Assembly (NCBI GenBank): GCA_965223905.1
Contig: CBDCXV010000002.1
Location: 512,001 to 576,000 of the forward strand
Direction: 5' to 3'
From: Candidatus Latescibacterota bacterium
Lineage (GTDB): Bacteria > Latescibacterota > UBA2968 > UBA8231
Length of the DNA: 64,000 bases
In this document: in pieces, positions 1-64,000 of the stretch
Numbering within the stretch: the stretch's first letter is position 1
Layout: every line of letters begins with the position of its first letter
Position numbers and translations under genes: made by a program
The notes under the pieces: generated by a model
The model's database searches: none
Told to the model about the DNA's origin: nothing
Seen by the model: the letters and a program-made list of their open reading frames with translations, nothing else

Positions 1-1
1 C

Positions 2-2769
<2,768 letters not shown>

Positions 2770-2773
<4 letters not shown>

Positions 2774-3498
2774 CCGGAAGCCTGGAAACTTCGGAGATCG
2801 CCTGGGGGGATTCGCGGCTGACCTATGCCATCCGGCGTAGCGCCCGGCGGAAGAAGACCGTGGCAGTGACGGTGGATCCGGCCGGCGGGGTGTTGCTGGT
2901 GGCCCCGGAGCAGATCAGCACCAGCCGACTGGATGCGATGGTCCGGCGGAAGGCACCGTGGATCGTGAAGCGGCTCCGGGGGGTGGAGTCGGGGGATCCT
3001 CCTCCGCCGCGGGAGTTCGTCAGCGGGGAGAGCGTGATGTACCTGGGACGGCACTACCGGCTGAAGGTTGATTCCGGGGGGCCGGGGGAGGCGAAGCTGC
3101 GCGGCGGCTGGCTGCACGTTCCCGCGCCAGCGGGGGAGGGGCAGCGGGATCAGGTGCGAGCGGCGTTGGTCTCGTGGCTGCGGGGGCACGCCGAGGTGCG
3201 GTTGCCGGAACGGGTGGAGATGTGGCGGCCGAAGGTGGGCGTGGAGATGCCCCAGGTGGTGATCTCAGACCAGCAGAAGAGGTGGGGTAGCTGCGACCGC
3301 AGCGGGACCATTCGGCTGAACTGGCGCATCATCCAGGCCCCGATGCGGTTGGTTGACTACGTTGTGGTTCACGAGTTGGTGCATCTGCGGCACCGGGGGC
3401 ACGGCCGGGACTACTGGCAGGCCCTTGGGCGGATTATGCCGGATTATGAGCGCCGGCGGGAGGATCTGCGGCACCGGGGGCTAGGATTCGCGTGGTAG
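2770..3498 (+). CDS. M48/YgjP-like (DUF45) zinc metallopeptidase, commonly found downstream of hsdR
   Basis: ATGA overlap with the hsdR stop; RWGSC motif and DYVVVHELVH (HExxH). Confidence 0.93.
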
Positions 3499-3579
3499 CT
3501 ACCGTGTAAGTCCTCCCAGATTTCCTTGGCAAACCCCACTTGCGCACCTCTCTCCCACCCTCCCTTGCGGATGAGGCCT

Positions 3580-4880
3580 CTAACCCATCAGTTCCTCCAT
3601 CATGCGGAATTCTTCCGCAAAACTCCCGCTTTCATCCGCATCGGCCTGCTCCCGAGCCAATTCCATGGCCCTTTCACGATCAACGGACTTCGGAATCAGC
3701 GCCAGAGCATACTTCCGAATATCCACCTCCTCCCGCTCCAGCAGCCGACGAAGGTCGATATAATCCAGCATTACTCCACAGTCCACGAGCCTTTCGATCG
3801 CGTCGCAGGTCTCCCCGACTCCACTATCCCCCTCAACTGCCTCAACAATCGCAGGGAGTACGGATTCCGTTCCCACGGTTCTCACCTTGCCATTCGCACA
3901 GTCGTCCAGATAACCTATTTCGCACTCAACTAGGAATCTGGGGAAGGTAGAGGTCAAGAACCCACTAGCCGTCCCAATAATCGTCTTTAGGCTAGCAACC
4001 GGCTCAATTGAGGCATCGTTCATCGTGACAAGATATGTTGGAATTCGCAACGCACACTGCCGACAGATATCTAGCAGATCCGGATCTCGGAGGGAGGTTC
4101 CGACAAAGATCGCCACATCCACATCCTTGGCAACATTTCGCAATTCTGTAGTCAAGTCAGGATACGGCGGCAAGGTAGTACGCTTTTCTCGCGTTGGAAG
4201 AATCATGGCGCTTCTCATTTTGGGGCCAACATACGATAGGTTATCAACAACCGAAAGGGCAAGATTCCCGTATAGAGGCATGGGGTGCCTTAGCTTGTAC
4301 ACGGCTCCATCGTCGCCCATATACCAGTCTGTTGAACCGTGCACTTTCAACAGTCTCAGCATGCCTTTCTGTGCGACATTCATTCCCCTCCACGTAGCAG
4401 TCTCCATTTCCCCAAACTCATAAAACCCGTCGTCAACCGGAGTCTCAAAACACCTACAGGCAATTTCGATGGCCCTATCGTAATTACTGGTCGCTATACA
4501 CAATTGGTGGTCCCCCATTTTCCTCACGACCACTCCCCAAAGACTTTTGGCGTGTACATCCCTAAGACGTTCACACACATGTTGGACAAACCACTCAGCC
4601 TCCCACCGCATCATCCGACTTGAGTTGAGGAGGTCTTCATCGACGGGGAAACCAAGTTTGCGATGGATGTCTTGCCCTTTCTCCAAACCTTCGACGGTCT
4701 CAATCAGCTCTTCCATGTCGTACTCCGATTGAGACAGCATTTGCTCCAACTTCTCAAGAACTCTTCCGGTCCATTCGAGGTTTGCCAAATGAGCATGGAA
4801 TTCCTCCACCATTCGACGCATTGCGGGAATACCTAGTTCTACCGAAGCACCCGCGCACCGGCAAAAAGCAGTATTTTCAA
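3580..4880 (-). pseudogene. Sir2 (SIR2_2-like) NADase-domain protein with a helical C-terminus, frameshifted near the start
   Basis: TTG at 4880 overlaps the upstream stop (TTGA). Removing a duplicated CG at ~4852 gives MKILLFAGAGASVELGIPAMRRM (GAGAS motif) in frame with ORF 3580..4821, which has TSNYD, LKVHGS and FVGTSLRD. Confidence 0.85.
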
Positions 4881-6580
4881 CTTATTGTCTCCATCAAATA
4901 CTGCCGCCTAATGGGTCCCAGTTTCCCGGTCTTCTTCGGTGACTTTGACAGTATATTTGCGATCTGTTGGGCATGTTCCTTACCATACTCTTTACAGCCA
5001 ATCCACAGTCCAATGTGGCCTTCGTTTCTACGGCAAATGGTCCGTACGATCTCCTTCCCTCCTTCATGGTCAATGTTAATCCAGATCTCGTCGCCAACCG
5101 GGAGGAGTGCTGCCGCACCCTGTCCTAGCCGGACAAGCTGCACGTTCGGCTTGTGGTCAAATACGGTTGCAACAGCTTCGCGCCCAACGACATCATTGGC
5201 GACGGCTTCAACCTGAACTAGTCTTGGAAGGAGCCCCTGGAAGTGATTCACGAGCAAGTCCCCCGTAGACGCACCTACGAAACTGGTTTCCCGGAGGAAT
5301 TGCGGCTCTCGATCAACACCTTGGACTACAAGGTGACCGCTATTCCTAAGCACCCGGACGGCTTGTTGCGTTACTTGGTTCGCTCTTGCTAGATTTAGGG
5401 GCGCAATATAGAGCTCATCCTTTTCGAGCGCCTCTATATCCCGAATAGATACTTCACTGCTTTGTTGACCTGGCTCCAGGAGACGAAATGCTTTTCTGTG
5501 GCGAAACTCCTCATCCCATAGTCTTGCTACCTTTTCGTATGGGCCAGTGCGGGGGACCGCAAGCCATATGGTTACCCAACGGCGGAGAGACCAACTTCGT
5601 GTTGTCTCATCGCTTAGCACTTAGCGTACGCATTCAATCGCACGCTCAAGTACAGCAGGGTGATAAGATCTCAACACAGGTTCGAGTTCAGCCTGTAAGC
5701 TGTCGCCTACGAATCCCTCTCGATTGAGTTTGGGCCGAAAGTGCTTGGGATCAACATGAATTGCACCTTCTATCGCCCAGAGTTGCTTTATGGCAACGGA
5801 GGCAACGAATACACCGCGATAGAGGATGTCGACATGAGCAGAGCCGTCGAAACTGTCCCAAGAATTGAATAATACGGGTGGACCAACATGAGCAGTTTGT
5901 ATCCAATCTGGCGTCAACACTGAAATAGGCCTTATTTCTCTGCTGATTCCGCCTTGGTCGATTTGTTTTCCTCCAGGGTCCTCCGTTGCCGTTAGTCCCT
6001 CCACGTCGCGAATCCAATGTGGGAATTTTTCCACTATCTGTTCAAAGGCCGACTCTTTGTCCACGAACAATATCAGATCCGTTCCTTGTTCTTTCCTACG
6101 AGGCTCAAGGGAAATCGCTTTGGTCGTTGCGTCCAACATGCCCCGGTTGAACTCCAAGCCCAAGGACTCGTTACCCGGCTTCAGAGTAAAGAGCTGGAAT
6201 TGTTCGCAAACTAGGAAGTAACTCAGGACCCCGATCCCAAACTCACCCACGGCGTTGTATTCGCCCTCCGCGGCTTTCGCTGCGACCCTAGACGCAGAGG
6301 CCCCAATTCGAGAGAAGAGTTCCACCATCTGATCTCTCCCCATGCCATCGCCATTGTCCGAGATAGTTACAGTGCGTGATTGGCGATCAAAGACTACTGA
6401 AATCTGGGGATTGACCGATGGATCTGTGGCTTGCCTACGACCCACCGCGTCAATGGAGTTCAGAATCGCCTCCCGTATTGATGCGTCCACGCTCGAATAG
6501 AAGGTTTCTCCAGTAAAGAGCTCCAGGATCGACTCCTGGTCGATAGTAAACCTTGGCGGCCAATCCGTGGTAGCATTCAT
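4877..6580 (-). pseudogene. Hsp90/GHKL-type ATPase (~567 aa) interrupted by one in-frame TAA
   Basis: GHKL boxes REAILNSIDA, DNGDGM, GEFGIG, QGT. ORFs 5621..6580 and 4877..5620 are contiguous in the same frame across TAA 5621-5623 (IECVR*VLSDE). Confidence 0.85.
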
Positions 6581-6721
6581 GTAATGACTCCTGAGGGCAT
6601 TGGCCCCTCTATCGAGTTCGTTAGGCGAAATGTCCGGTAGGCCGTTTTTTCCAGCCGTATGACGCTTGGGGCTTCAGACCGGCTCAGGACCATTCTCCCC
6701 CCTACCTCCACCTGCCAACCC

Positions 6722-7330
6722 TCACCCATACACCACCTCCACCAACGCCCGCATATACCCGATCGCATACGCCTTCCCATGCAACGCCCCATATACCGGC
6801 CCAAAGGACGGGGTGTGGACTATAAGGTACGGTCCGTTGAATCCGTTGTCCCCGGTAGACCTCCATTTCCGGCCGCAAGTCCACCTCGCCCTCGGCGATG
6901 AAGACCTCGGGGAACCGCCGCAACTGGCCCCCGACGTTGCGGAAGTGTACCCAGGCTATCTGTCTTTGAGGCCATCTTTGCGATGGCGTCGTAGACCTTC
7001 TCCGGTCCCAGCAGCTCGGTCATGCAGCCCTGGCAAAAGAGCATTCAGCTGGTGTCGATCGGGGTGACTTGAAGAAGATTCGGCGGAACTGCACCAGGGA
7101 GGAACAGATCTGCGCCACGCCGGGAAGGGGGCTGGGGCATCGGCGGGTCGTCCGGGTGCAGGGCAATTCGCACGCCCGCTTTCTCGGGCGCGGGGACCGC
7201 AGCTGCCAGGAAGCGCTCCATGCGCTTCCACATCCGGGCCTCGTCCACGGGGGAATCGTGGGGCTCGGGCCGGTTCCAAGGGGCGGTTTTGAAGGTGGCT
7301 GATCCCCTTGGTACATTCCGCGTGAATCCC
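6722..7330 (-). pseudogene. uxuA: Mannonate dehydratase remnant, copy 1
   Basis: Fragments in shifting frames: EKAGVRIALHPDDPP, LFCQGCMTE, FPEVFIAEGEVDL, NGFNGPYLIVHTP, GKAYAIGYMRALVEVVYG*. Confidence 0.8.
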
Positions 7331-7457
7331 CGACTCCAAAGGGACACCTTTCTTACGGGACTGCTCACCTTCGACAGAATGCGTATCTGAGCAGCGGGGC
7401 AGAGGATCCTTCCCTTTGCCCTCCCCACTCTCGTCGTCTTAGGCCAAGCGCGCGCCC

Positions 7458-7993
7458 ATGGACTTCTATGAGGCCGCCGCAGACCTCTACGACCACACCT
7501 TCGGACGGGCCGAGTTGGAGGGCGAGCGCGGTGACGTGGCTTTCTATGTACAGGAGGCTCGGCAGGCCAGGTTTTCGCCGGTCCTGGAGCTGGCCTGCGG
7601 CACCGGGCGGGTCCTGATCCCGATCGCCCATGCCGGGGTGCCGGTGGTGGGCTTGGACAGCTCGCCGGTGATGCTCTCGGCGGCCCGGAAGAAGGTCGCC
7701 CGGCTCCGGGAAGCGACGCGACAGCGCATCGAGCTGGTCGCCCTCGTCATCATTCCCTTCCGCTCTTTCCTGCACCTGATGACCCCGGCCGACCAGCGCC
7801 GGGCCCTGGGCCGGATCCGCGACCACCTGACCGAAGACGGCCGCCTCGTGTTCAACATCTTCGACCCGCGGCTGGACATGATCGCCTCCCATCTCGGGAC
7901 ACCGCGGGCTCGCCGTGGAGGCGCTCTACGGCGGCTTTGACCGCGGGCCCTTCCGCCACGGCGGCGAGCAGGTCTGGGTAGCGCGGAGGGGGC
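7458..7993 (+). pseudogene. Degenerate copy of the SAM-dependent methyltransferase at 8943..9752
   Basis: Near-identical DNA to 8943-9730 but missing ~39 nt (EGDMRSF...) and ~219 nt, with a frameshift. Confidence 0.88.
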
Positions 7994-8008
7994 ACTTGGT
8001 TGCTGACT

Positions 8009-8464
8009 TCAAGCCCCAGATGGATAGGGGAAGAATGAGTCCGATACCTTTACCTCGAATGAAAGATGGTTTTCTTGCGGAGAGTAGACCATCTTCCAAT
8101 TGCTCAGAATGTCACGGCCCAGGAGCGAAGGATACTGCATGTACTCTTCCAAGGGTTCCAGGAACAGAATGGGCAACTGGTATACGTAGATCTTGCTGCT
8201 GCCGCCAAAACACAGAATGGCCGGTTCTTCATATGCCCTCGCCTCTCCTCCAATTCCAGTGATCCCTTGTGGATTCTCCAGCGCACCATAATCGACTCCG
8301 ATCCTGTGCCCATCGTTCGGAGCTATCGTAGTGACAGAAGCCCCGGTATCGACCAGAAATGATATATCGCTTGGGGGTACGTTGGGAAATTGGCTCTCGA
8401 TCGAGATAACACTCTCAACATAGGGGCTTTGCGATGTGTCTCCATACCTACCGGAGATCGCCAT
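8009..8464 (-). CDS. Retropepsin-like (clan AA) aspartyl protease
   Basis: FLVDTGAS catalytic motif, GIGG flap, SLLGRD; lower GC than flanks. Confidence 0.85.
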   Translation of the reverse strand: MAISGRYGDTSQSPYVESVISIESQFPNVPPSDISFLVDTGASVTTIAPNDGHRIGVDYGALENPQGITGIGGEARAYEEPAILCFGGSSKIYVYQLPILFLEPLEEYMQYPSLLGRDILSNWKMVYSPQENHLSFEVKVSDSFFPYPSGA

Positions 8465-8474
8465 ATTGGCACCA

Positions 8475-8744
8475 TCACAGAATCATGGTACGAGGCTCGG
8501 ACTCGATATACCTGATGATGGCTTGCGCCCGAGAGTACCCTCCTGCATCCAGGGCCTGCAAGACGGACTCGAATGTCGGGCCATGTGCCCGCACCTTTCC
8601 CGAGTGAATCCCGATCCACTCATCCGGGTATTCCTCGATCATGCGAGGATTCTCCGATGACAGCAGGGTCACACTCTCGCGGTAAGCCTCCATTTGCTCG
8701 GCGATCTTGCCAGGATCGCCGATGATTTTCTCAACATCTGCCAT
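8475..8744 (-). CDS. Small DUF5678-like protein, co-oriented with the aspartyl protease
   Basis: YPDEWIGIHSGKVRAHG pattern; RBS AGGGAG; 10 bp gap to the protease. Confidence 0.7.
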   Translation of the reverse strand: MADVEKIIGDPGKIAEQMEAYRESVTLLSSENPRMIEEYPDEWIGIHSGKVRAHGPTFESVLQALDAGGYSRAQAIIRYIESEPRTMIL

Positions 8745-8942
8745 TTGGTGCTCTCCCTTGGTGCGGGGTCTATGGTTTCTGGTTTTCTTCTATTCCAAAC
8801 GAGCGCCGGCCCGAATGTACGGGTCATGGATGACCGGTCAATTCAGCGCCGGATCACAGCGCAACTCGTCGCTGTCATTGTCGTCCTTTTTGCACTCCCC
8901 ACTCTCGTCGCCTTAGGCCAAGCGGGCTCAGCAGCACCGCCC

Positions 8943-9752
8943 ATGGACTTCTACGAGGCCGCCGCGAACCTCTACGACCACACCCTCGGGCGGGCCGAGC
9001 TGGAGGGCGAGCGCGGCGACGTGGCCTTCTATGTACAGGAGGCCCGGCAGGCCGGGTCGCCGGTCCTGGAGCTGGCCTGCGGCACCGGGCGCGTCCTGAT
9101 CCCGATCGCCCATGCCGGGGTGCCGGTGGTGGGCTTGGACAGCTCGCCGGCGATGCTCGCCACGGCCCGGAAGAAGGTCGCCCGGCTCCGCGAAGCGACG
9201 CGGCAGTGCATCGAGCTGGTCGAGGGGGACATGCGCTCCTTCTCCCTCGACCGGCGCTTCGACCTCGTCATCATCCCCTTCCGGTCGTTCCTGCACCTGA
9301 TGACCCCGGCCGACCAGCGCCGGGCCCTGGGCCGCATCCGCGAGCACCTGACCGACGACGGCCGCCTGGTGTTCAACATCTTCGACCCTCGGCTGGACAT
9401 GATCGCTTCCCATCTCGGACACCGCGGCCACCCCCTGGAGAAAGAGAGCGAGTTCACCCATCCGGAAACGGGGCGGCAGGTGGTCGAATGGGTGAGGCGC
9501 CGCTACGACGCGGCGAACCAGACGATCGACGAGGAGCGGATCCTCGAGGAGCTGGACGGCGGACAGGTCGTTTCCAGGACCCCTGCGACGCTCGCCCTGC
9601 GCTGGGTCTACCGCTACGAGATGGAGCACCTCCTGGAGCTTAGCGGCTTCGCCGTGGAGGCGCTCTACGGCGGCTTCGACCGCGGACCCTTCCACCACGG
9701 CGGCGAGCAGGTCTGGGTAGCGCGGAGGGCGTCAAGCCCACCCTGCCGGTGA
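8943..9752 (+). CDS. Class I SAM-dependent methyltransferase (possible longer start at 8826)
   Basis: VLELACGTGR motif I, GLDSS, EGDMR, FDLVIIPF. Confidence 0.9.
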   Translation: MDFYEAAANLYDHTLGRAELEGERGDVAFYVQEARQAGSPVLELACGTGRVLIPIAHAGVPVVGLDSSPAMLATARKKVARLREATRQCIELVEGDMRSFSLDRRFDLVIIPFRSFLHLMTPADQRRALGRIREHLTDDGRLVFNIFDPRLDMIASHLGHRGHPLEKESEFTHPETGRQVVEWVRRRYDAANQTIDEERILEELDGGQVVSRTPATLALRWVYRYEMEHLLELSGFAVEALYGGFDRGPFHHGGEQVWVARRASSPPCR

Positions 9753-9769
9753 ACTGACCTCTCCCATCG

Positions 9770-9990
9770 CATCAAGGTCGGCTAAGGGGCCGCCTATTTC
9801 GGCTTGGCGGCCGTGGAGTCGATGGTGCAGATCTACCTGTTCAACTTCAACAAGTCGTCTTCGGGTTGCCGGCGCTCTACACCGGCCTGGCGCTGGCCCT
9901 GGCCATTGTCTGGGATGCCGTCAGGGACCCCATCATTGGGGGAATCTCCGACTGTTCCCCGCTGGGCTGCCGCCACCGGGGCCCCCGCCT
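9770..9990 (+). pseudogene. MFS/GPH-family sugar transporter N-terminal remnant
   Basis: GLALALAIVWDAVRDPIIGGISD resembles the GPH helix-2 motif; frameshifted and truncated. Confidence 0.6.
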
Positions 9991-10031
9991 GCTGGCCGGT
10001 TTCTTCCGTTCTGGACTGGGCGCCCGAAGGA

Positions 10032-10225
10032 CTATCGCTGCCCAACCTCTGGAACCGATAACCTCCGACATATCCGGCGGGCAAGGTGGTTGGCTATTTC
10101 ACCATGGCGAGGAACGGTCTCGACGGCACCAGTATTGGGGTTGCACCACAGCGAATGAGAGCGCCTTCCCGTTTGAGGTAACAACCGTGCCTCCGAAGGT
10201 GGCGAAGCAAACTGCCCCGTTTCAC
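10032..10225 (-). pseudogene. hicA: HicA mRNA-interferase toxin with a 1-nt deletion
   Basis: GTG start overlaps the hicB stop (GTGA). Reads MKRGSLLRHLRRHGCYLKREG, then after a shift at ~10162 SHSLWCNPNTGAVETVPRHGEIANHLARRICRRLSVPEVGQR*. Span is 194 nt, one short of 65 codons. Confidence 0.88.
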
Positions 10226-10437
10226 GGGACAGTGATCATTTCTCGGATGGCGTCAGCCGGCACACCGCGCAACCCCTCCTCCCGACGGTCCTCAAGGATG
10301 AGCGCTACGGCCTCAGCCAGATTCTCGCGTGCTTCCTCCTTGGTTTTGCCCTGACCGTTTGCCCCGGGGATCTCGGGGCAATAGGCGATATGCCATTCCC
10401 CATCCTGCTCGATAATCGCCGTAAACTCGTTTTTCAT
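10222..10437 (-). CDS. hicB: HicB-family antitoxin (short form), copy 1
   Basis: YCPEIPGANGQGKTKEEARENLAEA. Confidence 0.9.
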   Translation of the reverse strand: MKNEFTAIIEQDGEWHIAYCPEIPGANGQGKTKEEARENLAEAVALILEDRREEGLRGVPADAIREMITVP

Positions 10438-10503
10438 TGTGTGTTTCCACCCTCTTTGTCTTGCGTATTGCCTTCGGATGACAGTAGGCTCACCCGCTAA
10501 ATC

Positions 10504-10985
10504 TTAGGAATAATCCTGAGCCCACTCGTCCTTAATACTTAGCGTGCTGCACATTGCAATCCGCATTGCGTTGTTCATCACACGACAACGTTCAAGATTT
10601 CTCTCGATTTCAACCAACTCGGTGAGCAATCCCATACGCCCTTCGGTCGACTCAAGCCCGGAATTACGCTCTAGAAAGAAGCGATGGACCAGATAGTTCC
10701 GCTGATCTAGGGCGGTGGAAAACCCTTCCTCAACAGAATCTTCCTTGATCGTTACACGTTGTCGCACTTTGTTGAGAAGTTGCCCCATGGTCATCTTTTT
10801 GCCAAGGTCATCGATACTTAATGAATCTGAGGCGATCTGTTGTACATTTTCAAGAATCTCGTGAGGCTTTGTTCAAATAGTTGAGAATGCTGGACAGCAG
10901 AGCCAAAGCACGCGAAGACTGCATTGAGTTGCCCTTCTTCAGTCTCCAGTATCTTGAGTGACTCGGTGGTGTATCCGCGTTGCAT
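10504..10985 (-). pseudogene. Putative HEPN-like protein (~160 aa) split by a 1-nt deletion
   Basis: ORFs 10818..11006 and 10504..10794 join via a shift at ~10838 (MYN-x-IASDSLSIDDLGKKMTMGQLL). Carries RNYLVH (Rx4H); lower GC. Confidence 0.65.
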
Positions 10986-11131
10986 ATTATCGATTCCCTT
11001 TTTCATCTTTTAGCATCCTCCAACTCTATTTTGCCACTCTTGGATCCTCGGTGCGTGATCAGGAGCAAGATTGGTCGGTGGGGTTCCAAGGGCATGGCAT
11101 GGACGTAGGCGCCTGACAGCTGCCCAAGGGT

Positions 11132-11768
11132 TCAGGTTTCTGGGGAATTTGGGCAGGAGAGTCCGCAATGTGACCCGAGAATCGAACTGACGACATTGTG
11201 CAGATCTTGAAAGTGGGTGAAATACTCAAAGGTGGCGTTTTGAAGGACGTGGTTGGCGAAATCAGCCTTCCGGTTTTTTGGGAACTCACGTCCCAGCAAC
11301 CTGCCGTCGTTGTCCACCTTGCTGATCGAGATTGGCTCCAAGATCCTCTCGTCATAGGTATTCTCGATGCCGTTGCGGGCGATCACGTTGTCTTGTCGCC
11401 TCCTGAACGCGAACGGTGTGACCTTGGCAGCACCGGGCAGTTCCTTGCGCAAGTTATCCGCCTGGTCCGCGGCGTCACCATCCCACACGATTACAAAGTG
11501 CGTGTTCGTGTTCATCCTTCCGAGCAGCCGGCCGTATGCGAGTAACTGGCTGGCGCTGCTGTGTTGAGAAAGATCTTCGAAAACATGGACATTCTGTGGA
11601 AAACTCAACTGCACCCATTTCTTGAGGTGCCGGGCGTTATGTCCCTCAGTCAGTATAGTCACCTTCGCTTCGTCGTACGCTGCGATCCTTAGTCCCAGGT
11701 CCACCGTTGCGAGGCCTTCTGAAAGTTCGTTGATGGCTTCCGACTTGGTGGTGCGAGCGACGTTGAGG
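11132..11768 (-). pseudogene. TOPRIM-domain C-terminal fragment (OLD-like nuclease), 5' part lost
   Basis: ILTEG...IVWDGD TOPRIM acidic motifs. No start of its own; abuts the second M48 copy. Confidence 0.65.
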
Positions 11769-11769
11769 C

Positions 11770-12313
11770 GGGGTGGATCGTGAAGCGGCTCCGGGGGGTG
11801 GAGTCGGGGGATCCTCCTCCGCCGCGGGAGTTTGTCAGCGGCGAGAGCGTGATGTACCTGGGGCGTCACTACCGACTGAAGGTTGATTCCAGCGGGACTG
11901 GGGAGGCGAAGCTGCGCGGCGGCTGGCTGGACGTGCCGGCGCCGGCGGGGGAGGGGCAGCGGGATCATGTGCGAGCGGCTCTAGTGGGGTGGCTGCGGCG
12001 GCACGCCGCGGAGCGGCTGCCGGAACGGGTGGAGGCGTGGCGGTCTAAGGCCGGGGTGGCGATGCCTCGGGTGGTTATCGCGGACCAGCAGAAGCGGTGG
12101 GGGAGCTGCGACCGCAGCGGGACCATTCGGCTGAACTGGCGGATCATCCAGGCCCCGATGCGTCTGGTGGACTACGTGGTCGTCCACGAGCTGGTACACC
12201 TGCGCCATCGGGGCCACGACCGCGACTACTGGCAGGCGCTCGGGCGGATCATGCCGGACTATGAGCGCCGCCGCGAGGATCTGCGGCAACGGGGGGTGGG
12301 GTTGGCGTGGTAG
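11770..12313 (+). pseudogene. 5'-truncated second copy of the M48 metallopeptidase
   Basis: Matches 2958-3498. About the first 60 nt are identical, then many substitutions. Retains HELVH; lacks the N-terminal ~63 aa. Confidence 0.9.
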
Positions 12314-12578
12314 CGTCGTCGAGGGTGAGGGCCCGGTAGTTGGCGGCTAGGTCTGAGCCGCCATAACCATGCGAGGTAAGGTACGAGCTCAAGCCTCGCG
12401 GAAGCCCGAGGGTGCGGTCCGTGCCTCCCCTCTCTCTGTAGCAGGTGGGGGCGGTCGATCTGCGGCAGAGAGTCACAGTGGGTATCCTAGGCTCCGGTGA
12501 AGCCGGGGCGCCCGGTGGTCCTTGCTGGTTAGGGCTGGATGTCGGGAGCTACAGTACGGGGCTATTGGCCTTAGAGGA

Positions 12579-12983
12579 TTACGGCCGTGGCATCCATGAT
12601 GCCGCATTAGCAAGCGCCTGCAAATGCTCATTCACTTTATCGGGATCATTCATATCCGCGCAGGGCAACCGAACATCAGCATGGTAGGGATTGCAGCATG
12701 TGGGGGATGCAACTACGCATCGCCCGTCTTGAGATGCGATTTCCGCTTTCACCACAGCCCATCCCCGGAAGTTCCTGCCTCGCATCCTGTCCCTCTTGTC
12801 AGCGATTGAGGCAACCTCGTCAATCCACGAGTCGCACAAGCGGTCGAACGATACGCCGCCTTCGTCTAACCTAAAATCCCTATGGCGAAAAATCCCCCTC
12901 CTTGCCTTTCTCGCGCTCGAGTCGGAAGCGATACTCCGGCCCAATTTGCAATCCCCGCTGATGTCCTTTGTCACCATGTCCAT
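12579..12983 (-). CDS. Hypothetical protein, third gene of a coupled cassette; possible ADP-ribosyltransferase-like fold
   Basis: 134 aa, overlaps the upstream stop. Pattern R...GVSFDR...NPYHADV. The fold is inference. Confidence 0.6.
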   Translation of the reverse strand: MDMVTKDISGDCKLGRSIASDSSARKARRGIFRHRDFRLDEGGVSFDRLCDSWIDEVASIADKRDRMRGRNFRGWAVVKAEIASQDGRCVVASPTCCNPYHADVRLPCADMNDPDKVNEHLQALANAASWMPRP

Positions 12984-13804
12984 CCATCGGTCATTTCATC
13001 CAGTCTCAACAAAGCCATGCGAAGAAAACCATCGGGCAGTTGGCCCGACTCCTCCGGCGTATAGGATCTGCTACGTTCGGGAATCCCTGGGACATCAACA
13101 AGGCAAAGTGCCCCTCCGTTTGACCTGCATAACAGAATCACTGAACTGCCTCTTCTGTTCGGAAGGCTAATGGCAATCTCTCGATCATGAGTAGTGTATA
13201 TGTCATATTGCCTGGGGAGGATGTCGAACATCTCTCTGAGCAGGCGATCGGCGTTTGTCTTTGCCAAGTCCGAAGGAAGCTCGAAACCTTCTTCTAATGC
13301 GTCCTTGTCGACTTCGTTCAATTCATCCAAGAGTTCCTGGAATCGGCTATCTGTCTCGGAGGGCCTGGAAGACTCCACAAAAGCCCAAATAGGGACAAGC
13401 GGCTTGTTCAAATCGCCATAGACTGTATGTCTGCCTCTACGAGAATTGCAACCTGCGAATGTGCTGTAAGCAGCGCGCCCTACTTCGGGCGTAGAGGAAA
13501 CGTCAAGATAGCCAGAGGAATCTTTCCAAAAAGCAAGCGAGAACTGCTCTCTGCCCTGATCCCAGGCGCTGGTGTGGGGATTATTTCTGAAAAACTGCTC
13601 TTGCCCCTGTCTCCATTTCTCCAATATGGAAAGGTTCTCCAGGAGGACAGCATCGGTCGTTCCAGTTTCCTGATTCTCGTCCCCCTGTTCCCAAGTCGTC
13701 CAGCCAGCAGTGTCAGGATCAGCCATAGGGTTCCGTGGTGCACGGAACAATGCTCGATCCCGTGTTGGTGTCCGGGGCTTAGAAGCGGCTTGAGTCATTT
13801 CCAT
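12971..13804 (-). CDS. Hypothetical protein, middle gene of the cassette
   Basis: 277 aa lower-GC ORF overlapping both neighbours. Confidence 0.7.
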   Translation of the reverse strand: MEMTQAASKPRTPTRDRALFRAPRNPMADPDTAGWTTWEQGDENQETGTTDAVLLENLSILEKWRQGQEQFFRNNPHTSAWDQGREQFSLAFWKDSSGYLDVSSTPEVGRAAYSTFAGCNSRRGRHTVYGDLNKPLVPIWAFVESSRPSETDSRFQELLDELNEVDKDALEEGFELPSDLAKTNADRLLREMFDILPRQYDIYTTHDREIAISLPNRRGSSVILLCRSNGGALCLVDVPGIPERSRSYTPEESGQLPDGFLRMALLRLDEMTDGWTW

Positions 13805-14451
13805 TGGTCAAAACAATCGATGAAGTCAAAAGTATTCTTCCACACTTCAGCAAATCGACTATTCAAATCCAAGTGGTCGCGGATCTCTTCTGTGTCGAGA
13901 TGGACATTCGTGCTAATGAAGATTTTTGGAGTTTCAAGGTCTTGGAGGCGAGGCTCGATGGTAACGATGAACTTTCTATTTCTATCGTCCCCTGTATAGT
14001 ACATCTTGCATCCACCACCAGAAAGCTCCCAGTCCTTGAAAGACTCTCTCTTAGGAAAGATCCGCGAGGCGATATAGAGGCCGGCCGGCGAGCGTACCTC
14101 ATTAACTTGGGCAGGGGTATACACAACCTCCATGTTGAATCCAATCGCCGTAAGTGGCTGACTTTCGAGGTCGTCGGTATAGGACATTGCCTTTGTGGCG
14201 ACATCTACTAATTGGGCAAGGTCTTCGTCCGAAGATAGATAGTCTCTTTGAACAATCGACCGCTCGCTGGATAAATCCAGCGAGATCCTATGCTTGTTGA
14301 TGATATGATTTCTTGAGCCGCCGGTCACAATGGTGGTCAATTCATCATCAATGGAAAACTGAAACTGCCTTTGTTGCTCCGGTGTATTGAGTAGGTCTAT
14401 CCCCAAAAGCACCATGTTTACCCTTATCACTTCAAATGGAGAACTGTCCAT
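13795..14451 (-). CDS. Hypothetical protein, TIGR04255-like
   Basis: RBS GAAGGA before ATG 14451. VNMVLLG and LTAIGFNME strand pattern is reminiscent of TIGR04255-like proteins. Confidence 0.6.
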   Translation of the reverse strand: MDSSPFEVIRVNMVLLGIDLLNTPEQQRQFQFSIDDELTTIVTGGSRNHIINKHRISLDLSSERSIVQRDYLSSDEDLAQLVDVATKAMSYTDDLESQPLTAIGFNMEVVYTPAQVNEVRSPAGLYIASRIFPKRESFKDWELSGGGCKMYYTGDDRNRKFIVTIEPRLQDLETPKIFISTNVHLDTEEIRDHLDLNSRFAEVWKNTFDFIDCFDQWK

Positions 14452-14857
14452 GATTCCTTCTCCCCTCAATGCTCTGCGTGCGTGGTGGGCCCCTGGCTTG
14501 GGCTCCTCATGGCAGAATCCGGCGCCGGCCCCACTTGCACCAGTGTTCATCCGTAGCCCTGCTATGCCCGCGTGGAACCTATGAGTGCCGATGACGGCCT
14601 GTCAACTCTCAGCCTTGCTCGTTTCGTGCAAGGCTAGTCCTCTCGGGCTCCGTCCTCCCCTCGCCAGGGCCCGCGCTGCGGCCATGCCACAAAGACTTCC
14701 AGAGGTATTTGCCTAAGCAACTCTGATACACATGGGACCACCATGCAAGACTTGGGACATGCCCTTCGCCCAACGAATCCTGGTCCCGCACTCCCCGAAC
14801 CGTCACCGCTGATGAGCTGTACCCCTTCCTCGCCAGTCCTTTGCGTCCCTCTCACCC

Positions 14858-15150
14858 TCACCCGAAAACCACCACCACCACCAGCTCCCGGATATATCCG
14901 ATCGCAAAAGCCTTCCAGGCAGGGGGTCGAACCCCGCCCAAAGGAAGGTGTTTGGTCCATTATGTACGGCCCGTTGAACCCGTTGGCCCGGAGACCTCAA
15001 TCGCCCACTGCATGTCCACCTCGCCCTCGTCGAAGAAGATTTGGGGGAACTGCTCCAGGGTGGAGCAGATCTGGGCAACTCCGGCCAGGGGCTCGGGGAA
15101 TCGGCGTGTCGTCGGGGTGCAGAGCTATCCGCACTCCCGCTTTCTGGCCG
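14858..15150 (-). pseudogene. uxuA: Mannonate dehydratase remnant, copy 2
   Basis: QKAGVRIALHPDDTP, FDEGEVDM, NGFNGPYIMD, KAFAIGYIRELV; homologous to 6722-7330 with an internal deletion. Confidence 0.78.
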
Positions 15151-15196
15151 CGACGGGTGGTGATGAGGTCCGACGACGGTCTATGGTAGAACAATC

Positions 15197-15391
15197 TCAA
15201 ATGGCATCTGCCGGCACACCGCGCAACCCGTCCTCCCGGCGGTCCTCAAGGATGAGCGCTACGGCCTCAGCCAGATTCTCGCGTGCTTCCTCCTTGGTTT
15301 TGCCCTGACCGTTTGCCCCGGGGATCTCGGGGCAGTAGGCGATATGCCATTCCCCGTCCTGCTCGATAATCGCCGTAAACTCGTTTTTCAT
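15197..15391 (-). CDS. hicB: HicB-family antitoxin, copy 2, 3'-clipped with no hicA
   Basis: Near-identical to 10222..10437 including ~45 bp of upstream DNA; stops 7 codons early. Confidence 0.8.
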   Translation of the reverse strand: MKNEFTAIIEQDGEWHIAYCPEIPGANGQGKTKEEARENLAEAVALILEDRREDGLRGVPADAI

Positions 15392-15409
15392 TGTGTGTTT
15401 CCACCCTCT

Positions 15410-15943
15410 TTAGTTTTGCCTATTGCCCTCGGACGGGGTAGGGGTTGGGCTGTTCTGGCGCAATGCGACTTTCACAGCCCCCCAACTGCGTGCCTGCACT
15501 CCCGTCGATATCCCTTCCACCTGTACATGGAAGTACGCCGGCTCGGATTCCACCGGCCCGTCATCGGTATTCTGCACCGTCGTGACCGCCCACAGAGTGT
15601 GCGTGTCGCTGTCCAGGGTAGCGACCACGACCCTGACGACAGGCTCCATAGGGCCGATGATGCCCCACGACACGAGGGCAGTCTTGGGAGAATCCAGCTC
15701 TACCAGGTTGCCCTGTTCATCGAGGCCCACAGTGACCGCTATCTCCCGGTAAATCCGGTATCCGTCCGCTCCCTCCACCGCATTCCAGGTCACGAGGATG
15801 AAGCCGCCCTGGTCGCCCTGGTTCTCCGGCGGGTTGTATGGCACTGCCACCACCGAGTCGGGCGGCGCAGGCAGGGCCAGACCCGCGTTCACGGACAGCA
15901 GCAGGGCAAGTATCGCCAGCGTCACTTTCTTCGCATGTCTCAT
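15410..15943 (-). CDS. Secreted protein with an FN3-like region and C-terminal 'SWGAVK' motif
   Basis: Signal peptide MRHAKKVTLAILALLLSVNAGLA; TWNAVEGADGYRIYR; TGVQARSWGAVK. Confidence 0.75.
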   Translation of the reverse strand: MRHAKKVTLAILALLLSVNAGLALPAPPDSVVAVPYNPPENQGDQGGFILVTWNAVEGADGYRIYREIAVTVGLDEQGNLVELDSPKTALVSWGIIGPMEPVVRVVVATLDSDTHTLWAVTTVQNTDDGPVESEPAYFHVQVEGISTGVQARSWGAVKVALRQNSPTPTPSEGNRQN

Positions 15944-15982
15944 GGGTAGCCTCCTGACGTAAGGGATCTGTATTGAAGAAAC

Positions 15983-16018
15983 AGTTGACAATGGGCCTGT
16001 CAACTCTATTTTATAGAG
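15983..16018. promoter_or_regulatory. Divergent promoter region with two palindromes
   Basis: AGTTGACA-N7-TGTCAACT (15983-16005, TTGACA on both strands) and CTCTA-N5-TAGAG (16004-16018) overlapping a -10-like TATTTT. Confidence 0.55.
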
Positions 16019-16116
16019 AACTCTGCACGAGTTGGGAAAACTCGGCAGCCTTACCAAATGGAAAGGGCCGCCGCCCCCTCGGCTCCCGGGACGGCAGCCG
16101 CGAAAGGAGACTCCCA

Positions 16117-16704
16117 ATGGAACCCAACGTGACGCAGAAGCTCGAAGAGGACGTGTCCTTCGTCCGCCAGGCGGTGGAGCAGCGGGATGAGGGACAGTAC
16201 CGCTACCTGGGGATCACCGTCCTGTGGGCGGTGATCATCGCCGCCGGGTACGCTCTCAACGATTTCGCCATGGAGTACGCCCCCGTGTACTGGATGGTCG
16301 CCCCGGCCGCAGGCTTCCTGGTCAGCCTCGGCCTGGGCACCCGGCAGGAGAGGAAGCGGGGACTCCGCAGGCCCGGTCTGGGCGCCAGGAATGCCCTGCA
16401 CTGGGGCTGCATCTTTTTCGGCGGAGTGGCGGTGATGTCCATCGCTTTCTCCCACCGGTTCGACGGCTGGGTAATCGGTCAGCTCTTCGCCCTTCTCTCC
16501 GGCGCCGTGCTCTTCCTGGGCGGTCTGCACCTCGACCGGCGCACCCTCTGGCCGGGGGTCCTGCTCATCTGCGGATCGGCCGCGGTCGACCACATCCCGG
16601 CCTGGCCTTGGACTATCGTCGGACTGGCCACGGCGGCCGCCCTGGTGGCCAGCGCCCTGTGGATGAAACCGAGGGATGATGAAGAAGCCGTCGCAACCGG
16701 CTGA
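16117..16704 (+). CDS. Integral membrane protein (~6 TM)
   Basis: RBS AAGGAG; multiple hydrophobic helices; overlaps the wHTH gene. Confidence 0.85.
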   Translation: MEPNVTQKLEEDVSFVRQAVEQRDEGQYRYLGITVLWAVIIAAGYALNDFAMEYAPVYWMVAPAAGFLVSLGLGTRQERKRGLRRPGLGARNALHWGCIFFGGVAVMSIAFSHRFDGWVIGQLFALLSGAVLFLGGLHLDRRTLWPGVLLICGSAAVDHIPAWPWTIVGLATAAALVASALWMKPRDDEEAVATG

Positions 16705-17011
16705 GGTCACCTCCGGGGGCCTGGTTCGGCTGGACAAGCTGCTGGAACACCGCAGCCGCCTCGGCGCCTGCGTGCTGCTGGCCGACGTCGACGCCATGAC
16801 TTTCACCAGCCTGAAGCAGCTCCTCCAGGAGACAGACGGCAACCTGGGGGCGCACCTGCGCAAGCTGGAGGACGCCGGCTACCTCGGCGTGACCAAGCGC
16901 TTCGAGAACCGCAGGCCGGTGACCTGGTACCGCCTCACCAAAAAAGGCGCCAAGGCCCTGCAGACTCACCTCGAGGCCCTGCAGACGGTGATCGCCGGCG
17001 CCAGGCTCTGA
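16676..17011 (+). CDS. Winged-helix transcriptional regulator (HTH_34/MarR-like)
   Basis: FTSLKQLLQETDGNLGAHLRKLEDAGY...TWYRLT. Confidence 0.9.
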   Translation: MMKKPSQPAEVTSGGLVRLDKLLEHRSRLGACVLLADVDAMTFTSLKQLLQETDGNLGAHLRKLEDAGYLGVTKRFENRRPVTWYRLTKKGAKALQTHLEALQTVIAGARL

Positions 17012-17012
17012 G

Positions 17013-19229
17013 ATGCGCGCGCGAGTGCTGGCTCTCCTTTTCGGCGCCTGTTTCTCCTTGCCGGCCCTGGCGCAGAGCAGGGCTTTGGTCCAGGGACAGG
17101 TCGTCGACGAATCACAGCAGCCGATGGCCTTCGTCAACGTGCAGATCGTCGACACCACCGACGGCGCCATAACGGGCCGCGACGGCCGTTTCGCCTTTTC
17201 CACCCGGCACCTCGGACGGCGCGGCCTGGCCGCCACCTTCATCGGCTTCGAACCGGCCCGGCAGACCCTGCACCTGGCCGCGGGCGATACCGCGACGGTT
17301 CGCCTGGTGCTGCGGCAAGCCCTCATCGAGCTCGGCGAAACCGTCGTCACGGCCAGCACCTACACCACCGGGGAGGACGAGGCCGTCACCCTTTCCCCGC
17401 TCGATGTGGTCACGACGCCGGGGGCTTCCGCCGACATCTTCCGCGCCTTCAAGACCTTCCCCGGCGTGGCCACCGTGGATGACGGCGCCGGTCTTTTCGT
17501 CCGCGGCGGCGACGTGAGCGAGACCGTCGTTCTGCTCGACCAGGCCACGGTGGTCCATCCCTACCGGTACGAATCCCCTACCGGCGGGGTGTTCGGCACG
17601 ATCCCTCCGTTCATGGTCAAGGGCACGGCCTTTTCCACGGGTGGATTCTCCGCCCGCTACGGCAACGCGCTTTCCGCGGTGCTGGCGATGGAGAGCCTGG
17701 ACATGCCGGTGCAACGGAGCTATACGCTCGGTCTGGGCCTTGCCGCCGGCTCCGTGGGACTCGACCTGCCCCTTGTCGAGGACAAGCTCGGCCTGCGCTT
17801 CACGGGGAATCTCAGCCTTACCGATCTCATGTTCCGCGTCAACGGCCACCGCGACGGATTCGTCGTCACTCCGCGGGGGCGCGACGGCAACCTCAACCTG
17901 GTCTACCAGTACTCGCCGACCGGACGCCTCAAGCTCTTCAGCTTCAACGGGGGGGACGAGATCGGCGTGCGCGTGGCCGAGCCTTCGTTCGACGGCCATT
18001 ACCGGGGCCGCAGCGACAACTCACTGCACAATCTCCAGTGGACGGATGTATGGGCGGACTGGTCCATCCGCACCAGCGCCTCGCTCAACCGGCACTCCGC
18101 CCGGCGGCAACTGGGCAACCTCGACCTGACCCCCAGCGACCTGACCGGCAAGATTCGCACGGACTGGGAACGCTTCCTCGGTGCATTCGGCATCCTGCGC
18201 CTCGGGACCGAAGTGGAGCACGCCGGCAACCGCTTCGTGGGCAGCATCCCCCAGGGGGACATCCTCGACCCGGAGGCAGAGGTGTTCGAGCTCGACGCTT
18301 CCTACAGCGCGCGGCGTACCGGCGCTTGGTTCGAGGTCGATTTCAAACCAGGGCGCCGCATCGTCGCCAATGCCGGTATGCGCGCCGACCGCCACAGCCT
18401 GGGCCGCGGTCTGGTCGTGGACCCGCGCCTGTCGGCGCGATACCAGTTCTCGCAAGACACGAACGCCCGGCTCGCCTGGGGCATCTACCACCAGTTCCCC
18501 GCCCCGTTCGCATACAACCCCACCAGCGGCAACCCGAATCTGGGACCCCAGCGCGCCCAACACTGGATCGGCGGCCTGCACCACGAACGCGGGCGGTTCC
18601 TGGTGCGGCTGGAGGGGTACTACAAACCCTACCGCAATCTGGTGCTGGATGACCCCGTCCTGAACCTTGCAAATACAGGTAGCGGGAGGGCCTCCGGTGT
18701 CGACCTCTTCTGCAAGTACGGCGCCTTTCTCGACACGCGCTTCAGCGGCTGGATGGCCTACAGTCTGCTGCGCTCGCGCCGGATGCAGGTGCGCCACCTG
18801 GGGTTTGAGACGCTGCGCGAAGAAGCTCCTTCACCGTTCGATATCACCCACAATCTGACTTGGGTCGCGAAAATGCGGATCGTCCGCACCTTGAGCGGCG
18901 GCCTGACCCTGAGATACGCCAGCGGCCGTCCCATCACCCCGGTCGTCGATGCCGTCCCCGTGGCGGGCAGAGGCTACTACCTGCCGGTGGAAGGACCGGT
19001 CGGCTCGGAACGGCTGCCCTCCTTTCAACAGATGGATGGGCAGTTGAGCTATCTGCTGTTCTTCGGCTCCGGGCACCGGGCGGTCTTCTACTTCGCTGTC
19101 AACAACCTGCTCAACCGCGCCAACGTGCTCGACTACGATTACAGCATCGACTATACCCGGCGCCGGCCGCGCATCTCTCTCTTTCGCCGGTCCGTTTACT
19201 TCGGCACCACCGTCTCCCTGAACTACTGA
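17013..19229 (+). CDS. TonB-dependent receptor with an N-terminal carboxypeptidase-regulatory-like domain
   Basis: Signal peptide; plug motifs FVRGG and GGFSARYGNALS; barrel DPRLS and NNLLN; ends in an aromatic residue (Y). Confidence 0.92.
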   Translation: MRARVLALLFGACFSLPALAQSRALVQGQVVDESQQPMAFVNVQIVDTTDGAITGRDGRFAFSTRHLGRRGLAATFIGFEPARQTLHLAAGDTATVRLVLRQALIELGETVVTASTYTTGEDEAVTLSPLDVVTTPGASADIFRAFKTFPGVATVDDGAGLFVRGGDVSETVVLLDQATVVHPYRYESPTGGVFGTIPPFMVKGTAFSTGGFSARYGNALSAVLAMESLDMPVQRSYTLGLGLAAGSVGLDLPLVEDKLGLRFTGNLSLTDLMFRVNGHRDGFVVTPRGRDGNLNLVYQYSPTGRLKLFSFNGGDEIGVRVAEPSFDGHYRGRSDNSLHNLQWTDVWADWSIRTSASLNRHSARRQLGNLDLTPSDLTGKIRTDWERFLGAFGILRLGTEVEHAGNRFVGSIPQGDILDPEAEVFELDASYSARRTGAWFEVDFKPGRRIVANAGMRADRHSLGRGLVVDPRLSARYQFSQDTNARLAWGIYHQFPAPFAYNPTSGNPNLGPQRAQHWIGGLHHERGRFLVRLEGYYKPYRNLVLDDPVLNLANTGSGRASGVDLFCKYGAFLDTRFSGWMAYSLLRSRRMQVRHLGFETLREEAPSPFDITHNLTWVAKMRIVRTLSGGLTLRYASGRPITPVVDAVPVAGRGYYLPVEGPVGSERLPSFQQMDGQLSYLLFFGSGHRAVFYFAVNNLLNRANVLDYDYSIDYTRRRPRISLFRRSVYFGTTVSLNY

Positions 19230-19256
19230 TCTTCATCTTCACCAAAGAGGCCAACT

Positions 19257-20027
19257 ATGAAACGCTTTCCGCTCTCCCTCGCTTTCATGCTCTCGATCGC
19301 CTGTCCCGCCTTCACCCAATCGGCGGATTCTCTTCTCGTCAGTGGAAGACGGATGCTGCATGCCGGAGAAAACCAGGGGTCCCTCGATGCGATGTACGCG
19401 GCCCGGGCGACGTTCGAGCGCGCCCTGGCCGATACCAGCCTGGCCGCGTGGGCGCACTACTACATCGCCCTGGCCGATTTCCGCATCGTCAACCTTCTGT
19501 TGGGCGCCGGCGAGAAAAACAAGGACGCCGCATCCGAACATCTCGATAGCGCGGTGGGGCATCTGAAGGAAGCGACCCGGATCGATCCGGAGGCGGCGGA
19601 AGCCTATGCCCTGCTTTCAAGCGCGTACGGCCGCCAGATCGGCCTGAGTCCTGTCAAAGGCATGTTCATCGGACCCAAGGCCGGGAAGGCCATCAAGAAG
19701 GCCATGGAGCTCGCCCCCGACAATCCGCGCGTGGTGCTGAGCGCGGCCATCGGCGATTTCAACACTCCCAGGATGTTCGGAGGCAACAAGGAAAGTGCCA
19801 TGCAGGGATTTCAGCGGGCCGCGGAGCTCTTTGCCCTGGAAAAGCCTGCCGAACCCGTCGAGCCTGTATGGGGGCACAGCGAAGCCTACGCCTGGCTCGG
19901 CCTCGCCTATATGGACAGGGACGAAAGGGAGCCGGCGGGAATGGCCTTTGAGAAAGCGCTCGAGATCGATCCGGATTTCGGGTGGGTGAAGTACGTGCTG
20001 CTGCCGGAATTGGAAGAGGAGAATTAG
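19257..20027 (+). CDS. Secreted tetratricopeptide-repeat protein
   Basis: Signal peptide; TPR-like helices (AYAWLGLAY, FEKALEIDPDF). Confidence 0.85.
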   Translation: MKRFPLSLAFMLSIACPAFTQSADSLLVSGRRMLHAGENQGSLDAMYAARATFERALADTSLAAWAHYYIALADFRIVNLLLGAGEKNKDAASEHLDSAVGHLKEATRIDPEAAEAYALLSSAYGRQIGLSPVKGMFIGPKAGKAIKKAMELAPDNPRVVLSAAIGDFNTPRMFGGNKESAMQGFQRAAELFALEKPAEPVEPVWGHSEAYAWLGLAYMDRDEREPAGMAFEKALEIDPDFGWVKYVLLPELEEEN

Positions 20028-20239
20028 CGGCAGGTCTCGGTCCGGACTTCGGGACGGTCGTGGGCAAGCCAGGTTGGCCGGAAGGCCAGGGCGCGACCAG
20101 CCCCGTAGCGCGAACCGTGCTGTTACATGACGTGATTCATCATGTCAGTCTGGCGAGCAATCGTCGATTCCGCATTCCCTGAAGCCACCTGGCAAATATG
20201 CAGTCTTCCATGGTGCCTCCTGGTCAGTGGTGGTGGGGG

Positions 20240-20890
20240 TTACCGCTTGTAGTAGTGCCTGATCTTCGGGTCGCGGAACCGAACGACAGAGTCGTTACCC
20301 CAAACAGCCAGGCCAGCGGCACCGCGCGGCACCCCCGGCAGTGTCAACCGATTGATCAGAACACCGTCGACGTAGCTCGTCACCGAGTGATCCCGGACCT
20401 TGAGGACAAGGTCATATTCCCGACCAGGCTCCATAACGAAGTCGACGACATCGAGTTTGACGTCCTCACGAGTCTCCTCGTTCCGACGGACAATGACCAT
20501 GGTCTTCCAACCGGTCAGATAGGTCAGGAAGTGCGAGGAAATCCCGTCGTCCGAGATTCCGAACACGAGCTGCGGACCGGCCCATCCCTTCTCTATGGTG
20601 GCCTGTACCTTGAATTCATAGGCAGCCCACGTCTCATCTCCCTGGACGAGCCGCCCGCGGCTGGCCTGTCCTGTGTCGGCGATGATTGCGTCACCCTCGC
20701 GGCGCCATACGGAAGGGGTAAAAGGACCTTCACTGGCGTGCCATCCAAAGAGGCCCTGACCGTCTATCATGGACTCCCACGGCTTGCCGATATCGGCGCG
20801 GCCGTAGTCGTTCTCGAAAGAAGGAGACTCGCCAGTGGCACTCATGGCAGTAAGCAGGCCGACGGAAATTGCATGGTGAATGCGCTCCAT
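20240..20890 (-). CDS. DUF1080/3-keto-disaccharide hydrolase-like (concanavalin fold) protein
   Basis: DGQGLFGW, W...YEF, VTSYVDG and VRFRD patterns. Confidence 0.7.
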   Translation of the reverse strand: MERIHHAISVGLLTAMSATGESPSFENDYGRADIGKPWESMIDGQGLFGWHASEGPFTPSVWRREGDAIIADTGQASRGRLVQGDETWAAYEFKVQATIEKGWAGPQLVFGISDDGISSHFLTYLTGWKTMVIVRRNEETREDVKLDVVDFVMEPGREYDLVLKVRDHSVTSYVDGVLINRLTLPGVPRGAAGLAVWGNDSVVRFRDPKIRHYYKR

Positions 20891-20900
20891 TGGAATGGTC

Positions 20901-21545
20901 TCAGGAATCGGCGCCGAACCGGAACGGCGGGTACCTGTCGGTGGTGAGCAGGAAGGCGTAGGTCCCGACCCTCAGGCCCCAGCGCAGCGTCCCCTCCACG
21001 AACAGGAACAGCTCCCTCGGGTAGCGGCCGGCGATCAGGATCGCGAACCAGGCGATGACGGTCACGGCCACCGCCAGACTCCCTACGACCGCCAGGGCGA
21101 TGTAGTGCGGAATCGCCAGGATCCACTTGACCAGGGGCAGGAACCGGCTCAGCTCGCCTTCCACGTCGGGGTACGGGATGTCGAGGTGGACCCCCTGCGG
21201 TTCGTCGGTGGACGGGTAGTCGTCCCGGAGCAGCATCAGGTAGGCCGTTACCCTGGTCGCGAAGCGAGCCAGCTCCAGGTTCCAGTCGAACCACCAGCGC
21301 GGGTACTTCCGGCGGATCAGGACCATCAGCATCGGGGCAAGCCACAACACCCCACCCGTCAAGAGCGGAGCCGTCCACTCGTAGTCGGTCGCGTCGTCCG
21401 CGGGGACGGAGCCGCTCACCAGACCGAGAAGGATGAGGATCGGGATCGCCAGGACGATCCGGAAGAAGGCCGTGAGTCTGCGGCTGGACCCGGGGTAGTC
21501 GATCGAGAACTCAACGGGGTACGGGGCGGGTTGTTCCGGCGTCAT
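20901..21545 (-). CDS. DUF4389 membrane protein
   Basis: Duplicated RKYPRWWF / GRYPRELF and DDYPS / DRYPPF motifs. Confidence 0.85.
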   Translation of the reverse strand: MTPEQPAPYPVEFSIDYPGSSRRLTAFFRIVLAIPILILLGLVSGSVPADDATDYEWTAPLLTGGVLWLAPMLMVLIRRKYPRWWFDWNLELARFATRVTAYLMLLRDDYPSTDEPQGVHLDIPYPDVEGELSRFLPLVKWILAIPHYIALAVVGSLAVAVTVIAWFAILIAGRYPRELFLFVEGTLRWGLRVGTYAFLLTTDRYPPFRFGADS

Positions 21546-21675
21546 CGGTTTTCTCCGTGTCGGAAGAGGGATCTCACGGGTGTGCGGCGGCAGGCACCAG
21601 CGCAGAATTGCGGTGTCAGGCGTTGCGCCGTGCTGTTCGTGAATGGTAGGATATTGGCTGCACACAAAACAGCGC

Positions 21676-23415
21676 ATGAGCCTGAATCCCTTCAAACCGT
21701 TCGCCTCCTACCTCCGCCCCTACCGCTGGGCCCTGGCCGCCGGCCTGGCCTTTCTGCTGGGGGAACAGTTCGTTTCCGTCTCCATTCCCTTCGTCCTCGA
21801 ACGCGCCATCACCCGGGCCAGCCTCGATCAGGCGGCACCGGACCTGACCTTCCTGACACACTACGCCGCCCTCATCGTCGGCCTCGGTCTGGCGCAGTGG
21901 GGCATGGCTTTCGGCATGCGCTGGCACCTGGCCGCCACCTCCTACCGCGTCGAGCGCGACATACGGCAGCGCTACTTCGACCACCTTCTCACCTTGCCCC
22001 TGGGCTATTTCCAGCAGGCCCGCACCGGGGATCTTATGGCCCGGGCGACCAACGACGTCGAAGCCGTGCAGCGCTACCTCAGCCACGGCTTCCGCATGTT
22101 CCTGAGCGCCCTGCTCGGCTTCGGCTTCAGCATGGCAGCCATGTGTTATTTCGACTGGGAGCTGGCCCTCTACGCCCTGTTGCCCATGCCCGTAATGACG
22201 GTGATCCTGCGCCTGGTGGGCGGCAAGGTGCGCTGGCGCTACCGCAGGGTCCAGGAGCAGTTCGCCGCCATCAGCACCTGCCTGCAGGAGAACCTGTCGG
22301 GCGTGCGCGTGGTCAAGGCGTTTGCCCGCGGCCGCGGCGAGATCGACCGCTTCACCCGGCTCAACGACGAGTACGTCGAGCGCAACCGCCGCCTGATCTA
22401 CCTCTACAGCACGTTCTTCCCCTTCACCTTCCTCATCAGCGGCCTGTCCATGGTGTTCATCCTGTGGCTGGGCGGCATCCGCGTCGTCGAAGGCACGCTC
22501 ACCCTGGGGGCCTTCGTCGCCTTCAACGCCTACCTGATCCGCATCAGCCGCCCGATGATGATGATGGGCCGCATCGTCGACGAGTACCAGCGCGCCATGG
22601 CTTCGATGATGCGCATCGAGTCGGTGTTCCAGGAAAAGCCCCAGCCCGATCATCACCGGGACGACGGCCTGGCGATCAGAGGGGAAATCGAGTTCCGCGG
22701 CGCCTTCTTTGCGTACGACGGCCAACCGGTGCTGCGCGACATCGACGTTCACATTCCGGCAGGCAGCACCCTGGCCATCGTCGGCCGCGTCGGCTCGGGC
22801 AAGAGCACGCTGGCCCGGCTCATCCCCCGCCTCATCCAGGCCGGCGAGGGTCAGATTCTCATCGACGGCAAACCGATCGAACAGATGCCGCTGCGCGCCT
22901 TCCGCGACGCCATCGGCTACGTGCCGCAGGACACCTTCCTGTTCTCCGAGAGCATCCGCGACAACATCGCCCTCGACTCGGCGGCCGCGGACGAGGTGGA
23001 ACGCGCCATCGAGGTGGCCCAACTGACCGCGGACCTCGACACCTTTCCCCAGGGGCTGGAGACCGTCGTCGGCGAGCGCGGCGTCACCCTGTCGGGCGGC
23101 CAGAAGCAGCGCACCGCCCTGGCCCGTTCGGTCGTGCGGAAACCGAAGATTCTCATCCTCGACGACGCCCTGGCCAGCGTCGATACCCGCACCGAAGAGC
23201 AGATCCTCGAGCGCCTGCGCGGCGTCATGGCCGCGCGCACCACCATCCTCATCGCCCACCGCGTCTCCACCGTCATGGCCGCCGATCACATCATCGTGCT
23301 CGAGGAGGGGCGCATCGTCGAAGAGGGCACCCACGACCGATTGCTCGCGCGCGACGGCCACTACGCGGAGATGTACCGCCGCCAGCACCTCACCGAGGAA
23401 CTGGGCGACCTCTGA
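21676..23415 (+). CDS. ABC exporter, fused TMD-NBD subunit A (heterodimeric multidrug/lipid type)
   Basis: GRVGSGKST, LSGGQKQR, ILDD (degenerate Walker B). Confidence 0.93.
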   Translation: MSLNPFKPFASYLRPYRWALAAGLAFLLGEQFVSVSIPFVLERAITRASLDQAAPDLTFLTHYAALIVGLGLAQWGMAFGMRWHLAATSYRVERDIRQRYFDHLLTLPLGYFQQARTGDLMARATNDVEAVQRYLSHGFRMFLSALLGFGFSMAAMCYFDWELALYALLPMPVMTVILRLVGGKVRWRYRRVQEQFAAISTCLQENLSGVRVVKAFARGRGEIDRFTRLNDEYVERNRRLIYLYSTFFPFTFLISGLSMVFILWLGGIRVVEGTLTLGAFVAFNAYLIRISRPMMMMGRIVDEYQRAMASMMRIESVFQEKPQPDHHRDDGLAIRGEIEFRGAFFAYDGQPVLRDIDVHIPAGSTLAIVGRVGSGKSTLARLIPRLIQAGEGQILIDGKPIEQMPLRAFRDAIGYVPQDTFLFSESIRDNIALDSAAADEVERAIEVAQLTADLDTFPQGLETVVGERGVTLSGGQKQRTALARSVVRKPKILILDDALASVDTRTEEQILERLRGVMAARTTILIAHRVSTVMAADHIIVLEEGRIVEEGTHDRLLARDGHYAEMYRRQHLTEELGDL

Positions 23416-25193
23416 TGCCGCCGGCCCTCCGCGACGAGCGGGAAATCGACCAGAAGTCCATCGACCTCCGCCTGGTGGCCAGGCTTCTCGGTTTCCTGCG
23501 GCCGTATCTGCCCTGGGCGGTCTCGACCTTGCTGCTCATCCTCGCCGCCTCGCTGGCCCGCCAGGCCGGTCCCGTGCTGACCAAGATTGCCGTCGACGAG
23601 CACATCGTGCCGGGCAACCTGGACGGCCTGGGCACCCTCGTCCTTCTCTTCGCCGGGCTGCTGGTAGCTCAGTTCGCCATCGGCTACGCCCAGAGCTGGA
23701 TCACCAGCATGGTGGGCCAGTGGACGATGCGCGACGTGCGCCTGAACATCTTCGCCTGCCTGCAGCGCCTGCCGCTCAAGTTCTTCGACCGCACCCCCAT
23801 CGGCCGGCTGATGGCGCGCAATACCAGCGACGTCGACGCGCTCAACGAGTTCTTCACCTACGGCGCCGTCTCCCTGGTGACCGAAACCGTCACCGTCGGC
23901 TCCATCCTGTTCTTCATCTTCTTCTACCTCGATTTCGAGCTGGGCCTGATCACCTGCGCCTTTCTGCCGGTGGCCTTCGGCGCCACCCTGTGGCTGCAGA
24001 ACCGCACCTTCCAGGCCTTCCGCCAGGCCCGCACCCGCTTTGCCCGCTTCAGCGCCGACCTGCAGGAAACCCTGTCCGGTATCGAGGTGGTCAAGCTGTT
24101 CAACTGCGAGCCGCGCAGCGCCCGCCGCTTTCACCAGGGCACCGACGAATACCTCGACGCCCGCCTGGTGCGCACCCGCTACCACTCGGCCTACTTCCCC
24201 TTCATGGAAATGTGCGGCTCCGCCCTGATAGCGCTGGTGCTGTGGTACGGCGTCGGCCAGGTGCTGCGCGAGGAAATCGCCTGGGGCGTTCTGGTGGCGA
24301 TGCTGCAATACGTGCCCCGCTTCTTCATGCCCATCCGCAACCTCGCCGAGGAGTACGCCACCGTGCAGGTGGCCATGGCCTCCTCCGAGCGCATCTTCGA
24401 GCTGATGGATGCCGAGCCGGAGCCGGCCGGCGGTCCCGTGTCCCGGGAGCGCATCGACGGCGCCATCGAGTTCCGCGGGGTGTGGTTCGCCTACGAAGGG
24501 GAAGAGTGGGTCCTGCGCGACGTTTCCTTCCGCGCCGAGCCGGGGCAGAGCCTGGCGCTGGTGGGGGCAACCGGCTCGGGCAAGACCACCATCGTCAGCC
24601 TGCTGTGCCGCTTTTACGAGATTCAGCGGGGGCAGATCCTGGTCGACGGCATCGACGTCCGCGAGTGGAATGTGGAAGCGCTCAGGCGCCGCTTCGGCCT
24701 GGTGCAGCAGGACGTCTTTCTGTTTGCCGGCGACATTGCCGGCAACATCCGTTTCGGTGCCCCCGGGCTGTCGGACGAGGCGGTCGCGCAGGCGGCCCGC
24801 TACGTCAACGCCGACCGCTTCATCGACCGCCTGCCCAACACCTACCGTCACGACGTGCAGGAGCGCGGCGCCGCCCTGTCCGGGGGGCAGCGCCAGCTCC
24901 TGTCCTTTGCCCGCGCCCTGGCCGCCGACCCGGACATCCTGGTGCTCGACGAAGCCACCGCCCACATCGACACCGAGACCGAGGGCTGGATCCAGGAGGC
25001 CGTGGAAAAACTGATGCGCGACCGCACCTCCATCGTCATCGCCCACCGCCTGTCCACCATCCGCAGCGCCGACAAGATCCTCGTGCTGCACCGGGGCCGG
25101 TTGCGCGAAGAGGGCCGCCACGAAGAGCTTCTGGCCCGGGACGGCATCTACGCCCGCCTGCATCAGTTGCAGTACAACGAGGCCCTCATCTAG
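23415..25193 (+). CDS. ABC exporter, fused TMD-NBD subunit B
   Basis: TGATG overlap; GATGSGKTT, LSGGQRQ, VLDEAT. Confidence 0.93.
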   Translation: MPPALRDEREIDQKSIDLRLVARLLGFLRPYLPWAVSTLLLILAASLARQAGPVLTKIAVDEHIVPGNLDGLGTLVLLFAGLLVAQFAIGYAQSWITSMVGQWTMRDVRLNIFACLQRLPLKFFDRTPIGRLMARNTSDVDALNEFFTYGAVSLVTETVTVGSILFFIFFYLDFELGLITCAFLPVAFGATLWLQNRTFQAFRQARTRFARFSADLQETLSGIEVVKLFNCEPRSARRFHQGTDEYLDARLVRTRYHSAYFPFMEMCGSALIALVLWYGVGQVLREEIAWGVLVAMLQYVPRFFMPIRNLAEEYATVQVAMASSERIFELMDAEPEPAGGPVSRERIDGAIEFRGVWFAYEGEEWVLRDVSFRAEPGQSLALVGATGSGKTTIVSLLCRFYEIQRGQILVDGIDVREWNVEALRRRFGLVQQDVFLFAGDIAGNIRFGAPGLSDEAVAQAARYVNADRFIDRLPNTYRHDVQERGAALSGGQRQLLSFARALAADPDILVLDEATAHIDTETEGWIQEAVEKLMRDRTSIVIAHRLSTIRSADKILVLHRGRLREEGRHEELLARDGIYARLHQLQYNEALI

Positions 25194-25416
25194 CGAGCAC
25201 AACCAGCCAGTAACCAGATCAGGGAAATCAACGCGAAGGCCGAGCCCGCCTGCTCCGGGCATCCGACGGGCCTGGTCGTTACCACATGGTGAACGCCCCA
25301 TCCAGTGGCCTGAGCCGCCCATTGATTCCAGGGCAGGCAGCTGTATGGAAGCCGCGGCGAAACCGGCTTTCGGCCTTCGCACCGCTGAGCTTTCCCCTCA
25401 CAGAAAGGACTTTTTC

Positions 25417-26433
25417 ATGCCCGTCATTCCCGCCACCGACCGCCGCCTGACCTGGAGCGGCGCCGTCTCCCTCGAAGAGGGGCCGGGCTGGGTCAAGCCC
25501 TGGCGCATTCCCCATCGAGATCCGGACCTGTACTCGCCCGGGGAGAACGGCCTTGCCGGGCGGGCCGAGATGCCTTCGGGCGTGCGCGTGCGCCTGGCCA
25601 CCGACGCCGAGGAGCTGATCGTCCGCTGCGAGCCGCTGGCCGGGGAGGGCCGCTTCGACCTGTGCATCGGCGGGAAGATCGCCGCCACCGTTCCGTATGC
25701 GGCCGGCGCGACCGAGGTCCGCTTCGAGGGCTTGCCTGCGGGCGGGAAGTCCCTGGAGATCTGGCTGTCGCCGGCCATGCCCGTCGCCCTGCGCCACGTA
25801 GAATTGCCCGGGGGAACAGATTGCGAAAAAAGCGAAGATACCCGGCCGAAATGGATTACCTATGGCAGCTCCATCACCCACTGCCGCACCGCGGGATCGC
25901 CCGCCACCACCTGGCCGGGAGTGGTAGCCCGCGCCCGGGACTTCAACCTCACTTCGCTGGGCTACGGCGGCCAGTGCCACGCCGACCCGTTCGTCGCCCG
26001 GCTGATCCGCGGCCTGCCCGCGGACTTCGTCTCGGTCAAGATCGGCATCAACATCTACGGCGCCGCCAGCCTCGGCCCGCGCGCCTTCCGCCCGGCCGTC
26101 CTCGGCACCATTGCCACCATCCGCGACGGCCATCCCCACACCCCGTTGGCGGTCTGCTCGCCGATCTGGGGCCACGACCGCGAGACCGCGCCCAATGCGG
26201 TCGGCCTGACCCTGCAACAGATGCGCGTCGAGGTAGCCGAAGCCGTGGAGGCGTTCAAAAAGCGCGGCGACGGCAACATCCATTACGTCGACGGCCTGAA
26301 GCTCTTCGACGAAAGCCTCGCCGAATATCTGCCGGACAACCTCCACCCGGACGCCACCGGGTACGAGCGCATGGGGCAGAACTTCCTCGAAGAAGTGTTT
26401 TCAGTGCAGGGGGTGCAGGTGGGGAATCGGTAG
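25417..26433 (+). CDS. SGNH/GDSL hydrolase family protein
   Basis: YGSSIT, GYGG, GIN and DNLHP blocks; RBS AAGGA. Confidence 0.88.
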   Translation: MPVIPATDRRLTWSGAVSLEEGPGWVKPWRIPHRDPDLYSPGENGLAGRAEMPSGVRVRLATDAEELIVRCEPLAGEGRFDLCIGGKIAATVPYAAGATEVRFEGLPAGGKSLEIWLSPAMPVALRHVELPGGTDCEKSEDTRPKWITYGSSITHCRTAGSPATTWPGVVARARDFNLTSLGYGGQCHADPFVARLIRGLPADFVSVKIGINIYGAASLGPRAFRPAVLGTIATIRDGHPHTPLAVCSPIWGHDRETAPNAVGLTLQQMRVEVAEAVEAFKKRGDGNIHYVDGLKLFDESLAEYLPDNLHPDATGYERMGQNFLEEVFSVQGVQVGNR

Positions 26434-26573
26434 TCGGTACGGCTCGGCTGAGGTACTGCGCTCGTTGCCGGATCCCGAATCCGGTTGGCGCTGAAGGAAC
26501 ACCGGGTATGCGGGAAACAGCTACGGTCAGCTTGGTGTATTCGGTGAACCGTTGCGGCAGGCGGCAGCCGGCG

Positions 26574-27164
26574 TCAGAAATACACCAGCGCCGTCATCTC
26601 CGTCTGGAAGGTCTCGAGGGACCACTCCCACTCGCGGTTGAGGTCCTCTTTCTCGTAGCGATAGCTCAGGTCCAGTCCGGTCTGGCCGCTCAGGCTGATG
26701 CGCTGGAACGGGAACCAGTCGGCACCCAAGCCCACTGCCAGCCCCAGATCGCGCTCGGTTCGGGTGCGCTGTTTCACGGAATCGCTGCCGAATCCCCTAT
26801 CCCAAATAGCAATACCTGCGTGGGCTTTATAAATAACAAAGGGGGCGACCTCGTTGTGCAGAGGGCGGAAGTGCTTGATGGCAGGACGCAGTTGCAGACT
26901 TAGAGACCGATACGGTATTCGGATATCGTCTCGGTCAAGGTTATCCAGGTCGTGTATGGTGCTTTCGCGGTAAAGCGATGACAAACCTATTTCAAGGCCG
27001 AAGGCAGTGACGGGAGAGCGTACTTTCCACAGGCTGATGCTGCGTTCGCTGCTGGAAGGCAGGGGCACGCCCAACGCCCAGCCGCCCCGGTCCGCCAGGG
27101 GGCCTTCAGCAGAGGCCGCGGCGCCTGTCAACAGGATCAGGGAGAGCAACGATTTAGCCAGCAT
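26574..27164 (-). CDS. Outer-membrane beta-barrel protein, paralog 1
   Basis: Signal peptide; amphipathic strands; GLGADWFP; C-terminal YF. Confidence 0.75.
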   Translation of the reverse strand: MLAKSLLSLILLTGAAASAEGPLADRGGWALGVPLPSSSERSISLWKVRSPVTAFGLEIGLSSLYRESTIHDLDNLDRDDIRIPYRSLSLQLRPAIKHFRPLHNEVAPFVIYKAHAGIAIWDRGFGSDSVKQRTRTERDLGLAVGLGADWFPFQRISLSGQTGLDLSYRYEKEDLNREWEWSLETFQTEMTALVYF

Positions 27165-27295
27165 GAGCTTCGGGATCCCATAGCCTGTGGCGGTATTCAT
27201 CGGGAAAAAGAACCGCTGACAGCAAGACCAAAATTAAAAAGAGGCATTGTGTTAATTGCGGGTTGTGGAGTGGTGAGAGGAGCCATCGTCTTTGG

Positions 27296-27898
27296 TCAGA
27301 AATACATCAATGCCTTCAATTGCGATTGGAAGGTCCGCAAGTACAGGTTCCAACTGGTTTGGGAGGTGTTGGAATCAATCCCCCTGGAATCGTGCTGAAA
27401 GTAGCGGTACCCCAGTCTCAGCCCGGTCTGACCGCCCAGGCTGATGCGTGGAAAGGGGAACCATTCGACTCCCAAACCAAATCCTATCCCTATGTTGCCT
27501 CCGCTGCTGCCCTGCGAATTCAGACCATATTCCCGTTCGTGTCCCGAAAAACCGGCTTCAACCTGGCTGTAGGTAAAGGAGGCGACCCGATTGTTCAGCG
27601 GCCGATACCTCTTGATTGTGGGACTCAGCCGCAGGCTCAGGTAATGGCTATTGATGGCTGCTGAACCGGGGTCATCCGCGTTGGCGGTGGAGTCGCGGAG
27701 GCTCCACGAAACCCTTGTTTCCAGGCCCAGGGCGGTGGTGGGAGAGCGGATCTTCCACACGCTGAAGCTGCTTCCGCCGCCCGAAGGCAGGGCTACCCCC
27801 AGCCCCCAGTTCCCGCGGCCGGCCAGGGGGCCTTCCTGGTGGGCGGAGGCGATGCCGCTGGTCATCAGGACGATCCAGATCAGACGGGAGACGGACAT
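27296..27898 (-). CDS. Outer-membrane beta-barrel protein, paralog 2
   Basis: Shares EGPLA, WKxRSP, WFPFxRISLxGQTG and terminal YF with the neighbour. Confidence 0.75.
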   Translation of the reverse strand: MSVSRLIWIVLMTSGIASAHQEGPLAGRGNWGLGVALPSGGGSSFSVWKIRSPTTALGLETRVSWSLRDSTANADDPGSAAINSHYLSLRLSPTIKRYRPLNNRVASFTYSQVEAGFSGHEREYGLNSQGSSGGNIGIGFGLGVEWFPFPRISLGGQTGLRLGYRYFQHDSRGIDSNTSQTSWNLYLRTFQSQLKALMYF

Positions 27899-28323
27899 GG
27901 GAGCTTCTCCTGAAGGCGCCGTGGGACGACGGAAGGGGATCCTTTGTATTGCAATACCCGAAAAAACCCAGACGCGCAACCCCTCCGTTCATCCCTGGTG
28001 GACCGACCGGCCCGCCGGAAGGGAGCCGGAGCTGGCGGAACATGCGGGATTTGCGTTGTCCGCGAACACCGCCCGGGGATCGCTCAGCTTCCCGGTTCCT
28101 GCGATTCCGAGCGTTTGGAAACTCACCGTCTCTCAGGTTCTCACGATTACGGGCATGCGGAAGATTCTATTCGGCCGGCTCCTGCGACCGCCGATGAGCA
28201 CGTCCAGCGCCCTGACAGGGAATCCTCGGAAGGGGCTTATCTTTACTTTATGTACATGATGAACCTGCTCGAAGCGCACCAACCTCACGAGCAAGCCTGA
28301 ACCCGGAGTTCATACAGAACGAG

Positions 28324-29688
28324 ATGTCATTTTCGAAGCGACTGGAATCCTGCTCCCTCGAACGCATTACCCGGATGAAGGATGTGGTAGTGCAGGAGAT
28401 CGACCGCATCGACCGTCAGCTGGCCGCCGAAGAGAGGGAGATCGACGCCATGACGGAACAAGTGGAGACGGTCAGTCTGAGCAAAAGGCACGGCCAGTAC
28501 GAGCTGGGCCTCGACAAGGCGGAATCGCGGATCTCCAGGCTGAACGAGGAAAAGGAGAAGCTGCAGGACAAGGCCCGGATCCTCGAGCAGGCGCGCCAGA
28601 GGAAACACCTGATGGACGAGCAGGCCAGGGTGCTGGGCAGCGTCGGCAGGGTGAGAGCCAAGGACCTGCTCATCTTCGTTCTCATCCTATTCCTGATAAC
28701 AATCCTGGTCGTCGACCTGCTCGGCATCGGCGCCATCGGCGGCGGCGCTGTTGCCCAGGCGGAAGTGGAGGACGGGAAAATAAGCGAGATCGTCATCCTG
28801 AACGGGGGAGAAGGGTTTGAGCGGGTGAACATTCACATAACCGATGAGGAAGGTTCGCACGCCCTTGCTTCAGGGCAGGTGGTCGGGGGAAAGCTGAAGC
28901 AGGTGAAGATCATCGACAGCGGAGAGAACTATACCGATCCCGTCGTGGAGATACTGCCGCACTTTGCCGTGAGTACGTTGTGGATATTCTGGATCATCGA
29001 CGTGATATGCTGCGGCCTATTCATGGCCAACTTCGTCTTCGAGCACAGGCTTGCCGATTCAAAGAAGTGGTACTGGAAGAACAACTGGATCGACTTCATA
29101 ACCTCCATACCGCTTCCCCCGGTGCAGGTCATCGCCGCCTCCGGCGACCTGGGCGTCGTTCGCCTGGGGCGTCTGCTCCGGGCGGTGCGCATCCTGAGGG
29201 CGCTGAGGTTGTTCCGCATCGGGCTGTTCTTCTGGCGCGGCATGGACCACCTGAGCTCCACCCTCGACGTGAGACTCCTCAAGCGGTCCCTTCTCTACGG
29301 CCTGCTGTCCCTCGTGTTCGGCGCCTGCATTTTCATGGGCCTGGAGCGCCTCGAGTCCGGCTCGGGGTTCTGGCCCAGCCTCTGGTGGAGCTTCACCACC
29401 CTGGTCACCGGCGGGTACGCCGACATCCACAATCCGCAGACCGCTTCCGGGAAAATCCTCACGGTTTTCCTGGTGATTACGGGCATGGTCCTGGTGGGGG
29501 TCTTTACCGCCACCCTGACCAGTGTGCTGGTGAAGGACGAGGATTCCGTCCAGGCCGAGGAGCTGGAGGAGCAGGTCGCCATCGCGACGAAAATCCAGAA
29601 GGACGTGAAGGAGGCCAACGAGCGCCTGGACCGGCTCGAGGGCAGCATCGGCGAAATCCGGGACGCCATGTCTGACCGGGGGAAGTAG
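28324..29688 (+). CDS. Voltage-gated-type cation (K+-like) channel with a coiled-coil N-terminus
   Basis: NWIDFITSIP (S3); RLGRLLRAVRILRALRLFR (S4); pore LWWSFTTLVTGGYADI. Confidence 0.88.
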   Translation: MSFSKRLESCSLERITRMKDVVVQEIDRIDRQLAAEEREIDAMTEQVETVSLSKRHGQYELGLDKAESRISRLNEEKEKLQDKARILEQARQRKHLMDEQARVLGSVGRVRAKDLLIFVLILFLITILVVDLLGIGAIGGGAVAQAEVEDGKISEIVILNGGEGFERVNIHITDEEGSHALASGQVVGGKLKQVKIIDSGENYTDPVVEILPHFAVSTLWIFWIIDVICCGLFMANFVFEHRLADSKKWYWKNNWIDFITSIPLPPVQVIAASGDLGVVRLGRLLRAVRILRALRLFRIGLFFWRGMDHLSSTLDVRLLKRSLLYGLLSLVFGACIFMGLERLESGSGFWPSLWWSFTTLVTGGYADIHNPQTASGKILTVFLVITGMVLVGVFTATLTSVLVKDEDSVQAEELEEQVAIATKIQKDVKEANERLDRLEGSIGEIRDAMSDRGK

Positions 29689-29704
29689 GAGCTTCGGGCG
29701 GTCC

Positions 29705-32700
29705 TTGTTTCCGGCCCCGGCCTTTCGGAAGGCCATCGCCCTGCTCGCCGTGCTGGCCGGCTGCTTCAGCCTGCCCCGTCCGCTGTTTGCCGAGCGGTTG
29801 CTGATCAACGAACTGATGTCGAACAACCAGTCCTGCTGTGCGGACCGGTACGGCCAGTTCGACGACTGGATTGAGATACACAACGCGGGCGGCCGCGCGG
29901 TGAACATCGGCGGCATGTTCATCACCGACGACCTCACCGATCCAGGGGCCTTCCAGTTCCCCACGGATGACCGCAAAGCCACCACGATCCCGGCCGGTGG
30001 ATACATCCTGCTGTGGGCGGACGAAGACCACGACCAGCCGGGGTTCCATCTGAATTTCGGGCTCTCTTCGAACGGCGAGCAGCTGGGGTTGTTCGCTTCG
30101 GACGGCACCACGCTCGTCGATTCAGTGACATTCGGTCCACTGCGGCCCGACGTTTCCTACGCCCGGGTACCGGACGGAAAAGGCTGGTTCCTTGTGGACG
30201 AGCCCTCCCCGGGGAGGAAGAACGATTCCTCCGGGAAGCGCCGCCATTCCCAGGCTCCCTCGTACTCGCACGAGAGCGGCCGCTACGACTATCCCTTCAC
30301 CGTTATCTTGAGCCACCCGGATCCCAAAACCCGCATCTTCTTCTCTACCGATGGCAGCATCCCCACGGGGAAGAAGCGTTACGACGGGATCGGGGTCCGT
30401 ATCGAAACCACGACAGTCCTGCGGTCAGTCGCGGTCGCGAAAGGCCTTCTCCCCAGTGACGTGATGACTCGCACCTACTTTGTCGGTGACGAGGTCAGCC
30501 TGCCGACTGTTTCGCTTGCTGTCGACCCGGAGCATCTCTGGGGCGACAAACTGGGGATCTATGTCGAGGGGGATCGCAGGAACTTCACCCGCGACTGGGA
30601 ACGCCCCGCCCATATCGAATTTTACGATGTGGCGGGGGGTCTGGAATTCTCCCAGGACGTGGGCGTGAAGCTTCACGGCGGCTGGTCCCGCAACCAGCCG
30701 CAGAAGTCGATCGCCGTACGCGCCCGCCGGGGATACGGCAACGAGGCCATATACTACCCTCTCTTCCCCGACAAACCTTTAACCCGATACAAGGGTTTCG
30801 TCCTGCGCAACTCCGGCAATGACTGGACGTACACGCTCCTTCGCGACGCGATCATGCAGGCCCTGGTCAAGGGTCGCATGGACATCGACTACCAGGCCTA
30901 CAGACCCGTCGTTCTCTTTCTCAACGGCCAGTACTGGGGTATCCACAACATGCGCGAGCGCATTTCGGTCGACTATCTAACGGATAACCACGGATTCGGA
31001 TCGGACGAAATCGATTACCTCGTCAACGATTCAGAGGCGAGGGCAGGAGACGCCGAACACTATCAGTCGTTTCTCAGCTTCTTCGAGAGCAGCGATCTGC
31101 AGGAAGCCGGCGCCATTGAGGAGATACGGGCAAGCATGGATCTCGATGAATTCCTCAACTACCAGATTGCCGAAATCTACTCCGTGAACACCGATTGGCC
31201 CGGCAACAATTGGGAATTCTGGCGTCCCCGCAGCGCGGACGGCCGCTGGCGATGGATATTCTTCGATCTGGACTACGGGTTCAACTTGCCTCTGGCATTG
31301 AACCCCAGCCCTCCCGAGCTCGACATGGTGGCATGGGCGACCACTCCCGGTGAGGATTGGTGGAATCCCCCCTGGGCCACGTTCCTCATGCAAAGGCTTC
31401 TCGAGATCGATGAAGTCAGGCAGGATTTCATTCAACGGTTCGCGAGCCATCTGAACACCACTTTCGAAAGGACCCGGGTCGAGGCCGTTATCGACAGCAT
31501 GAGGAACGCCGTTGCGGAGGAGATACCCCGGCATTCCGAACGGTGGGCCCCCTACCCTTCCCCTTTCTATGGAAATGCGTTCGCTTCGATAGAGGAGTGG
31601 GATGCCAATCTCGAGGTGATGCGGTCCTTCGCCCGGGTGAGGGCAGGCCATGTATGGGGTCACCTGCAGAACAAATTCTCCCTTGGGGGCCGATCCACGC
31701 TTTCGCTCGAGGTCGAGCCCGAGGGGGCGGGTACCGTCTTTGTAAACACCGTACCGGTAACGGTTTCCCGTTCATCCGGTCTCTACTTCAACGGGGTGCC
31801 CATCGATGTGGTGGCGGTTGCGGCACCCGGGTTCGAGTTCGACAGCTGGTCGGATCCGGTCTCGGAAACCTCCCGCGCCAGGCTGGCCATCGAGGGGAAC
31901 TACGGGATTGCCGCCCGGTTCACATCCTCGGGACAGGAGCCCGTTTCACCCGGGCAGCCGCCCGTTGTGATCAACGAGATCAACTACAATTCGGGTGAGG
32001 CTCTCGACTCCGGGGACTGGGTCGAGCTTCACAACCATGGCGCCGTCCCCGTCGAGATCGGGGGCTGGCGCTTTCGCGATGCGGGGAACTCGCCCGACTT
32101 CATTCTGCCCCCCGATGTCCTTCTCGAGGCGGGCGGCTACGTGGTGCTTTGCCGTGACAGCACCGATTTCAGAATGGCCTTTCCGGAGACCGATGGCTGT
32201 CTCGGCGACTTTCCCTTCGGCCTGAGCAGCCGCGGGGACCACATTACTCTTTTGACCGGCCTGGAGCGGGTGGTCGATTCGGTGGTGTATGACGAGCGCC
32301 CTCCCTGGCCGACCGAGCCGAACGGAACCGGCTTCACCCTGGCCCTGATCGAGCCCACGGCCGACAACTCCCGCCACGAAAACTGGTACGCCTCACCCGA
32401 CGGGGGGACCCCCGGAGTGTGGAATGCTCCGGCCACTCCCTCCGCATCGAATCCGGGGGTGAGGGCGGTCAGCTATCCGAATCCCTTTTACACCAGTGCC
32501 ACGGTGTTCCTGAGCCTGTCGAGAACTTCCAATGTGTCCGTTCAGGTGTTCAACCTGCTGGGAGCCCATGTGGCGACCCTTGTCGATGACGAGATCATGG
32601 AGGCGGCCGAGCACTCGCTTGTCTGGGACGGCCGGTCCGCGGCCGGACATGAGGTCGCCTCGGGAGTCTACCTGTGCCGCATCACGATCAACGGGTTCCC

Positions 32701-32740
32701 CATGACCAGGAAGATGTTGAAGGTCGCGCGAAATCGGTGA
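29705..32740 (+). CDS. Secreted CotH-family kinase with lamin-tail domains and a FlgD-like C-terminal domain
   Basis: Signal peptide; LTD motifs INELM..DWIEIHN and INEIN..DWVELHN; CotH motifs LNGQYWG, NTDWPGNN, WIFFDLD; YPNPF...WDG...SGVY. Confidence 0.9.
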   Translation: MFPAPAFRKAIALLAVLAGCFSLPRPLFAERLLINELMSNNQSCCADRYGQFDDWIEIHNAGGRAVNIGGMFITDDLTDPGAFQFPTDDRKATTIPAGGYILLWADEDHDQPGFHLNFGLSSNGEQLGLFASDGTTLVDSVTFGPLRPDVSYARVPDGKGWFLVDEPSPGRKNDSSGKRRHSQAPSYSHESGRYDYPFTVILSHPDPKTRIFFSTDGSIPTGKKRYDGIGVRIETTTVLRSVAVAKGLLPSDVMTRTYFVGDEVSLPTVSLAVDPEHLWGDKLGIYVEGDRRNFTRDWERPAHIEFYDVAGGLEFSQDVGVKLHGGWSRNQPQKSIAVRARRGYGNEAIYYPLFPDKPLTRYKGFVLRNSGNDWTYTLLRDAIMQALVKGRMDIDYQAYRPVVLFLNGQYWGIHNMRERISVDYLTDNHGFGSDEIDYLVNDSEARAGDAEHYQSFLSFFESSDLQEAGAIEEIRASMDLDEFLNYQIAEIYSVNTDWPGNNWEFWRPRSADGRWRWIFFDLDYGFNLPLALNPSPPELDMVAWATTPGEDWWNPPWATFLMQRLLEIDEVRQDFIQRFASHLNTTFERTRVEAVIDSMRNAVAEEIPRHSERWAPYPSPFYGNAFASIEEWDANLEVMRSFARVRAGHVWGHLQNKFSLGGRSTLSLEVEPEGAGTVFVNTVPVTVSRSSGLYFNGVPIDVVAVAAPGFEFDSWSDPVSETSRARLAIEGNYGIAARFTSSGQEPVSPGQPPVVINEINYNSGEALDSGDWVELHNHGAVPVEIGGWRFRDAGNSPDFILPPDVLLEAGGYVVLCRDSTDFRMAFPETDGCLGDFPFGLSSRGDHITLLTGLERVVDSVVYDERPPWPTEPNGTGFTLALIEPTADNSRHENWYASPDGGTPGVWNAPATPSASNPGVRAVSYPNPFYTSATVFLSLSRTSNVSVQVFNLLGAHVATLVDDEIMEAAEHSLVWDGRSAAGHEVASGVYLCRITINGFPMTRKMLKVARNR

Positions 32741-32993
32741 CCTGAAGGTCGAATCCGCTCAACAGCTCCAAGGGGCTGCGTAATGGCGCGGTGGTCCACT
32801 TCCCGGGGAGGACCTCTGCCGCCCGACAGCGACCCGAGCCACGCCGGCGCGCCCCATCGAGACATCCCCCCAACCGCCGGAACTTCTTGAATTTGAACAG
32901 CTTGGAGACGAACTTCATGGCGGCCTTCGGTCGCGTTTCGCTTCCCTTCCTCTCTACCCCGCCTTTTGAAGGTTACTCAGGAGTCAGTGTCTG

Positions 32994-33674
32994 ATGGATA
33001 GCCTGTTGCTCGATTTCGGGACGATCAAACTCCACTGGAACCAGGTCCTTCTCTCCCTCGTATTCGCCTTTTGCCTTTCGAGCATAATCGCAATGGTGTA
33101 CGAGTGGACGTTCCAGGGCCTGTCCTGGTCTCGCGGTTTGATGCAGACCATGGTTCTGGGCAGCATCATCACCTGTCTGCTGATGATTGCGATCGGCGAC
33201 AACGTCGCCCGGGGCATCGGTATCGTGGGGTCGCTGGCCATCATCCGTTTTCGCACCAACCTGCGCGATCCGCGCGATCTGGTGTTCCTCTTCGCTGCTC
33301 TTGGTGCCGGGGTAGCCTGCGGCGTTCAGAGCTACCTCGCCGCCACCTTCGCAACCGCCCTGTTCTGTACGATCGCGGTAGTCATGCACGCGTCGCTGTT
33401 CGGCACGCGGATGAAATTCGATGGACTCGTGCGCTTCCAGATACCGGCGGGGCCGACCTTTGCCGCCCAGGTGGCCCGGATACTGCAAGAGGTACCGAGA
33501 ACGTTCGCCCTGGTCACCATGCGGGACGTCGCCCAGGGCGATCTCGTCGACTGCACCTACCAGGTGAAACTCGCCGACGAAGCGGACTCGACGCGGCTGA
33601 TCGAGGTTCTCGGACAGATCGAAGGCATACGCGGGCTGACCTTCATGAACCACTCCTCTGCCGTAGAGGTGTAG
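32994..33674 (+). CDS. DUF4956 membrane protein
   Basis: GIVGSLAIIRFRTNLRDPRD signature. Confidence 0.9.
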   Translation: MDSLLLDFGTIKLHWNQVLLSLVFAFCLSSIIAMVYEWTFQGLSWSRGLMQTMVLGSIITCLLMIAIGDNVARGIGIVGSLAIIRFRTNLRDPRDLVFLFAALGAGVACGVQSYLAATFATALFCTIAVVMHASLFGTRMKFDGLVRFQIPAGPTFAAQVARILQEVPRTFALVTMRDVAQGDLVDCTYQVKLADEADSTRLIEVLGQIEGIRGLTFMNHSSAVEV

Positions 33675-33677
33675 TGG

Positions 33678-34769
33678 ATGAAGCGCTGGCTGAGGAGGAA
33701 CTCTTTCCGTGCCCTGTGGGTGGCGGGCGTGCTTGCCGCGGCCACCGGCTATCGGGAGTGGCGTGCCGACCCGTATCTGATCGGCACGGTGGTATCGACG
33801 GTGCGCTCGGTGGGCGCTCGCGAGGGAGGTACCATCCAGGAGGTGAGTACCGCAGTGGGGGAAAGCGTCGTGGCCGGCCAGGTCCTGGCTCGCCTGGACG
33901 CCTCCGACCTGTTGGCGGAAAAACGACTGCGTCAAGAAGAGCTGGCCTCCCTGGAGTCGATAGTATCTGCAGACCGGCGTCGATACAGCGTCGAGTACGA
34001 CCTGTTGCGGCTGCGCGTGTCCGAGCAGTACGCCGCCGTCCAGGCGGAGGAGGCCGAGCTCGAGGCCCTCGGCCGGGAAATCGCCGCGCTTGTAGCAGCG
34101 GAGAAAGCCGGCCTGGGACACGATCGCGATCTCACCCGCATGACCATCCGCCGCGATGCCCTGGCGCAGTCGGTAGCCGGACAGTCGACGCTCATTCGGC
34201 CCGACGTGCTCAAGCTTGGCGCCGGCGATTCGGGTGCCTATGGCGACAGCATCATGATTTCGCTTCTCGGCGACCGCGTGCAGCGCCAGCACGAGGTCCG
34301 GCAGTCCCTCGCCCTGATCGATCAGCGCATCGAGTACCGGACGGTCAGGTCGCCGTGTGCGGGATCGGTCTCCGAGATCCTGGCCTTGCAGGGAAGTACG
34401 GTCGATGCTTTCGTGCCCATTGTTTCCGTGGGGAGCGCCGACGCCTCCGCGGTTGAAGTGTACGTCCCGGAGACGGAGGACCTGCAGTTCGATGTCGGAC
34501 AGGAGGTGGAAGTGATGTCGAGGCGGTCGAGCGAGTTCGACGCCAGGGGGAGGATCGACTTCGTGCATCCTGGGTACTCACCGATGCCCGAGAGGCTGTG
34601 GCTGCGCGGGCAGATGTTGTGGGCCAGAAGGGCCCGTGTCCTCCTCGAGCCGGGCCACCTCCTGCTGCCCGGCGAGTCCGTACGCGTACGCCTTGCCGAT
34701 CGCCCGTCCGCACCGTGGGGCGCCTTCGCGGAAGAGAGCGATCCGGAAATCGGGAGACCGGGGCGATGA
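33678..34769 (+). CDS. HlyD-family membrane fusion (periplasmic adaptor) protein
   Basis: N-terminal TM; lipoyl halves GESVVAGQVLARLD and VRSPCAGSV; coiled coil; PGESVRV. Confidence 0.88.
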   Translation: MKRWLRRNSFRALWVAGVLAAATGYREWRADPYLIGTVVSTVRSVGAREGGTIQEVSTAVGESVVAGQVLARLDASDLLAEKRLRQEELASLESIVSADRRRYSVEYDLLRLRVSEQYAAVQAEEAELEALGREIAALVAAEKAGLGHDRDLTRMTIRRDALAQSVAGQSTLIRPDVLKLGAGDSGAYGDSIMISLLGDRVQRQHEVRQSLALIDQRIEYRTVRSPCAGSVSEILALQGSTVDAFVPIVSVGSADASAVEVYVPETEDLQFDVGQEVEVMSRRSSEFDARGRIDFVHPGYSPMPERLWLRGQMLWARRARVLLEPGHLLLPGESVRVRLADRPSAPWGAFAEESDPEIGRPGR

Positions 34770-36079
34770 GAGCAGGCGGCCGGTTTCTCGTGGTGCTGGC
34801 CCCTTTCGTTGCGATCCCCGGTTCGACGGCAGCCTCGGCCGATCTCCCGGGCGAAGCCCCGGGCGTTCACAACGCCGGCAACAAGGGCGGGGTGCCCCTG
34901 ACGATTGAAGAAACGGTGGCGGTGGGTTTGGACAACAACCCGCGGCTGCGTGCGTTCGAAACAGAGACGGACGTTCGCATCCACCGGATTCGCTCGCTCG
35001 ACTGGATCGACAATCCGGAGCTGCGCGTCCGCAACCTGGCCTCTCGGCGCGGGAGGGCCCGGTTCGACGAACTCGAGATCGGCATCCGCTGGCGTCCTCC
35101 TTCCCTCGGTGAGGTGGGAGCGCGACGGCAGCGGAAGCAGGTAGCCTTGTGGGAGCGCAAGGTGGAGGCGGTGAGGGAGCGGCATTGGCTGGCTTCGCGA
35201 GTGCGCCGGTCCTGCGCCGATATCGCCATGCATGCCGAACTGGCCCGCATCGCCGCCATGCGGGTTGAGAATGAGAACCTGCGGATCTCCCAGATCGAGA
35301 CCATGATGGACCTCGGCCGGAGGTCGATCGTCTACTTCACCAAGGCAAAAACGGTCGTTGCCGAGGCGCGCCAGGGTCACCTTCGCAGCTTGCACGCACT
35401 GCGGGAGGAAGAGCGCAGGTTGCGACGACTCACAGGTATCTCCACGCAGACCCGGGTGCTTTCGGAGCCGCTTCCCGAAGTCGCCTTGAATGAAGAGCGA
35501 CTCCTCGTCCTCGCCTACGCCAACCGCCCGGAGCTTCGGTTGGCCGAGGAGCAGCGACAACTCGCCCTCGAAAGGCGAAACCTCGAGAGCTGGCGGCTGC
35601 TGCCGCAGTTGTCCTTCCTGGAGGTTTCCCGACACTTCGAGCGTTCCGAAGGCGACTGGCATGAGCTGGTCTTCGGCCTCGAGCTCCCCCTCTTCAACCG
35701 CAATGCGGGCAACCTGGCCGGCGTTTCCCTTGCGGTGTCGGGAAGCGAGCTCGAGGTCCTCTCCGTTCGCGAGCGCATCGCCGAGGAGGTCCGCGAAACG
35801 CTCTCGGACTACAGGGAAACACTGCTCGCCCGCGACCTGACTCTCCGGGAGGGCGAGGCCATCATCCAAGGCTCGTCGCAGGTTATCGCCGAGACACGGG
35901 ACTACCCTACCGTGCCGGCTGACGAGATCCTGGAGCTCGAGCGCACGATCATGGATGCTCGGGTCGCAATCGCCGAGAGCCAGCGCGATCTGGCGCACGC
36001 GCTCTATTTCCTTTTCTACGAGCTGGGCATCGAGGATCCGGGGGTCCTGCAGGAGGAGGAGGCCCACGATGGCGGTTGA
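34766..36079 (+). CDS. TolC-family outer-membrane efflux protein
   Basis: ATGA overlap; signal peptide; NNPRL, NRPEL, LELPLFNRNAG. Confidence 0.88.
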   Translation: MRAGGRFLVVLAPFVAIPGSTAASADLPGEAPGVHNAGNKGGVPLTIEETVAVGLDNNPRLRAFETETDVRIHRIRSLDWIDNPELRVRNLASRRGRARFDELEIGIRWRPPSLGEVGARRQRKQVALWERKVEAVRERHWLASRVRRSCADIAMHAELARIAAMRVENENLRISQIETMMDLGRRSIVYFTKAKTVVAEARQGHLRSLHALREEERRLRRLTGISTQTRVLSEPLPEVALNEERLLVLAYANRPELRLAEEQRQLALERRNLESWRLLPQLSFLEVSRHFERSEGDWHELVFGLELPLFNRNAGNLAGVSLAVSGSELEVLSVRERIAEEVRETLSDYRETLLARDLTLREGEAIIQGSSQVIAETRDYPTVPADEILELERTIMDARVAIAESQRDLAHALYFLFYELGIEDPGVLQEEEAHDGG

Positions 36080-36839
36080 GCTGCCCGCGGTCCACCGCTA
36101 CGAGTTGAAGTACACGGTGACCGAGCGGCAGGCCGCGGAAATCCGCGATTTCATTCAACCGCTGTTTTCAATCGACGCCAACGTCCCCACGGAGCAGGGA
36201 AGCTACACGGTCAACAGCGTGTACATGGATACTCCCGGGTTGCGCTTCTACCACGACACCAGGCTTCGTCAGCTGCTGCGGTTCAAACCGAGAATCCGTT
36301 TTTACGGCACCGGCGCGGTCGAGTATGTCACCCTCGAGGTCAAGTACCGCCACAACCGCACCGTCTGGAAGGTCCGCGACCGAATCGCTATGACGGAGTG
36401 GCCCGGGGTGCTCGAAATCGCCAGGAGCGAACGCACCTCGCCGACGTACGAGGCCCTGCCGCGGTCCTTCGTCGACGTCCATCATCTGTACGGCACCGCG
36501 CCCGTGCTCCATCTCCGCTACCACCGGGAGCCCTTCGTCAGCGACGTGGACGCGTACGGACGCATTACGTTCGACCGCGGTATGCGCTACCGGCTGATGC
36601 GCGGTTCGTACGACCTGTCGGGCCATGATGAGGAGATGAGCTACTACGACGACGCGGTCACCGCGCAGTGGGCGGAGTCCCCGGTCGTTATGGAGATCAA
36701 GACCGAATCCCTGGTGCCTTTCTGGGCGCTGGACCTCATCAAGCGTTTCTCCCTTGTCCAGCGCGGATACTCCAAGTACCGCTACGTGATCGACCACTGT
36801 CTCGAGCGCCTCGGTAGCCGAAACGACATCGCAGTGTGA
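36069..36839 (+). CDS. VTC-domain (CYTH/triphosphate tunnel) polyphosphate polymerase-like protein
   Basis: RYELKY, SVYMDT, RIRFY, LEVK, RITFD, MEIK, YSKY. Confidence 0.9.
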   Translation: MAVELPAVHRYELKYTVTERQAAEIRDFIQPLFSIDANVPTEQGSYTVNSVYMDTPGLRFYHDTRLRQLLRFKPRIRFYGTGAVEYVTLEVKYRHNRTVWKVRDRIAMTEWPGVLEIARSERTSPTYEALPRSFVDVHHLYGTAPVLHLRYHREPFVSDVDAYGRITFDRGMRYRLMRGSYDLSGHDEEMSYYDDAVTAQWAESPVVMEIKTESLVPFWALDLIKRFSLVQRGYSKYRYVIDHCLERLGSRNDIAV

Positions 36840-36991
36840 GGCCTCCACTGGCAGCTACCTGAGGCTTCACCACGGTACGAAATACATTTTCCGACCAACC
36901 GGCTGCTCTTGTTCCACCGCCTCCGCTGCACTGGGCACGCTAAAACGGTGCGGGTGTCCGGAACCGCAACCGGATCGTGCCGGCCAAGCCA

Positions 36992-38893
36992 TTATGCGGT
37001 TTTTCTTTCTGGAATAACCGGCAACAGAACGTGCGACGGTTGCGCCGCGTTGTGGTGGACCCTGTTGTCCGCGCCCTGTCGCCGCCGCTCCCGGCCGATG
37101 GGGTCGCCGGTGTTGGGGTTGACGTCGAAGCGGGGGAAGTTCGAGCTGGAAACGTCGAGGCGGATCCGGTGCCCGGCGGCGAACAGGTTGCTCGTCGGGT
37201 AGAGGGTGATCGTCAGCTCGGCGACCTCGCCCGGCTCCAGCAGCTCCCCCTTTTCGCGCCCGTTGCGGTAGCGCAGGCGCGCGATGCTGTCGGTCAGGTT
37301 GAGCGCGTACCCGTGCGGATACCAGCGGCTCGGCGGATAGCAGTCGACCAGCTTGGCGGTGAAGTCCGTATCCGGCGCCGCCGACGAGACCCACAGCTTC
37401 ACCTCGATCGGTCCGGTCACCTCCACGTCCCCGGCCAGCGGCCCGGTGGCGAAGACCAGCACGTCCGGCCGCGAGCCCAGCGGCAGGTAGGGAGGCGCAC
37501 AGCCGTAAAACTCCGGCCCCTCCACCTGGTCGAACCCGCCCGGCACCATCAGCTGCTCCACCCGCGCCCGCCACGGCGCATTAGCGGAATCCCCCACGCC
37601 CGGAGGCAGCGGGCCGATCTCGGAAAGCGAGGAGACATTGCCGCCGATCGAGGGCACCGGGTTGGCCGGGTCGAAGCGATAGACCGTATCGCCGCCGTCC
37701 GCGGCCGGCTCTTCCGTCGACAGGGTGCCGTCGCCCTGCAGGTAGTACCTGGTATTCTGCGTCCGCGCCAGCGGCCACTCGGCTTCGTCGCGCCAATGCC
37801 CCCCGTGGAAAAGCCGGCCGCTGCTGGTGCGATACCCGCCGCCGCCGCCCATGGCGAAGATCCGCACCGGCGGCGCCCTCTCCTCGCCGTTGTCGACTCC
37901 CTTGAGCACCCGGTCGAAGAAGCGCAGGTGCAGGTCGCGGAAGTCGGCCAGCGCCGCCTCCTCGCCGAACTCCACGTCCCCTGCAACGCTCTGCTCCAGG
38001 GTCTGCGTCCCGTGCGTCCACGGCCCCATGAGCATGCGCACCGGCCCCTGCTTGCGGGCCGCGAGCCCCTCGTAGTTCTTGCAGGTCGAGCGCGTGTAGG
38101 AATCGTACCAGCCCCCGATGAGCAGCATCGGCACGTCGGGGAAGTCGTCCCAGAAGAGGGCCGGCGCGTAGCTCGGGTGCTGCCAGTACTCGTCGTAGTC
38201 GGCCCTGGTCAGCAGGTCCAGCGCCCACTTCTCGTAGGGCGGCACCAGCTCGAGCTGGGTCTGTCCCTTGCGCAGCGGCATGCGCGTCAGCCAGTCGGCA
38301 AAGGTCGGGGCGCCCAGGTTCAGGGCGGCGTCGACCGCCGGGTCGGCTTTCAACGCGCGCTGCGTGTTGGCCGCCGAATGCCAGAAGGCCCACGCCAGGA
38401 ACCGCAGCTCCAGGGCGCCTCCGTGCCGCACCGAAGACTCGTGCGCGTCGGCGCCGCTCATGTTGACCACCATCGCCTTTAGGTTCGCCGGCCCCAACGC
38501 CGCCATCGCCGTCTGCGTCCAGCCCGACCAGGAGGTCCCCCACGACCCCACCTTGCCGTTGCTCCACGGCTGCCGGTCGATCCACTGCAGGGCGTCGTAC
38601 CCGTCCTCGGCCTCGGGCAGCAGGAAATTGACGTCCCCCTCGGACCGGAACGTCCCGCGGCAGTCCTGGTACACCGCCACGTACCCGCGCTGGGCGAAGA
38701 ACCGGCCGTACCCGCCGGTGCGCTCGACGTCGCTCTTGTCGTAGGGGGTGCGGTGGAAGACCGCGGGGAACTTCCCGGGCAGCGGCTCCCCGTCGCGGGC
38801 GGGGAAGTACAGGTCGGTCGCCAGCCGCACCCCGTCGCGCATTTCCACCATTGCATCGCGTTCTGTTACCACGTCGTAGAGGCCGTTCGTCAT
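36992..38893 (-). CDS. CocE/NonD-family (peptidase S15) hydrolase
   Basis: MRDGVRLATD, RTPY, QDCRG, GTSWSG nucleophile, GPWTH, SSSNFPRF. Confidence 0.93.
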   Translation of the reverse strand: MTNGLYDVVTERDAMVEMRDGVRLATDLYFPARDGEPLPGKFPAVFHRTPYDKSDVERTGGYGRFFAQRGYVAVYQDCRGTFRSEGDVNFLLPEAEDGYDALQWIDRQPWSNGKVGSWGTSWSGWTQTAMAALGPANLKAMVVNMSGADAHESSVRHGGALELRFLAWAFWHSAANTQRALKADPAVDAALNLGAPTFADWLTRMPLRKGQTQLELVPPYEKWALDLLTRADYDEYWQHPSYAPALFWDDFPDVPMLLIGGWYDSYTRSTCKNYEGLAARKQGPVRMLMGPWTHGTQTLEQSVAGDVEFGEEAALADFRDLHLRFFDRVLKGVDNGEERAPPVRIFAMGGGGGYRTSSGRLFHGGHWRDEAEWPLARTQNTRYYLQGDGTLSTEEPAADGGDTVYRFDPANPVPSIGGNVSSLSEIGPLPPGVGDSANAPWRARVEQLMVPGGFDQVEGPEFYGCAPPYLPLGSRPDVLVFATGPLAGDVEVTGPIEVKLWVSSAAPDTDFTAKLVDCYPPSRWYPHGYALNLTDSIARLRYRNGREKGELLEPGEVAELTITLYPTSNLFAAGHRIRLDVSSSNFPRFDVNPNTGDPIGRERRRQGADNRVHHNAAQPSHVLLPVIPERKTA

Positions 38894-39298
38894 AACGCTG
38901 CTCCTTGTTTTTTTCTGTTCGGGCACCGGCCGCAAAAATCAGCCCCCCGGCCCGTTTTTCAGCCAGCCGGAGGGGCTGGTTGGCAACAGCGCCGCCACCT
39001 GGCCTCGTGACCCTGGCTCGTCCGCATGGCCCGGCTCGCATGAGCCGTTGGCTTCGAACCGAGCCAAACCCAGGTCGCCAACCAGCAGACCAAGGTTTTT
39101 CAGGACCCTCGCCTTGCAGTAGAATGTGGGCGGGAGGACAGCGCATGGCCATGCACGCGATCGTCGGATGCTGCGCCTCGGGGCGGGAGCACATCTCGGC
39201 CATGAGGCCGATCGTCAAGCGCTGGAAGGCGCTATGGGGTCCAAAGCCGAAGTGATCGGGAAACGGGGTGTTTCCGAGCAAAGGGAGTCGGGATCGAA

Positions 39299-40588
39299 TT
39301 GAAAACCGTTGACGAGCTGCAGCATGAGATCCACCTCATGCAGGCCATCTTCGACAGCATCAGCGACGGCGTGATAGTCGCCGATGAGAACGGCAGCCTC
39401 ACCTTCAACAAAAGTGCGCAACAGATCGTCGGTGGCAGGCTGGATACGGTCCTCGAACAATGGACGGAGGAGTACAGCATCTTCTACCCCGACAAGGTCA
39501 CGCCCATTCCAAAAGAGGAACTGCCCCTGGTGCGCGCCATGCGCGGGGAAGCGACCGATGAGATGGAGATGTTCATCCTCACTGCGGCCAAGCCTGAAGG
39601 CGTTTATATAAGCGCCAGCGGCAGGCCCATTACTTCGCCGGGCACTGCCGCTCTCGGCGGGGTCATCGTCTTCCGGGATGTGACGGAAAGAGTGCGGGCC
39701 GGAGAAGCCCTGGCCCAGGCCTTCGCCCAGGGCCGCCTCGAGGTCATGGACACCATCCTGCACAACATCGGCAATGCCATAAACAGCGTGGCCATCGGCA
39801 TCGGAACACTCAAGGAACAGTTGGCCGACAATCTGCTGATCGAACGGTTGTCGGGCCTGTCACAAGCCGTCGGGGCGCATTCGGAGGATTGGATCGACTA
39901 CCTCCGGCATGACCCGCAAGGCCGGAAGGTGCGGCCGTTTCTCCTGGCTCTTGCCGAGGACCTCGTAAAGCAGAATCAGAAATTGATCGGCACGGTTGAA
40001 CGCGTCGACAGCCAGACGGGTCAGATCGTCGACATCGTCCGCGCCCAACGGGGTTTCGACAGCAAGGCCATGACCTGCAAGGACGTCAACCTGCGTGAGG
40101 CCATCTTCGGCTGCCTGAGGATCCTGGAGAACTCGTTTTCCAGCCGGGGAATCCGCACACATGTCAACTGCGGCAGCGCCCCGGAAGAGATCCGCATTCA
40201 GGAGACCCAGTTCAACCAGATGCTCGTCAACCTGCTCAAGAACGGGATGGAAGCCATCGACGAGTTGAAGCAGTCAGGGGGTCTCGAAGGAGAGTCTCGC
40301 ATCGAGATAAGAGCCAGCGTCAGCCAGGACCTGCTCGTCCTCGAGGTGGAGGACAACGGGGTCGGCATCGACCGGAAGAACCTCCAGGCGATCTTCAGGG
40401 CGGGTTATACGACGAAGCGGGAAGGGAGCGGGCTCGGTCTGCACTCGGCGGCCAATTTCGTCACCAGTATCGGGGGTAAAATCCAACCCTTGAGCCGCGG
40501 CCATGGCACGGGCGCCACCATGCGCGTCACGCTGCGGCTCGATTCCGCCGGTCGGGATCGGGACACCACGCCGGCAACCCCTGCCTGA
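39299..40588 (+). CDS. Cytoplasmic PAS sensor histidine kinase
   Basis: PAS region; H-box LHNIGN; N-box NLLKNG; DNGVG; GSGLGL. Confidence 0.9.
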   Translation: MKTVDELQHEIHLMQAIFDSISDGVIVADENGSLTFNKSAQQIVGGRLDTVLEQWTEEYSIFYPDKVTPIPKEELPLVRAMRGEATDEMEMFILTAAKPEGVYISASGRPITSPGTAALGGVIVFRDVTERVRAGEALAQAFAQGRLEVMDTILHNIGNAINSVAIGIGTLKEQLADNLLIERLSGLSQAVGAHSEDWIDYLRHDPQGRKVRPFLLALAEDLVKQNQKLIGTVERVDSQTGQIVDIVRAQRGFDSKAMTCKDVNLREAIFGCLRILENSFSSRGIRTHVNCGSAPEEIRIQETQFNQMLVNLLKNGMEAIDELKQSGGLEGESRIEIRASVSQDLLVLEVEDNGVGIDRKNLQAIFRAGYTTKREGSGLGLHSAANFVTSIGGKIQPLSRGHGTGATMRVTLRLDSAGRDRDTTPATPA

Positions 40589-40669
40589 CGCCTTCTGCTG
40601 TTTCTGTGAGCCTCGAAACCACCATTTCGAAGTCGTCCCTCGTGACCGGGCGACCATAAAGGCAGCTGC

Positions 40670-42589
40670 ATGAAAACAAACCCCTCCTGGAACTACCGCG
40701 TGCTGGTCGTCGACGACCAGGATGAAATCCACAACGACTTCGAAGAGATGCTGGCTTCCGGCTCCACCAGGAGGGCGACGGATGACTTGGCGTCGGCGTT
40801 CGTCCGGGAGACCGGAAAACTCGTTCTGCCGCAGTTCGAGCTTTCCCATGCGACCAGCGGGGATGAAGCCTGCGACATGGTCAAGGCGGGCAGGGAATCG
40901 AACCGCCCCTTGGCGATGGCCTACGTCGACGTCAGGATGCCCCCGGGTACCGACGGCATCGAAACCGTGCGCAGGATCCGGAAATTCGAGCAGGATATCG
41001 AAATCGTCATCATGACCGCGTACTCCGACAAGACGCTGCCGGAGATCGTCGACGACATGGAGTTTCTTCACAAACTGCTGTATATCCGCAAGCCGTTTTC
41101 GCGGGAGGAGATCCAGCAGATCACGCTGTCGCTTACCGGGAAGTGGAACATCGAGCAGGAGCTGGCGGAGCACCGGCATGAACTTGAAACCAGCAATCGG
41201 CAGCTGGAAGCCAGCAACCAGAGACTCGAGGCGGTGCTCGACGCGACCGGAGATGCCATCGGCATGTTCAATGCCGGCGGACGCCTCCAGGTCGCGAACC
41301 AGGGGTATGAGAAGCTTCTCGACGCCACGGAAAGCGAGCTGAAGGAAATGCCCGCAAGAGACCTCAGGGCACGCCTCATGGCGCGCCTGCGGCCGCCCGT
41401 TCTGCCCGAATCGGAAGGCGGGCTGGTTCTCGGCAGCAGCGGCGAACTCGAGGAGGAAGTCACCGAAGCCGGCGTCTCCAAACCCCGGCTGTTTTACCGC
41501 TCGACAGCGCCCGTGAACGACAGTCGACAGAGCTCAACGGGGCATGTCGTCATTTACCGCGACGTGTCCCGGGAGGTCGAGAGCGAGCAGATGAAAGCCG
41601 AAGTGTTGCGCTTGCGCGCCGAGCTGGGAACGACGTACGGCTTTGACGGCATGGTGGGGAAAAGCAATAGGATGCGGGACCTCTACGCGCTGATGCAGCG
41701 GGCGGCCGAAAGCGACATCACGGTGCTGGTTCAAGGGGAAAGCGGCACCGGCAAGGAGCTCGTCGCCAGGCTGATCCACTACAACAGCCCGAGAAAGACA
41801 GGCCCGTTCGTCGCCGTCAACTGCGCTGCCATCCCCGAGACCCTGATCGAAAGCGAGCTGTTCGGACATGAACGCGGGGCCTTCACCGGGGCGTCGACGC
41901 GGCGTATCGGGCAGTTCGAGCGCGCCCAGGGGGGAACCGTTCTGTTGGACGAGATCGGCGACATGCCCATCGCCCTGCAAGCCAAGCTGCTGCGCGTCCT
42001 GGAAGAGCGGGAGATCCAGCGGGTGGGGGGAACATCGGCGATTGCGATCGACATTCGCGTGATTTCGGCGACCAACCGGGACCTGGAAGTCGCCGTAAAG
42101 GAAGGCGGATTCCGCGCCGACCTGTTCTATCGCCTCGCTGCCTTTCCCTTTGTCATCCCGCCTCTCAGGGAACACCGCGAAGACATTCCCCTGCTGGCGG
42201 CGCAATTCCTGAAAGACCATGCCGAACGGGCCGGGGAAAACATTCGCGGGATCTCCCCCGCGGCGCTGCAGAGATTGCTCGCGTACGACTGGCCGGGAAA
42301 CGTGCGCGAGCTGAAGAATGCCATTGAACGCGCCGTGTTGCTGGAGACCGCGGACCGGCTTCAGGTAAACAACCTCCCCTCCCAACTTTCCGCCCTGCCT
42401 CCCTCTTCAACCGGCCCCGGAGGTCCTGACCACCCCCCCCTGTCGATGCAGGAAGCGGAGCGGCAGGCAATCGTCCGCGCCCTCGAGGTATCCGGGAGCA
42501 ATATCACCAGGGCGGCCCAGGTACTGGACATCGATCGCACGACCCTGCACCGGAAGCTGAGGAAGTACAACCTGCTGCCGGAGAAGTGA
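40670..42589 (+). CDS. Sigma-54-dependent response regulator (REC-PAS-AAA+-Fis HTH)
   Basis: [38 protein letters not shown]-terminal HTH. Confidence 0.95.
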
Positions 42590-42670
42590 ACCGCCTGCCC
42601 GGCAGCCGCCGGCCCAGGTCGGACCGGCCCTGAGGCCAGGCCGGGACCTCCCGGTTCGATCCGGCCCCGA

Positions 42671-42705
42671 TGTGGTAAAATGCCACAGCGCGGCATATCA
42701 CCACA
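42671..42705. promoter_or_regulatory. Tandem palindromic enhancer sites (putative bEBP UAS), copy 1
   Basis: TGTGG-N7-CCACA followed by CGCGG-N7-CCACA; conserved at 55426-55460. Confidence 0.65.
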
Positions 42706-42857
42706 GCCACCGCCCCTTCCCGCCAAGTTACGCATAAGTCACACGATTTCAGAGGGTTAGGCCCTTCTTTCGGCTCCTCGTCCGCTTTCAGCCGTTGTAT
42801 TCTGCATCAATCCTGCTTTTTACAGTCTTCCCGCATTGATCCTCCAACCTCCTTTGT

Positions 42858-42870
42858 AATCAGGAGGTTA
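42858..42870 (+). promoter_or_regulatory. IHF-like site
   Basis: AATCAGGAGGTTA matches WATCARNNNNTTR and lies between the UAS and the sigma-54 promoter. Confidence 0.5.
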
Positions 42871-42888
42871 GGCGATTCCTCCAGTGCC

Positions 42889-42904
42889 TGGCACGGTGCG
42901 TGCA
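42889..42904 (+). promoter_or_regulatory. Sigma-54 (-24/-12) promoter
   Basis: TGGCACGGTGCGTGCA, with correct GG-N10-GC spacing. Confidence 0.75.
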
Positions 42905-42964
42905 AGAGTATGGGCTGCGAGAACGATTTCCGTTCTGGCCGAACATGCGGAGAGGGAGGGCGAC

Positions 42965-45900
42965 ATGAGAAGGATGTCAGTCGACCTGCAGAGACGGGGG
43001 GAGGAAGATGCCGGAGGAGGGACTTCACAAGCGCGGGCGGCAAGCCGTTTCGGTCCCAGGGTCAGGCGATGGCTTCGACAAGTGCAACGGCGAGGCCACG
43101 CGTCGGCCCGCCCGCGAGGCGGGGCGCGCGGATCCGGCACAGTGCTTCTGGCGGCAGCCACCGCCCTTGTCGTCGCCGCGGCCGCCTCCGCTCAAGAGTA
43201 TGATCCGCCGGTCACCACGCTCGTGACGAACATGGTGCAACCTTCAGGATCGGACCTGGTCGTATGTCTGTCCGAGGGTCAGGACGGACTGTTTCAGGGG
43301 TTCAGAACCGGGCCGAACCAGGGTGGATACGAGCTGACGAGTATTCTGCTCTATGTGCGAGCGACGCATGAAAGTCGGTACATGACGATAAACGCCGGCC
43401 TGTACCGCGGCCGCGGCAACCAGTACACCAGGGTCGCCGACCTCACCAGGGCAGGTTCCTTGAACGACTTTGCCCACAATGAATGGCAGGCCCCCGCCAA
43501 CACCTACCTGGAGCCGAATACGGATTACCGTTTCGTCCTTGACTGTGTCGCCGGCTGCGCCAATGACAACAAGGCCCAATTCGGCAGGACCTACAGCATG
43601 GAAGAGGATTCGGGGGCGGAAGAGGGCTGGACTCTCCATGATCATCTCGGCTTTCGGAGAGCTGGCGAGACCCACTGGCTTTGCGATCTCAACAAGGTTC
43701 TCAGGATACGTATCAAGGGGCGTCCCAGCCCTCACCGCGCCTACAGGACGGAGATCGTGTCGACGCCGGAAAACGGGGGCACCTACCTGTACGGGGAGAA
43801 CATCGATGTCGCCCTGACGTTCAACACGGACGTGTACGTGCCGGAGGAGGGCTCCGAGATCGGCATTCGGGTCGGCGAGGCTGCCGACGGCCCCACCTAT
43901 CGCGCCGCGGAATACCTGTCCGGCTCCCGCACGAATCGTCTGGTGTACCGCTACCGGGTGCAGATGGGCGATACTGACGCCAACGGCATCAGCGTCGACG
44001 CGGGAGGACCGGACACCGGATACAGCAGGTGGGTGCCAACGATCGTCGCCAGTCTGGGTCTGTTGCCGGTCGACCGCTATTTCCCCGGACGGGCAGACGA
44101 CGGCAACCACAAGGTGGACGGCTCGCTTCAGGTCACCGATGTGGAGATCACGTCGAGACCCGGGCACGGGGATGGCTACCGGTTCGGCGAGGAGATCGAC
44201 GTCACCCTGACGTTTTCCGCCGAGGCGTTTGTCGGGCAGGACGCCTCGGTCATTGCCATTCGAGTCGGGGACGGTGCCGGCGAAGAAAACTACCGGGCTG
44301 CACGGTACGAATCCGGCTCCGGCACGAAGCGGCTCCTGTACCGTTACCGGGTGCAGTTTGCCGATTTCGATGCGGACGGCATCAGCGTCGATGTGGGCGG
44401 GGCCCACTCGGGCTTCGATGGGCCGCTGCCCACGGCCAGCCCCGGTCCGGGCTCAGTCCCGGCATCCCGGCACTACCCCGGCATGGCTGACGACGCCGGT
44501 CACAAGGTCGATCGATCGGTGACCGCTTCGTTCGTCGTGGAAGCCTTGACCATCTCCGAGGACGGAACCTCGGCGACGGTGACCGTGGAGCTGGACCCCG
44601 ACCCCGATCGTTCGGTGACCATCCCGATCGTCGTTGCCCTTGGCGACGGGGCGTCCGTCGACGACTACACCCTGTCTGCAACCGGCCTCGCCTTCGCGCG
44701 CGGGGAGACCTCGAAGAGCTTGACAGTGACCGCGACCGACGACAGTGAGGACGACGACGGGGAGAGCCTGGAACTCTCCTTCTGGACCTTGCCGTCCGGG
44801 GTGCGCGCCGGAAGTCGGGCATCCGCCACGGTGACCATCGCCGACGACGACGGGGCAACGACGGGACAGACGATTTCGATCAGCGCCGGCAGGGACGCCT
44901 ATATCGCAGGGTTGGACGACGTGGTCTTCGACCTGACGCTGGCCGAGGCGTCGGATCGGGCAATTGCGGTCGACGTCAGGCTGACGCAGGAGCAGCTGTT
45001 CCTGAATACCGGCGACCTGACGCAGCGCGTCGATTTTCCCGCTGACGCGACCGCCGCGGAGCTGCGCATCTCCCCCTCCCTGCAAAACGAGCGCGTGATC
45101 CAAAGCGGCACGCTTATGGCTACGGTTATCGAGGGGGCCGGCTACCACATCGGGACGCCGGCGGCGGCGAGCGTGCGCATGGCGGTGGGCAACCCCGCGT
45201 TGATCGCGCGGCTGGGGAAGTCCTCGTACAGCTTCGAGGAAGGGGCGACCGGCGCGGCAGCGGGCATCGAGGTCATCCTGGAGACGCAGCCGGGATTTCC
45301 GGCACCGAACCGGAGCCACGAAGTGACCCTGTCGACGGAGAGCGGGACGGCGGCTGCCGATGAGGATTTCGTCCCCGTTACGGAAACGATGACGTTCACT
45401 CCCGAGGAATTCACGGCCGCCGACGGCCGATGGGTTGCCCGAAAGAATATCGAGCTGCAGCTGGTGGACGACTCGGCGGACGAGCTCGAAGGGTTCTTCA
45501 TGGCAACGCTGGCCCGGGACGTTTCGCTCGGCGACCTGATTCAGGTGCGCAATCCCAACCGCACGCAGTGCGACGGCCCGTGCCGGTCCAGGATCGTCAT
45601 TGCCGACAACGACGAAGTGGGTGTCGCCTTCCTCGACGGCGACGGCAACCCGCTCACCGATTTCCGGCTGACGGTCCGCGAAGGGGAGCAGGTCACCTAC
45701 CAGCTCGAGCTCGACAGGCCGCCGGCGCAATGGGTGATTCTCGCCCGGGAACCGGGTGAGGGGGACCCCGACCTGGTTTCGCTCGGCGAGCAGTCCTGGA
45801 TGTTCACGGCGGGAGAAGGCGGGGCCCCTGAGGATGTCGACCATCTCCATGAGACGGTCCCGGGGATGGAGCACACGACCCCCCTGGAAATTCACCATTC

Positions 45901-48205
45901 GACGGAACCCTTTCCTGTTACCGTGGAGGCGCGGCATGACAACGACGCCTATAGTGGCGAGCGTCGCTTCCACCACTATCTGTACAGCCATGATCCGGGC
46001 CGGGACCGCGTCGAGCTGCCCGATGTCGTGATCGTCGAAATCGACAACGAGGCGGAGGGTCCGCTGCGGATCTTCGGAACGCCCGTAGTGGTTTCCCGGC
46101 CGGCGTCGGGAGGGAACACCTACGGGCTCGGCGAACGCATCGAGATTCAGGTGATCTTCACCAGGCCGGTACAGGTGACCGGCAGCCCGTATCTCGAATT
46201 CGGCCTGGGGAATTCCGGGGCCGCGGGCATGGCGAGGGCCAACTTCGCGGGCGGAGACGGTACGCAGACACTCATCTTCGCCTATACGGTTGGCGACGAA
46301 GACTGGGACGACGACGGGATCGAGATCGGCTCGGGGGCCCTCCGCCTGAACGGTGGTACGATCCAAAGCGTCGTGACCGGCGAGGATGCTGCCCTCGATC
46401 AACCCGCGGCAGGGGTGCAGCCGGAGCACAGGATTCGCGGCCCGGCGACGCTGTCGGTTGCCGACGCCAGGGTGACGGAGGAAGTGGATGCAACGCTCGA
46501 GTTCGTCGTTTCCCTGAGCAGGGAAGCCTCGGATACGGTGACGGTGGATTTCGCGACCGCGGACGGCACGGCCGCCGCGGGCCAGGACTACACGGCCGCG
46601 GAGGGGACGCTGACCTTTGCACCCGGCGAGACGGAGAAGACGGTTTCGGTGGCGGTTCTCGACGACGCCCACGACGAGGGGGAGGAGACGCTGACGCTGA
46701 CCCTGAGCAACGCCTCGGGGGCGCACATCTCCGACAACACGGCGACGGGGACGATCGAGAACGCCGATCCGTTGCAGCGGGCCTGGCTGGCGCGCTTCGG
46801 CCGCACCGCGGCCCAGCGCGTGCTCGACGGAGTTCAGGCGCGCCTTGAGGCGCCGCGCGAGTCGGGGATGCAGGCAAGGTTTGCGGGCCAAACTCTCGGG
46901 GCAGCAGGTGAGGAAGCGGCGTTTCCGTCCGGCGGCACCGGTGCGGTCGCCGAGCAGGGCCGCTTCGTGACGCCCTCCGCCCGGCTCGGCGGCAGCGTGG
47001 CCGAGGCCCGGGTGCGGCCGCAGTCGCCGGCCCTGCGCGACCTGGTGACCGGAAGCGCGTTCACCATGAGCCGGCAGGCGGGTGAAGGCCATGGCACTCT
47101 CTGGGGCCGCGGAGCGTATTCCAGCTTCGGCGGAAGTGTCGACGGCCTGTCGCTCGACGGCGGGGTGACGACGGGGATGTTCGGGGCCGATTTCGCCATC
47201 GGGCCCTGGGTGGTGGGGCTGCCGCTGTCGCACAGCCGGGGGGAGGGCGGCTGGTACACGGCGGACCGGGGCGAAGGGAGCATGGCCTCCTCTCTGACCG
47301 GGCTGTATCCGTATGCCGGCTACGGGTTTGGGGAGGATCTGTCTCTGTGGGGCCTGGCCGGGTACGGTCAGGGGGAGCTGGCGGTGATGATGGAGGACGG
47401 GGAGTCGTACCGCACCGGCATGGACCTGACGATGGCGGCGGCCGGGGTGCGGGGGGACCTGGTATCGGCCCGACAGGCGGGGGATCTGTGGCTGACGGTC
47501 GAGTCGGATGCGCTGTTGGTGCGCACGACCTCGGGGGCGGCTTCGGGCCCGTCGGGTCTGCTGGCGGCGGCGGTTGCGGACGTCAGCCGCCTGCGCCTGG
47601 GTCTGGAAGGTTCGGTGGATCTGGCGGTGGCAGGGGGCGGGTGGTTGACGCCGACGGTGGAACTGGGTCTGCGCCATGACGGCGGCGACGCGGAGACGGG
47701 GTTCGGAGTGGAGGTCGGGGGCGGTTCGGTGTTTGTCGACGCGGGCCGGGGTCTGAGGGCGCAGGTGATGGTGCGCGGCTTGGCGGCGCACGAGGCCGCC
47801 GACTTCCGGGACTGGAGGCTGTCGGGTTCGCTGCGCTTCGACCCGCAGCCGTCTTCGGAACTCGGGCCGGCAGTTGAGCTGATGCCCTCGTGGGGAGCGT
47901 CCTCTTCGGGCGGGGTGGAGGCGTTGATGGGACGCGAACCCCTGGCAGGTCTGGCGGCCAACGCCGCAGGTCGTCTCGAGGCGGAGGCGGCTTACGGGGT
48001 TTCGGTGTTGGGCGGCCGGGCCACGGGGATCCCCTACCTCGGGGTGGGGAATTGCGGGGCCCGGCGCGAGGTGCGCCTGGGCTGGCGGCTGAAGCTGGCG
48101 CAACAGGAAGGGCTGAAACTGGGCATCGAAGGGACGCGGCGGGAGAGCACCGCCGGCAACGCCGCTCCGGACCACGGGGTCATGCTGCGCCTGGCGCTGC
48201 GATAA
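42965..48205 (+). CDS. Large autotransporter-like surface adhesin (Ig-like repeats, Calx-beta domains, C-terminal beta-barrel)
   Basis: ATG after RBS GGAGG, downstream of the promoter. Signal LLAAATALVVAAAASA; three Y.xGE.I..L.F repeats; Calx-beta TADGTAAAGQDY...DEGEETLTL; barrel GLRHDGGDAETG. Confidence 0.88.
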   Translation: MRRMSVDLQRRGEEDAGGGTSQARAASRFGPRVRRWLRQVQRRGHASARPRGGARGSGTVLLAAATALVVAAAASAQEYDPPVTTLVTNMVQPSGSDLVVCLSEGQDGLFQGFRTGPNQGGYELTSILLYVRATHESRYMTINAGLYRGRGNQYTRVADLTRAGSLNDFAHNEWQAPANTYLEPNTDYRFVLDCVAGCANDNKAQFGRTYSMEEDSGAEEGWTLHDHLGFRRAGETHWLCDLNKVLRIRIKGRPSPHRAYRTEIVSTPENGGTYLYGENIDVALTFNTDVYVPEEGSEIGIRVGEAADGPTYRAAEYLSGSRTNRLVYRYRVQMGDTDANGISVDAGGPDTGYSRWVPTIVASLGLLPVDRYFPGRADDGNHKVDGSLQVTDVEITSRPGHGDGYRFGEEIDVTLTFSAEAFVGQDASVIAIRVGDGAGEENYRAARYESGSGTKRLLYRYRVQFADFDADGISVDVGGAHSGFDGPLPTASPGPGSVPASRHYPGMADDAGHKVDRSVTASFVVEALTISEDGTSATVTVELDPDPDRSVTIPIVVALGDGASVDDYTLSATGLAFARGETSKSLTVTATDDSEDDDGESLELSFWTLPSGVRAGSRASATVTIADDDGATTGQTISISAGRDAYIAGLDDVVFDLTLAEASDRAIAVDVRLTQEQLFLNTGDLTQRVDFPADATAAELRISPSLQNERVIQSGTLMATVIEGAGYHIGTPAAASVRMAVGNPALIARLGKSSYSFEEGATGAAAGIEVILETQPGFPAPNRSHEVTLSTESGTAAADEDFVPVTETMTFTPEEFTAADGRWVARKNIELQLVDDSADELEGFFMATLARDVSLGDLIQVRNPNRTQCDGPCRSRIVIADNDEVGVAFLDGDGNPLTDFRLTVREGEQVTYQLELDRPPAQWVILAREPGEGDPDLVSLGEQSWMFTAGEGGAPEDVDHLHETVPGMEHTTPLEIHHSTEPFPVTVEARHDNDAYSGERRFHHYLYSHDPGRDRVELPDVVIVEIDNEAEGPLRIFGTPVVVSRPASGGNTYGLGERIEIQVIFTRPVQVTGSPYLEFGLGNSGAAGMARANFAGGDGTQTLIFAYTVGDEDWDDDGIEIGSGALRLNGGTIQSVVTGEDAALDQPAAGVQPEHRIRGPATLSVADARVTEEVDATLEFVVSLSREASDTVTVDFATADGTAAAGQDYTAAEGTLTFAPGETEKTVSVAVLDDAHDEGEETLTLTLSNASGAHISDNTATGTIENADPLQRAWLARFGRTAAQRVLDGVQARLEAPRESGMQARFAGQTLGAAGEEAAFPSGGTGAVAEQGRFVTPSARLGGSVAEARVRPQSPALRDLVTGSAFTMSRQAGEGHGTLWGRGAYSSFGGSVDGLSLDGGVTTGMFGADFAIGPWVVGLPLSHSRGEGGWYTADRGEGSMASSLTGLYPYAGYGFGEDLSLWGLAGYGQGELAVMMEDGESYRTGMDLTMAAAGVRGDLVSARQAGDLWLTVESDALLVRTTSGAASGPSGLLAAAVADVSRLRLGLEGSVDLAVAGGGWLTPTVELGLRHDGGDAETGFGVEVGGGSVFVDAGRGLRAQVMVRGLAAHEAADFRDWRLSGSLRFDPQPSSELGPAVELMPSWGASSSGGVEALMGREPLAGLAANAAGRLEAEAAYGVSVLGGRATGIPYLGVGNCGARREVRLGWRLKLAQQEGLKLGIEGTRRESTAGNAAPDHGVMLRLALR

Positions 48206-48530
48206 GAACCGTCGGCCTGTCAGCTCGACACGGGCTGCCCGAGGAGCTCCATCCCCGATATCTCTGATTTCTCAGTATCAGTAGCTACCCCTTGTCTGCT
48301 TGGCACTGGTCCTGGAGTACAAATCCGGGGCTTGGGGGACTTCCATCGCGATGTCCAGGACGTCGGCCACAGGTGCCCCGAGTGCCGCAGCAGGAAGAAC
48401 GACAACCGGCAGCCGGGCCCCACGGACCCCGAACAGGAACAGGAAACTCCGGAAACACTGTTTTCACAGGGGGAACCCTGGGAGCGCCAGCCTCACATGG
48501 AAGGCAACTTCCAGGCAGGGTGCCTGAACC

Positions 48531-51500
48531 TCAGCGCAGCAGTGTGAGCTTGCGGGTTTTCGCGCCGCCGGCCGTAACCAGGCGGTACACATAAACCCCA
48601 CTGGAAAGCGGGCGGCCTCGATCGTTCCGGGCGTCCCAGCGCAGGCGGTGAGGGCCAGCCTTCGCGGCACCTTCGTGCAACACCGCGACCCTTTGACCGG
48701 TCAGCGCAAACACCTCCAGGCGCGCCAACCCCGGCTGCAGCTGGTACCAGATTATCACCGTCTCGCTGTTGAAGGGGTTGGGGGCGTTCTGCTGCAGTTG
48801 CGGGCCGTCGGGAAGCCCGATCATTTCGTGGGCCAGGGCCAGCAGCTTCCCTCTCGCCTCTTCGCCGAAGTGGTCGGCGAGGAGGAAGAAGTCTCCGAAG
48901 CCGACCAGGCCATCGCCGTCGAGGTCGAAGTAGGGTTCACTGCTGCCGAAGTAGTCGGCGAAACGGAAAAAGTCATTGAGGTCGATCTGGCCGTCGGCGT
49001 TGAAGTCGGGGGAGGCCTCCCCGACGGCGGTAAAGACCACCGGCTCCAGGCCCTCTACGGTCACCTCCACGCGGATGGTCCCCCACACCTCTGCCGGCGT
49101 CAGCAGGCTGGCAGCGCGGCCCTGGGCATCGGTGAGGGCTAATTGAACCGACAGCAAGCCGTCGCCGGCGGTGACCGCAAAGGTGACCCGCACCCCTTCG
49201 AGCCCGTTTCCGTTCTGATCCAGCACTTGAACGATCAGCGGCTCACTCAATGCCGTCCACACCGGTCCCTGCTGCTCATCGCCGGACAGCTTGGTCAGTG
49301 TCCGGGGGGCAAGCAGCCCCACAGCGGTGAACATCACCGGCTCCAGGCCCTCCACGGTCACCTCCACTCTGACGGTACCCCCCACCCCCTCCAGGGTCAG
49401 CGTGGCGGAAGCGCGGCCCCCGGCGTCGGTAGTGGTGGTCTCCACCGACAGGGTGCCGTCGCCGGCGGTGACCGCGAAAGTGACCTCGGCCCCTTCGAGG
49501 CCATTGCCTTCCTCATCCAACACTTCAACGACCAGGGGCTCGGCCAACGCCGAGCCGACCGGCCCCCTCTGCTCATCGCCGGAAAGCTTGGTCAGCCCTT
49601 GCGGGGATAGCAGCCCCACAGCGGTGAACATCACCGGCTCCAAGCCCTCCACGGTCACCTCCACGCGGATGGTTCCCCCCACTTGCGGGGTCAGGATGCT
49701 GGCAGCGCGGCCCTGGGCGTCGGTGGTGACGGTTACTCGCGATAGGTTTCCATCCCCGCCAATGATCGCGAAAGTGACCTGCACCCCCGCGAGGACATTA
49801 CCATTCTGATCCTGCACTTGAACGACCAAGGGCTCGCTCAACGATGTCCAGACGGAGCCCTGCTGCCCATCGCCGGAAAGCTTGGTCAGCGTCCGGGGGA
49901 CCGGCACCAGCAGCCCGACAACCGTGAAAGTCACGGGTTCCAAGCCCTCCACGGTCGCCTCCACGCTGACGGTCCCCCCCTCGTCCCCCAGCGTCAGTGT
50001 GGTGGTGGCGCGGCCTCGGGTGTCCGTAGTGGCCGTTGCTGACGACACGGTCCCGTCCCCCTCCGTAACCGCGAATTCAACGGCCACGCCGGACAAGCCC
50101 GCCCCGTTCTGGTCCCGCACCTCGACGACAAGGGGGTCCTCGACCCGAGTGCCCGTCGGAGCCTCCTGGCCATCGCCCGAGATTTTGGCCAGGCCCTGAA
50201 GAGCGCGAGAGAAAACGACCTCGACACCCCCCGCTTCCAACTGTGGAATCTGCACGTTGGCTGCCGACGAATTCAGTGGATTGCCCTCGAGATTCAGGCG
50301 GGTCAGTTGCGTTGCCCATTCGAGACCCGTCAGAGAGCGGATCCCCCGGCTCCTCACGTCAAGGGAGCTCAGGCGGTCCATATCCTCCCGGGTGAGAGGT
50401 CCGTAGCCGGATTTGCCCAGGGCTTCCCGTACGGCCGCTTGCAGGTTGAAGTCGGCGATATGTACTACGGGGGTGACATAAGGGTCCAGGTTCCACAAGA
50501 CGATGGTGTAGTCCCCCAGTCTTTCGTAACCGCCGCCCAATGACGTGGCGAAAGTTGTGCCGTCGGGGGAAAATGCCGCACAGGCACCAAGCAGTCGATC
50601 GCCGCTGTTGCCCTGAAATCTCGCGAGTCTTCTGTAATCTCTCGCACCCGGATCCACTTCCCAGATGCTGATATCCCCATCCTGTACGGCGGTGACGATC
50701 TTCCCGCCATCGAGGGTAAAGGACACATGACGGAGAAGGTTCAACGCCCTCATTTGAAATTGATCCTTGAAGGCCCTCTTCTCCACGTCCCAGAAGGCGA
50801 CTTTGTTGTTGAAGGCACTTGTAACGAGTGTCTTCCCGTCCGGTGAGAAGGCCACGGAAGTGACCGAGTTCTCATAGGGGAAATTGGCAGTCTCGGTCTT
50901 TGTCGCTACGTCCCACAGCCTGATCGTGTTATCGAAAGCACCCGAAGCCAGGGTCTTGCCATCCGGTGAAAATGCCACGCTCTGGACACCCCCTGTATGG
51001 CCTGAAAGGGGGGGGAGCTGGGTTCTCCTCTCCATGTCCCAGAGCCTGATGATGTTCGGGCCGGTCCAATCATCCGTTATCCCCGAGGCGAGGATTCCTC
51101 CATCGGGCGAGAAGGCCAGGGACATGATCCGGGCGCGATAGGCAGTCAGTCTGAAGGTGGTTATCTCGGTTTTCGTCGGCACGTCCCACAGCTTGATGCT
51201 GCCATGCCATGTCCCCGTGGCGAGGGTTTCTCCATCGGGCGAAAAAGCCAGAGAAAAGACCTGCTGAACACGCCCCCGATTCGGGTCATATCCCTCGAGG
51301 GTGGCGATGTGTTCCCCGGTCTCTGCGTTCCACAGTTCAACGGTCAGGTTCTCTGTCCCTGCGGCGAGAGTTTTTCCATCGGGCGAAAAGGCCACACCGT
51401 TGGCTCCCTCTCCCCTGACCCCTTTCTGTCTGTCCAGGGGGATGACGAGCTTGTGGGTCGAATCATGCAGCAGGGTAAGACCCATCCTGCGGATATTGCC

Positions 51501-52553
51501 GCGCACATCCACAAGCTCGATGGTCATCTTGTGCGTAAGGAGGGAGGAGAGATCCGCAGCACCGGGATCCGATGGAATAATACCGTCATACTCGAAGTCG
51601 ACAGTCGCATTCGTCGCATCTCCCAACAGACGACCTGTCTTCAATTCCGGAAAGCCTGCGGAAAAGTGGGTTTCCGGTGTCGTGGTAAAAAGAGAGACCT
51701 GCTGAAGACCGTCGGGATCGCTGAGTTCCAGTTGGATGGGGACGCTTGTTGCATCTGTCTGATAGGAACGCGGTGAAAGGACCCGACACGTTGGCAGCTC
51801 TACCGCTATCTCCGTTCGCGTCGAACTCTCGGGGTTGAAATGGGGATGTACAGCCAGATGCCCGGCGCTGAGCTCGGATAGTCTGCCTTGCCCGGGACCA
51901 TATGACATGATGTAAGCCCCATCGTTGAAATTGTGCCACAGTCCGAAAGCATGTCCCAGTTCATGGGCTGCCCGGGTGACCCAATCGGGGTCGATATATT
52001 GCCTCAACATCGCCCATCCACCATTTCTCGACATCTGGAGACCGAGCCCGATAACATTTCGGGATTGAATGTCTTCCTCGTTGCCCAGGACGATGAAGTA
52101 GATGTTTGAACTGAGATCATATCCATACACCGATTCAATCCTGTTTAGCGCTCCGACATAGTCGTAATTGCCTCCGGTGCCGTTTACGACATGCACCACG
52201 GGTTCACCCTGTGCATCGGTTTCATAACGGAAGGTTCGGTCTCCAAATCCGTGCGTCCTGATCTGGTCCGCATAAATGCGCTGTACCTCGCGGATCGTCG
52301 TTTTCATCTGGTCCACCACGTCCTGCCTGAAGGCCTCCGGATCGGATACGAAGTAGATCATTCGCACGGTGCGCGGTTCTCCCGCATCCAGAAGGGCCGG
52401 CTTGGCCGCAGCCTGTTGCAGTTGGCGCTCAAGCCTCTCCGGGTCTACAGGGACACAGAAATGCGTACCGTCGGGCGACGGGGGAGCAGCTCGACTCCCT
52501 GACGAGAGCAGGATGAGCAAGGAAAGGGCATGGATGGTTTTTTTCATGTCCAA
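48531..52553 (-). CDS. Secreted multidomain protein: metzincin protease, WD40, LRR, 4 Big-1 Ig repeats, dockerin/EF-hand-like, FlgD-like CTD
   Basis: Signal peptide; HELGHAFGLWH plus Met-turn YIMSY; AFSPDG repeats; LTGLEWATQLTRLNL; SGDxQ.G...PLVV.V.D repeats; DFNADGQIDLNDF; NAPNPFN. Confidence 0.9.
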   Translation of the reverse strand: MDMKKTIHALSLLILLSSGSRAAPPSPDGTHFCVPVDPERLERQLQQAAAKPALLDAGEPRTVRMIYFVSDPEAFRQDVVDQMKTTIREVQRIYADQIRTHGFGDRTFRYETDAQGEPVVHVVNGTGGNYDYVGALNRIESVYGYDLSSNIYFIVLGNEEDIQSRNVIGLGLQMSRNGGWAMLRQYIDPDWVTRAAHELGHAFGLWHNFNDGAYIMSYGPGQGRLSELSAGHLAVHPHFNPESSTRTEIAVELPTCRVLSPRSYQTDATSVPIQLELSDPDGLQQVSLFTTTPETHFSAGFPELKTGRLLGDATNATVDFEYDGIIPSDPGAADLSSLLTHKMTIELVDVRGNIRRMGLTLLHDSTHKLVIPLDRQKGVRGEGANGVAFSPDGKTLAAGTENLTVELWNAETGEHIATLEGYDPNRGRVQQVFSLAFSPDGETLATGTWHGSIKLWDVPTKTEITTFRLTAYRARIMSLAFSPDGGILASGITDDWTGPNIIRLWDMERRTQLPPLSGHTGGVQSVAFSPDGKTLASGAFDNTIRLWDVATKTETANFPYENSVTSVAFSPDGKTLVTSAFNNKVAFWDVEKRAFKDQFQMRALNLLRHVSFTLDGGKIVTAVQDGDISIWEVDPGARDYRRLARFQGNSGDRLLGACAAFSPDGTTFATSLGGGYERLGDYTIVLWNLDPYVTPVVHIADFNLQAAVREALGKSGYGPLTREDMDRLSSLDVRSRGIRSLTGLEWATQLTRLNLEGNPLNSSAANVQIPQLEAGGVEVVFSRALQGLAKISGDGQEAPTGTRVEDPLVVEVRDQNGAGLSGVAVEFAVTEGDGTVSSATATTDTRGRATTTLTLGDEGGTVSVEATVEGLEPVTFTVVGLLVPVPRTLTKLSGDGQQGSVWTSLSEPLVVQVQDQNGNVLAGVQVTFAIIGGDGNLSRVTVTTDAQGRAASILTPQVGGTIRVEVTVEGLEPVMFTAVGLLSPQGLTKLSGDEQRGPVGSALAEPLVVEVLDEEGNGLEGAEVTFAVTAGDGTLSVETTTTDAGGRASATLTLEGVGGTVRVEVTVEGLEPVMFTAVGLLAPRTLTKLSGDEQQGPVWTALSEPLIVQVLDQNGNGLEGVRVTFAVTAGDGLLSVQLALTDAQGRAASLLTPAEVWGTIRVEVTVEGLEPVVFTAVGEASPDFNADGQIDLNDFFRFADYFGSSEPYFDLDGDGLVGFGDFFLLADHFGEEARGKLLALAHEMIGLPDGPQLQQNAPNPFNSETVIIWYQLQPGLARLEVFALTGQRVAVLHEGAAKAGPHRLRWDARNDRGRPLSSGVYVYRLVTAGGAKTRKLTLLR
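49025..50195 (-). repeat. Four tandem ~295 bp coding repeats (Big-1 Ig-like)
   Basis: Recurring DNA such as ccctccacggtcacctccac and cttggtcag at ~295 bp spacing. Confidence 0.8.
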
Positions 52554-52894
52554 TCACCTTTCATGTCATGCTTGGCCCCCATACGGGCAAGCCATGTATC
52601 AGATGGGGTTACTGTGAAGGTGGGAATTCCCGGGAGGAGCTCACTGCTACCACGACAGGGAGGCGCCAGTTCTTCCCGGCACGTCATCGACTGTGCCACG
52701 CAGTCCATCGTGCGAGTTTCGGATGGTTTTTCTGCTTTAAAATTACCCCAATCTGTATGAAATCAGTGTGAATTATTGGCATATTTTTATGACCATTACG
52801 TGATTTATCGAATTTCCGGTGGAGATTTACTGGGGCACCGAAATTCTCGCTGTGCCATACCATGGACCTGACTTCAGGCCGGCAGGAGTAGCGG

Positions 52895-55306
52895 ATGCAA
52901 ACCCGAGACCAGGAGGACCTGCTGATGAACCGCGCCGATGACCAAAGACTGGAGAACCAGGCCGCCAAGGAACGCCTGTCCCGGCTGTGCACGGCCATGC
53001 TCCGCATCAGTGCCAGCCTCGACCTCGATACGGTCCTGCACGAGGTCCTGGACAGCGCCCGCGACCTGACCGGTGCCCGCTACGGCGCCATCACCACCCT
53101 CGACGAGGAGGGGACCCTCCAGGACTTCGTCACCTCCGGTCTCACGGAAGAGGAGCACCGTCAGCTGGCCGACTGGCCCGATGGACCCAGGCTCTTTGAG
53201 TATCTGCGCGACTTTGAGGGAACCCTGAGGTTGTCGGACGTGATCGCCTACGCGCGCTCCCTTGGCTTTTCCGGGGACCTGCTGCCGTCCTCGACCTTCC
53301 AGGGCACCTCGATGCGCCATCGGGGCGTGCACGTGGGCAACTTCTATCTCGCCGAGAAACAGGACGGGAAGGAGTTCTCGGCTGAAGATGAAGAGATCCT
53401 GATGCTGTTTGCCTCCCAGGCGGCGACCGCGATTGCCAACGCGCGCGCCCACCGGGCAGAGCAGCGCGCCCACCGGGCAGAGCAGCGGGCCCGGGCGGAC
53501 CTGGAGGCCCTGGTCGAGACCTCGCCGGTGGGTGTGGCGGTTTTCGATGCGCGAACCGGCCGTCCGGTGTCGTTCAATCGCGAGGCCAAGCGGATCGTGG
53601 AGAGCCTGCGCACGCCGGGCCGTCCGCCCGAGGATCTGCTCGGGGTGATCACCTGCCGCCGCGCCGACGGACGCGAGATCGCTCTCGACCGGTTCCCGCT
53701 GTCCGGGTTGTTGAGCACTGCAGAGACGGTGCGTGCCGAGGAGATCGTGCTCTCGACCCCCGACGGCCGGAGGGTGACGACGCTGATGAACGTCACCCCG
53801 ATTCACGCCGAGGACGGCACGATCACGTCGGTGGTCGTCACCCTGCAGGACCTGGCCCCGTTGGAGGAGCTGGAGCGCATGCGGACCGAGTTCCTGAGCC
53901 TTGTCAGCCACGAGCTACGCACGCCGCTGACCTCCATCAAGGGCTCGACCGCCACGGTGCTGGGCGCTTCCCGGCTCTTCGATCCGGCCGAGATTCAGCA
54001 GTTCTTCCGCATCATCGACCAGCAGGCCGATCACATGACCGGTCTCATCAGCGACCTGCTGGATGCCGGACGCATCGACACCGGCACGCTGTCGGTGGCC
54101 CCGGAGTCTTCGGAGGTGGCCCCGATGGTGGATCAGGCAAGGAATACGTCCCTGAGCGGCGGCGGCCGACACACCGTCCTCATTGATCTGGCGCCGGACC
54201 TGCCCCGGGTGATGGCGGACCGGGGGCGCATCGGGCAGGTGCTGAACAACTTGCTGGCCAACGCCGCCCGTCACGCTCCGGAGTCCTCTCCCGTCCGGGT
54301 CGCCGCCGAGCGCGACGGGGTGCACGTCGAGATCTCGGTATCCGACGAAGGCCGGGGCGTTCCACCGGAGCGCCTGCCGCATCTGTTTCGAAAACATGCC
54401 GGGCTCGCCGGCGGGGAGCCGGAAGCCGGAACCGGCGGCTCGGGGCTCGGCCTGGCCATCTGCAAGGGGCTGGTGGAGGCGCACGGAGGCCGCATCTGGG
54501 CCACCAGCGGCGGAATCGGCCTGGGCACCCGGTTCACCTTCACCCTGCCGGTTGCCGAGGAGGCCGGACCCGCCGCGGCCACCGGCTCCACCCCCGGCCC
54601 CTCGCGTTCCCTTCAGCCCGGCGGGGAAAAGGCGCGCATCCTGGTGGTGGACGACGACCCGCAGACGCTGCGCTACGTTCGCGACGCGCTGTCCACTGCC
54701 GGCTTCGACCCCCTGGTCACGGGCGACCCCCGGGACCTGTCGCGCATCCTCCGCACCGAGAAACCCGAGTTGGTTCTGCTCGACCTGATGTTGCCCGACA
54801 CCGACGGCATCGAGCTGATGGACCGCCTGCCCGAACTGGCCGATCGGCCGGTCATCTTCATCTCGGCGTACGGGAGGGACGAAACCATGGCCAGGGCCTT
54901 GGAGGCCGGCGCCGCCGACTACATCGTCAAGCCCTTCTCGCCCACGGAGCTGACGGCGAGGATCCGCGCCGTGCTGCGCAGAAGGGCCGATCCCGAACCC
55001 TTCGTGCGGGGGGAGCTGACCATCGACTTCGACCAGCGCCGGGTGACCCTGGCTGGACGCCCGGTAGACCTGACGGCTACCGAGTACGAGTTGCTGCGCG
55101 TCCTCTCGCTCAACGAGGGACGGGTCTCCACCCACGACGCCCTGCTCCGCCAGGTCTGGGGCGAGAGGGGCAGCAGCGACCCGAAGCTTGTTCGGGCATT
55201 CATCAAGAAACTCCGACGCAAGCTGGGCGACGACGCGGCCAGGCCGGACTACATCCAGACCGAGCGCGGAGTGGGGTACCGCATGGCCCCGTCGGGCGAG
55301 CCCTGA
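52895..55306 (+). CDS. Hybrid sensor kinase GAF-PAS-HisKA-HATPase-REC fused to an OmpR-type wHTH
   Basis: SHELRTPL, NLLANA, DEGRG, GSGLGL, VVDDD, DLMLP, KPF, LTATEYELL...TERGVGYR. Confidence 0.93.
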   Translation: MQTRDQEDLLMNRADDQRLENQAAKERLSRLCTAMLRISASLDLDTVLHEVLDSARDLTGARYGAITTLDEEGTLQDFVTSGLTEEEHRQLADWPDGPRLFEYLRDFEGTLRLSDVIAYARSLGFSGDLLPSSTFQGTSMRHRGVHVGNFYLAEKQDGKEFSAEDEEILMLFASQAATAIANARAHRAEQRAHRAEQRARADLEALVETSPVGVAVFDARTGRPVSFNREAKRIVESLRTPGRPPEDLLGVITCRRADGREIALDRFPLSGLLSTAETVRAEEIVLSTPDGRRVTTLMNVTPIHAEDGTITSVVVTLQDLAPLEELERMRTEFLSLVSHELRTPLTSIKGSTATVLGASRLFDPAEIQQFFRIIDQQADHMTGLISDLLDAGRIDTGTLSVAPESSEVAPMVDQARNTSLSGGGRHTVLIDLAPDLPRVMADRGRIGQVLNNLLANAARHAPESSPVRVAAERDGVHVEISVSDEGRGVPPERLPHLFRKHAGLAGGEPEAGTGGSGLGLAICKGLVEAHGGRIWATSGGIGLGTRFTFTLPVAEEAGPAAATGSTPGPSRSLQPGGEKARILVVDDDPQTLRYVRDALSTAGFDPLVTGDPRDLSRILRTEKPELVLLDLMLPDTDGIELMDRLPELADRPVIFISAYGRDETMARALEAGAADYIVKPFSPTELTARIRAVLRRRADPEPFVRGELTIDFDQRRVTLAGRPVDLTATEYELLRVLSLNEGRVSTHDALLRQVWGERGSSDPKLVRAFIKKLRRKLGDDAARPDYIQTERGVGYRMAPSGEP
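53443..53484 (+). repeat. Perfect 21-bp tandem duplication in frame (RAHRAEQ x2)
   Basis: gcgcgcccaccgggcagagca occurs twice. Confidence 0.9.
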
Positions 55307-55425
55307 AGAAGCCCTTTGCAGCTTCAGGCGTAAGGAATTTCAACCAGCCCGCAGGGAAACAAGCGCCTCCTCCTGACCGGAGAATTCCGACCGTCTGGCC
55401 GGCTTCCGGCTGGGTCCGGGCCGCC

Positions 55426-55460
55426 TGTGGTAAAATGCCATAGTGCGGCAACTCACCACA
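55426..55460. promoter_or_regulatory. Tandem palindromic enhancer sites, copy 2
   Basis: TGTGGTAAAATGCCATA-G-TGCGGCAACTCACCACA. Confidence 0.65.
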
Positions 55461-55644
55461 CCTGCCGCCCTCCCGGGAACCACCGCCGCAAGCAGCAGGA
55501 TTTTCAGTGGGTAAGCCCTTGCGAGGATCTCCACCGGGCCACCCGAACTGTGGTATTCCGCCTCACTCCGGTTTCTCCCGCCTTCCCCGCATTTATCTCC
55601 TAACCTCCTTTGCAGTCTGGACTTAAGCCCCTTCCTCCGGCGCC

Positions 55645-55660
55645 TGGCACGGTTCGTGCA
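55645..55660 (+). promoter_or_regulatory. Sigma-54 promoter, copy 2
   Basis: TGGCACGGTTCGTGCA. Confidence 0.75.
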
Positions 55661-55718
55661 AAGGAATCGGAAGGAACGATTCCGTTTTGGCTGAACCAAA
55701 AAAGGAGGCAGGGCGATC

Positions 55719-58718
55719 ATGCGACAGAAATCTGGTTCGGACCTGCAGAGAGGGGTGGGGACAAACGACGGGGGAGGGACCTTGCAACCGCGGGCGACAA
55801 GCCCTCGCGGCCTCAGGGGGTTGGATTTCAGGCGCCGGGTTCGATTATGGCAACGGCAAGACCATGTGTCTGCCAAACCTCTAGGTAGCTGGCGACTAGG
55901 TGGCTGGCGCGGGACTGGAGCGGTGTATCTGGCCGTGGCCGCCACCCTTGTCATCCCGGCGACTGCCCCTGCTCAAGAGTACAATCCGCCGGTCAGAACG
56001 CTTGTGAAGAATGCCGACCAATCATCAGACAGGCTCGTATTGCTGAATGCGTCCCAGGACGGACTGAATCAGGCATTCAGAACCGGCCCCAATATCGGGG
56101 GGTATGAACTGACGAGCATCGTGCTGCATGTGCACGACACCCATGAGAGCCGGTACATGACGATAGACGCAGGCATCCACCTCTGGGATGAATCCGGCTT
56201 CACCCGCGTCGCCAAGCTCACCAGAGGCCAATTGAACGACTATGCGGCCAATGAGTGGTGGGCACCTGAGAACACCTATCTGGAGCCGGACACGGAGTAC
56301 TACTTCCTGCTTGATTGCACGGCAGGTTGCGCAAATGACAACGTGGCCAAATTCATCGGGACCTTCAGCAGTGAAGACGACCCCGGGGCCGAAGAAGGAT
56401 GGGATATTCACGATCATTGCGGCTACAGGACCGCGGGCGATCCCGATTGGAAATGGTCCTCCAGCTTGATTCTCAAGATAGAGATCAAGGGACGTCCCAG
56501 TTACCACCGCGCCTACAGGACGGAGATCGTATCGACGCCGGCAAGCGGGGACACCTACCTGGTAGGTGAAAACATCGATATCGCCCTGACGTTCAACACG
56601 CCCGTGTACGTGCAGGGCGAATCGTCCATTGGCATTCAGGTCGGCGATGTCGCTGCCCAGGCAGCCTACCTGTCCGGCTCCTTCACGACTCAGTTGGTCT
56701 ACCGCTATGAGGTACAATTGGACGATGCCGACGCAAACGGCATCAGCGTTGACGAGGGCGGACCGGACACCGGATTCGTCGGGTTCGTGCCCACGCTCGT
56801 CGCCAGTTTGGGCTTGTGGCCCGTAGATCGCTATTACCCTGGCGTGGTTGACGACCCCGGCCACAAGGTGGACGGGTCGATCAACTGCACCGTCCTGGAG
56901 GACGGGTCGGTCCACTGCGTCCCCGGATCGACGGCCAGGCTGTCGGTTGCGGACGCGCGGACGACGGAGGCGGCGGACGCAACGCTCGAATTCCCGGTGA
57001 CGCTGGACCGGGCGGCCTCGGAGACGGTGATGGTGGATTTCGCGACCGCGGACGGCACCGCACAGGCGGGCCAGGACTACACGGCCGCGAACGGAACGCT
57101 CACCTTCGCAGCGGGCGAGACGCGGAAGACAATTTCAGTAGCGGTTCTCGACGATGCCCTCGACGAGGGGGAGGAGACCCTGACGCTGACCTTGAGCAAC
57201 GCCTCGGGAGCGCGTATTGCGGACGCCACGGCGACGGGAACGATCGAGAATTTCGATCTGTTGCCGGGAGCCTGGCTGGGGCGCTTCGGCCGCACCTCGG
57301 CGCAGCGCGTGCTCGACGGGGTTCAGGCACGCCTGGAGGCGCCGCGCCAGTCAGGGGTGCAGGCCACCTTCGCGGGCCATGCTCTCGGCGGTTCGGGTGG
57401 GGAAGCGGCGTTTACCTCAGGTAGTGACGGAGAGGTCGCCGCAAGTGGGCCCGGCTCCAACAGGGCGGCGCGGGATCGCTTGGGGGCGCTTCCCGAACGG
57501 TTCGGCGACGAGGCGGGCGGATCCCGGGTGCGGCCGCAGTCGCCGGAGCTGCGCGACCTGGTGACGGGAAGCTCGTTCACCTTGAGCGGGAATGCGGGTG
57601 AAGGCCATGGCACCCTCTGGGGCCGCGGAGCGTATTCCAGCTTCGGCGGGAGCGCCGACGCCCTGTCGCTCGACGGCGGAGTGACGACGGGGATGTTCGG
57701 GGCCGACTACGCCATCGGTCCCTGGGTGGTAGGGCTGCCGCTGTCGCACAGCCGGGGCGACGGTACCTGGCATTCGCCCCGCCGCGGCGACGGCAACCTG
57801 GCCTCCACGCTGACCGGGTTGTATCCCTACGCCGGCTACGACCTCACCGGGCGTCTGTCCCTGTGGGGGACCGCCGGTTACGGTCTGGGGGACCTGAGGC
57901 TGGGGATGAAGGACGGGGAGTCGTACCGCACCGGCATGGATCTGAGGATGGCGGCGGCCGGGGTGCGGGGGGACCTGGTATCCCCCCGGAAAGCGGGCAA
58001 TCTGGCGCTGGCCATCGAGTCGGATGCCCTGTTCGTGCGCACGACCTCTGATGCGTCGTCGGACCCGTCCGGTCTGCTGGCGGCGGCGGTGGCGGACGTC
58101 AGCCGTCTGCGCCTGGGACTGGAGGGCTCCCTGGACCTGGCGCTTGCAGGTGGGTGGCTGACGCCGACGGTGGAGCTGGGTCTGCGCCATGACGGCGGCG
58201 ACGCGGAGACCGGTTTCGGGGTGGAGGTCGGGGCCGGCTCGGCGTTTGCCGACGCGGCGCGGGGCCTGACGGCGCAGGTGACGGTGCGCGGTCTGGTGGC
58301 GCACCAGGCTTCGGACTTCCGGGACTGCATGCTGTCGGGTTCGCTGCGCTTCGACCCGCTGCCGTCCTCGGAGCTGGGCCCGTCGGTGTCGCTGATGCCC
58401 TCGTGGGGGACGTCGTCTGCGGGCGGTGTGGAGGCGCTTATGGGGCGCGAGACGCTGGCGGGTCGGGCGGCCAACGCGGCGGGCGGTCTCGAGGCGGAGG
58501 CGGCTTACGGGGTTTCGGTGTTGGGTGGCCGGGCCACGGGGATCCCCTACCTGGGGGTGGGTCGGTCCGCAGCCTTGCGCGAGGTGCGGGTGGGCTGTCG
58601 CCTGGAGCTGCCGCGCCGGGCAGGGCTGAGGCTGGGCATCGAGGGGACGCGGCGGGAAACCACTGCCGGCAACGCCGCTCCGGACCACGGGGTCATGCTG
58701 CGCCTGGCGCTGCGGTGA
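55719..58718 (+). CDS. Shorter paralog of the autotransporter-like adhesin
   Basis: RBS AGGAGG; same N-terminal domain (FRTGPN.GGYELTSI, LDC.AGCANDN), one Ig repeat, one Calx-beta, same barrel. Confidence 0.88.
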   Translation: MRQKSGSDLQRGVGTNDGGGTLQPRATSPRGLRGLDFRRRVRLWQRQDHVSAKPLGSWRLGGWRGTGAVYLAVAATLVIPATAPAQEYNPPVRTLVKNADQSSDRLVLLNASQDGLNQAFRTGPNIGGYELTSIVLHVHDTHESRYMTIDAGIHLWDESGFTRVAKLTRGQLNDYAANEWWAPENTYLEPDTEYYFLLDCTAGCANDNVAKFIGTFSSEDDPGAEEGWDIHDHCGYRTAGDPDWKWSSSLILKIEIKGRPSYHRAYRTEIVSTPASGDTYLVGENIDIALTFNTPVYVQGESSIGIQVGDVAAQAAYLSGSFTTQLVYRYEVQLDDADANGISVDEGGPDTGFVGFVPTLVASLGLWPVDRYYPGVVDDPGHKVDGSINCTVLEDGSVHCVPGSTARLSVADARTTEAADATLEFPVTLDRAASETVMVDFATADGTAQAGQDYTAANGTLTFAAGETRKTISVAVLDDALDEGEETLTLTLSNASGARIADATATGTIENFDLLPGAWLGRFGRTSAQRVLDGVQARLEAPRQSGVQATFAGHALGGSGGEAAFTSGSDGEVAASGPGSNRAARDRLGALPERFGDEAGGSRVRPQSPELRDLVTGSSFTLSGNAGEGHGTLWGRGAYSSFGGSADALSLDGGVTTGMFGADYAIGPWVVGLPLSHSRGDGTWHSPRRGDGNLASTLTGLYPYAGYDLTGRLSLWGTAGYGLGDLRLGMKDGESYRTGMDLRMAAAGVRGDLVSPRKAGNLALAIESDALFVRTTSDASSDPSGLLAAAVADVSRLRLGLEGSLDLALAGGWLTPTVELGLRHDGGDAETGFGVEVGAGSAFADAARGLTAQVTVRGLVAHQASDFRDCMLSGSLRFDPLPSSELGPSVSLMPSWGTSSAGGVEALMGRETLAGRAANAAGGLEAEAAYGVSVLGGRATGIPYLGVGRSAALREVRVGCRLELPRRAGLRLGIEGTRRETTAGNAAPDHGVMLRLALR

Positions 58719-58781
58719 AACATCCCCTGTGCATCCGGGGCGTGCTGCCTGAAACCTGATTCCTTCAGTCTCCGGCTCTTC

Positions 58782-58820
58782 AAGCCTTCCGAAGGTTCCC
58801 ATGCCTTCGGAAGGCTTTTC
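58782..58820 (+). terminator. Hairpin, probable intrinsic terminator
   Basis: aagccttccgaagg-N8-ccttcggaaggctt followed by a short T run. Confidence 0.6.
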
Positions 58821-58884
58821 GCATTCTACCTGCTACACCTGCTTCCTGCCGGCCATGCCGGTCCCGTTCCTGCGTTCGATATTC

Positions 58885-58912
58885 TTGACAGAGGATTCAC
58901 AGAAGGTATGCT
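58885..58912 (+). promoter_or_regulatory. Sigma-70-like promoter
   Basis: TTGACA-N16-TATGCT upstream of the MNT gene. Confidence 0.55.
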
Positions 58913-58936
58913 AATCGCGTTCACCTGAGAGGGAAT

Positions 58937-59320
58937 ATGGCTGTCGATACTGCCGCCGCCGCCCGCTGGGTTGTCAGCCGGCACGAGCGGCGGCGTGAGG
59001 CTCTTCGCCGGCGGTTGCAGTCGGCACAGCGAGATGCCGCCCGGATCATCTCCGCGATTGCCGCGGAGTACCGGCCCCTGCGCATTTACCAGTGGGGATC
59101 CCTCGTCCATACCGAACGCTTCTCCGAAATTTCGGATATCGACATCGCCGTCGAGGGGATGAGCTGCGACGAAAAAACCCTCGCGGCCATCCGCTCCCAG
59201 GCGGATTCGATGACCGACTTCCACGTCGACCTCGTCGTCATGGAGCGCCTCGATCCGGGAAGGGCCGACCTCATCCGGCGCTTCGGCAAAGTGGCATGGG
59301 AAGATGGAGACCCGGCCTGA
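58937..59320 (+). CDS. Minimal nucleotidyltransferase (MNT) antitoxin
   Basis: WGSLV...SDIDIAV...VDLV. Confidence 0.85.
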   Translation: MAVDTAAAARWVVSRHERRREALRRRLQSAQRDAARIISAIAAEYRPLRIYQWGSLVHTERFSEISDIDIAVEGMSCDEKTLAAIRSQADSMTDFHVDLVVMERLDPGRADLIRRFGKVAWEDGDPA

Positions 59321-59534
59321 ACGCGGCATCGACGAGCTGATCGCGGAGCTCGCACAGGCGCGAGAACGAGTAGAGGCAATCTACTCGAAGCTCGGCCATG
59401 CCCGGGACACGACGCTGCCACTCCTCGGCCGCACCGATGACAGCGCTCTCGTAGTTGCCGGCTACCTCGAGATGTACTATTCAGTCCTCGAGACCTTCTT
59501 CGCCGGTCGAATTGACAAGGATGCAATACAGTAG
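59304..59534 (+). pseudogene. HEPN (HepT-like) toxin, N-terminal third only
   Basis: Overlaps the MNT gene; AGYLEMYYSVLETFF helix, then an abrupt switch to lower-GC DNA; no Rx4H motif remains. Confidence 0.65.
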
Positions 59535-59539
59535 CGAAA

Positions 59540-60072
59540 ATGGCGTGGCGACCGCGAAAAAATCGATTCACAACGACGCCTAGTAAAATCGAGGTGAATG
59601 TTCGGGCGATTCCGCTCCTTCAACCGAATGGATGGAGGCTATGCACCCTGGAAGAGTTTCCCATTGTAGGTGCAGTCCCTAAGAATTATTTGGCCTACGG
59701 CGATCCGCATTCACCGGCAACGGTTGGCTACATTGCCTCTTTCGTGAATGTTCAGATGCTGATTTGAACAAACATGCGAAACAGAAAGGGCGAGAGCTTT
59801 TTCTCGAGAACTATGCTAATCGTTCGCAGCCAATTATTAGTACAGGCCAGGCGCAGCCAGATAACCACTTTTCGTTGGTGAAGTGGATTTCCGTCAACTA
59901 TCCTATGTGTAGGAACATGATGTGTAGAGTGTTCAATGCGGTCGATCTTCCATCGATCGAGCGCATGCTACAACAACGGTTCCGTCGAATTATCACCCAA
60001 GATCGAATTGGGTTTATTCGAGACCTTCTAGCGATTCGAATTGAACGTCTTCGACAGGAGGTTCGGGCATGA
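59540..60072 (+). pseudogene. HipA-like kinase remnant with the core apparently deleted
   Basis: N-terminal (GAVPK...GYIA) and C-terminal (LLAIRIERL) pieces only; ATGA-coupled to the HipA-N gene. Confidence 0.5.
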
Positions 60073-60476
60073 AGAAAAGCTTTATGGATCTACTGAATCC
60101 GAAAGTGTGGAGGGCTAACCTCATTCGCACGTCCTCAGCAACCCCGATGGAACGAAAATTGGACATCTATAAGCAAACGCCAGACGGGCTGTGCTTGGTA
60201 GGTCGACTCTCCTGCGAGCAAGACGAGTTTGTGTTCCGATATGATCCCGCTTACAGGGAGGAACCGATCTCGGCGTTCCCCCGGATTGATCAGGAATACC
60301 GCTCCCAGCACCTATGGCCGTTCTTTGCGGTCCGTATCCCACCGATTGATCGAGAGGATATGCGTAAAGAAATTTCGGACTTGTCACTCGAAGAAGATCA
60401 AATCATTGAGATTCTTGGATTGGTAGCCAAGGTTTCGGTGACCAATCCTTACGAATTCAAACTCGCTGGTGATTGA
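60069..60476 (+). CDS. HipA N-terminal (couple_hipA/HipS-like) domain protein
   Basis: VGRL...FVFRY...LWPFFAVRIP. Confidence 0.75.
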   Translation: MKKSFMDLLNPKVWRANLIRTSSATPMERKLDIYKQTPDGLCLVGRLSCEQDEFVFRYDPAYREEPISAFPRIDQEYRSQHLWPFFAVRIPPIDREDMRKEISDLSLEEDQIIEILGLVAKVSVTNPYEFKLAGD

Positions 60477-60635
60477 ACGCCGTAACCCAGGTCCAGATGT
60501 GATGTTACTCGGCCCTGAGAACTGATGCCCGCTTCCACTTGCTATAAGGAATTTGCAACAATCCCACGGATGAATGCCGGCACGTTAAGTAACTCCAACC
60601 CGGATGGCTAACCCAGAATCAGCCTTTGATCTACC

Positions 60636-61625
60636 CTACCTGCCGGCATGGCCGGGGCCCTTGTACGGCCTTCCGAACGGCAGCCCGAAAGGCTCTTCAA
60701 ACGGCCGGAACGGCACCAGGTCCGCGATCTCCTGAAGTTCGGCGAGGAGATCCCCCTCCAGCGGCCCCGCTTCCACCGCGCGCACATTCTCTTCTACCTC
60801 CTCCACCGACCGCGCTCCCATCAGAACCGTGGAGATGTCGGGGCTTGCCACCATCATGCGGAGCGCGGCCTCCGGCAGCGACAGTCCGGTTTCATCCAGG
60901 AATCCGTACAGCCGCCGAAACTGTTCCTGCCGCGGCGGGCTGAGCCACGGCGCCCCGGTCTCTACCTCCGGGTAGCGCCGCGACAGGGCGCCCTGTTGCA
61001 GGGGTGAGCCGATGACGAGGCCCATGTTCTGCCGCCTGGCTTCCGGGAAGACGGCGATGGCCGCTTCCCGCCAGAGCAGGCTGTAGTTGAACGCCGTCAG
61101 GACGACGTCGTAGTTCCCCGTTGCCATGATGAGGGGAAGCTGATAGGCGGTGGTGCCGCCGAGCCCGGTGAAGCGGATGATCTTCTCCGCCTTCAGTTCC
61201 TCCAGCAGATCCCAGACCGGTCCGTGGAATCGGTCGTAGTCCGTCCACCAGTCGTACTGACCGGGGCGATCCGGTTCATGTATCAGCAGGACGTCGATAC
61301 AATCGCGTTTGAGCAGCCGCAGGCTTTCATCGACCGACCGACGCAGGAGATCCTTGTCCTGCGGATCGAACGGCTCCGGGCGGCCGCCGAGCTTGGTCGC
61401 GAGATAGTACGGCTGGGTCACCCCTTCGAGCGCGATGCCCAGAACCTCTTCGCTGTCGCGGTAGGCGGGCGCCGTATCCACGTAGTTCACGCCGAGCTCG
61501 AGTGCGCGGTGCACGGCGCGGCACCCTTCGTCACGTCCACCGGTACCCGCACCGGAGACGTAGAGTCCCCCCATTCCCAGCAGACTGACCTCGAGTCCCG
61601 TGCGGCCGAGAGTTCGTTTCTCCAT
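60636..61625 (-). CDS. Aldo/keto reductase
   Basis: RTLGRTGLEVS, GVNYVDTAPAY, ATK, SLRLLKRDCIDVLLIH, SPL. Confidence 0.93.
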   Translation of the reverse strand: MEKRTLGRTGLEVSLLGMGGLYVSGAGTGGRDEGCRAVHRALELGVNYVDTAPAYRDSEEVLGIALEGVTQPYYLATKLGGRPEPFDPQDKDLLRRSVDESLRLLKRDCIDVLLIHEPDRPGQYDWWTDYDRFHGPVWDLLEELKAEKIIRFTGLGGTTAYQLPLIMATGNYDVVLTAFNYSLLWREAAIAVFPEARRQNMGLVIGSPLQQGALSRRYPEVETGAPWLSPPRQEQFRRLYGFLDETGLSLPEAALRMMVASPDISTVLMGARSVEEVEENVRAVEAGPLEGDLLAELQEIADLVPFRPFEEPFGLPFGRPYKGPGHAGR

Positions 61626-61805
61626 TTTGTTCCCTTCCTTGCCAACCTCACAGAGGCTTGAATTGTCAGGCCATAGCGCTGTCAGGGCCATGTCCGGTGC
61701 GGTCCAGGTACATGGTTTACAATCAGTCCAGGTGATCATCAAGGTCCAGGTGAACGGCGCGGCCCTCACGATGCCGGCCGGGCTGACCGCAGTCAGGGGG
61801 TGAGA

Positions 61806-62006
61806 ATGGACGCGACTCTGGGCATCACCGGCGAGCACCTGGCCCACTTCGAGCGCAACGGCTTCTTCCTGATCCCCAACCCCTTCGGCGCCGAGGCGAT
61901 TCGCCAGGTCGACATCCGGCAGCAGGAGATGGAGCCGGTGTGGGAGCGCACCCGTTTTCCCCAGGACTGCAAGCAGCTGGCGGCACCGTGTATCTTTGCT
62001 CCGTGA
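61806..62006 (+). pseudogene. PhyH (phytanoyl-CoA dioxygenase)-like N-terminal remnant
   Basis: LAHFERNGFFLIPN start pattern, truncated at ~65 aa. Confidence 0.5.
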
Positions 62007-62042
62007 AAGAGGCTTGGTTGATCGGAACGATTTTGGGGATTA

Positions 62043-62399
62043 ATGCTCTATGTGCCGTCTCGAAACGGATGTTGCCTACCAGCCTGTACTACGTCACCGC
62101 TTCTGTATCTCTATCGAATCGACGCCCTGAAATGGCTTTCCACCCTGTGTAATGAAGTGTGGATTCCAACGGCCGTGTCGCAAGAGTTGTCGGAAGGACG
62201 ACAAAGAGGGTATGACGTTCCCGATCCACAACACTACGAGTGGCTCAAGATCGTTGACCCTCGCGTGATTCCATCCGAATGGTTGAGTCTGGATCTGGGA
62301 GTGGGAGAATTGGCCGCACTGGCTTTGGCCTTGGAGCATCCTGAGTGCACGGTGCTGCTGGACGACAGGCACGCACGGCGTATCGCGCAGGCTTGTTAG
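62043..62399 (+). pseudogene. PIN-domain (DUF3368-like) toxin remnant
   Basis: TSPLLYL...VWIP.AV..EL...GELAALALA...LLDDRHARR; both ends are missing. Confidence 0.7.
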
Positions 62400-62434
62400 C
62401 CAGGCGGCCAACCGCGCAGAATCGAGGGAACCTC

Positions 62435-64000
62435 ATGTACGAGCAGTTGGAAATTCATTTTGAAGGACAGACGGAGTTCGTCGCCACCGACCGGCAGTGC
62501 AAGCCCCTGCGGCTGTTCGTCGCATGTCCGGCCGGCCTGGAAGCCGGCGCCGACGTGCGCGTTTCCGTCAGCACCTTCCATACCTATTCACACCAGTGGA
62601 CGCTGGCAGACCCGTTTGTCGAAGGGGGCGAGGGCGTGGTGGTGATCGGCCACGGGCTGCCGGGCGACTGGACCGATCTGACCCGGGGCGGCGACGGTCC
62701 TGCCGGCGGCGGCCTGGTGGGGCGGCCGGTCAACGAGGTCTACCTGTGCACCGTCCAGGTCACCGGGTCGCTGAGCCCGGGAGCGCGGCTGGTCTTTCCC
62801 TTTGGAATTGCGCCGTCGCCTCATGCGGATGTAGGCGGCGCCCTGCAGGTGCGGGTGCGGCGGCCCGAAGCCGAGGTGTTCGAGAAGGTTGGCGAGCCGA
62901 TTCCGCTGCTCAACGCCCCCGGCCCCCTGACGCGGCTGGAGGGCCGGATCTCCGCTACGGCCGACGCGGAAGGAAAGCGCAGGGTCGTGATCTTCGCCAC
63001 GGACGACAATCTCAATCCGATACCCTCTTACCGCGGGAAGGTGGCCGTGCAGGCCGACGGTGCGGTCGCCGGGCTGCCCGCCGAGGTGGAAACCCGCGCC
63101 GACGGCCGGGGCGTGGTCGAGGGCGTCGAGGTGCAGGCCGACGGCCCGGTCCGCATCGAGGTGAGCGATTACGAACGCGGGCTCGAAGCCCGGGGCGGTC
63201 CGGCGCATGCGGTCGGCGAGCGCGGCCATTACTTCGGGGGCATCCACTTCCACACGCGGCTTTCGGTGGACGGCGACCGCGAACCGCGCGCGGCCTACGC
63301 CTATGCCCGCGACCACCTCAACCTCGACGTGATCGCGATGACGGACCACGCCCCGATCGGCCCCGGGTGGGAGGAGTGCCTGGCGGTAAACGAGGAGTTC
63401 AACGAGCCGGGCGGCTTCGTGACGATCCCCGCGTGGGAAAGCTCCAACGCCTACGGACACGCCAACCTCTACCTGCGCACCCCGGAGGTCGACGGCGGCA
63501 CCTGGCACTGGAAGCCGGAGCTCTGCCCCTCGGAGGTGGCCTGGGACCGGGACGTGGTCGTGGTGCCGCACCATCCCAACTGCGGACAGCCCATCGAGTA
63601 CGGCAAGCACCGCGAGGTCATGGGCAAGTCGTTCTACTGGTCCGAGTACCACTGGGAGTTCCCCAACGAGCGGGCGAGGCTGGTCGAAATCGTCCAGGGG
63701 CGGGGCAATTTCGAGGCGGACGCGCTCGACGAGTACTGGGGTATTCGCAACGGGGGGATGGGTGCTTCGGTGCAGGATGCCTTCGCCAGGGGCTGGCGCC
63801 TGGGTTTCGTGGCCGGGACCGACAACCACCAGGGGCACCCGACGCAGAACCCGGACGGCTACGTCGGGATGACCTGTTTCCGCGCGGCGGAGCTGACCCG
63901 CGAGGCGGTGTGGCAGGCGATGGACGAGCGCTGGACCTACGCGACGTCCGGCGTGCCGATCGTCTGCGACTACGCCGTCAACGGCGTGCGCTCCGGCGCC
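62435..64000 (+). CDS. DUF3604/PHP-fold metallohydrolase (3' end outside the window)
   Basis: RBS GAGGGA, then MYEQLEIHF...; GIHFHT, MTDH, VPHH, GFVAGTDNH. Absent from the ORF track because it has no stop in the window. Confidence 0.85.
   Translation, partial: MYEQLEIHFEGQTEFVATDRQCKPLRLFVACPAGLEAGADVRVSVSTFHTYSHQWTLADPFVEGGEGVVVIGHGLPGDWTDLTRGGDGPAGGGLVGRPVNEVYLCTVQVTGSLSPGARLVFPFGIAPSPHADVGGALQVRVRRPEAEVFEKVGEPIPLLNAPGPLTRLEGRISATADAEGKRRVVIFATDDNLNPIPSYRGKVAVQADGAVAGLPAEVETRADGRGVVEGVEVQADGPVRIEVSDYERGLEARGGPAHAVGERGHYFGGIHFHTRLSVDGDREPRAAYAYARDHLNLDVIAMTDHAPIGPGWEECLAVNEEFNEPGGFVTIPAWESSNAYGHANLYLRTPEVDGGTWHWKPELCPSEVAWDRDVVVVPHHPNCGQPIEYGKHREVMGKSFYWSEYHWEFPNERARLVEIVQGRGNFEADALDEYWGIRNGGMGASVQDAFARGWRLGFVAGTDNHQGHPTQNPDGYVGMTCFRAAELTREAVWQAMDERWTYATSGVPIVCDYAVNGVRSGA

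Follow-up and report, generated by a model that had tools for sequence, protein, structure and literature searches.

Organization of the locus

The window, i.e. the whole stretch of DNA analysed here, comprises 64,000 nt from a Candidatus Latescibacterota bacterium (GCA_965223905.1, CBDCXV010000002.1, 512,001-576,000, forward strand); 'w' with a number denotes a position within it. Beside a restriction gene it carries, stacked, two diverged and partly decayed versions of one gene neighbourhood. In unit 1 the YgjP 3' end is followed by the SIR2 and GHKL ATPase genes, the longer uxuA stub, the methyltransferase region and hicB, then by a pair of small ORFs and an OLD-like ATPase gene reduced to its 3' third; unit 2 comprises a YgjP' fragment, a three-gene operon, a uxuA stub and hicB. 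The features are:

2..2773, plus strand: hsdR, type I restriction R subunit, left conserved anchor (Pfam SWI2_SNF2, 1.4e-81; T1RH-like_C; HSDR_N); 5' end lost to the window edge
2770..3498, plus: YgjP-like metallopeptidase, full-length, copy 1 (PF01863, 1.1e-59)
3580..4821, minus: SIR2-like protein, cargo 1 (PF13289, 9.5e-8; PADLOC SIR2 models down to 3e-12; GC about 50%)
4877..6580, minus: GHKL/HSP90-like ATPase, cargo 1, disrupted (HATPase_c_3, 3.9e-10, read-through translation)
6719..7317, minus: uxuA remnant 1, C-terminal ~200 codons, 5'-truncated, several frameshifts (UxuA Pfam, 3.9e-9)
7415..7990, plus: class I SAM methyltransferase, decayed copy (Pfam Methyltransf_12/25; alignment to the second copy)
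8009-8464, minus: aspartyl protease, low-GC (Pfam)
8475-8744, minus: DUF5678 protein, low-GC (Pfam)
8889..9752, plus: methyltransferase, apparently intact, with upstream region (Pfam Methyltransf_25, 6.8e-18)
10222..10437, minus: hicB-like gene, copy 1 (HicB_lk_antitox, 1e-4, below cut-off)
10504-10794 and 10818-11006, minus: two small low-GC ORFs between hicB and the ATPase fragment
11132..11770, minus: AAA_15/AAA_21 (OLD/AriA-like) defence ATPase, 3' third, truncated by the junction (97% identical to P0001 residues 407-618)
11771..11774: stacking junction, truncated ATPase gene to YgjP nt 188, where homology breaks
11773..12314, plus: YgjP' copy 2, 5'-truncated, residues about 64-242 plus stop codon (PF01863, 6e-49)
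12579-12983, 12971-13804 and 13795-14550 (or start at 14451), minus: cargo 2, three genes with overlapping ends forming an operon
14852..15170, minus: uxuA remnant 2, shorter, with an internal deletion of about 155-175 bp (alignment to remnant 1); abuts hicB copy 2
15197..15391, minus: hicB-like gene, copy 2 (block C, 15195-15433)
15465..20030: right conserved chromosomal frame, with two unnamed ORF regions, a winged-helix regulator, a TonB-dependent receptor and a TPR protein (Pfam)

Comparison of the window with itself bears out the original prediction that an M48 3' end (here YgjP), cargo, a uxuA remnant and hicB occur twice in one order: all three scaffold elements are present in two copies, in identical order and orientation, and are, as also predicted, homologous but diverged. 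Block A, the YgjP 3' end, pairs 2958-3499 with 11773-12314 (88.0% over 542 ungapped bases, E=0) and in both copies ends exactly at the stop codon. Block B, the uxuA remnant, pairs 6718-6918 with 14854-15053 (75.5%, E 1e-30) and, in a second part, 7071-7184 with 15032-15145 (82%); it is shorter by about 155-175 bp in unit 2, and in unit 1 the site of this deletion is flanked by an imperfect ~22 bp repeat. Block C, hicB with ~40 bp upstream, pairs 10241-10478 with 15195-15433 (95.0%, E 7e-104), the HicB-like calls being weak at 22-23 bits against a cut-off of 27. The cargo, described beforehand as of lower GC and entirely different in the two units, does have a GC content of 49-55%, compared with 62-70% for the scaffold, and no similarity between cargo 1 and cargo 2 was found in the self-comparison.

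Much of the material in the slot is decaying, as is evident from a stop codon in an ATPase gene, truncated genes and frameshifts. The cargo 1 ATPase gene is broken by an in-frame TAA at 5621-5623 (confirmed in the sequence); among the 120 matches listed, most of its relatives are single proteins of 566 aa (range 560-680 aa), the best being 87% identical. The uxuA remnant 1 aligns by tblastn, in three frames, with residues 390-592 of the intact uxuA of the related loci L003 and L011, and has 84% nucleotide identity to L003. The two uxuA stubs have a +1 frameshift in common, their later indels being separate.

Within unit 1 there is a third, nested duplication, in which methyltransferase copies at 7415-7990 and 8889-9729 enclose the low-GC aspartyl protease/DUF5678 pair. 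The decayed copy has deletions of 11, 39 and about 200 bp plus one +1 frameshift, and the 8889..9752 copy matches the NCBIfam daptide-type methyltransferase family (1e-36, under the family cut-off). The enclosed segment at 8445-8780 is 93% identical to L003 13696-14031, a piece which in L003 abuts the stop codon of the intact uxuA; the protease/DUF5678 region also has a weak PADLOC PDC-M08B match (2.8e-5). The original prediction had overlooked this duplication, the junction-truncated ATPase gene and the TAA codon in cargo 1.

The two small ORFs at 10504..11006 have no match in Pfam, PADLOC or NCBIfam, their sole match being phrog_12893 (unknown function, 3.5e-7). The cargo 2 genes likewise have no match in Pfam, PADLOC, NCBIfam, PHROGs or PDB sequences. 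In L019 and L020, homologues of two of the three, 37-42% identical, lie directly after YgjP; in L021 only the middle gene has a counterpart. The family of the small gene comprises 655 representative clusters.

The hsdR-YgjP anchor and the stacking junction

The hsdR gene has nucleotide identities of 94% to L001 and 84-92% to the other loci, and the hsdR-YgjP flank is itself a horizontally spread defence module, 80-90% identical in nucleotide sequence across MAGs labelled as different phyla. The two YgjP copies differ at 65 of 541 positions, with 43 of the 65 differences at codon position 3, and 38 codons changed synonymously compared with 18 non-synonymously, a purifying-selection signature being evident in the truncated copy 2. 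The silent divergence between them is about 24% (23.9%), that of the backbone between the window and L001 being only 4-6%. Since the divergence is mostly silent, the units are alleles, as had been proposed, and come from different lineages, with no fresh local duplication.

The divergence is not even along the locus. The first 60 bp of copy 2 (11773-11832) are identical both to copy 1 (2958-3017) and to L001, for which the probability by chance is about 2e-4, and are directly followed by a divergent stretch of 155 bp. A breakpoint in the YgjP site pattern lies at about w3172 (Fisher p=0.0013; matched in 12 of 1000 shuffles), and the identity of copy 1 to L001 drops from 95% to 85% along 2751-3500. 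Crossovers thus do occur within the 3' half of YgjP. The hicB copies differ at 8 of 195 nt, and all but one of these differences fall at codon position 3, giving a silent divergence of 10.8% versus 23.9% for YgjP (P=0.006).

The break made by the junction lies at residue 406 of 618 in the ATPase gene and at nt 188 in YgjP. Homology to the 618-aa protein P0001, which has PADLOC matches to ATPase-Toprim_I-B, mad3, HEC-01A, AriA and Old (7e-19 to 6e-12), begins at residue 67 of the ORF, about w11770, and leftward of 11766-11773 the self-comparison found no homology between the copies. Because both the ATPase gene and YgjP are truncated by it, 11772/11773 can be regarded as an illegitimate join. 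The earlier proposal of a single crossover through the M48 3' end is therefore right in placing recombination within YgjP, but such a crossover alone cannot make a joint of two truncated genes.

The slot in related genomes

In the closest MAGs, L001 and L010, homology to the window has the same edges, i.e. w3-3497 and w15465-20030 in the case of L001. The left edge of the slot is the stop codon of YgjP copy 1, where homology to L001, L003, L010 and others stops; the right edge is 15465, and the frame beyond it (15465..20030) is 96.3% identical to L001 14570-19136 and 85.2% identical to L010 12925-17484. The enclosed interval spans 11.97 kb in the window but measures 3.84 kb in L001 and 2.2 kb in L010, its content is not invariant, and the DNA directly after the YgjP stop codon is unrelated across all seven Latescibacterota-type slots. 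Of 26 loci submitted to PADLOC, 14 have ORFs that match defence models at E<=1e-5, among these Dsr1, IetS, bSEFIR, AbiE, PDC-M07A, PDC-M31, HEC-01, PDC-S02, PDC-S20 and others, and the slots of the relatives are mostly filled by defence or toxin-antitoxin genes. These comparisons support the predicted hypervariable defence slot in the interval after YgjP; the cargo of the window, with its own SIR2 protein and OLD/AriA-like ATPase fragment, presumably serves defence as well.

At the locus, uxuA is absent in L001 and L010, the closest chromosomal relatives, and in L003 and L011 it is intact and convergent with YgjP. Thus the remnants are best seen as donor flank brought in with the cargo, not as the resident dead gene on which the slot had been said to be anchored. 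The common +1 frameshift, together with an extra uxuA 3' stub in L003, indicates that a dead uxuA piece has travelled with cargo.

The stacking pattern itself recurs elsewhere, in three independent assemblies. Besides the extra uxuA 3' stub of L003, there is a further hsdR'-YgjP copy, 5'-truncated, in L002 (1.8 kb, 90% identical) and a degraded hsdR'/YgjP' copy in L006; the left edges of the stacks in L002, L003 and L006 are all different, and the right edge coincides with the YgjP stop codon or is no more than 15 bp away from it.

Recombinase genes

Among the ORFs of 60 aa or more in 3499-17000, 83 in all, none matches an integrase, transposase or recombinase Pfam family, a scan of larger ORFs in the rest of the window likewise gave no recombinase family, and a tRNA search found none. 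The window is in this sense free of visible integrases, as predicted. The same is not true of the gene family at large, given the orphan YgjP 3' fragments that lie beside recombinases elsewhere: in L032, L039 and L040 1-1.6 kb from a large serine recombinase and DUF2924 gene, and in L038 near a tyrosine integrase.

Origin of the stacked arrangement

The stack looks like a fossil record of defence-gene swaps, the work of ordinary recombination with no enzyme from a mobile element. The explanation that we favour, and hold to be reasonably likely, is sequential displacement by homologous and illegitimate recombination at an integrase-free defence hotspot. DNA from other lineages bearing hsdR-YgjP would recombine through that conserved module, and the far end of the incoming DNA would be joined without homology, i.e. 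by homology-facilitated illegitimate recombination. After every such event the older cargo would lie further downstream, behind a 3' piece orphaned from the anchor gene, and bits of the donor's neighbouring genes would have been dragged in. At least three layers may be distinguished (unit 2, unit 1 and the nested protease/DUF5678 layer inside unit 1), with unit 2 probably arriving first and unit 1 later. The evidence points to turnover of the slot between w3498 and w15465 by general recombination and decay, with no dedicated machine, and 'cassette exchange system', as the locus had been called, overstates the case. Against the favoured explanation, the donor arrangement, with a full-length ATPase gene, the small ORFs and hicB downstream of YgjP and cargo 1, was not observed, and cargo 2 is at most a candidate for a role in defence. 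The orphan YgjP 3' fragments beside recombinases in other genomes count against it as well. Nor does any single clean event explain the fine mosaic (the 60-bp identity, the divergent 155 bp and the less-diverged hicB), which makes it necessary to invoke additional gene conversion or exchange.

A Campbell-type event, in which a circularised donor fragment with the YgjP 3' end and downstream genes enters by one homologous crossover in the YgjP 3' end to give a direct repeat, is unlikely but accounts for several observations. The topology fits, with a full copy, cargo and a 5'-truncated copy as direct repeats; the breakpoint is inside YgjP, and the 60-bp patch with which copy 2 opens could be repaired heteroduplex beside the crossover. 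However, an illegitimate circularisation joint between two truncated genes would still be needed at 11772/11773, so the event would not be purely homologous, and the predicted reciprocal chimeras map uncleanly onto the site patterns. From sequence alone, this model and the linear one-ended one are inseparable.

All relatives compared are MAGs, with L002 and L003 being chromosome-level records, and the window is therefore probably a metagenome assembly too, which counts against the favoured explanation. It might be that the slot alleles of two coexisting strains were stitched together into a stack present in no cell, and short near-identical stretches (60 bp in YgjP, ~240 bp at hicB) could confuse an assembler. 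We consider this improbable: the junction does not fall inside a shared repeat but links unique ATPase sequence to YgjP nt 188, and must therefore exist in some real molecule; the three other assemblies, two of them chromosome-level, have similar stacks, and a nested duplication of the same style is present inside unit 1.

In E. coli, islands such as e14 and phage 21 insert inside icd and carry a replacement 3' end. The locus resembles these in having the full target gene and then a distant displaced, diverged 3' fragment, and an element of ~8.8 kb (2958-11772) could be imagined to have integrated at a 60-bp att core in YgjP, bringing a replacement 3' end, with its recombinase supplied in trans or lost. 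The identical direct repeats at 2958-3017 and 11773-11832, followed by diverged YgjP, and the recombinases beside YgjP fragments elsewhere would agree with such an origin. It nevertheless seems very doubtful, in that, unlike in icd, the window has no recombinase, the far end is the broken ATPase gene rather than an element terminus, and the cases have no common breakpoint; the YgjP/hsdR breakpoints are at w2958 here, ~w1691 in L002, ~w2597 in L006, ~w3040 in L032/L039/L033, residue 152 in L038 and residue 160 in L040. The supposed element would also hold the same uxuA/hicB scaffold as the unit it displaced. Least credible is an in-place tandem duplication of YgjP to hicB followed by long divergence and cargo replacement in one copy, which would give three blocks in the same order and orientation, but which is at odds with a silent divergence far above that of the backbone and a purifying signature in a truncated copy, with the lack of the duplication in L001 and of the predicted intact ATPase gene after copy 2, and with the strongly differing divergence among the three blocks.

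Relation to known systems

Sequential displacement at a hotspot is, from the published accounts, a process of a known kind (PMC5635113, PMC10250203, PMC5361080). The hotspots reported in PMC5635113 (2017) have conserved flanks with high turnover between them, and the present locus is like them in this, in its lack of recognisable mobile-element genes and in recombination within a flanking gene. It differs from those described there in that one flank (hsdR-YgjP) is itself a horizontally spread defence module, and in that failed or partial replacements are kept, rather than clean double crossovers. The core defence hotspots cDHS1 and cDHS2 of P. aeruginosa are reported to contain many different defence systems within constant flanks, with no mobile gene at a sizeable share of the sites, and lateral transfer by recombination via the conserved flanks was proposed (Johnson et al. 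2023, PMC10250203). The window resembles them in its varied defence genes between fixed flanks, absence of a mobile gene and proposed flank recombination, although flanks and organisms are different, and that study surveyed isolates at the population level, whereas the present one concerns one window with species-representative MAGs and adds the stacking fossils.

An integron-array analogy has also been drawn, in PMC5361080, for type VI secretion system (T6SS) modules. As in integron cassette arrays, new material would enter at a fixed point with older material pushed back. By contrast with integrons, there is no intI-type integrase (none in the 83 interval ORFs), no repeated recombination sites were seen at cassette edges in a search made without a dedicated attC model, and the edges are gene ends and broken genes.

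A further parallel is the sequential displacement described for T6SS effector-immunity modules of Vibrio cholerae (Kirchberger et al. 2017, PMC5361080), where C-terminal displacement at Rhs loci is also cited. In both cases there is a conserved upstream anchor, a module enters, or in the window would enter, by homology at one end and by an illegitimate join at the other, and arrays arise as older modules move downstream together with a 3' end orphaned from the upstream gene. In experiments cited in PMC5361080, homology-facilitated illegitimate recombination was orders of magnitude rarer than ordinary recombination, which counts against the favoured explanation. The anchor, a toxin gene in the V. 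cholerae T6SS, is here an accessory gene of a restriction system, and whereas the displaced immunity genes are described as staying useful and being kept by selection (PMC5361080), much of the displaced and incoming material in the window decays.

Repeated blocks and the boundaries of the slot

Gapped self-comparison of the window, together with a repeat finder, reveals three blocks that are each present twice, with order and orientation kept; E-values of 1e-30 to 0 exclude a chance origin.

Blocks present in both units, with window positions and nucleotide identity
Block A, last 542 bp of the gene for a YgjP-like metallopeptidase: 2958-3499 and 11773-12314, 88.0%, ungapped
Block B, uxuA remnant: 6718-6918 and 14854-15053, 75.5%; 7071-7184 and 15032-15145, 82%
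Block C, hicB-like gene with about 40 bp upstream: 10241-10478 and 15195-15433, 95.0%

The cargo between blocks A and B has a GC content of 49-55% (vs 62-70%) and, by self-comparison, cargo 1 (a SIR2 gene and a GHKL ATPase gene) is unrelated to cargo 2 (12579-14550), so that the same-order repetition of a scaffold around unrelated, low-GC cargo, as put forward in the original prediction, is confirmed by self-comparison, the repeat finder and base composition alike. In each copy, block A terminates precisely with the YgjP stop codon, and block B starts within a few bases of the uxuA stop; the slot is thus the space between two convergent gene ends. After hicB copy 2, just 31 bp separate the repeat from the conserved chromosomal frame. 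This architecture, and its boundaries, can be read directly from the window as assembled.

The HsdR subunit of a type I restriction-modification system is present (Pfam SWI2_SNF2, 1.4e-81), though hsdR runs off the 5' edge of the window and HsdM and HsdS lie outside it. The YgjP-like assignment is strong for both the full and the truncated copy (Pfam, 1.1e-59 and 6e-49), and the UxuA piece is also matched (3.9e-9). The HicB-like matches are weak, i.e. 22-23 bits versus a curated cut-off of 27, and none of the 83 ORFs of at least 60 aa in window 3499-17000 matches a HicA toxin.

Relative to uxuA remnant 1, remnant 2 has a deletion of approximately 155-175 bp, the ends of which are ambiguous, as the two repeats concerned (D6 and D9) overlap. 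An imperfect direct repeat of approximately 22 bp within remnant 1 (6897-6918 and 7071-7092) flanks exactly the segment absent from remnant 2, which would fit a microhomology-mediated origin of the deletion.

No tRNA or tmRNA gene is present in the whole window, and no Rfam family matches positions 1-22000 at gathering thresholds. Pattern scans of 3400-15600 for promoters and terminators returned fewer sites than in shuffles, so are uninformative. Distant blastn searches of plasmid and phage collections gave no match for 3499-11498 or 10479-15464.

Conserved frame and variable content in relatives

Species-representative genomes were scanned once with YgjP, yielding 45 loci, all from MAGs; the window's own genome was absent and the best match was 91% identical at the protein level. 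Two of these loci, L001 and L010, both labelled Latescibacterota, carry the whole chromosomal frame, with hsdR-YgjP on the left and r235/r270/TonB/TPR on the right, and edges at w3497/3498 and w15465 (w denoting window positions). The window and L001 are 94.0% identical over w3-3497 and 96.3% identical over w15465-20030, and the edges in L010 are identical. The enclosed interval, by contrast, measures 11.97 kb in the window; in L001 it is 3.84 kb and contains a ParA-like gene interrupted by a DDE transposase, and in L010 it is 2.2 kb and holds a DUF7689 gene. Directly after the YgjP stop, there is no nucleotide similarity among seven Latescibacterota-type slots (window units 1 and 2, L001, L002, L003, L010 and L011). 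Within a Vicinamibacterales group of loci with a common distal frame, the interval is approximately 47 bp in L015 compared with approximately 2.08 kb in L019 and L020. This catalogue of YgjP-side cargo, in which content and length differ between fixed edges, upholds the proposal of a variable slot.

The same comparison speaks against uxuA as a resident dead anchor. Neither uxuA nor hicB was found in the L001 or L010 interval, and an intact uxuA gene, convergent with YgjP, is present in L003 (Latescibacterota) and L011 (labelled Gemmatimonadaceae), with Pfam UxuA matches of 8.7e-37 and 4e-36; the cargo between YgjP and uxuA differs between these two loci. L003 has, in addition, a 190-bp uxuA 3' stub, beside which lie a truncated ATPase gene, aligning at its 3' end with w11129-11227, and a DUF5678 gene that shares 93% identity with the one in the window. 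The uxuA remnants are, to judge from these comparisons, probably a hitchhiking donor flank.

Another style of repeat-bounded cargo is seen in L014 (and also in L016), where a 181-bp direct repeat (10743-10923 and 14150-14330, 96% identical), starting approximately 30 bp past the YgjP stop, brackets approximately 3.2 kb with a DUF222-HNH gene, just upstream of AbiEii.

The 11772/11773 junction and the mode of stacking

Residues 67-278 of the ORF at 11132-11968 are 97-98% identical to residues 407-618 of P0001, a full-length, 618-residue AAA_15/AAA_21 ATPase, which matches the PADLOC models ATPase-Toprim_I-B, mad3, HEC-01A, AriA and Old. The ATPase homology begins at approximately w11770, the gene being cut at residue 406 of 618, and the second YgjP copy starts at nucleotide 188 of the gene; at 11772/11773, the final third of a gene for a defence ATPase is therefore linked directly to YgjP, with both genes broken. 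The junction, as assembled, is an illegitimate join, made without homology, which tells against stacking by a purely homologous single crossover. The possibility that the ORF at 11132-11968 is a hidden integrase was considered and rejected, since it is the tail of the ATPase (97% identity to the C-terminal part of P0001). The fragment has no match among PDB sequences at E<=1, and a relaxed Pfam scan of the ORFs lacking an assignment (E<=1) gave nothing useful save for Walker-A-level AAA matches on the truncated ATPase of L003.

We propose that the slot is a defence hotspot that would be maintained by general recombination. DNA arriving from lineages with the same hsdR-YgjP module would pair with the resident copy, and a clean double crossover would swap the cargo and leave no trace. 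Where homology is available at one end alone, the other end would be joined illegitimately; the older module would then be displaced downstream with an orphaned 3' fragment of the anchor at its head, and the donor flank, here the uxuA stub and ATPase tail, would be dragged in. The truncated YgjP' at 11773-12314 does head cargo 2, and is an orphaned 3' anchor fragment of the type that a displacement array is expected to contain. We infer this mechanism, and with it the arrival of unit 1 after unit 2, from the final arrangement. Campbell-type integration of a circularised fragment would produce a map identical to that of one-ended joining, and the two cannot be separated.

The kind of process is already known. 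Integrase-free hotspots in which recombination takes place at the flanking core genes have been described (PMC5635113), and so have core defence hotspots that hold many different systems between constant flanks, with 29% and 47% of sites being without a mobile gene (PMC10250203). [quoted passage not shown] The window slot resembles the integrase-free hotspots in its conserved flanks, variable content, defence matches and lack of an integrase, and resembles a sequential displacement array in that an orphaned YgjP' fragment heads the downstream module and one junction is without homology. In the literature searched, on YgjP with type I restriction and on defence genes embedded in type I restriction-modification loci, we did not find this particular hotspot described. 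Of the earlier interpretation, the variable slot, the stacked alleles and the lack of an integrase in the window are retained; the purely homologous crossover and the resident uxuA anchor are not, and neither is the term cassette exchange system, as a process rather than a system is involved. As assembled, the locus would appear to be a well-preserved new example of this known kind of process.

Recurrence of stacks and recombinase-linked YgjP fragments

Self-comparison of all the loci revealed three further stacks.

Stacks in loci from relatives
L002, second 5'-truncated hsdR'-YgjP copy: 8922-10732 and 17730-19542, 89.8% identical, starting at approximately w1691
L006, degraded hsdR'/YgjP' copy: 94-96% identical, starting at approximately w2597
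L003: uxuA stub

The window shares with L002 and L006 a repeat that ends at the YgjP stop, or no more than 15 bp away from it. The left edge is different each time, a pattern characteristic of a conserved anchor combined with a second breakpoint at random.

Integrase, transposase and recombinase families, including Phage_integrase-type (intI) proteins, are matched by none of the 83 ORFs of at least 60 aa in window 3499-17000, and elsewhere in the window the large ORFs are chromosomal genes of an ordinary kind, in agreement with the original prediction that no integrase or transposase is present. DDE or IS1595 transposases do occur in the slots of L001 and L002, so the absence of such enzymes is not general among relatives. 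The slots of these two loci contain a related DDE transposase element (L001, 11332-12549; L002, 13107-13937), 77% identical over 1.4 kb.

A site-specific origin of the window stack has some attraction, as orphan YgjP 3' fragments are present in five loci, in four of which a recombinase is nearby. In L032 (12046-14335), L039 (11820-14118) and L040 (11595-13833), two of these loci being in one genome, YgjP' lies 1-1.6 kb from a large serine recombinase gene and a DUF2924 gene; in L038 (6914-8113), it is near a tyrosine integrase gene; and in L033, it is fused behind hsdS. L032 and L039 also have, upstream of the fragment, ORFs whose locus coordinates are the same, which suggests a multi-copy element carrying a piece of YgjP. 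The 60 bp that are identical in both YgjP copies of the window might likewise be taken for a recombination site, though they are the start of the 542-bp homology and are also identical in L001. Set against this, there is no recombinase in 2958-11772, the gene at the far end is the truncated ATPase gene, and a common insertion point is lacking: over the window and eight loci there are six distinct fragment start points, namely w2958 in the window, approximately w1691 in L002, approximately w2597 in L006, approximately w3040 in L032/L039 and, independently, L033, and residues 152 and 160 in L038 and L040, respectively. Because the fragment start points are unlike that of the window, and because no recombinase is present in it, we retain a site-specific origin as a minor rival only. 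The exception is L032/L039 (approximately 10040) and L033 (approximately 10043), which begin within a few bases of each other, at approximately w3040, in different contexts; this coincidence could reflect a breakage hotspot or common descent.

Divergence of the two units

The YgjP copies differ at 65 of 541 positions, with 14, 8 and 43 differences at codon positions 1, 2 and 3, respectively, corresponding to 38 synonymous and 18 non-synonymous codon changes. Such a bias to position 3 is unexpected for a truncated, dead copy diverging in place, which argues that most of the divergence arose in separate genomes, while both copies worked. The copies have diverged by approximately 24% at silent sites, compared with an overall difference of 4-6% between the window and L001 backbones, so the alleles are older than, or foreign to, the species-level lineage. 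The uxuA stubs have a common +1 insertion relative to the intact genes, and share several substitutions that are also found in the stub of L003, other indels being private to one unit; the stub had thus been inactivated before the units diverged from their common ancestor, and has travelled with the cargo. The proposal that the units are diverged alleles is therefore substantiated by the silent-site bias and by divergence beyond that of the backbone. A plain tandem duplication in place is contradicted by these same observations, and would in addition be expected to leave an intact ATPase gene after copy 2, where there is none. An integron is unlikely, no Phage_integrase-type match being present among the 83 ORFs and generic repeat finding having revealed no repeated recombination sites at the cassette edges.

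There is also evidence for exchange inside the anchor. The identity of copy 1 to L001 drops from 95-96% to 85% across 2751-3500. When sites at which only one of the window YgjP copies agrees with L001 were considered, the best split was at approximately w3172 (Fisher p 0.0013; equalled by 12 of 1000 shuffles), copy 1 being nearer to L001 before it (14 sites vs 3) and copy 2 after it (29 vs 15), a pattern that gives no polarity for the order of arrival. On the sequences compared, this breakpoint and the drop in identity show recombination in YgjP, though not such as can be assigned to the stacking event itself. The first 60 bp of copy 2, i.e. the start of the 542-bp homology, are identical to copy 1 and L001, whereas other relatives are 67-82% identical there (chance p approximately 2e-4). 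The hicB copies differ at 8 of 195 nt, 7 of these at codon position 3, and have less silent divergence than YgjP (P=0.006). The 60-bp patch, site patterns and lower hicB divergence imply repeated exchange, or else gene conversion between the copies, and are not reducible to a single event.

Nested duplication and broken genes within unit 1

Unit 1 contains a nested third duplication, similar in style, which was not part of the original prediction.

Components of the nested duplication
7415-7990: decayed methyltransferase copy, with deletions of 11, 39 and approximately 200 bp and a +1 frameshift
8009-8744: low-GC aspartyl-protease/DUF5678 pair, between the two methyltransferase copies
8889-9752: apparently intact methyltransferase copy

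The pair at 8009-8744 encodes a retropepsin-like aspartyl protease, with a weak match to PADLOC PDC-M08B, and a DUF5678 protein; the DUF5678 part is 93% identical to L003 13696-14031, which there abuts the uxuA stop. The pair may be a small mobile two-gene module.

In cargo 1, the GHKL/HSP90-like ATPase gene (4877-6580) has an in-frame TAA at 5621-5623, while most of its relatives, among the 120 listed, are single proteins of 566 aa (range 560-680 aa); the gene is therefore a pseudogene or, less likely, contains a sequencing error.

Defence-model matches in the slot

The window itself contributes the SIR2 protein of cargo 1, which matches PADLOC models, and the OLD-like ATPase fragment. In the relatives, ORFs of 14 of the 26 loci submitted match PADLOC defence models at E<=1e-5, which is a raw count rather than one compared with a genome background. 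L007, L009, L021, L022, L026 and L035 were left out of this count, and L016 was excluded because it is nearly the same as L014.

Best PADLOC models in slots of relatives
L002: bSEFIR
L003: HEC-01A, weak, on a fragment
L005: IetS
L006 and L014: AbiEii
L011: Dsr1
L013: PDC-M07A and PDC-M31A/B
L018: HEC-01A/B
L023: AbiEi and AbiEii
L025 and L030: PDC-S02
L028 and L042: Aga-type, weak
L031: PDC-S20

PIN/Phd, Mrr, HNH, Schlafen-AlbA_2 and KAP domains are also found by Pfam in slots of relatives. Some slots (L007, L009 and L026) are filled by ordinary metabolic genes, as assigned by Pfam.

The cargo 2 operon

Cargo 2 consists of three overlapping ORFs (12579-14550), which have no match in Pfam, PADLOC, NCBIfam or PHROGs, and none among PDB sequences at E<=1. 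The small protein (c2_134, 12579-12983) belongs to an unannotated family with 655 representative clusters at E<=1e-3 in an exhaustive profile search, though a word-index homology search recovered only the protein itself. In an alignment of 50 sequences F37, S45, R48, H101 and W130 are invariant, and no aligned member has a Pfam domain (0 of 50). Its predicted fold (pLDDT 95.7) matches no solved structure at E<=0.001 in a fold search; Tpt1-type (ADP-ribosyltransferase-like) chains were returned at a probability of 0.5-0.66 and a TM-score of approximately 0.4, and we treat this resemblance of a model as a weak lead, from which no function is named. Atlas look-alikes of two cargo 2 proteins were only unnamed clusters at 0.90-0.91, where recognition is below the stated level, and no evidence is drawn from them.

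The approximately 2.08-kb insert in L019 and L020 encodes homologues, 37-42% identical, of two of the three cargo 2 proteins. The similarity of c2_251, the product of the gene at 13795-14550, to that of the first gene of the L020 cassette is not significant (E=0.047), so only two of the three genes are demonstrably conserved. The protein P0121 is a fragment identical to cargo 2. An L021 ORF taken at one stage for a c2_134 homologue proved to be a spurious arginine-rich frame. In view of its recurrent place immediately after YgjP, the small protein is a candidate defence or toxin module, and the operon as a whole may be an undescribed defence or toxin system.

Wider significance

The locus provides a sequence-level snapshot of a defence island that would have been built and rebuilt without a mobile-element enzyme, in an uncultured phylum without genetics. 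The broken genes at its joints reveal recombination steps that population surveys of clean alleles cannot. Searches of environmental genomes for new defence genes can, in practice, be anchored on the stop codon of restriction-modification-linked YgjP genes, and the cargo 2 operon, with its three genes, is one concrete candidate.

Identity of hsdR-YgjP is approximately 80-90% at the nucleotide level among MAGs labelled Latescibacterota, Vicinamibacterales, Gemmatimonadaceae and others, and a related two-gene cargo 2 core lies directly after the YgjP stop in two phyla. A bolder reading, which we consider rather unlikely, is that hsdR-YgjP is a portable homology handle that spreads across phyla and enables adjacent defence cassettes to pass from one phylum to another through ordinary recombination, stacks being failed or one-ended attempts; were it true, restriction systems would not only limit gene flow at their own borders but also promote it. 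The hsdR-YgjP segment (window 1-3499) is 83-85% identical at the nucleotide level, over 1.2-3.5 kb, to L004, L005, L006, L008 and L011, from MAGs labelled Vicinamibacterales and Gemmatimonadaceae, and the 5' 2.5 kb of hsdR is 82-92% identical to these in sliding windows. Such cross-phylum identity suggests either that the module has recently moved from one phylum to another or that bins are wrongly labelled.

Other features of the window

Two large paralogous genes encoding Calx-beta domains (42639-48201 and 55397-58714) are 70% identical over 1.5 kb and 82% identical over 1.8 kb. Between them, 48531-52553 encodes a 1340-aa protein with WD40 beta-propeller repeats and bacterial Ig-like (Big_1) domains, with internal DNA repeats at 49020-50192.

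Follow-up and report, generated by a model that had tools for sequence, protein, structure and literature searches.

Sir2 NADases are recurrent effectors of bacterial immunity, and the sensors of the known Sir2 systems are HerA, Argonaute, STAND, a TIR-made signal or a built-in HEAT-like domain. In a 64,000-nucleotide stretch of DNA from a Candidatus Latescibacterota bacterium (the whole of which we call the window), a gene for a Sir2 protein is coupled to a gene for an Hsp90-like ATPase, and an initial annotation of the window had put this pair forward as a candidate anti-phage system. The locus thus raises the question of whether an Hsp90-type machine may control a Sir2 effector, and whether such a pairing exists beyond the single, damaged copy in which it was noticed.

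The gene pair and its lesions

Both genes lie on the minus strand. The upstream gene (4877..6580) encodes, according to its translation, a GHKL ATPase of the Hsp90-like type in 567 codons, including one in-frame TAA, and is followed by a gene of the SIR2_2 family (Pfam; 3580..4880), which comprises 432 codons when a frameshift is allowed for. The two are joined by a TTGA overlap at 4877..4880, an arrangement of translational coupling in which the TGA stop of the ATPase gene (4879-4877) shares bases with the TTG start of the Sir2 gene (4880-4878). The sizes, the overlap and the single lesion in each gene are as the initial annotation had described them. In the ATPase gene, codon 320 (5621..5623, minus strand) reads TAA, where close homologues encode Glu (alignment column 400), consistent with a GAA-to-TAA change. 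In the Sir2 gene, the frameshift (4852..4853, minus strand) falls inside the codons of the GAGAS NAD-binding loop: the first frame, frame A, translates as (M)KILLFAGARVLR*, and a second frame is open from 4851 for 423 codons up to the stop at 3582-3580, which gives 9+423 codons over the two frames. Since intact homologues carry an uninterrupted GAGAS without an extra residue, the lesion amounts to two extra bases at 4853-4852 (or one missing base). As written, this copy of the pair cannot work, and each of the two genes is either a pseudogene or the product of a sequencing error.

The pair differs in composition from the DNA beside it, as had also been observed, with a GC content of 0.49-0.53 (about 0.51) compared to 0.66-0.71 in the flank at 1-3250, and a GC3 of 0.51-0.56 compared to 0.85-0.94 for the neighbouring genes. 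These neighbours, which we treat as context outside the module, are a type I restriction hsdR gene (134-2773, plus strand; open at the 5' end of the window) and a gene for a YgjP-like M48 metallopeptidase (2770-3498, plus strand); the pair directly adjoins them and is convergent with them. At E<=1e-3 we found 360 homologues of the ATPase and 444 of the Sir2 protein, each among 8000 scored candidates, and the existence of hundreds of full-length homologues for each protein means that the gene pair in the window is not a product of chance.

Domain architecture of the two proteins

The N-terminal part of the ATPase (approximately residues 1-190; 6011..6580, minus strand) is a Bergerat ATP-binding domain, matching Pfam HATPase_c_3 at 40.3 bits (cut-off 25; E 3.9e-10). 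In a profile search of the PDB with residues 10-177, the top matches were all N-domains of Hsp90, HtpG or TRAP1, from 3.9e-19, and hhalign against E. coli HtpG gave a probability of 98.5 over the N-domain. The characteristic motifs are REAILNSIDA (6446-6475), DNGDGM (6341-6358) and GEFGIG (6230-6247), all on the minus strand; across 108 homologues the GHKL residues E37, D44, D75, G77, G79, G112 and G115-G117 do not vary and N41 is shared by at least 90%, and the window copy has all of these residues.

The C-terminal half of the protein, which the initial annotation had regarded as unrecognised, appears instead to be related to the middle and C-terminal parts of Hsp90. We modelled an intact homologue with 86% identity by AF2 (pLDDT 86.5), and by Foldseek the best 35 PDB rows for this model were all of the Hsp90 family (full-length Hsp90, TRAP1 and HtpG), with neither MutL nor MORC among these 35. 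The best row was 8ffv_B (E 2.6e-18, TMq 0.50), and the alignments to full-length Hsp90 extend over 650-690 columns with TMq up to 0.51. In the region that resembles the Hsp90 middle domain by this comparison (approximately residues 191-500; 5081..6010, minus strand), the motif KLNREG (5714-5731, minus strand) contains R287, which aligns with the Arg in LNVSRE of HtpG, does not vary in 12 of 12 sequences, E. coli HtpG among them, and is presumably the Hsp90 catalytic-loop Arg by role. The remaining residues (approximately 501-567; 4880..5080, minus strand) form a helical region in the AF2 model (helices 505-565), placed by Foldseek where Hsp90 has its dimerisation domain. An hhalign comparison of the C-terminal half with HtpG was not significant (E 0.41), so that the assignment to the middle domain is based on the predicted fold together with one conserved motif. 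The ATPase is thus predicted to fold as a full-length Hsp90/TRAP1/HtpG, its C-terminal half corresponding to the Hsp90 middle and C-terminal regions.

With Hsp90/HtpG chaperones the protein has in common the N-domain motifs, the loop Arg and the three-part architecture, but it is about 60 residues shorter than E. coli HtpG, lacks significant sequence similarity to HtpG beyond the N-domain and stands apart by its patchy distribution, its horizontal spread and its fixed link to a Sir2 gene. Its best NCBIfam matches are 'HSP90 family protein' and HtpG, confined to the N-domain, with 73.9 bits for the window protein (P0001) against a cut-off of 455 (NF010683) and 66.3 against 371 (NF003555); the intact homologue P0003 scores 71.7 and 59.0, respectively. 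As these scores lie far under the cut-offs, we class the ATPase as an Hsp90-like paralogue and reject its identification as the HtpG housekeeping orthologue (59.0-73.9 bits compared to equivalog cut-offs of 371-455). The homologues are of 566 aa, with up to 86% identity to the window copy, and the family is small, with 9 full-length representatives at 50% identity among 1.84 billion proteins. A sister family of about 600 aa is homologous over its full length (hhalign E 2.4e-40). By profile search, the nearest other families are HD-CE+GHKL fusions (about 880-1030 aa) and Mrr_cat+GHKL fusions, for which the match is confined to the N-domain; the same search found no ATPase-Sir2 fusion among longer proteins, which is weak evidence.

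The Sir2 protein of the window matches Pfam SIR2_2 at 32.7 bits (cut-off 24.5), as do 98 of 98 members of its family, which are 429-436 aa long. Its catalytic core (4324..4491, minus strand) contains the motifs TSNYD (4477-4491) and VHGSTDW (4324-4344), and N132, D134 and H180 (P0124 numbering) are invariant in all 98 homologues, including the window copy; by comparison with other defence sirtuins, we take the conserved Asn and His to be catalytic. An intact homologue with 75% identity was modelled by AF2 with a pLDDT of 92.1, and the best PDB matches were to the SIR2 subunit of SIR2-HerA both by profile (8w9l, 2.9e-8) and by fold (8sub_A, 5.7e-10), at an identity of 14-17%. The C-terminal tail (3583..3969, minus strand) had been described as helical and HEAT-like. 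It is indeed all-helical in the model (helices 305-434), but its resemblance to HEAT repeats is weakly backed, with HEAT_2 detected in 4 of 98 members at a best E of 0.0057. This tail is the most variable part of either protein (mean column entropy 2.17 bits compared to 0.9-1.9 elsewhere).

Pairing, spread and relation to known systems

Adjacency of the two genes in other genomes had been set as a test of the proposal. We examined 13 ATPase loci and found a Sir2 homologue directly downstream on the same strand in 12 of them, representing at least 7 phyla; the contig of the 13th is too short, ending about 110 nt after the ATPase gene, so that the pairing holds in 12 out of 12 testable loci. Of 9 junctions inspected in other genomes, 8 have the 4-nt xTGA overlap as well. 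The pairwise distances of the two proteins are strongly correlated (Mantel correlation 0.94, reached by 0 of 5000 permutations; 11 pairs), the same three clades appear in both gene trees, and for 56 of the 119 ATPase clusters listed the longest contig has the same size as that of a listed Sir2 cluster. Both trees mix phyla, and in the ATPase tree the starred branches require 3 changes for Pseudomonadota and 2 for Planctomycetota. Phyla are represented patchily, and the GC content of the module lies under that of its flanks in 11 of 12 loci. The ATPase and Sir2 genes thus constitute a fixed module that is co-inherited, has spread horizontally and occurs in intact form in many bacterial phyla. 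A tblastn search of 72,556 plasmid records found no homologue of either protein, and one of 50,697 phage records gave only four weak matches, all to the ATPase N-domain; spread of the module on known mobile elements is therefore not documented.

Hallmarks of mobile elements or defence (transposase, ICE, prophage, defence) are found in at least 7 of the 12 loci with flanks: IS3 transposases and HipA_2 (L001), a T4SS coupling protein and ABC-3C (L003), two transposases and Fic (L004), a recombinase, BrnT, Mrr and a relaxase (L005), a Mu capsid protein (L008), ResIII-DUF3427 (L009), and DUF1156, HEPN-DUF499 and GmrSD (L012). The other 5 of the 12 (L002, L007, L010, L011 and L013) have no clear hallmark of either kind within 7 kb. 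Together with the low GC content and the phylum-mixing trees, these neighbours support the candidate anti-phage reading of the initial annotation.

To our question of whether the two proteins interact, co-folding gave an ipSAE of 0.44 (median of three runs), compared to 0.00 for the best of 3 controls, with at least 96% of contacts agreeing between runs and a partner pLDDT of at least 79. Of 157 solved complexes, 116 reach the mark used for such co-folds, as do 2 of 215 mismatched pairs, and at an ipSAE of 0.60 or less it is passed by only 18 of the 157 together with both passing mismatches; as the co-fold was made with our own alignments, these benchmark counts hold roughly. The result gives weak support to a complex of ATPase and Sir2.

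The initial annotation could name no characterised system with this pairing, and our searches of PADLOC-DB 2.0.0, NCBIfam and the literature agree. In PADLOC-DB 2.0.0 (2023), the ATPase obtains only weak matches to type II REase models and the Sir2 protein only generic SIR2 models; NCBIfam has no name for the pairing; and the full-text literature searched yielded no system that pairs SIR2 with an Hsp90-like/GHKL ATPase, the 2023 Hsp90-module systems being compared by description only. Of the three refuting conditions named in the initial annotation, the two that we could examine, adjacency and a match to a named system, thus both came out in its favour. SIR2-HerA (Nezha) is, like the module, a two-gene operon of an ATPase and a SIR2_2-type NADase, and its SIR2 subunit (8w9l, 8j4u, 8sub) is the best sequence and fold match of our Sir2 protein. 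HerA, however, is a HerA/FtsK P-loop hexamer, whereas the partner here is a predicted dimeric clamp of the GHKL/Hsp90 type with an unrelated fold, and the Sir2 protein carries a helical tail of roughly 130 aa, unlike that of SIR2-HerA. With a GHKL partner in the window and in all 12 loci, and the HerA domain absent from the flanks, we reject identity with SIR2-HerA. The ThsA protein of Thoeris contains a ligand-sensing domain (SLOG or Macro), and an adjacent gene encodes the TIR-domain protein ThsB; this system is likewise rejected, as no second Pfam domain was found in the window Sir2 or its 98 homologues and the flanks of the 12 loci contain no TIR gene. The short pAgo SIR2 systems (SPARSA), which have a short Argonaute/APAZ either adjacent or fused, are rejected too: Argonaute domains are absent from the flanks and the PADLOC Aga_SIR2 models match only weakly (best 1.9e-13), under the generic SIR2 model. 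DSR2, of about 1000 aa, consists of one protein in which SIR2 lies N-terminal to a long sensor region, and it has no known ATPase partner. In the accessible part of its description it is, like our Sir2 protein, a SIR2 NADase with a helical C-terminal part, a helical-repeat region that senses a phage structural protein; the module's Sir2, in contrast, has 432 aa and a short tail, and the family's length of 429-436 aa and obligatory upstream ATPase gene set it apart from both DSR1 and DSR2.

On the side of the ATPase, Nicastro, Burroughs, Iyer and Aravind (NAR 2023) have reportedly predicted immune systems built on an Hsp90 module, in which the effector is of the HD-CE or calcineurin-like type. 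By description only, and as far as the accessible part of that description goes, these combine an Hsp90-related ATPase with a nucleotide-directed effector, as the module would, but their effectors are fused N-terminally, whereas the predicted SIR2 (NAD+) effector here is encoded by a separate, coupled gene. Although HD-CE+GHKL fusions are the nearest outgroup of the module's ATPase, the latter forms a discrete 566-aa family, alike to the Hsp90-module proteins only over the N-domain. The accessible part of a preprint (bioRxiv 10.64898/2026.09.30.754977) describes Hsp90-like ATPases in defence proteins with fused effectors, such as HD-CE, as well as Tiamat, a validated anti-phage gene that stands alone and encodes an N-terminal Hsp90-like ATPase with a PD-(D/E)xK nuclease. 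Tiamat resembles the module in that an Hsp90-like ATPase is combined with swappable effector modules, and the HD-CE+GHKL and Mrr_cat+GHKL proteins match this picture, drawn from the same part of the preprint, of different effectors on one type of ATPase. It differs in its DUF3684 and nuclease, where the module's ATPase has an Hsp90-type middle and C-terminal region, and no Tiamat model was among the PADLOC matches of the latter.

The R-M-linked MORC and paraMORC proteins contain a MutL-like GHKL domain plus an S5 domain and are linked to helicases, methylases and nucleases; in the present comparison the best 35 fold rows are all Hsp90 and the partner in the loci is always Sir2. One relative, paraMORC4-TIR, includes a Rossmann-like (TIR) domain, which by present knowledge is of an NADase type. 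In the accessible part of the original description (Iyer, Abhiman and Aravind 2008, PMC2292703), this GHKL ATPase is fused or adjacent to the Rossmann-like domain, a likeness to the module, but its ATPase is of the MORC/MutL-like branch, carries an S5 domain and has a TIR effector, as opposed to Hsp90 matches and a SIR2 effector, and the paper contains 0 occurrences of SIR2.

Proposed function and its alternatives

We consider it probable that the module is an NAD+-depleting abortive-infection system in which an Hsp90-like clamp controls a Sir2 effector, and that the window contains an inactivated copy. The intact form would be a horizontally acquired two-gene operon acting as an anti-phage (conflict) system. 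Its first gene would provide a compact Hsp90 paralogue, with an ATP-binding N-domain, a middle domain with the loop Arg and a helical C-terminal region, and the second, translationally coupled to it, a predicted NADase of the SIR2_2 type with a variable helical tail. The two proteins would form a complex in which the ATP-driven clamp keeps Sir2 inactive; an infection cue, most likely a phage protein, would be captured as a 'client' by the ATPase and/or the Sir2 tail, upon which the clamp would close and bring the Sir2 subunits into an active assembly, and NAD+ would be consumed until the infected cell no longer supports phage growth. The ATPase would thus act as sensor or chaperone and Sir2 as effector, as initially suggested. 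Complex formation, NADase activity, the trigger, the direction of control and phage protection are the parts of this model that we infer. The copy in the window would have been switched off by the nonsense codon in gene 1 and the frameshift in gene 2.

The same observations could be read differently. The SIR2 fold supports several NAD+-dependent reactions, including deacylation and ADP-ribosylation, and the Sir2 protein might accordingly be a modifier (an ADP-ribosyltransferase or deacylase) of a phage or host macromolecule, or of its Hsp90-like partner, in what would still be a conflict system. The classical Sir2 Pfam model weakly matches 32 of 98 members, and Sirt5 and other classical sirtuins occur among the structural matches. 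ADP-ribosylation or nuclease roles were also once considered for defence Sir2 proteins in early comparative genomics (PMC3506569, in its accessible part). The best sequence and fold matches are nevertheless SIR2-HerA NADase subunits rather than deacylases, and the SIR2_2 family, to which all 98 members belong, is one of defence NADases, so that we judge a modifier to be quite unlikely; we know of no characterised defence Sir2 that does not deplete NAD+. Tight translational coupling, the proximity of transposases, TA genes (BrnT, HipA-like, Fic) and ICE genes in several loci, and the ease with which the module is lost or broken, as in the window and L013, would also suit an addiction module that stabilises mobile elements, with the Hsp90-like protein folding or neutralising a toxic Sir2 as its dedicated chaperone or antitoxin. 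This we find improbable: a 566-aa ATPase with fully conserved ATP-hydrolysis motifs and loop Arg far exceeds a typical antitoxin in size and complexity, no DNA-binding or autoregulation domain was detected with Pfam or NCBIfam, and related ATPases are fused to effectors in one polypeptide, which fits a switch rather than an antidote. That L010 and L013 are surrounded by ordinary metabolic or signalling genes could point to a housekeeping pair of regulatory sirtuin and specialised chaperone, unrelated to conflict, but the patchy occurrence and phylum-mixing trees, the atypical GC in 11 of 12 loci, the small size of the family and the broken copies in two genomes make this highly improbable.

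Two further alternatives concern the window itself. The pair adjoins hsdR and the M48 gene, and a linkage of Sir2 genes to type I R-M loci has been reported earlier (PMC3506569, again in its accessible part), which could make it an accessory of the neighbouring restriction-modification system. It is, however, convergent with these genes and different in GC, and none of the 12 other loci with flanks has an hsdR-type domain within 7 kb, so that this explanation is largely refuted and, to us, barely credible. If the lesions were sequencing or assembly errors, the organism would have a working copy. The window copy, which is included in both homologue alignments, has kept all of their invariant residues, and its terminal branch in the ATPase tree is short (0.07, compared to 0.08 for its nearest relative), such that any decay is either very recent or not real. 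We nonetheless think such errors unlikely, given that neither a base substitution to TAA nor a 2-nt change outside a homopolymer is typical of long-read indel errors, that the database holds the window proteins as truncated forms of 319 aa (P0062) and 410 aa (P0123), and that a uxuA gene in the adjacent DNA is clearly decayed, which means that gene decay in this neighbourhood is real.

For the window alone, the finding is a modest one, since its copy became disabled recently and is carried as a passenger in a small defence island. Sir2 effectors and Hsp90-like ATPases in defence were already known; what is new here is the Hsp90-like architecture and the fixed ATPase-Sir2 pairing. With an obligatory partner of the Hsp90 type, the sensors of Sir2 systems would come to include a chaperone-like, ATP-driven clamp, and the module would be an experimentally simple case, of only two genes, in which to ask how immune effectors are controlled by GHKL ATPases, which is likewise a question for MORC, Tiamat and the predicted Hsp90-module systems. 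With a compact and well-conserved family, predictable catalytic residues and a cultured strain that carries an intact pair, Lentisalinibacter orientalis YNA5901 (L007), the idea is directly testable. One could also speculate, in a reading that we regard as possible but doubtful, that a true Hsp90-type chaperone machine serves as the infection sensor of an unnamed, phylum-spanning immune system, in which phage proteins are the 'clients' and ATP-dependent closure of the clamp assembles and activates the Sir2 NADase. If so, the sister family of about 600 aa and the HD-CE and Mrr fusions would be further members with other effectors, and the module would sense infection by a new principle, distinct from STAND, HerA and cyclic-nucleotide signalling, and would parallel in prokaryotes the role of Hsp90 in the function of eukaryotic immune receptors.

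The gene pair in the window and its surroundings

ORFs and translation confirm the pair at the positions of the initial annotation (3580..6580, minus strand), an Hsp90-like GHKL ATPase followed by a Sir2 protein, as well as its claim of one lesion per gene, namely an in-frame TAA in the ATPase and a frameshift at 4853-4852 in Sir2. The ATPase ORF is split into two parts, 6580..5621 (minus strand, 319 aa) and 5620..4877 (minus strand, 247 aa), which belong to a single reading frame whose sole interruption is the TAA at 5621-5623, where close relatives in the alignment have Glu; read through, with an X placed at the break, the protein has 567 residues. Its TGA (4879-4877) overlaps the TTG at 4880-4878, so the proposed TTGA coupling stands. 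Frame A from this TTG reads (M)KILLFAGARVLR and then stops, and from 4851 a second Sir2 frame of 423 open codons extends as far as the stop at 3582-3580. Since ...LLF.GAGAS.ELG... is uninterrupted in intact Sir2 homologues, we ascribe the break to two extra bases, 4853-4852, which fall within the codons of the NAD-binding loop. According to Pfam, the N-half of the first gene contains HATPase_c_3 (40.3 bits, cut-off 25) and its C-half is without any match, and the second gene contains SIR2_2 (32.7 bits, cut-off 24.5).

The module is inactivated in the window. Because the columns that are invariant in the alignments are all intact in the window copies (by construction, since the alignments include those copies), the lesions would seem recent, and are possibly sequencing errors. 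Directly upstream lie decayed fragments of uxuA, the gene for D-mannonate dehydratase (6750-7428, minus strand), in which a 127-aa ORF matches Pfam UxuA at 3.9e-9 and the frame is broken several times; true gene decay therefore happens around the module.

The module is also low in GC, as had been noted (0.49-0.53, compared to 0.66-0.71 upstream; GC3 0.51-0.56, compared to 0.85-0.94 in the neighbours), and Pfam confirms the adjacent hsdR, open at the window edge, and the overlapping YgjP-like M48 gene, upstream on the opposite strand. Between 3300 and 7200 we found no promoter-like sites, and the 4 terminator-like sites there are uninformative given the 4.2 expected. An imperfect 26-nt direct repeat (73% identity, 3491-3516 and 6566-6591) brackets the module almost exactly, but since its second copy is made up of the first codons of the ATPase, we judged it to be chance. 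The window contains no tRNA integration site.

Beyond the module, a low-GC ORF of 151 aa (8012-8464, minus strand) matches retropepsin-like aspartyl proteases (PF13975 at 2.4e-7) and, weakly, the PADLOC candidate PDC-M08B (2.8e-5), and adjoins a methyltransferase gene (8694-9749, plus strand) that resembles mad2 of the MADS system (2.3e-18). Judged by these matches, 8012-9749 may hold further defence-island content. Two low-GC patches (0.47-0.55), at 10250-11500 and 12500-14550, the latter including the overlapping minus-strand ORFs 12974-13804 and 13798-14550, contain ORFs without Pfam or PADLOC match and are possibly additional foreign genes. Unrelated to the module are the very large ORFs at 42884-52553, which encode a 1773-aa Calx-beta protein (plus strand) and a 1340-aa WD40 and Big_1 repeat protein (minus strand).

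An Hsp90-like ATPase and its Sir2 partner

The ATPase, whose full-length relatives number in the hundreds and keep a constant size (566 aa, identity up to 86%), is, we conclude, a compact paralogue of Hsp90 rather than an orthologue of HtpG. In the PDB, a profile of 108 homologues matches, over residues 10-177, N-domains of Hsp90, HtpG and TRAP1 (from 3.9e-19), and the best NCBIfam matches are 'HSP90 family protein' and HtpG, with scores for the window copy, P0001, that are far below the cut-offs (73.9 bits vs 455, and 66.3 vs 371). The AF2 model of an intact homologue of 86% identity is confident (pLDDT 86.5, pTM 0.78), and the 35 PDB matches listed for it by Foldseek are all chaperones of the Hsp90 family, with alignments of 650-690 columns and a TMq that reaches 0.50-0.51 for Hsp90 in the closed state but only 0.29 for HtpG in the open state. 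Since the N-domain makes up one third of the protein, such values go beyond what the N-domain alone would give, and on the strength of the model the arrangement of the N-domain and the middle domain must be Hsp90-like. The KLNREG motif is invariant in the family, and its Arg aligns with that of the LNVSRE loop of E. coli HtpG in a MAFFT alignment that includes HtpG and six sister proteins, where this Arg is invariant in 12 of 12 sequences; we take it to correspond to the middle-domain residue that contacts ATP in HtpG. A comparison of the C-half with E. coli HtpG by sequence-only hhalign was not significant (E 0.41), the alignment being collinear and kept as a hint, and a lead from the ESM Atlas for this half was left unused, its top clusters being unnamed and its HSP90 cluster (0.83) falling below the lead threshold. 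The C-terminal half had initially been described as unrecognised, which is the case for Pfam, but by fold, according to AF2 and Foldseek, the protein would have the full Hsp90 architecture, which is a new point.

To delimit the family, the ATPase profile was searched against 1.84 billion representatives at 50% identity, which gave 67 proteins at E<=1e-30, 9 of them full-length and the rest fragments. Below this group there is a sharp drop to proteins that match in the N-domain only: HD-CE+GHKL fusions of ~880-1030 aa and one Mrr_cat+GHKL fusion (fusion proteins P0319, P0326, P0334, P0342 and P0356), and stand-alone GHKL proteins of ~600 aa. The latter (P0331, P0341, P0350, P0362 and P0374, alignment A6) constitute a sister family with homology along the full length (hhalign probability 100, E 2.4e-40, 535 columns). 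One ATPase type is therefore joined here to differing effectors, which is the usual signature of conflict systems, and the place of the module beside effector-fused Hsp90-like proteins is a further new point.

Full-length relatives of the Sir2 protein likewise number in the hundreds and are constant in size (429-436 aa, identity up to 75%). SIR2_2 is matched by 98 of 98 aligned members, whose alignment shows little or no variation in the GAGAS loop, in the Asn/Asp of TNYD and in the His of HGS. The AF2 model has very high confidence (pLDDT 92.1), and both by profile (8w9l, 2.9e-8) and by fold (8sub_A, 5.7e-10) the closest match is the SIR2 subunit of SIR2-HerA; a viral fold library returned only ordinary viral sirtuins (4 matches at E<=1e-3). 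From about residue 305 the protein continues in a tail which, with a mean entropy of 2.17 bits, varies more than any other region of the two proteins. The description of this tail as helical and HEAT-like holds in that it is purely helical, but no more than 4 of 98 members match HEAT_2. In an alphaproteobacterial MAG (L004:8701-10560) the Sir2 partner is 620 aa long, with an extra C-terminal extension of ~190 aa, and this type forms a database cluster of 6 members (P0216).

Conservation and spread of the pair

From 195 pattern matches, a genome scan yielded 13 loci in 13 species-representative genomes. By record titles and tree taxon labels, these belong to Pseudomonadota (3), Acidobacteriota (3), Nitrospirota (2), Planctomycetota (2), and, with one each, Bdellovibrionota (Micavibrio), Actinomycetota (Gaiellales) and Chloroflexota. 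The neighbourhood is conserved: in 12 of the 13 loci the next gene downstream, on the same strand, is a Sir2 homologue, and the remaining locus is a 2080-nt contig with ~110 nt left beyond the ATPase. The stop/start overlap xTGA is found in 8 of 9 junctions examined, with the genes 1 nt apart at L002. Pairwise distances of the ATPase and Sir2 are strongly correlated (r = 0.94, n=11 pairs, reached by 0 of 5000 permutations), and separate maximum-likelihood trees contain the same three major clades. Since shared ancestry alone yields such a correlation, it shows that the two genes are inherited and transferred as a unit, and not that their products interact physically. An indirect sign is that, for 56 of 119 listed ATPase clusters, the longest contig equals in length that of a listed Sir2 cluster. 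No ATPase-Sir2 fusion was found in a search of proteins 992-2830 aa long. That the pair is so strictly and widely conserved is likewise new. A second broken copy besides that of the window occurs in a Dehalococcoidia MAG (L013:5443-7156), where the ATPase is frameshifted, with two overlapping frames around 5834-6117.

Phyla are intermixed in both gene trees: the starred branches require 3 changes in Pseudomonadota and 2 in Planctomycetota, and the alphaproteobacterial and Gaiellales copies are sisters with 99/99 support, with the caveat that MAG bins may hold foreign contigs. The GC of the module is below that of its flanks in 11 of 12 loci. A scan of 146 ORFs in the 12 loci with flanks revealed clear mobile or defence hallmarks in 7: IS3 transposases on both sides and a HipA-like gene (L001); a T4SS coupling protein in an ICE-like stretch, with the module directly behind an ABC-3C three-gene system (L003, 1968-5475); two transposases and Fic (L004); a recombinase, BrnT, a transposase, Mrr, VRR-NUC and a relaxase (L005); a Mu-type capsid gene (L008); a ResIII-DUF3427 helicase (L009); and an island with NOV_C, DUF1156, HEPN_Swt1-DUF499 and GmrSD that encloses the module (L012, 10-6965 and 13435-15663). 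The same scan found no clear hallmarks at L002, L007, L010, L011 and L013. Of these, L007 is an intact pair of Lentisalinibacter orientalis YNA5901 (NZ_JAPDRJ010000001.1, about 2,050,812-2,053,780). Given the hsdR neighbour in the window, one could also speculate that the module is an accessory of type I R-M, but hsdR adjoins it in 0 of the 12 other loci; we therefore reject this reading and consider the R-M neighbour a coincidence of defence-island clustering. By tblastn, 72,556 plasmids gave no match to P0003 (a homologous ATPase), P0124 (an intact Sir2 homologue) or the sister ATPases P0341 and P0362, and 50,697 phages, queried with the ATPase only, gave nothing beyond four weak N-domain matches, so that these collections do not show the module carried on known mobile elements.

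A candidate anti-phage module

The initial annotation could name no characterised system with this pairing, and this agrees with PADLOC-DB 2.0.0, in which the ATPase has only weak type II REase matches and Sir2 matches only generic SIR2 models. Membership tests for Tiamat, Thoeris, DSR, SPARSA and SIR2-HerA led us to reject each. Full-text searches, with Nicastro et al. 2023 outside their reach, returned no paper describing the pair, and none of the SIR2 defence papers listed by one of these searches mentions 'Hsp90'. In Iyer et al. 2008 (PMC2292703), paraMORC4 is fused or adjacent to TIR and SIR2 goes unmentioned, and the 2026 Tiamat preprint (bioRxiv 10.64898/2026.09.30.754977) cites Nicastro et al. 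[quoted passage not shown]

How might the two proteins work together? Activation of Sir2 in SIR2-HerA, DSR2, SPARSA and Avs5 is reported to depend on partner-driven assembly. By analogy, the Hsp90-like dimeric clamp and Sir2 of intact copies would form a complex in which an infection cue triggers ATP-dependent closure of the clamp and thereby activates the NADase, and the ensuing depletion of NAD+ would abort the infection. One possible cue is a phage protein that binds as a client would, perhaps via the variable Sir2 tail. For the intact module we infer NADase activity, trigger and phage protection alike.

Co-folding of a cognate-like pair, P0004 (a homologous ATPase) and P0124, residues 1-430, gave an ipSAE of 0.44 (median of 0.35, 0.51 and 0.44), compared to 0.00 for the best of 3 controls, and at least 96% of contacts are shared between the runs, with a partner pLDDT of at least 79. 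Of 157 solved complexes, 116 reached the mark, as did 2 of 215 mismatches; only 18 of these solved complexes, and both passing mismatches, reached it at 0.60 or below. These counts are rough as benchmarks, since alignments prepared for this analysis were used. As the operon structure had already made the pairing likely, this weak support from modelling only modestly raises the odds that the ATPase binds Sir2.

The anti-phage reading is supported, as that of a candidate, by the conservation of the pair and the hallmarks in 7 of 12 loci, but the copy in the window is inactivated. Nicastro and colleagues (2023) are said to predict that modules related to HSP90 and HSP70 act as switches of immune systems. 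As a candidate, the module would extend known kinds of system, both ATPase-controlled Sir2 defence and the conflict systems built on Hsp90 modules.

What the first reader, a model, noticed from the sequence alone, without database searches (positions are those of the whole stretch)
28324..36839. Channel-CotH-DUF4956-HlyD-TolC-VTC cluster: candidate bacterial polyphosphate synthesis and export machine
Seen: six co-oriented genes, the last four overlapping or within 4 bp. HlyD and TolC are present with no ABC, RND or MFS pump; DUF4956 is the only inner-membrane candidate in that operon. Known: eukaryotic Vtc4 couples polyP synthesis by a CYTH tunnel domain to membrane translocation; CotH proteins are secreted atypical kinases; VTC, DUF4956 and CotH genes often co-occur without an assigned function. 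Inference: VTC makes polyP, DUF4956-HlyD-TolC forms a non-canonical trans-envelope conduit, the surface CotH uses the exported phosphate donor, and the channel provides charge compensation.
Basis: partly seen in the sequence, partly recalled or inferred. Interest (0 to 1): 0.8.

Follow-up and report, generated by a model that had tools for sequence, protein, structure and literature searches.

The report
Candidate bacterial polyphosphate export machine
A tightly packed four-gene unit pairs a yeast-like polyphosphate-making enzyme and a small membrane protein with two proteins that bridge the periplasm and outer membrane, and it recurs across many two-membraned bacterial phyla, which suggests an undescribed way to push polyphosphate out of the cell.

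Summary
Six co-oriented genes lie at 28324-36839: ion channel, CotH/LTD/T9SS protein, DUF4956, HlyD, TolC/OEP, VTC. The last four are separated by 3 bp or overlap by 4 and 11 bp.

The real unit is the four-gene core DUF4956-HlyD-TolC-VTC. In 56 related loci from Latescibacterota, Gemmatimonadota, Myxococcota, KSB1, Ignavibacteria, Marinimicrobia and others, TolC lies directly upstream of VTC in 47 of 47 loci with enough flank. HlyD is present in 44 of 45 and DUF4956 in 34 of 36. No ABC, RND or MFS pump adjoins the core in 15 loci examined.

Four monoderm or CPR loci have VTC next to DUF4956 with no HlyD or TolC detected. The Vtc4 residues R264, R266 and E426 are conserved.

The channel recurs in only 1 of 56 loci. 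A CotH kinase domain occurs in 16 of 60 loci; LTD/T9SS proteins are commoner.

Best reading (about 0.5): polymerase-driven polyphosphate export through DUF4956, HlyD and TolC. No biochemistry exists. The complex prediction could not be run. Searches of the held library found no description.

The parts
28324..29688 (+). Voltage-gated-type ion channel (454 aa) with an N-terminal coiled coil. The pore motif reads TGGYAD, not the canonical GYG. It is a neighbour, not part of the conserved unit.
   Evidence: Pfam Ion_trans 56.5 bits and Ion_trans_2 41 bits. Sequence. A homologue next to the core is seen only in L001, 1 of 56 loci.
29705..32740 (+). Secreted or surface multidomain protein (1011 aa): signal peptide with a lipobox-like LAGC, LTD, CHB_HEX_C, CotH kinase domain (residues 321-648), a second LTD, and a T9SS C-terminal sorting domain. 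It is the accessory component.
   Evidence: Pfam. TIGR04183 at 31.5 bits against a cut-off of 23. Sequence. The CotH-domain profile matches B. cereus CotH 5jd9 at E 3.9e-46. D-x4-N and D-x-D motif columns are kept.
32741..32993 (+). A 253-bp intergenic gap that probably separates two transcription units. No recognisable promoter, terminator or RNA family.
   Evidence: There is one weak hairpin at 32920-32934, and the number of such sites is not above the shuffles.
32994..33674 (+). DUF4956 inner-membrane protein (226 aa): five predicted TM helices plus a C-terminal ACT-like domain (MgtC-like architecture). It carries the near-invariant motif IGDNxARGxGxVGSLAIIRFRTNLRDPRDL. It is the proposed inner-membrane conduit and docking site.
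   Evidence: Pfam PF16316 at 42.8 bits; MgtC at 18.3 bits, below its cut-off. Alignment A3. AF2 model with pLDDT 79.6. Foldseek matches to ACT domains and MgtC C-terminal domains 7qa5 and 2lqj. It is the most conserved of the four core proteins, at median 61% identity.
33678..34769 (+). HlyD-type periplasmic adaptor, short form (363 aa): basic N-terminus, one TM helix, lipoyl/barrel-sandwich domains and a long helical hairpin. It lacks the C-terminal beta-propeller found in 28 related loci.
   Evidence: Pfam and NCBIfam. Sequence. N-termini of all relatives. Propeller census.
34766..36079 (+). TolC/OEP-family outer-membrane duct (437 aa) with a signal peptide.
   Evidence: Pfam OEP at 51.2 bits in two stretches. 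Start and signal peptide. Directly upstream of VTC in 47 of 47 eligible loci.
36069..36839 (+). Stand-alone cytoplasmic VTC (Vtc4-type triphosphate-tunnel) domain protein (256 aa). It is the proposed polyP polymerase and has no SPX or TM domain.
   Evidence: Pfam PF09359 at 101.7 bits. The profile matches the Vtc4 catalytic domain (3g3q and others) over its whole length at E 4.3e-07. K14, R75, R77, E90, K92, E209, K211, S235 and K236 are invariant.

Best explanation
DUF4956-HlyD-TolC-VTC is one functional module: a polymerase-driven, envelope-spanning exporter of inorganic polyphosphate.

The proposed mechanism is as follows.
- The soluble VTC protein, a homologue of the catalytic tunnel domain of yeast Vtc4, makes polyP from ATP at the cytoplasmic face.
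- It docks on DUF4956, a five-helix membrane protein with a cytoplasmic ACT-like domain. DUF4956, probably as an oligomer, takes the place of the Vtc1/Vtc4 membrane channel.
- A membrane-anchored HlyD-type adaptor and a TolC-type duct carry the growing chain across the periplasm and outer membrane.
- Chain growth supplies the driving force, so no ABC, RND or MFS pump is needed.
- At the surface, T9SS-delivered LTD proteins bind, anchor or use the polymer. Some of these, including the one in this window, carry a CotH kinase domain.

Shown: gene content, spacing, conserved synteny, the pattern across envelope types, and conserved catalytic residues. Inferred: the polyP product, the VTC-DUF4956 contact, passage through DUF4956, HlyD and TolC, and the role of the LTD/CotH proteins.
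For: 1. Synteny. Of 56 loci whose VTC is 41-91% identical, TolC lies directly upstream of VTC in 47 of 47 with at least 1.4 kb of upstream flank. HlyD is present in 44 of 45 with at least 2.5 kb, and DUF4956 in 34 of 36 with at least 4.8 kb. These loci span at least eight phylum-level labels. The misses are second, partial copies in genomes that also hold a complete one: L002 beside L001, and the first copy in L003.

2. No other pump. Pfam on 79 flanking ORFs of 15 loci found no ABC, RND or MFS gene next to the core. Flanking genes differ from locus to locus.

3. Envelope pattern. Patescibacteria L059, Paenibacillus L063, Pseudobutyrivibrio L064 and Nonomuraea L065 have VTC directly followed by DUF4956, three of them with CotH, and no HlyD or TolC was detected. 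In the diderm subfamily the adaptor and duct lie between the two genes.

4. DUF4956 pairs with HlyD or TolC even outside this subfamily.
   - Chondrinema plasmid L061: DUF4956 then HlyD.
   - Hymenobacter plasmid L062: DUF4956, then OEP (5e-41), then a T9SS protein.
   - Latescibacterota L057: an HlyD_3-like gene, then VTC, then DUF4956.

5. Catalytic residues. Window R75, R77 and E209 align with Vtc4 R264, R266 and E426, whose triple mutation gives an inactive complex. K14 aligns with K200, K92 with K281, and S235/K236 with S457/K458. All are invariant in 23 sequences.

6. Adaptor type. Every HlyD has a short basic N-terminus and one TM helix. From general knowledge, this type pairs with inner-membrane partners that lack large periplasmic domains, as DUF4956 does.

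7. Conservation. DUF4956 is the most conserved component, with an Arg-rich invariant motif.

8. Accessory proteins. They carry signal and T9SS sorting domains, so they act outside the cell.

9. Genetics in a monoderm. In Streptococcus intermedius, deleting the DUF4956 and CotH homologues lowers Pel-dependent aggregation (passages of PMC12345266).
Against: - There is no biochemical evidence that any bacterial VTC-domain protein makes polyP. The conserved tunnel residues are shared by triphosphate-tunnel hydrolases (general knowledge), so they do not separate a polymerase from a triphosphatase.
- DUF4956 resembles MgtC (ACT-like C-terminus; weak Pfam MgtC hit). MgtC is known as a regulator, not a channel. 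The model showed no similarity to the Vtc1 membrane domain.
- L061 and L062 have DUF4956 with HlyD or TolC but no VTC within 7 kb. The membrane module may therefore handle another cargo.
- One database protein, P0143, joins HlyD, the propeller and VTC in one chain with no TM segment between them. If real, this conflicts with the proposed topology.
- No VTC-DUF4956 or genuine DUF4956-HlyD fusion was found.
- A pair of ABC half-transporter genes lies 7.8 kb upstream in the window.
- Whole-protein pI of TolC (median 6.05) and HlyD (5.86) shows no obvious adaptation to a polyanion. This is a crude measure.
Confidence: 0.5

Rival explanations
1. The module exports something other than free polyP. 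In one version the tunnel enzyme acts as an NTP or triphosphate hydrolase that regulates or energises DUF4956. In another it makes a short or covalently attached phosphate product, for example on a glycan or lipid, as the Pel-linked gene set in Gram-positives might suggest.
For: - DUF4956 with HlyD or TolC occurs without VTC in two Bacteroidota plasmids.
- In monoderms the gene trio lies within polysaccharide clusters (PMC7112168 passages; PMC12345266 passages).
- Tunnel residues do not separate a polymerase from a hydrolase.
- The propeller on long HlyD forms resembles Ca-dependent nucleotidases and other hydrolases.
Against: - By sequence the protein belongs to the VTC family (PF09359, 101.7 bits). 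Every one of the six distinct PDB sequences its profile matched at E up to 0.01 is Vtc4.
- A polysaccharide-export gene pair (Wzz, Poly_export) turned up in 1 of 15 loci (L033) and a sugar-nucleotide dehydrogenase in one more (L046). No glycosyltransferase or polymer synthase accompanies the diderm core.
Confidence: 0.2
2. DUF4956 is an MgtC-like regulator or anchor, polyP stays in the cytoplasm, and HlyD-TolC works with a pump encoded elsewhere. Under this reading the synteny reflects co-regulation, for example in phosphate or metal stress.
For: - MgtC-like architecture.
- Two ABC half-transporter genes lie 7.8 kb upstream in the window.
- From general knowledge, TolC-type ducts are often shared between pumps.
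Against: - None of 15 loci has a pump next to the core. L040 has a separate TetR-OEP operon, with its own OEP, beyond two transposase genes.
- The ABC pair does not reappear in the 79 flanking ORFs of the 15 loci.
- Overlapping start and stop codons across the four genes and a fixed gene order across phyla point to a stoichiometric complex.
- No adaptor or duct was detected in the monoderm loci.
Confidence: 0.12
3. The cluster, including the channel and CotH as obligate parts, is one six-gene machine.
For: The six genes are co-oriented, with 16 bp between channel and CotH. The same six-gene order occurs in L001.
Against: - The channel is absent from the other 55 loci.
- A CotH kinase domain is in 16 of 60 loci.
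- A 253-bp gap separates CotH from DUF4956.
- In L004 and L005 the CotH gene lies downstream of VTC instead.
Confidence: 0.05

Closest known systems
Eukaryotic VTC complex (Vtc4/Vtc3/Vtc1), a polyP polymerase coupled to a membrane channel
   Same: The catalytic tunnel domain is homologous over its whole length, and R264, R266, E426, K200, K281, S457 and K458 are conserved. The enzyme is obligatorily partnered with a small multi-helix membrane protein. The proposed logic, synthesis coupled to translocation, is the same (PMC9911596: abstract and passages).
   Different: There is no SPX domain and no fused DUF202-type TM domain. The membrane partner is a separate, unrelated MgtC-like protein. The destination is outside the cell through an adaptor and an outer-membrane duct, not a vacuole lumen. 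Activity is untested.
CotH / polyP-polymerase / DUF4956 accessory genes beside pel operons and in Clostridium perfringens NELoc-2 (Gram-positives)
   Same: The same three families are adjacent (PMC7112168 passages; PMC2879425 passages; PMC12345266 passages). I confirmed this here in L064 and L065.
   Different: Those loci have no HlyD or TolC detected, and the order is VTC then DUF4956. Here an adaptor and a duct lie between the two genes. CotH is often replaced by LTD/T9SS proteins, and only 1 of 15 loci (L033) has a polysaccharide-export gene pair nearby.
[quoted passage not shown]
   Same: A membrane-anchored HlyD-family adaptor and an OEP-family duct are encoded together with an inner-membrane component (review PMC8277102, abstract in the search listing only).
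   Different: The inner-membrane component is not ABC, RND or MFS. The presumed energy source is polymerisation by a soluble enzyme. The presumed cargo is an inorganic polyanion.
Mixed-linkage beta-glucan production in rhizobia, reported to require TolC
   Same: It is a polymer-producing system reported to need TolC (PMC13438883: title and start of abstract in the search listing only). It may be the nearest functional analogy for synthase-driven export through a TolC duct.
   Different: The polymer is a polysaccharide made by a membrane-embedded glycosyltransferase and is unrelated in sequence. I did not read the paper beyond the listing. That this system also uses a periplasmic adaptor is my recollection, not something I saw.
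MgtC family
   Same: A helical membrane domain followed by an ACT-like C-terminal domain. The authors of PMC12345266 describe the streptococcal homologue the same way.
   Different: The Pfam MgtC score is 18.3 bits, below the 31.4 cut-off. The protein belongs to PF16316. MgtC is not known to partner with an adaptor or duct.

Membership tests
VTC / Vtc4 catalytic tunnel domain (PF09359) | Sequence match above the curated cut-off | tested here: met
   101.7 bits against a cut-off of 23. The profile matches Vtc4 structures over their full length at E 4.3e-07.
VTC / Vtc4 catalytic tunnel domain (PF09359) | Catalytic and tunnel residues (Vtc4 K200, R264, R266, K281, E426, S457, K458) | tested here: met
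   Window K14, R75, R77, K92, E209, S235 and K236 are invariant in 23 sequences. I mapped them by hand from the alignment. The inactive R264A/R266A/E426N mutant is cited from PMC9911596. The roles of the other residues are recalled.
VTC / Vtc4 catalytic tunnel domain (PF09359) | PolyP polymerase activity | not testable with these tools
   Needs an enzyme assay.
Eukaryotic VTC complex | SPX sensor domain and a fused or partner DUF202-type three-helix TM domain | tested here: not met
   The 256-aa protein has only the VTC domain. The partner is DUF4956, and its model gave no Vtc1-like fold match.
DUF4956 (PF16316) | Sequence match above the curated cut-off | tested here: met
   42.8 bits against a cut-off of 30.6.
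MgtC family (PF02308) | Sequence match above the curated cut-off | tested here: not met
   18.3 bits against a cut-off of 31.4. Only the architecture and the ACT-like C-terminus resemble MgtC.
HlyD / membrane-fusion protein family | Barrel-sandwich and HlyD domains; N-terminal membrane anchor | tested here: met
   HlyD_D23 at 44.4 bits against a cut-off of 30 and HlyD_3 at 40.3 against 22.2. A TM helix is read in the sequence. No NCBIfam subfamily cut-off is reached: RND_mfp scores 64.4 against 94.9.
Canonical tripartite efflux pump / T1SS | A cognate ABC, RND or MFS inner-membrane transporter encoded with the adaptor | tested here: not met
   None in the cluster and none next to the core in 15 loci. 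The ABC pair 7.8 kb upstream does not reappear in those loci.
Outer membrane efflux protein (PF02321) | Two OEP repeats and a signal peptide | tested here: met
   51.2 bits in two stretches. The signal-peptide-like N-terminus was read directly. There is no NCBIfam hit.
CotH kinase family (PF08757) | Sequence match and retained active-site motifs | tested here: met
   158 bits. The domain profile matches 5jd9 at E 3.9e-46. D and N columns are invariant and D-x-D is kept. That these are the catalytic and metal-binding positions is recalled. Kinase activity was not tested.
T9SS type A cargo | C-terminal sorting domain | tested here: met
   TIGR04183 at 31.5 bits against a cut-off of 23. Pfam Por_Secre_tail at 20.6 bits is below its cut-off of 27.
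Potassium-selective channel | A T-x-G-Y-G-D selectivity filter | tested here: not met
   The sequence reads TGGYAD. Ion_trans and Ion_trans_2 domains are present. The filter consensus is recalled.

The most novel reading that the evidence does not exclude
This is a further class of envelope-spanning exporter. Its inner-membrane engine is not a pump but a polymerase-channel pair: a Vtc4-like enzyme plus an MgtC-like DUF4956 oligomer. The pair feeds nascent polyphosphate through a dedicated HlyD-TolC duct to the surface of diverse diderm bacteria, where LTD and CotH proteins capture or use it. If so, it would be the first genetically defined route for bacterial extracellular polyP. It would also give the DUF4956 branch of the MgtC-like superfamily a transport function.
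Probability: 0.4. Interest if true: 0.9.

Novelty: new variant of a known kind. Interest (0 to 1): 0.78.

Why it matters
Some bacteria release or accumulate polyphosphate outside the cell, with effects on phagocytes and innate defence (abstracts seen in the search listing: PMC10653871, PMC12772234, PMC7423913). None of those abstracts names an export route.

The VTC/DUF4956/CotH trio has been noted for years without a function. The diderm version found here adds two parts whose job is well understood: a periplasmic adaptor and an outer-membrane duct. That makes the direction of transport readable from the genome and turns a vague association into a four-gene hypothesis that can be tested by expression.

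If the hypothesis is right, it extends tripartite export systems to an inorganic polymer and a pump-free, polymerisation-driven mechanism. It also links bacterial and eukaryotic polyP synthesis and gives a handle on DUF4956 and MgtC-like membrane domains. The family is large: 8773 representative clusters match the VTC profile at E up to 0.001, and 361 at E up to 1e-30.

Tried and rejected
- **Complex prediction.** The calls were 44, 47, 50, 53, 55, 57, 60, 66, 73, 78, 80, 86, 95, 97, 99, 101, 103, 110, 113, 118, 121, 123 and one more's retry. It was never accepted, because the queue was full or the machine gave no answer. No verdict exists on binding.
- **First locus scan.** The scan with alignment A1 failed for lack of a conserved stretch. 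It was repeated with the closer set A2.
- **Fusion searches.**
  - VTC with 'longer' candidates gave none (weak evidence).
  - DUF4956 with 'longer' candidates gave one hit, P0105. Its DUF4956 C-terminus is replaced by low-complexity sequence before the HlyD start, so I read it as a frameshift artefact.
  - P0143, joining HlyD, propeller and VTC, is unresolved.
- **phmmer 'CotH' hits in the loci.** Most of them align through the LTD and T9SS-tail regions, not the kinase domain. I rejected the first count and replaced it with a CotH-domain HMM and an LTD search.
- **Regulatory and RNA scans.** The Rfam scan of 27000-38000 gave no match. The promoter/terminator scan gave nothing above the shuffles. 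The sigma-54 pattern gave no site before the cluster, and its total count was not above chance.
- **ESM Atlas on the DUF4956 membrane domain.** Best score 0.79, uninformative.
- **Direct phmmer of the CotH protein against PDB.** No hit. A profile was needed.
- **pI of TolC and HlyD as a proxy for polyanion adaptation.** Uninformative.
- **Search for the propeller of long HlyD forms in the window.** None at E up to 10.
- **The CotH kinase paper (PNAS 2016).** It could not be opened by DOI or PubMed id. What I say of CotH active-site residues is recalled.
- **Collections not searched.** Supplements of the bioRxiv versions were not seen.

Full report
**What is there**

The + strand between 28324 and 36839 carries six ORFs.
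- An Ion_trans channel at 28324-29688.
- A 1011-aa protein at 29705-32740 with a CotH kinase domain, two lamin-tail domains (LTD), a chitobiase-type domain and a T9SS sorting tail.
- DUF4956 at 32994-33674.
- A HlyD-type adaptor at 33678-34769.
- An OEP/TolC protein.
- A VTC-domain protein.

Reading the junctions, I place the TolC start at the ATG at 34766. This start overlaps the HlyD stop as ATGA and is followed by a signal-peptide-like sequence. I place the VTC start at the ATG at 36069, which overlaps TolC by 11 bp and gives the 256 aa that nearly all relatives have. DUF4956 and HlyD are 3 bp apart. CotH and DUF4956 are separated by 253 bp that hold no recognisable promoter, terminator or RNA family.

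One qualification applies. The operon itself has no ABC, RND or MFS gene. However, two tandem ABC half-transporter genes (21643-23415 and 23412-25193, 35% identical to each other) lie on the same strand about 7.8 kb upstream of DUF4956.

**The conserved unit**

I aligned the window's VTC protein with 15 relatives (A2) and scanned one genome per species. This returned 60 loci. Their record titles name Latescibacterota, Gemmatimonadota, Myxococcota/Deltaproteobacteria, KSB1, Ignavibacteria, Marinimicrobia (Neomarinimicrobiota), Calditrichaeota, Cytophagia, Deferribacteres and Spirochaetales. The nearest is a Latescibacterota chromosome at 91% identity.

I ran phmmer with the six window proteins against all ORFs of these loci and counted with flank requirements. 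Among the 56 loci whose VTC is 41-91% identical:
- TolC lies directly upstream of VTC in 47 of 47 with at least 1.4 kb upstream.
- HlyD is present in 44 of 45 with at least 2.5 kb upstream.
- DUF4956 is present in 34 of 36 with at least 4.8 kb upstream.

The misses are L002 and the first copy in L003. Both are second, partial copies in genomes that also hold a complete set. Loci too short to judge were left out of each denominator.

Median identity to the window over 41 loci is 61% for DUF4956, 47% for VTC, 35% for HlyD and 36% for TolC. The small membrane protein is therefore the most constrained part.

Flanking genes differ from locus to locus. Pfam on 79 flanking ORFs from 15 diverse loci found no ABC, RND or MFS transporter next to the core. 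L040 has a separate TetR-OEP operon beyond two transposase genes.

**What is not conserved**

The channel recurs only in L001.

My first count of 'CotH' neighbours was wrong. The phmmer hits mostly align through the LTD and T9SS-tail parts of the window protein. Pfam shows that the usual gene just downstream of VTC encodes about 680 aa with three LTD domains and a T9SS tail, and no kinase domain. This holds for the KSB1, Ignavibacteria, Marinimicrobia and Calditrichaeota loci.

A CotH-domain HMM finds a kinase domain in 16 of 60 loci. An LTD-bearing ORF occurs in 31 of 60 loci, and one or the other in 35 of 60. These counts cover whatever flank each locus has, so they are lower bounds.

The accessory theme is therefore a secreted LTD protein, sometimes with CotH. 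The window's CotH domain is a good family member: a domain profile hits B. cereus CotH 5jd9 at E 3.9e-46, and the D-x4-N and D-x-D columns are kept.

**Envelope type**

Loci outside the main subfamily give a small natural comparison.
- **Monoderm or CPR organisms.** These are Patescibacteria L059, Paenibacillus L063, Pseudobutyrivibrio L064 and Nonomuraea L065. In all four, VTC is directly followed by DUF4956, three have CotH beside them, and no HlyD or TolC was detected. For L063 and L065 only my own subfamily HMMs were used, which could miss a distant adaptor.
- **Diderms.**
  - A distant Latescibacterota locus (L057) has an HlyD_3-like gene just upstream of VTC-DUF4956.
  - A Chondrinema plasmid has DUF4956 then HlyD.
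  - A Hymenobacter plasmid has DUF4956, then an OEP protein, then a T9SS protein. Neither plasmid has VTC within 7 kb.

The adaptor and duct therefore track DUF4956 in two-membraned cells. This is what one expects if DUF4956 is their inner-membrane partner. The two plasmid cases also warn that the membrane module can exist without a nearby VTC gene.

**The parts**

*VTC protein.* The VTC profile matches the catalytic domain of yeast Vtc4 over its full length (3g3q and others, E 4.3e-07). Counting along that alignment gives these correspondences:
- window R75, R77 and E209 to Vtc4 R264, R266 and E426;
- K14 to K200;
- K92 to K281;
- S235 and K236 to S457 and K458.

All are invariant in 23 sequences. 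The triple mutant R264A/R266A/E426N is the catalytically impaired complex used for cryo-EM in PMC9911596 (passages read). These residues are also typical of tunnel-fold hydrolases in general (my knowledge). They show an intact active site, not polymerase chemistry.

*DUF4956.* It folds with mean pLDDT 79.6 into five membrane helices and a C-terminal alpha/beta domain. Foldseek matches that domain to ACT domains and to the C-terminal domains of MgtC (7qa5, 2lqj). Nothing matches the membrane part, and nothing resembles Vtc1. The Pfam MgtC score is below its cut-off. Its invariant motif is rich in arginine.

*HlyD.* Every HlyD in the family starts with a short basic stretch and one membrane helix.

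*Long-form HlyD propeller.* In 28 loci the adaptor is about 680 aa and ends in a beta-propeller (weak DUF6929, DUF6910 and Phytase-like hits; census). The window has the short form and no propeller anywhere. The propeller model is confident (pLDDT 91.9). It is closest to the YjiK C-terminal domain, to a human Ca-activated nucleotidase (TM 0.53) and to paraoxonases. This is a lead towards a Ca- or phosphate-binding role, no more.

**Mechanism**

The simplest account of all this is a polymerase-driven exporter. VTC makes polyP at the cytoplasmic face of DUF4956. DUF4956 passes it across the inner membrane. HlyD and TolC carry it out. Surface LTD/CotH proteins then deal with it. Polymerisation would supply the force, as proposed for the yeast complex (PMC9911596). 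I put this at about 0.5.

Three points count against it.
- The regulator-like ancestry of DUF4956.
- The VTC-less plasmid loci.
- One unexplained database protein, P0143, that joins HlyD, the propeller and VTC with no membrane segment between them. It could be a lost stop between overlapping genes. P0105 (DUF4956 joined to HlyD) clearly is such an artefact, since its reading frame breaks down before the junction.

The VTC-DUF4956 complex prediction could not be run.

**Comparison and novelty**

The trio of CotH, polyP polymerase and DUF4956 is in print as an uncharacterised accessory set.
- It lies beside Gram-positive pel operons (PMC7112168 passages).
- It occurs in Clostridium perfringens NELoc-2 (PMC2879425 passages).
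- In Streptococcus intermedius, deletions of the DUF4956 and CotH homologues reduce aggregation (PMC12345266 passages).

I found nothing on a version with HlyD and TolC.
- No paper in the held library contains both 'VTC' and 'HlyD' (0 hits).
- 'DUF4956' occurs in five papers, four listed, none of whose titles or abstract starts concerns a diderm cluster.
- The searches gave nothing relevant either.

Subscription journals and about 1.7 million further PMC articles are not covered.

I file the cluster as a new variant of a known kind. The adaptor and duct are ordinary family members. The inner-membrane engine and the presumed cargo are not.

**Verdict**

The core four-gene module and its outward direction are well supported by comparative genomics. 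The polyP product and the conduit role of DUF4956 are inferred. The channel's role is not supported, and the CotH role is optional at best. Interest 0.78.

Noticed in passing
window 21643-23415 and 23412-25193 (+): There are two tandem ABC half-transporter genes, 35% identical to each other. The second matches MsbA-like models below their cut-offs. The ORF listing merges the second into a 1437-aa ORF (20880-25193) whose first 860 aa have no family.
   Followed up: partly
window 2-6580: Likely defence island: a type I restriction R subunit (2-2773), a YgjP-like metallopeptidase (2770-3498), and then SIR2-like (3580-4821, minus strand) and HATPase_c_3 (5621-6580, minus strand) genes. GC drops to 0.507 at 4001-6000.
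   Followed up: no
window 42889-42903 and 55645-55659 (+): Two near-identical sigma-54-like motifs (TGGCACGGTGCGTGC and TGGCACGGTTCGTGC, one mismatch each) lie at the heads of the two Calx-beta giant protein genes (42884-48205 and 55719-58718). A sigma-54 activator gene (40670-42589) and a PAS histidine kinase gene (39299-40588) lie just upstream. The total count of motif hits in the window is not above chance.
   Followed up: no
L009, L017, L028, L047 and 24 further loci (HlyD gene, C-terminal about 310 codons): The long form of the adaptor carries a confident beta-propeller (pLDDT 91.9). It is closest to YjiK, a Ca-activated nucleotidase and paraoxonase. It is absent from the window and from 17 short-form loci.
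   Followed up: partly
P0143 (no locus held): An 839-aa database protein joins a TM helix, HlyD, the propeller and VTC in one chain with no linker or TM segment between propeller and VTC. It is either a real fusion that challenges the topology or a lost stop codon.
   Followed up: partly
L061 6944-9884; L062 5754-10735: Bacteroidota plasmids carry DUF4956-HlyD-(416-aa unknown) and (359-aa unknown)-DUF4956-OEP-T9SS protein, with no VTC within 7 kb. The unknown proteins have no Pfam family.
   Followed up: partly
L001 and L002 (same chromosome OZ242214.1); L003: The nearest relative's genome holds two copies of HlyD-TolC-VTC, with equal scores to the window's proteins. One copy lacks DUF4956. 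Transposase genes and CotH fragments lie just downstream of the complete copy. L003 has a partial copy 5 kb from a complete one.
   Followed up: no
L047 3332-5185 (-); L051 4562-6580 (+): In two Myxococcota loci a Cthe_2159 carbohydrate-binding beta-helix protein lies just upstream of DUF4956.
   Followed up: no
window 29705-29800: The CotH protein's N-terminus holds a lipobox-like LAGC after a hydrophobic stretch, as well as the C-terminal T9SS sorting domain. I read this from the sequence, and no predictor was run.
   Followed up: no
window 48531-52553 (-): A 1340-aa protein with WD40 propeller repeats followed by four Big_1/invasin-type Ig domains.
   Followed up: no
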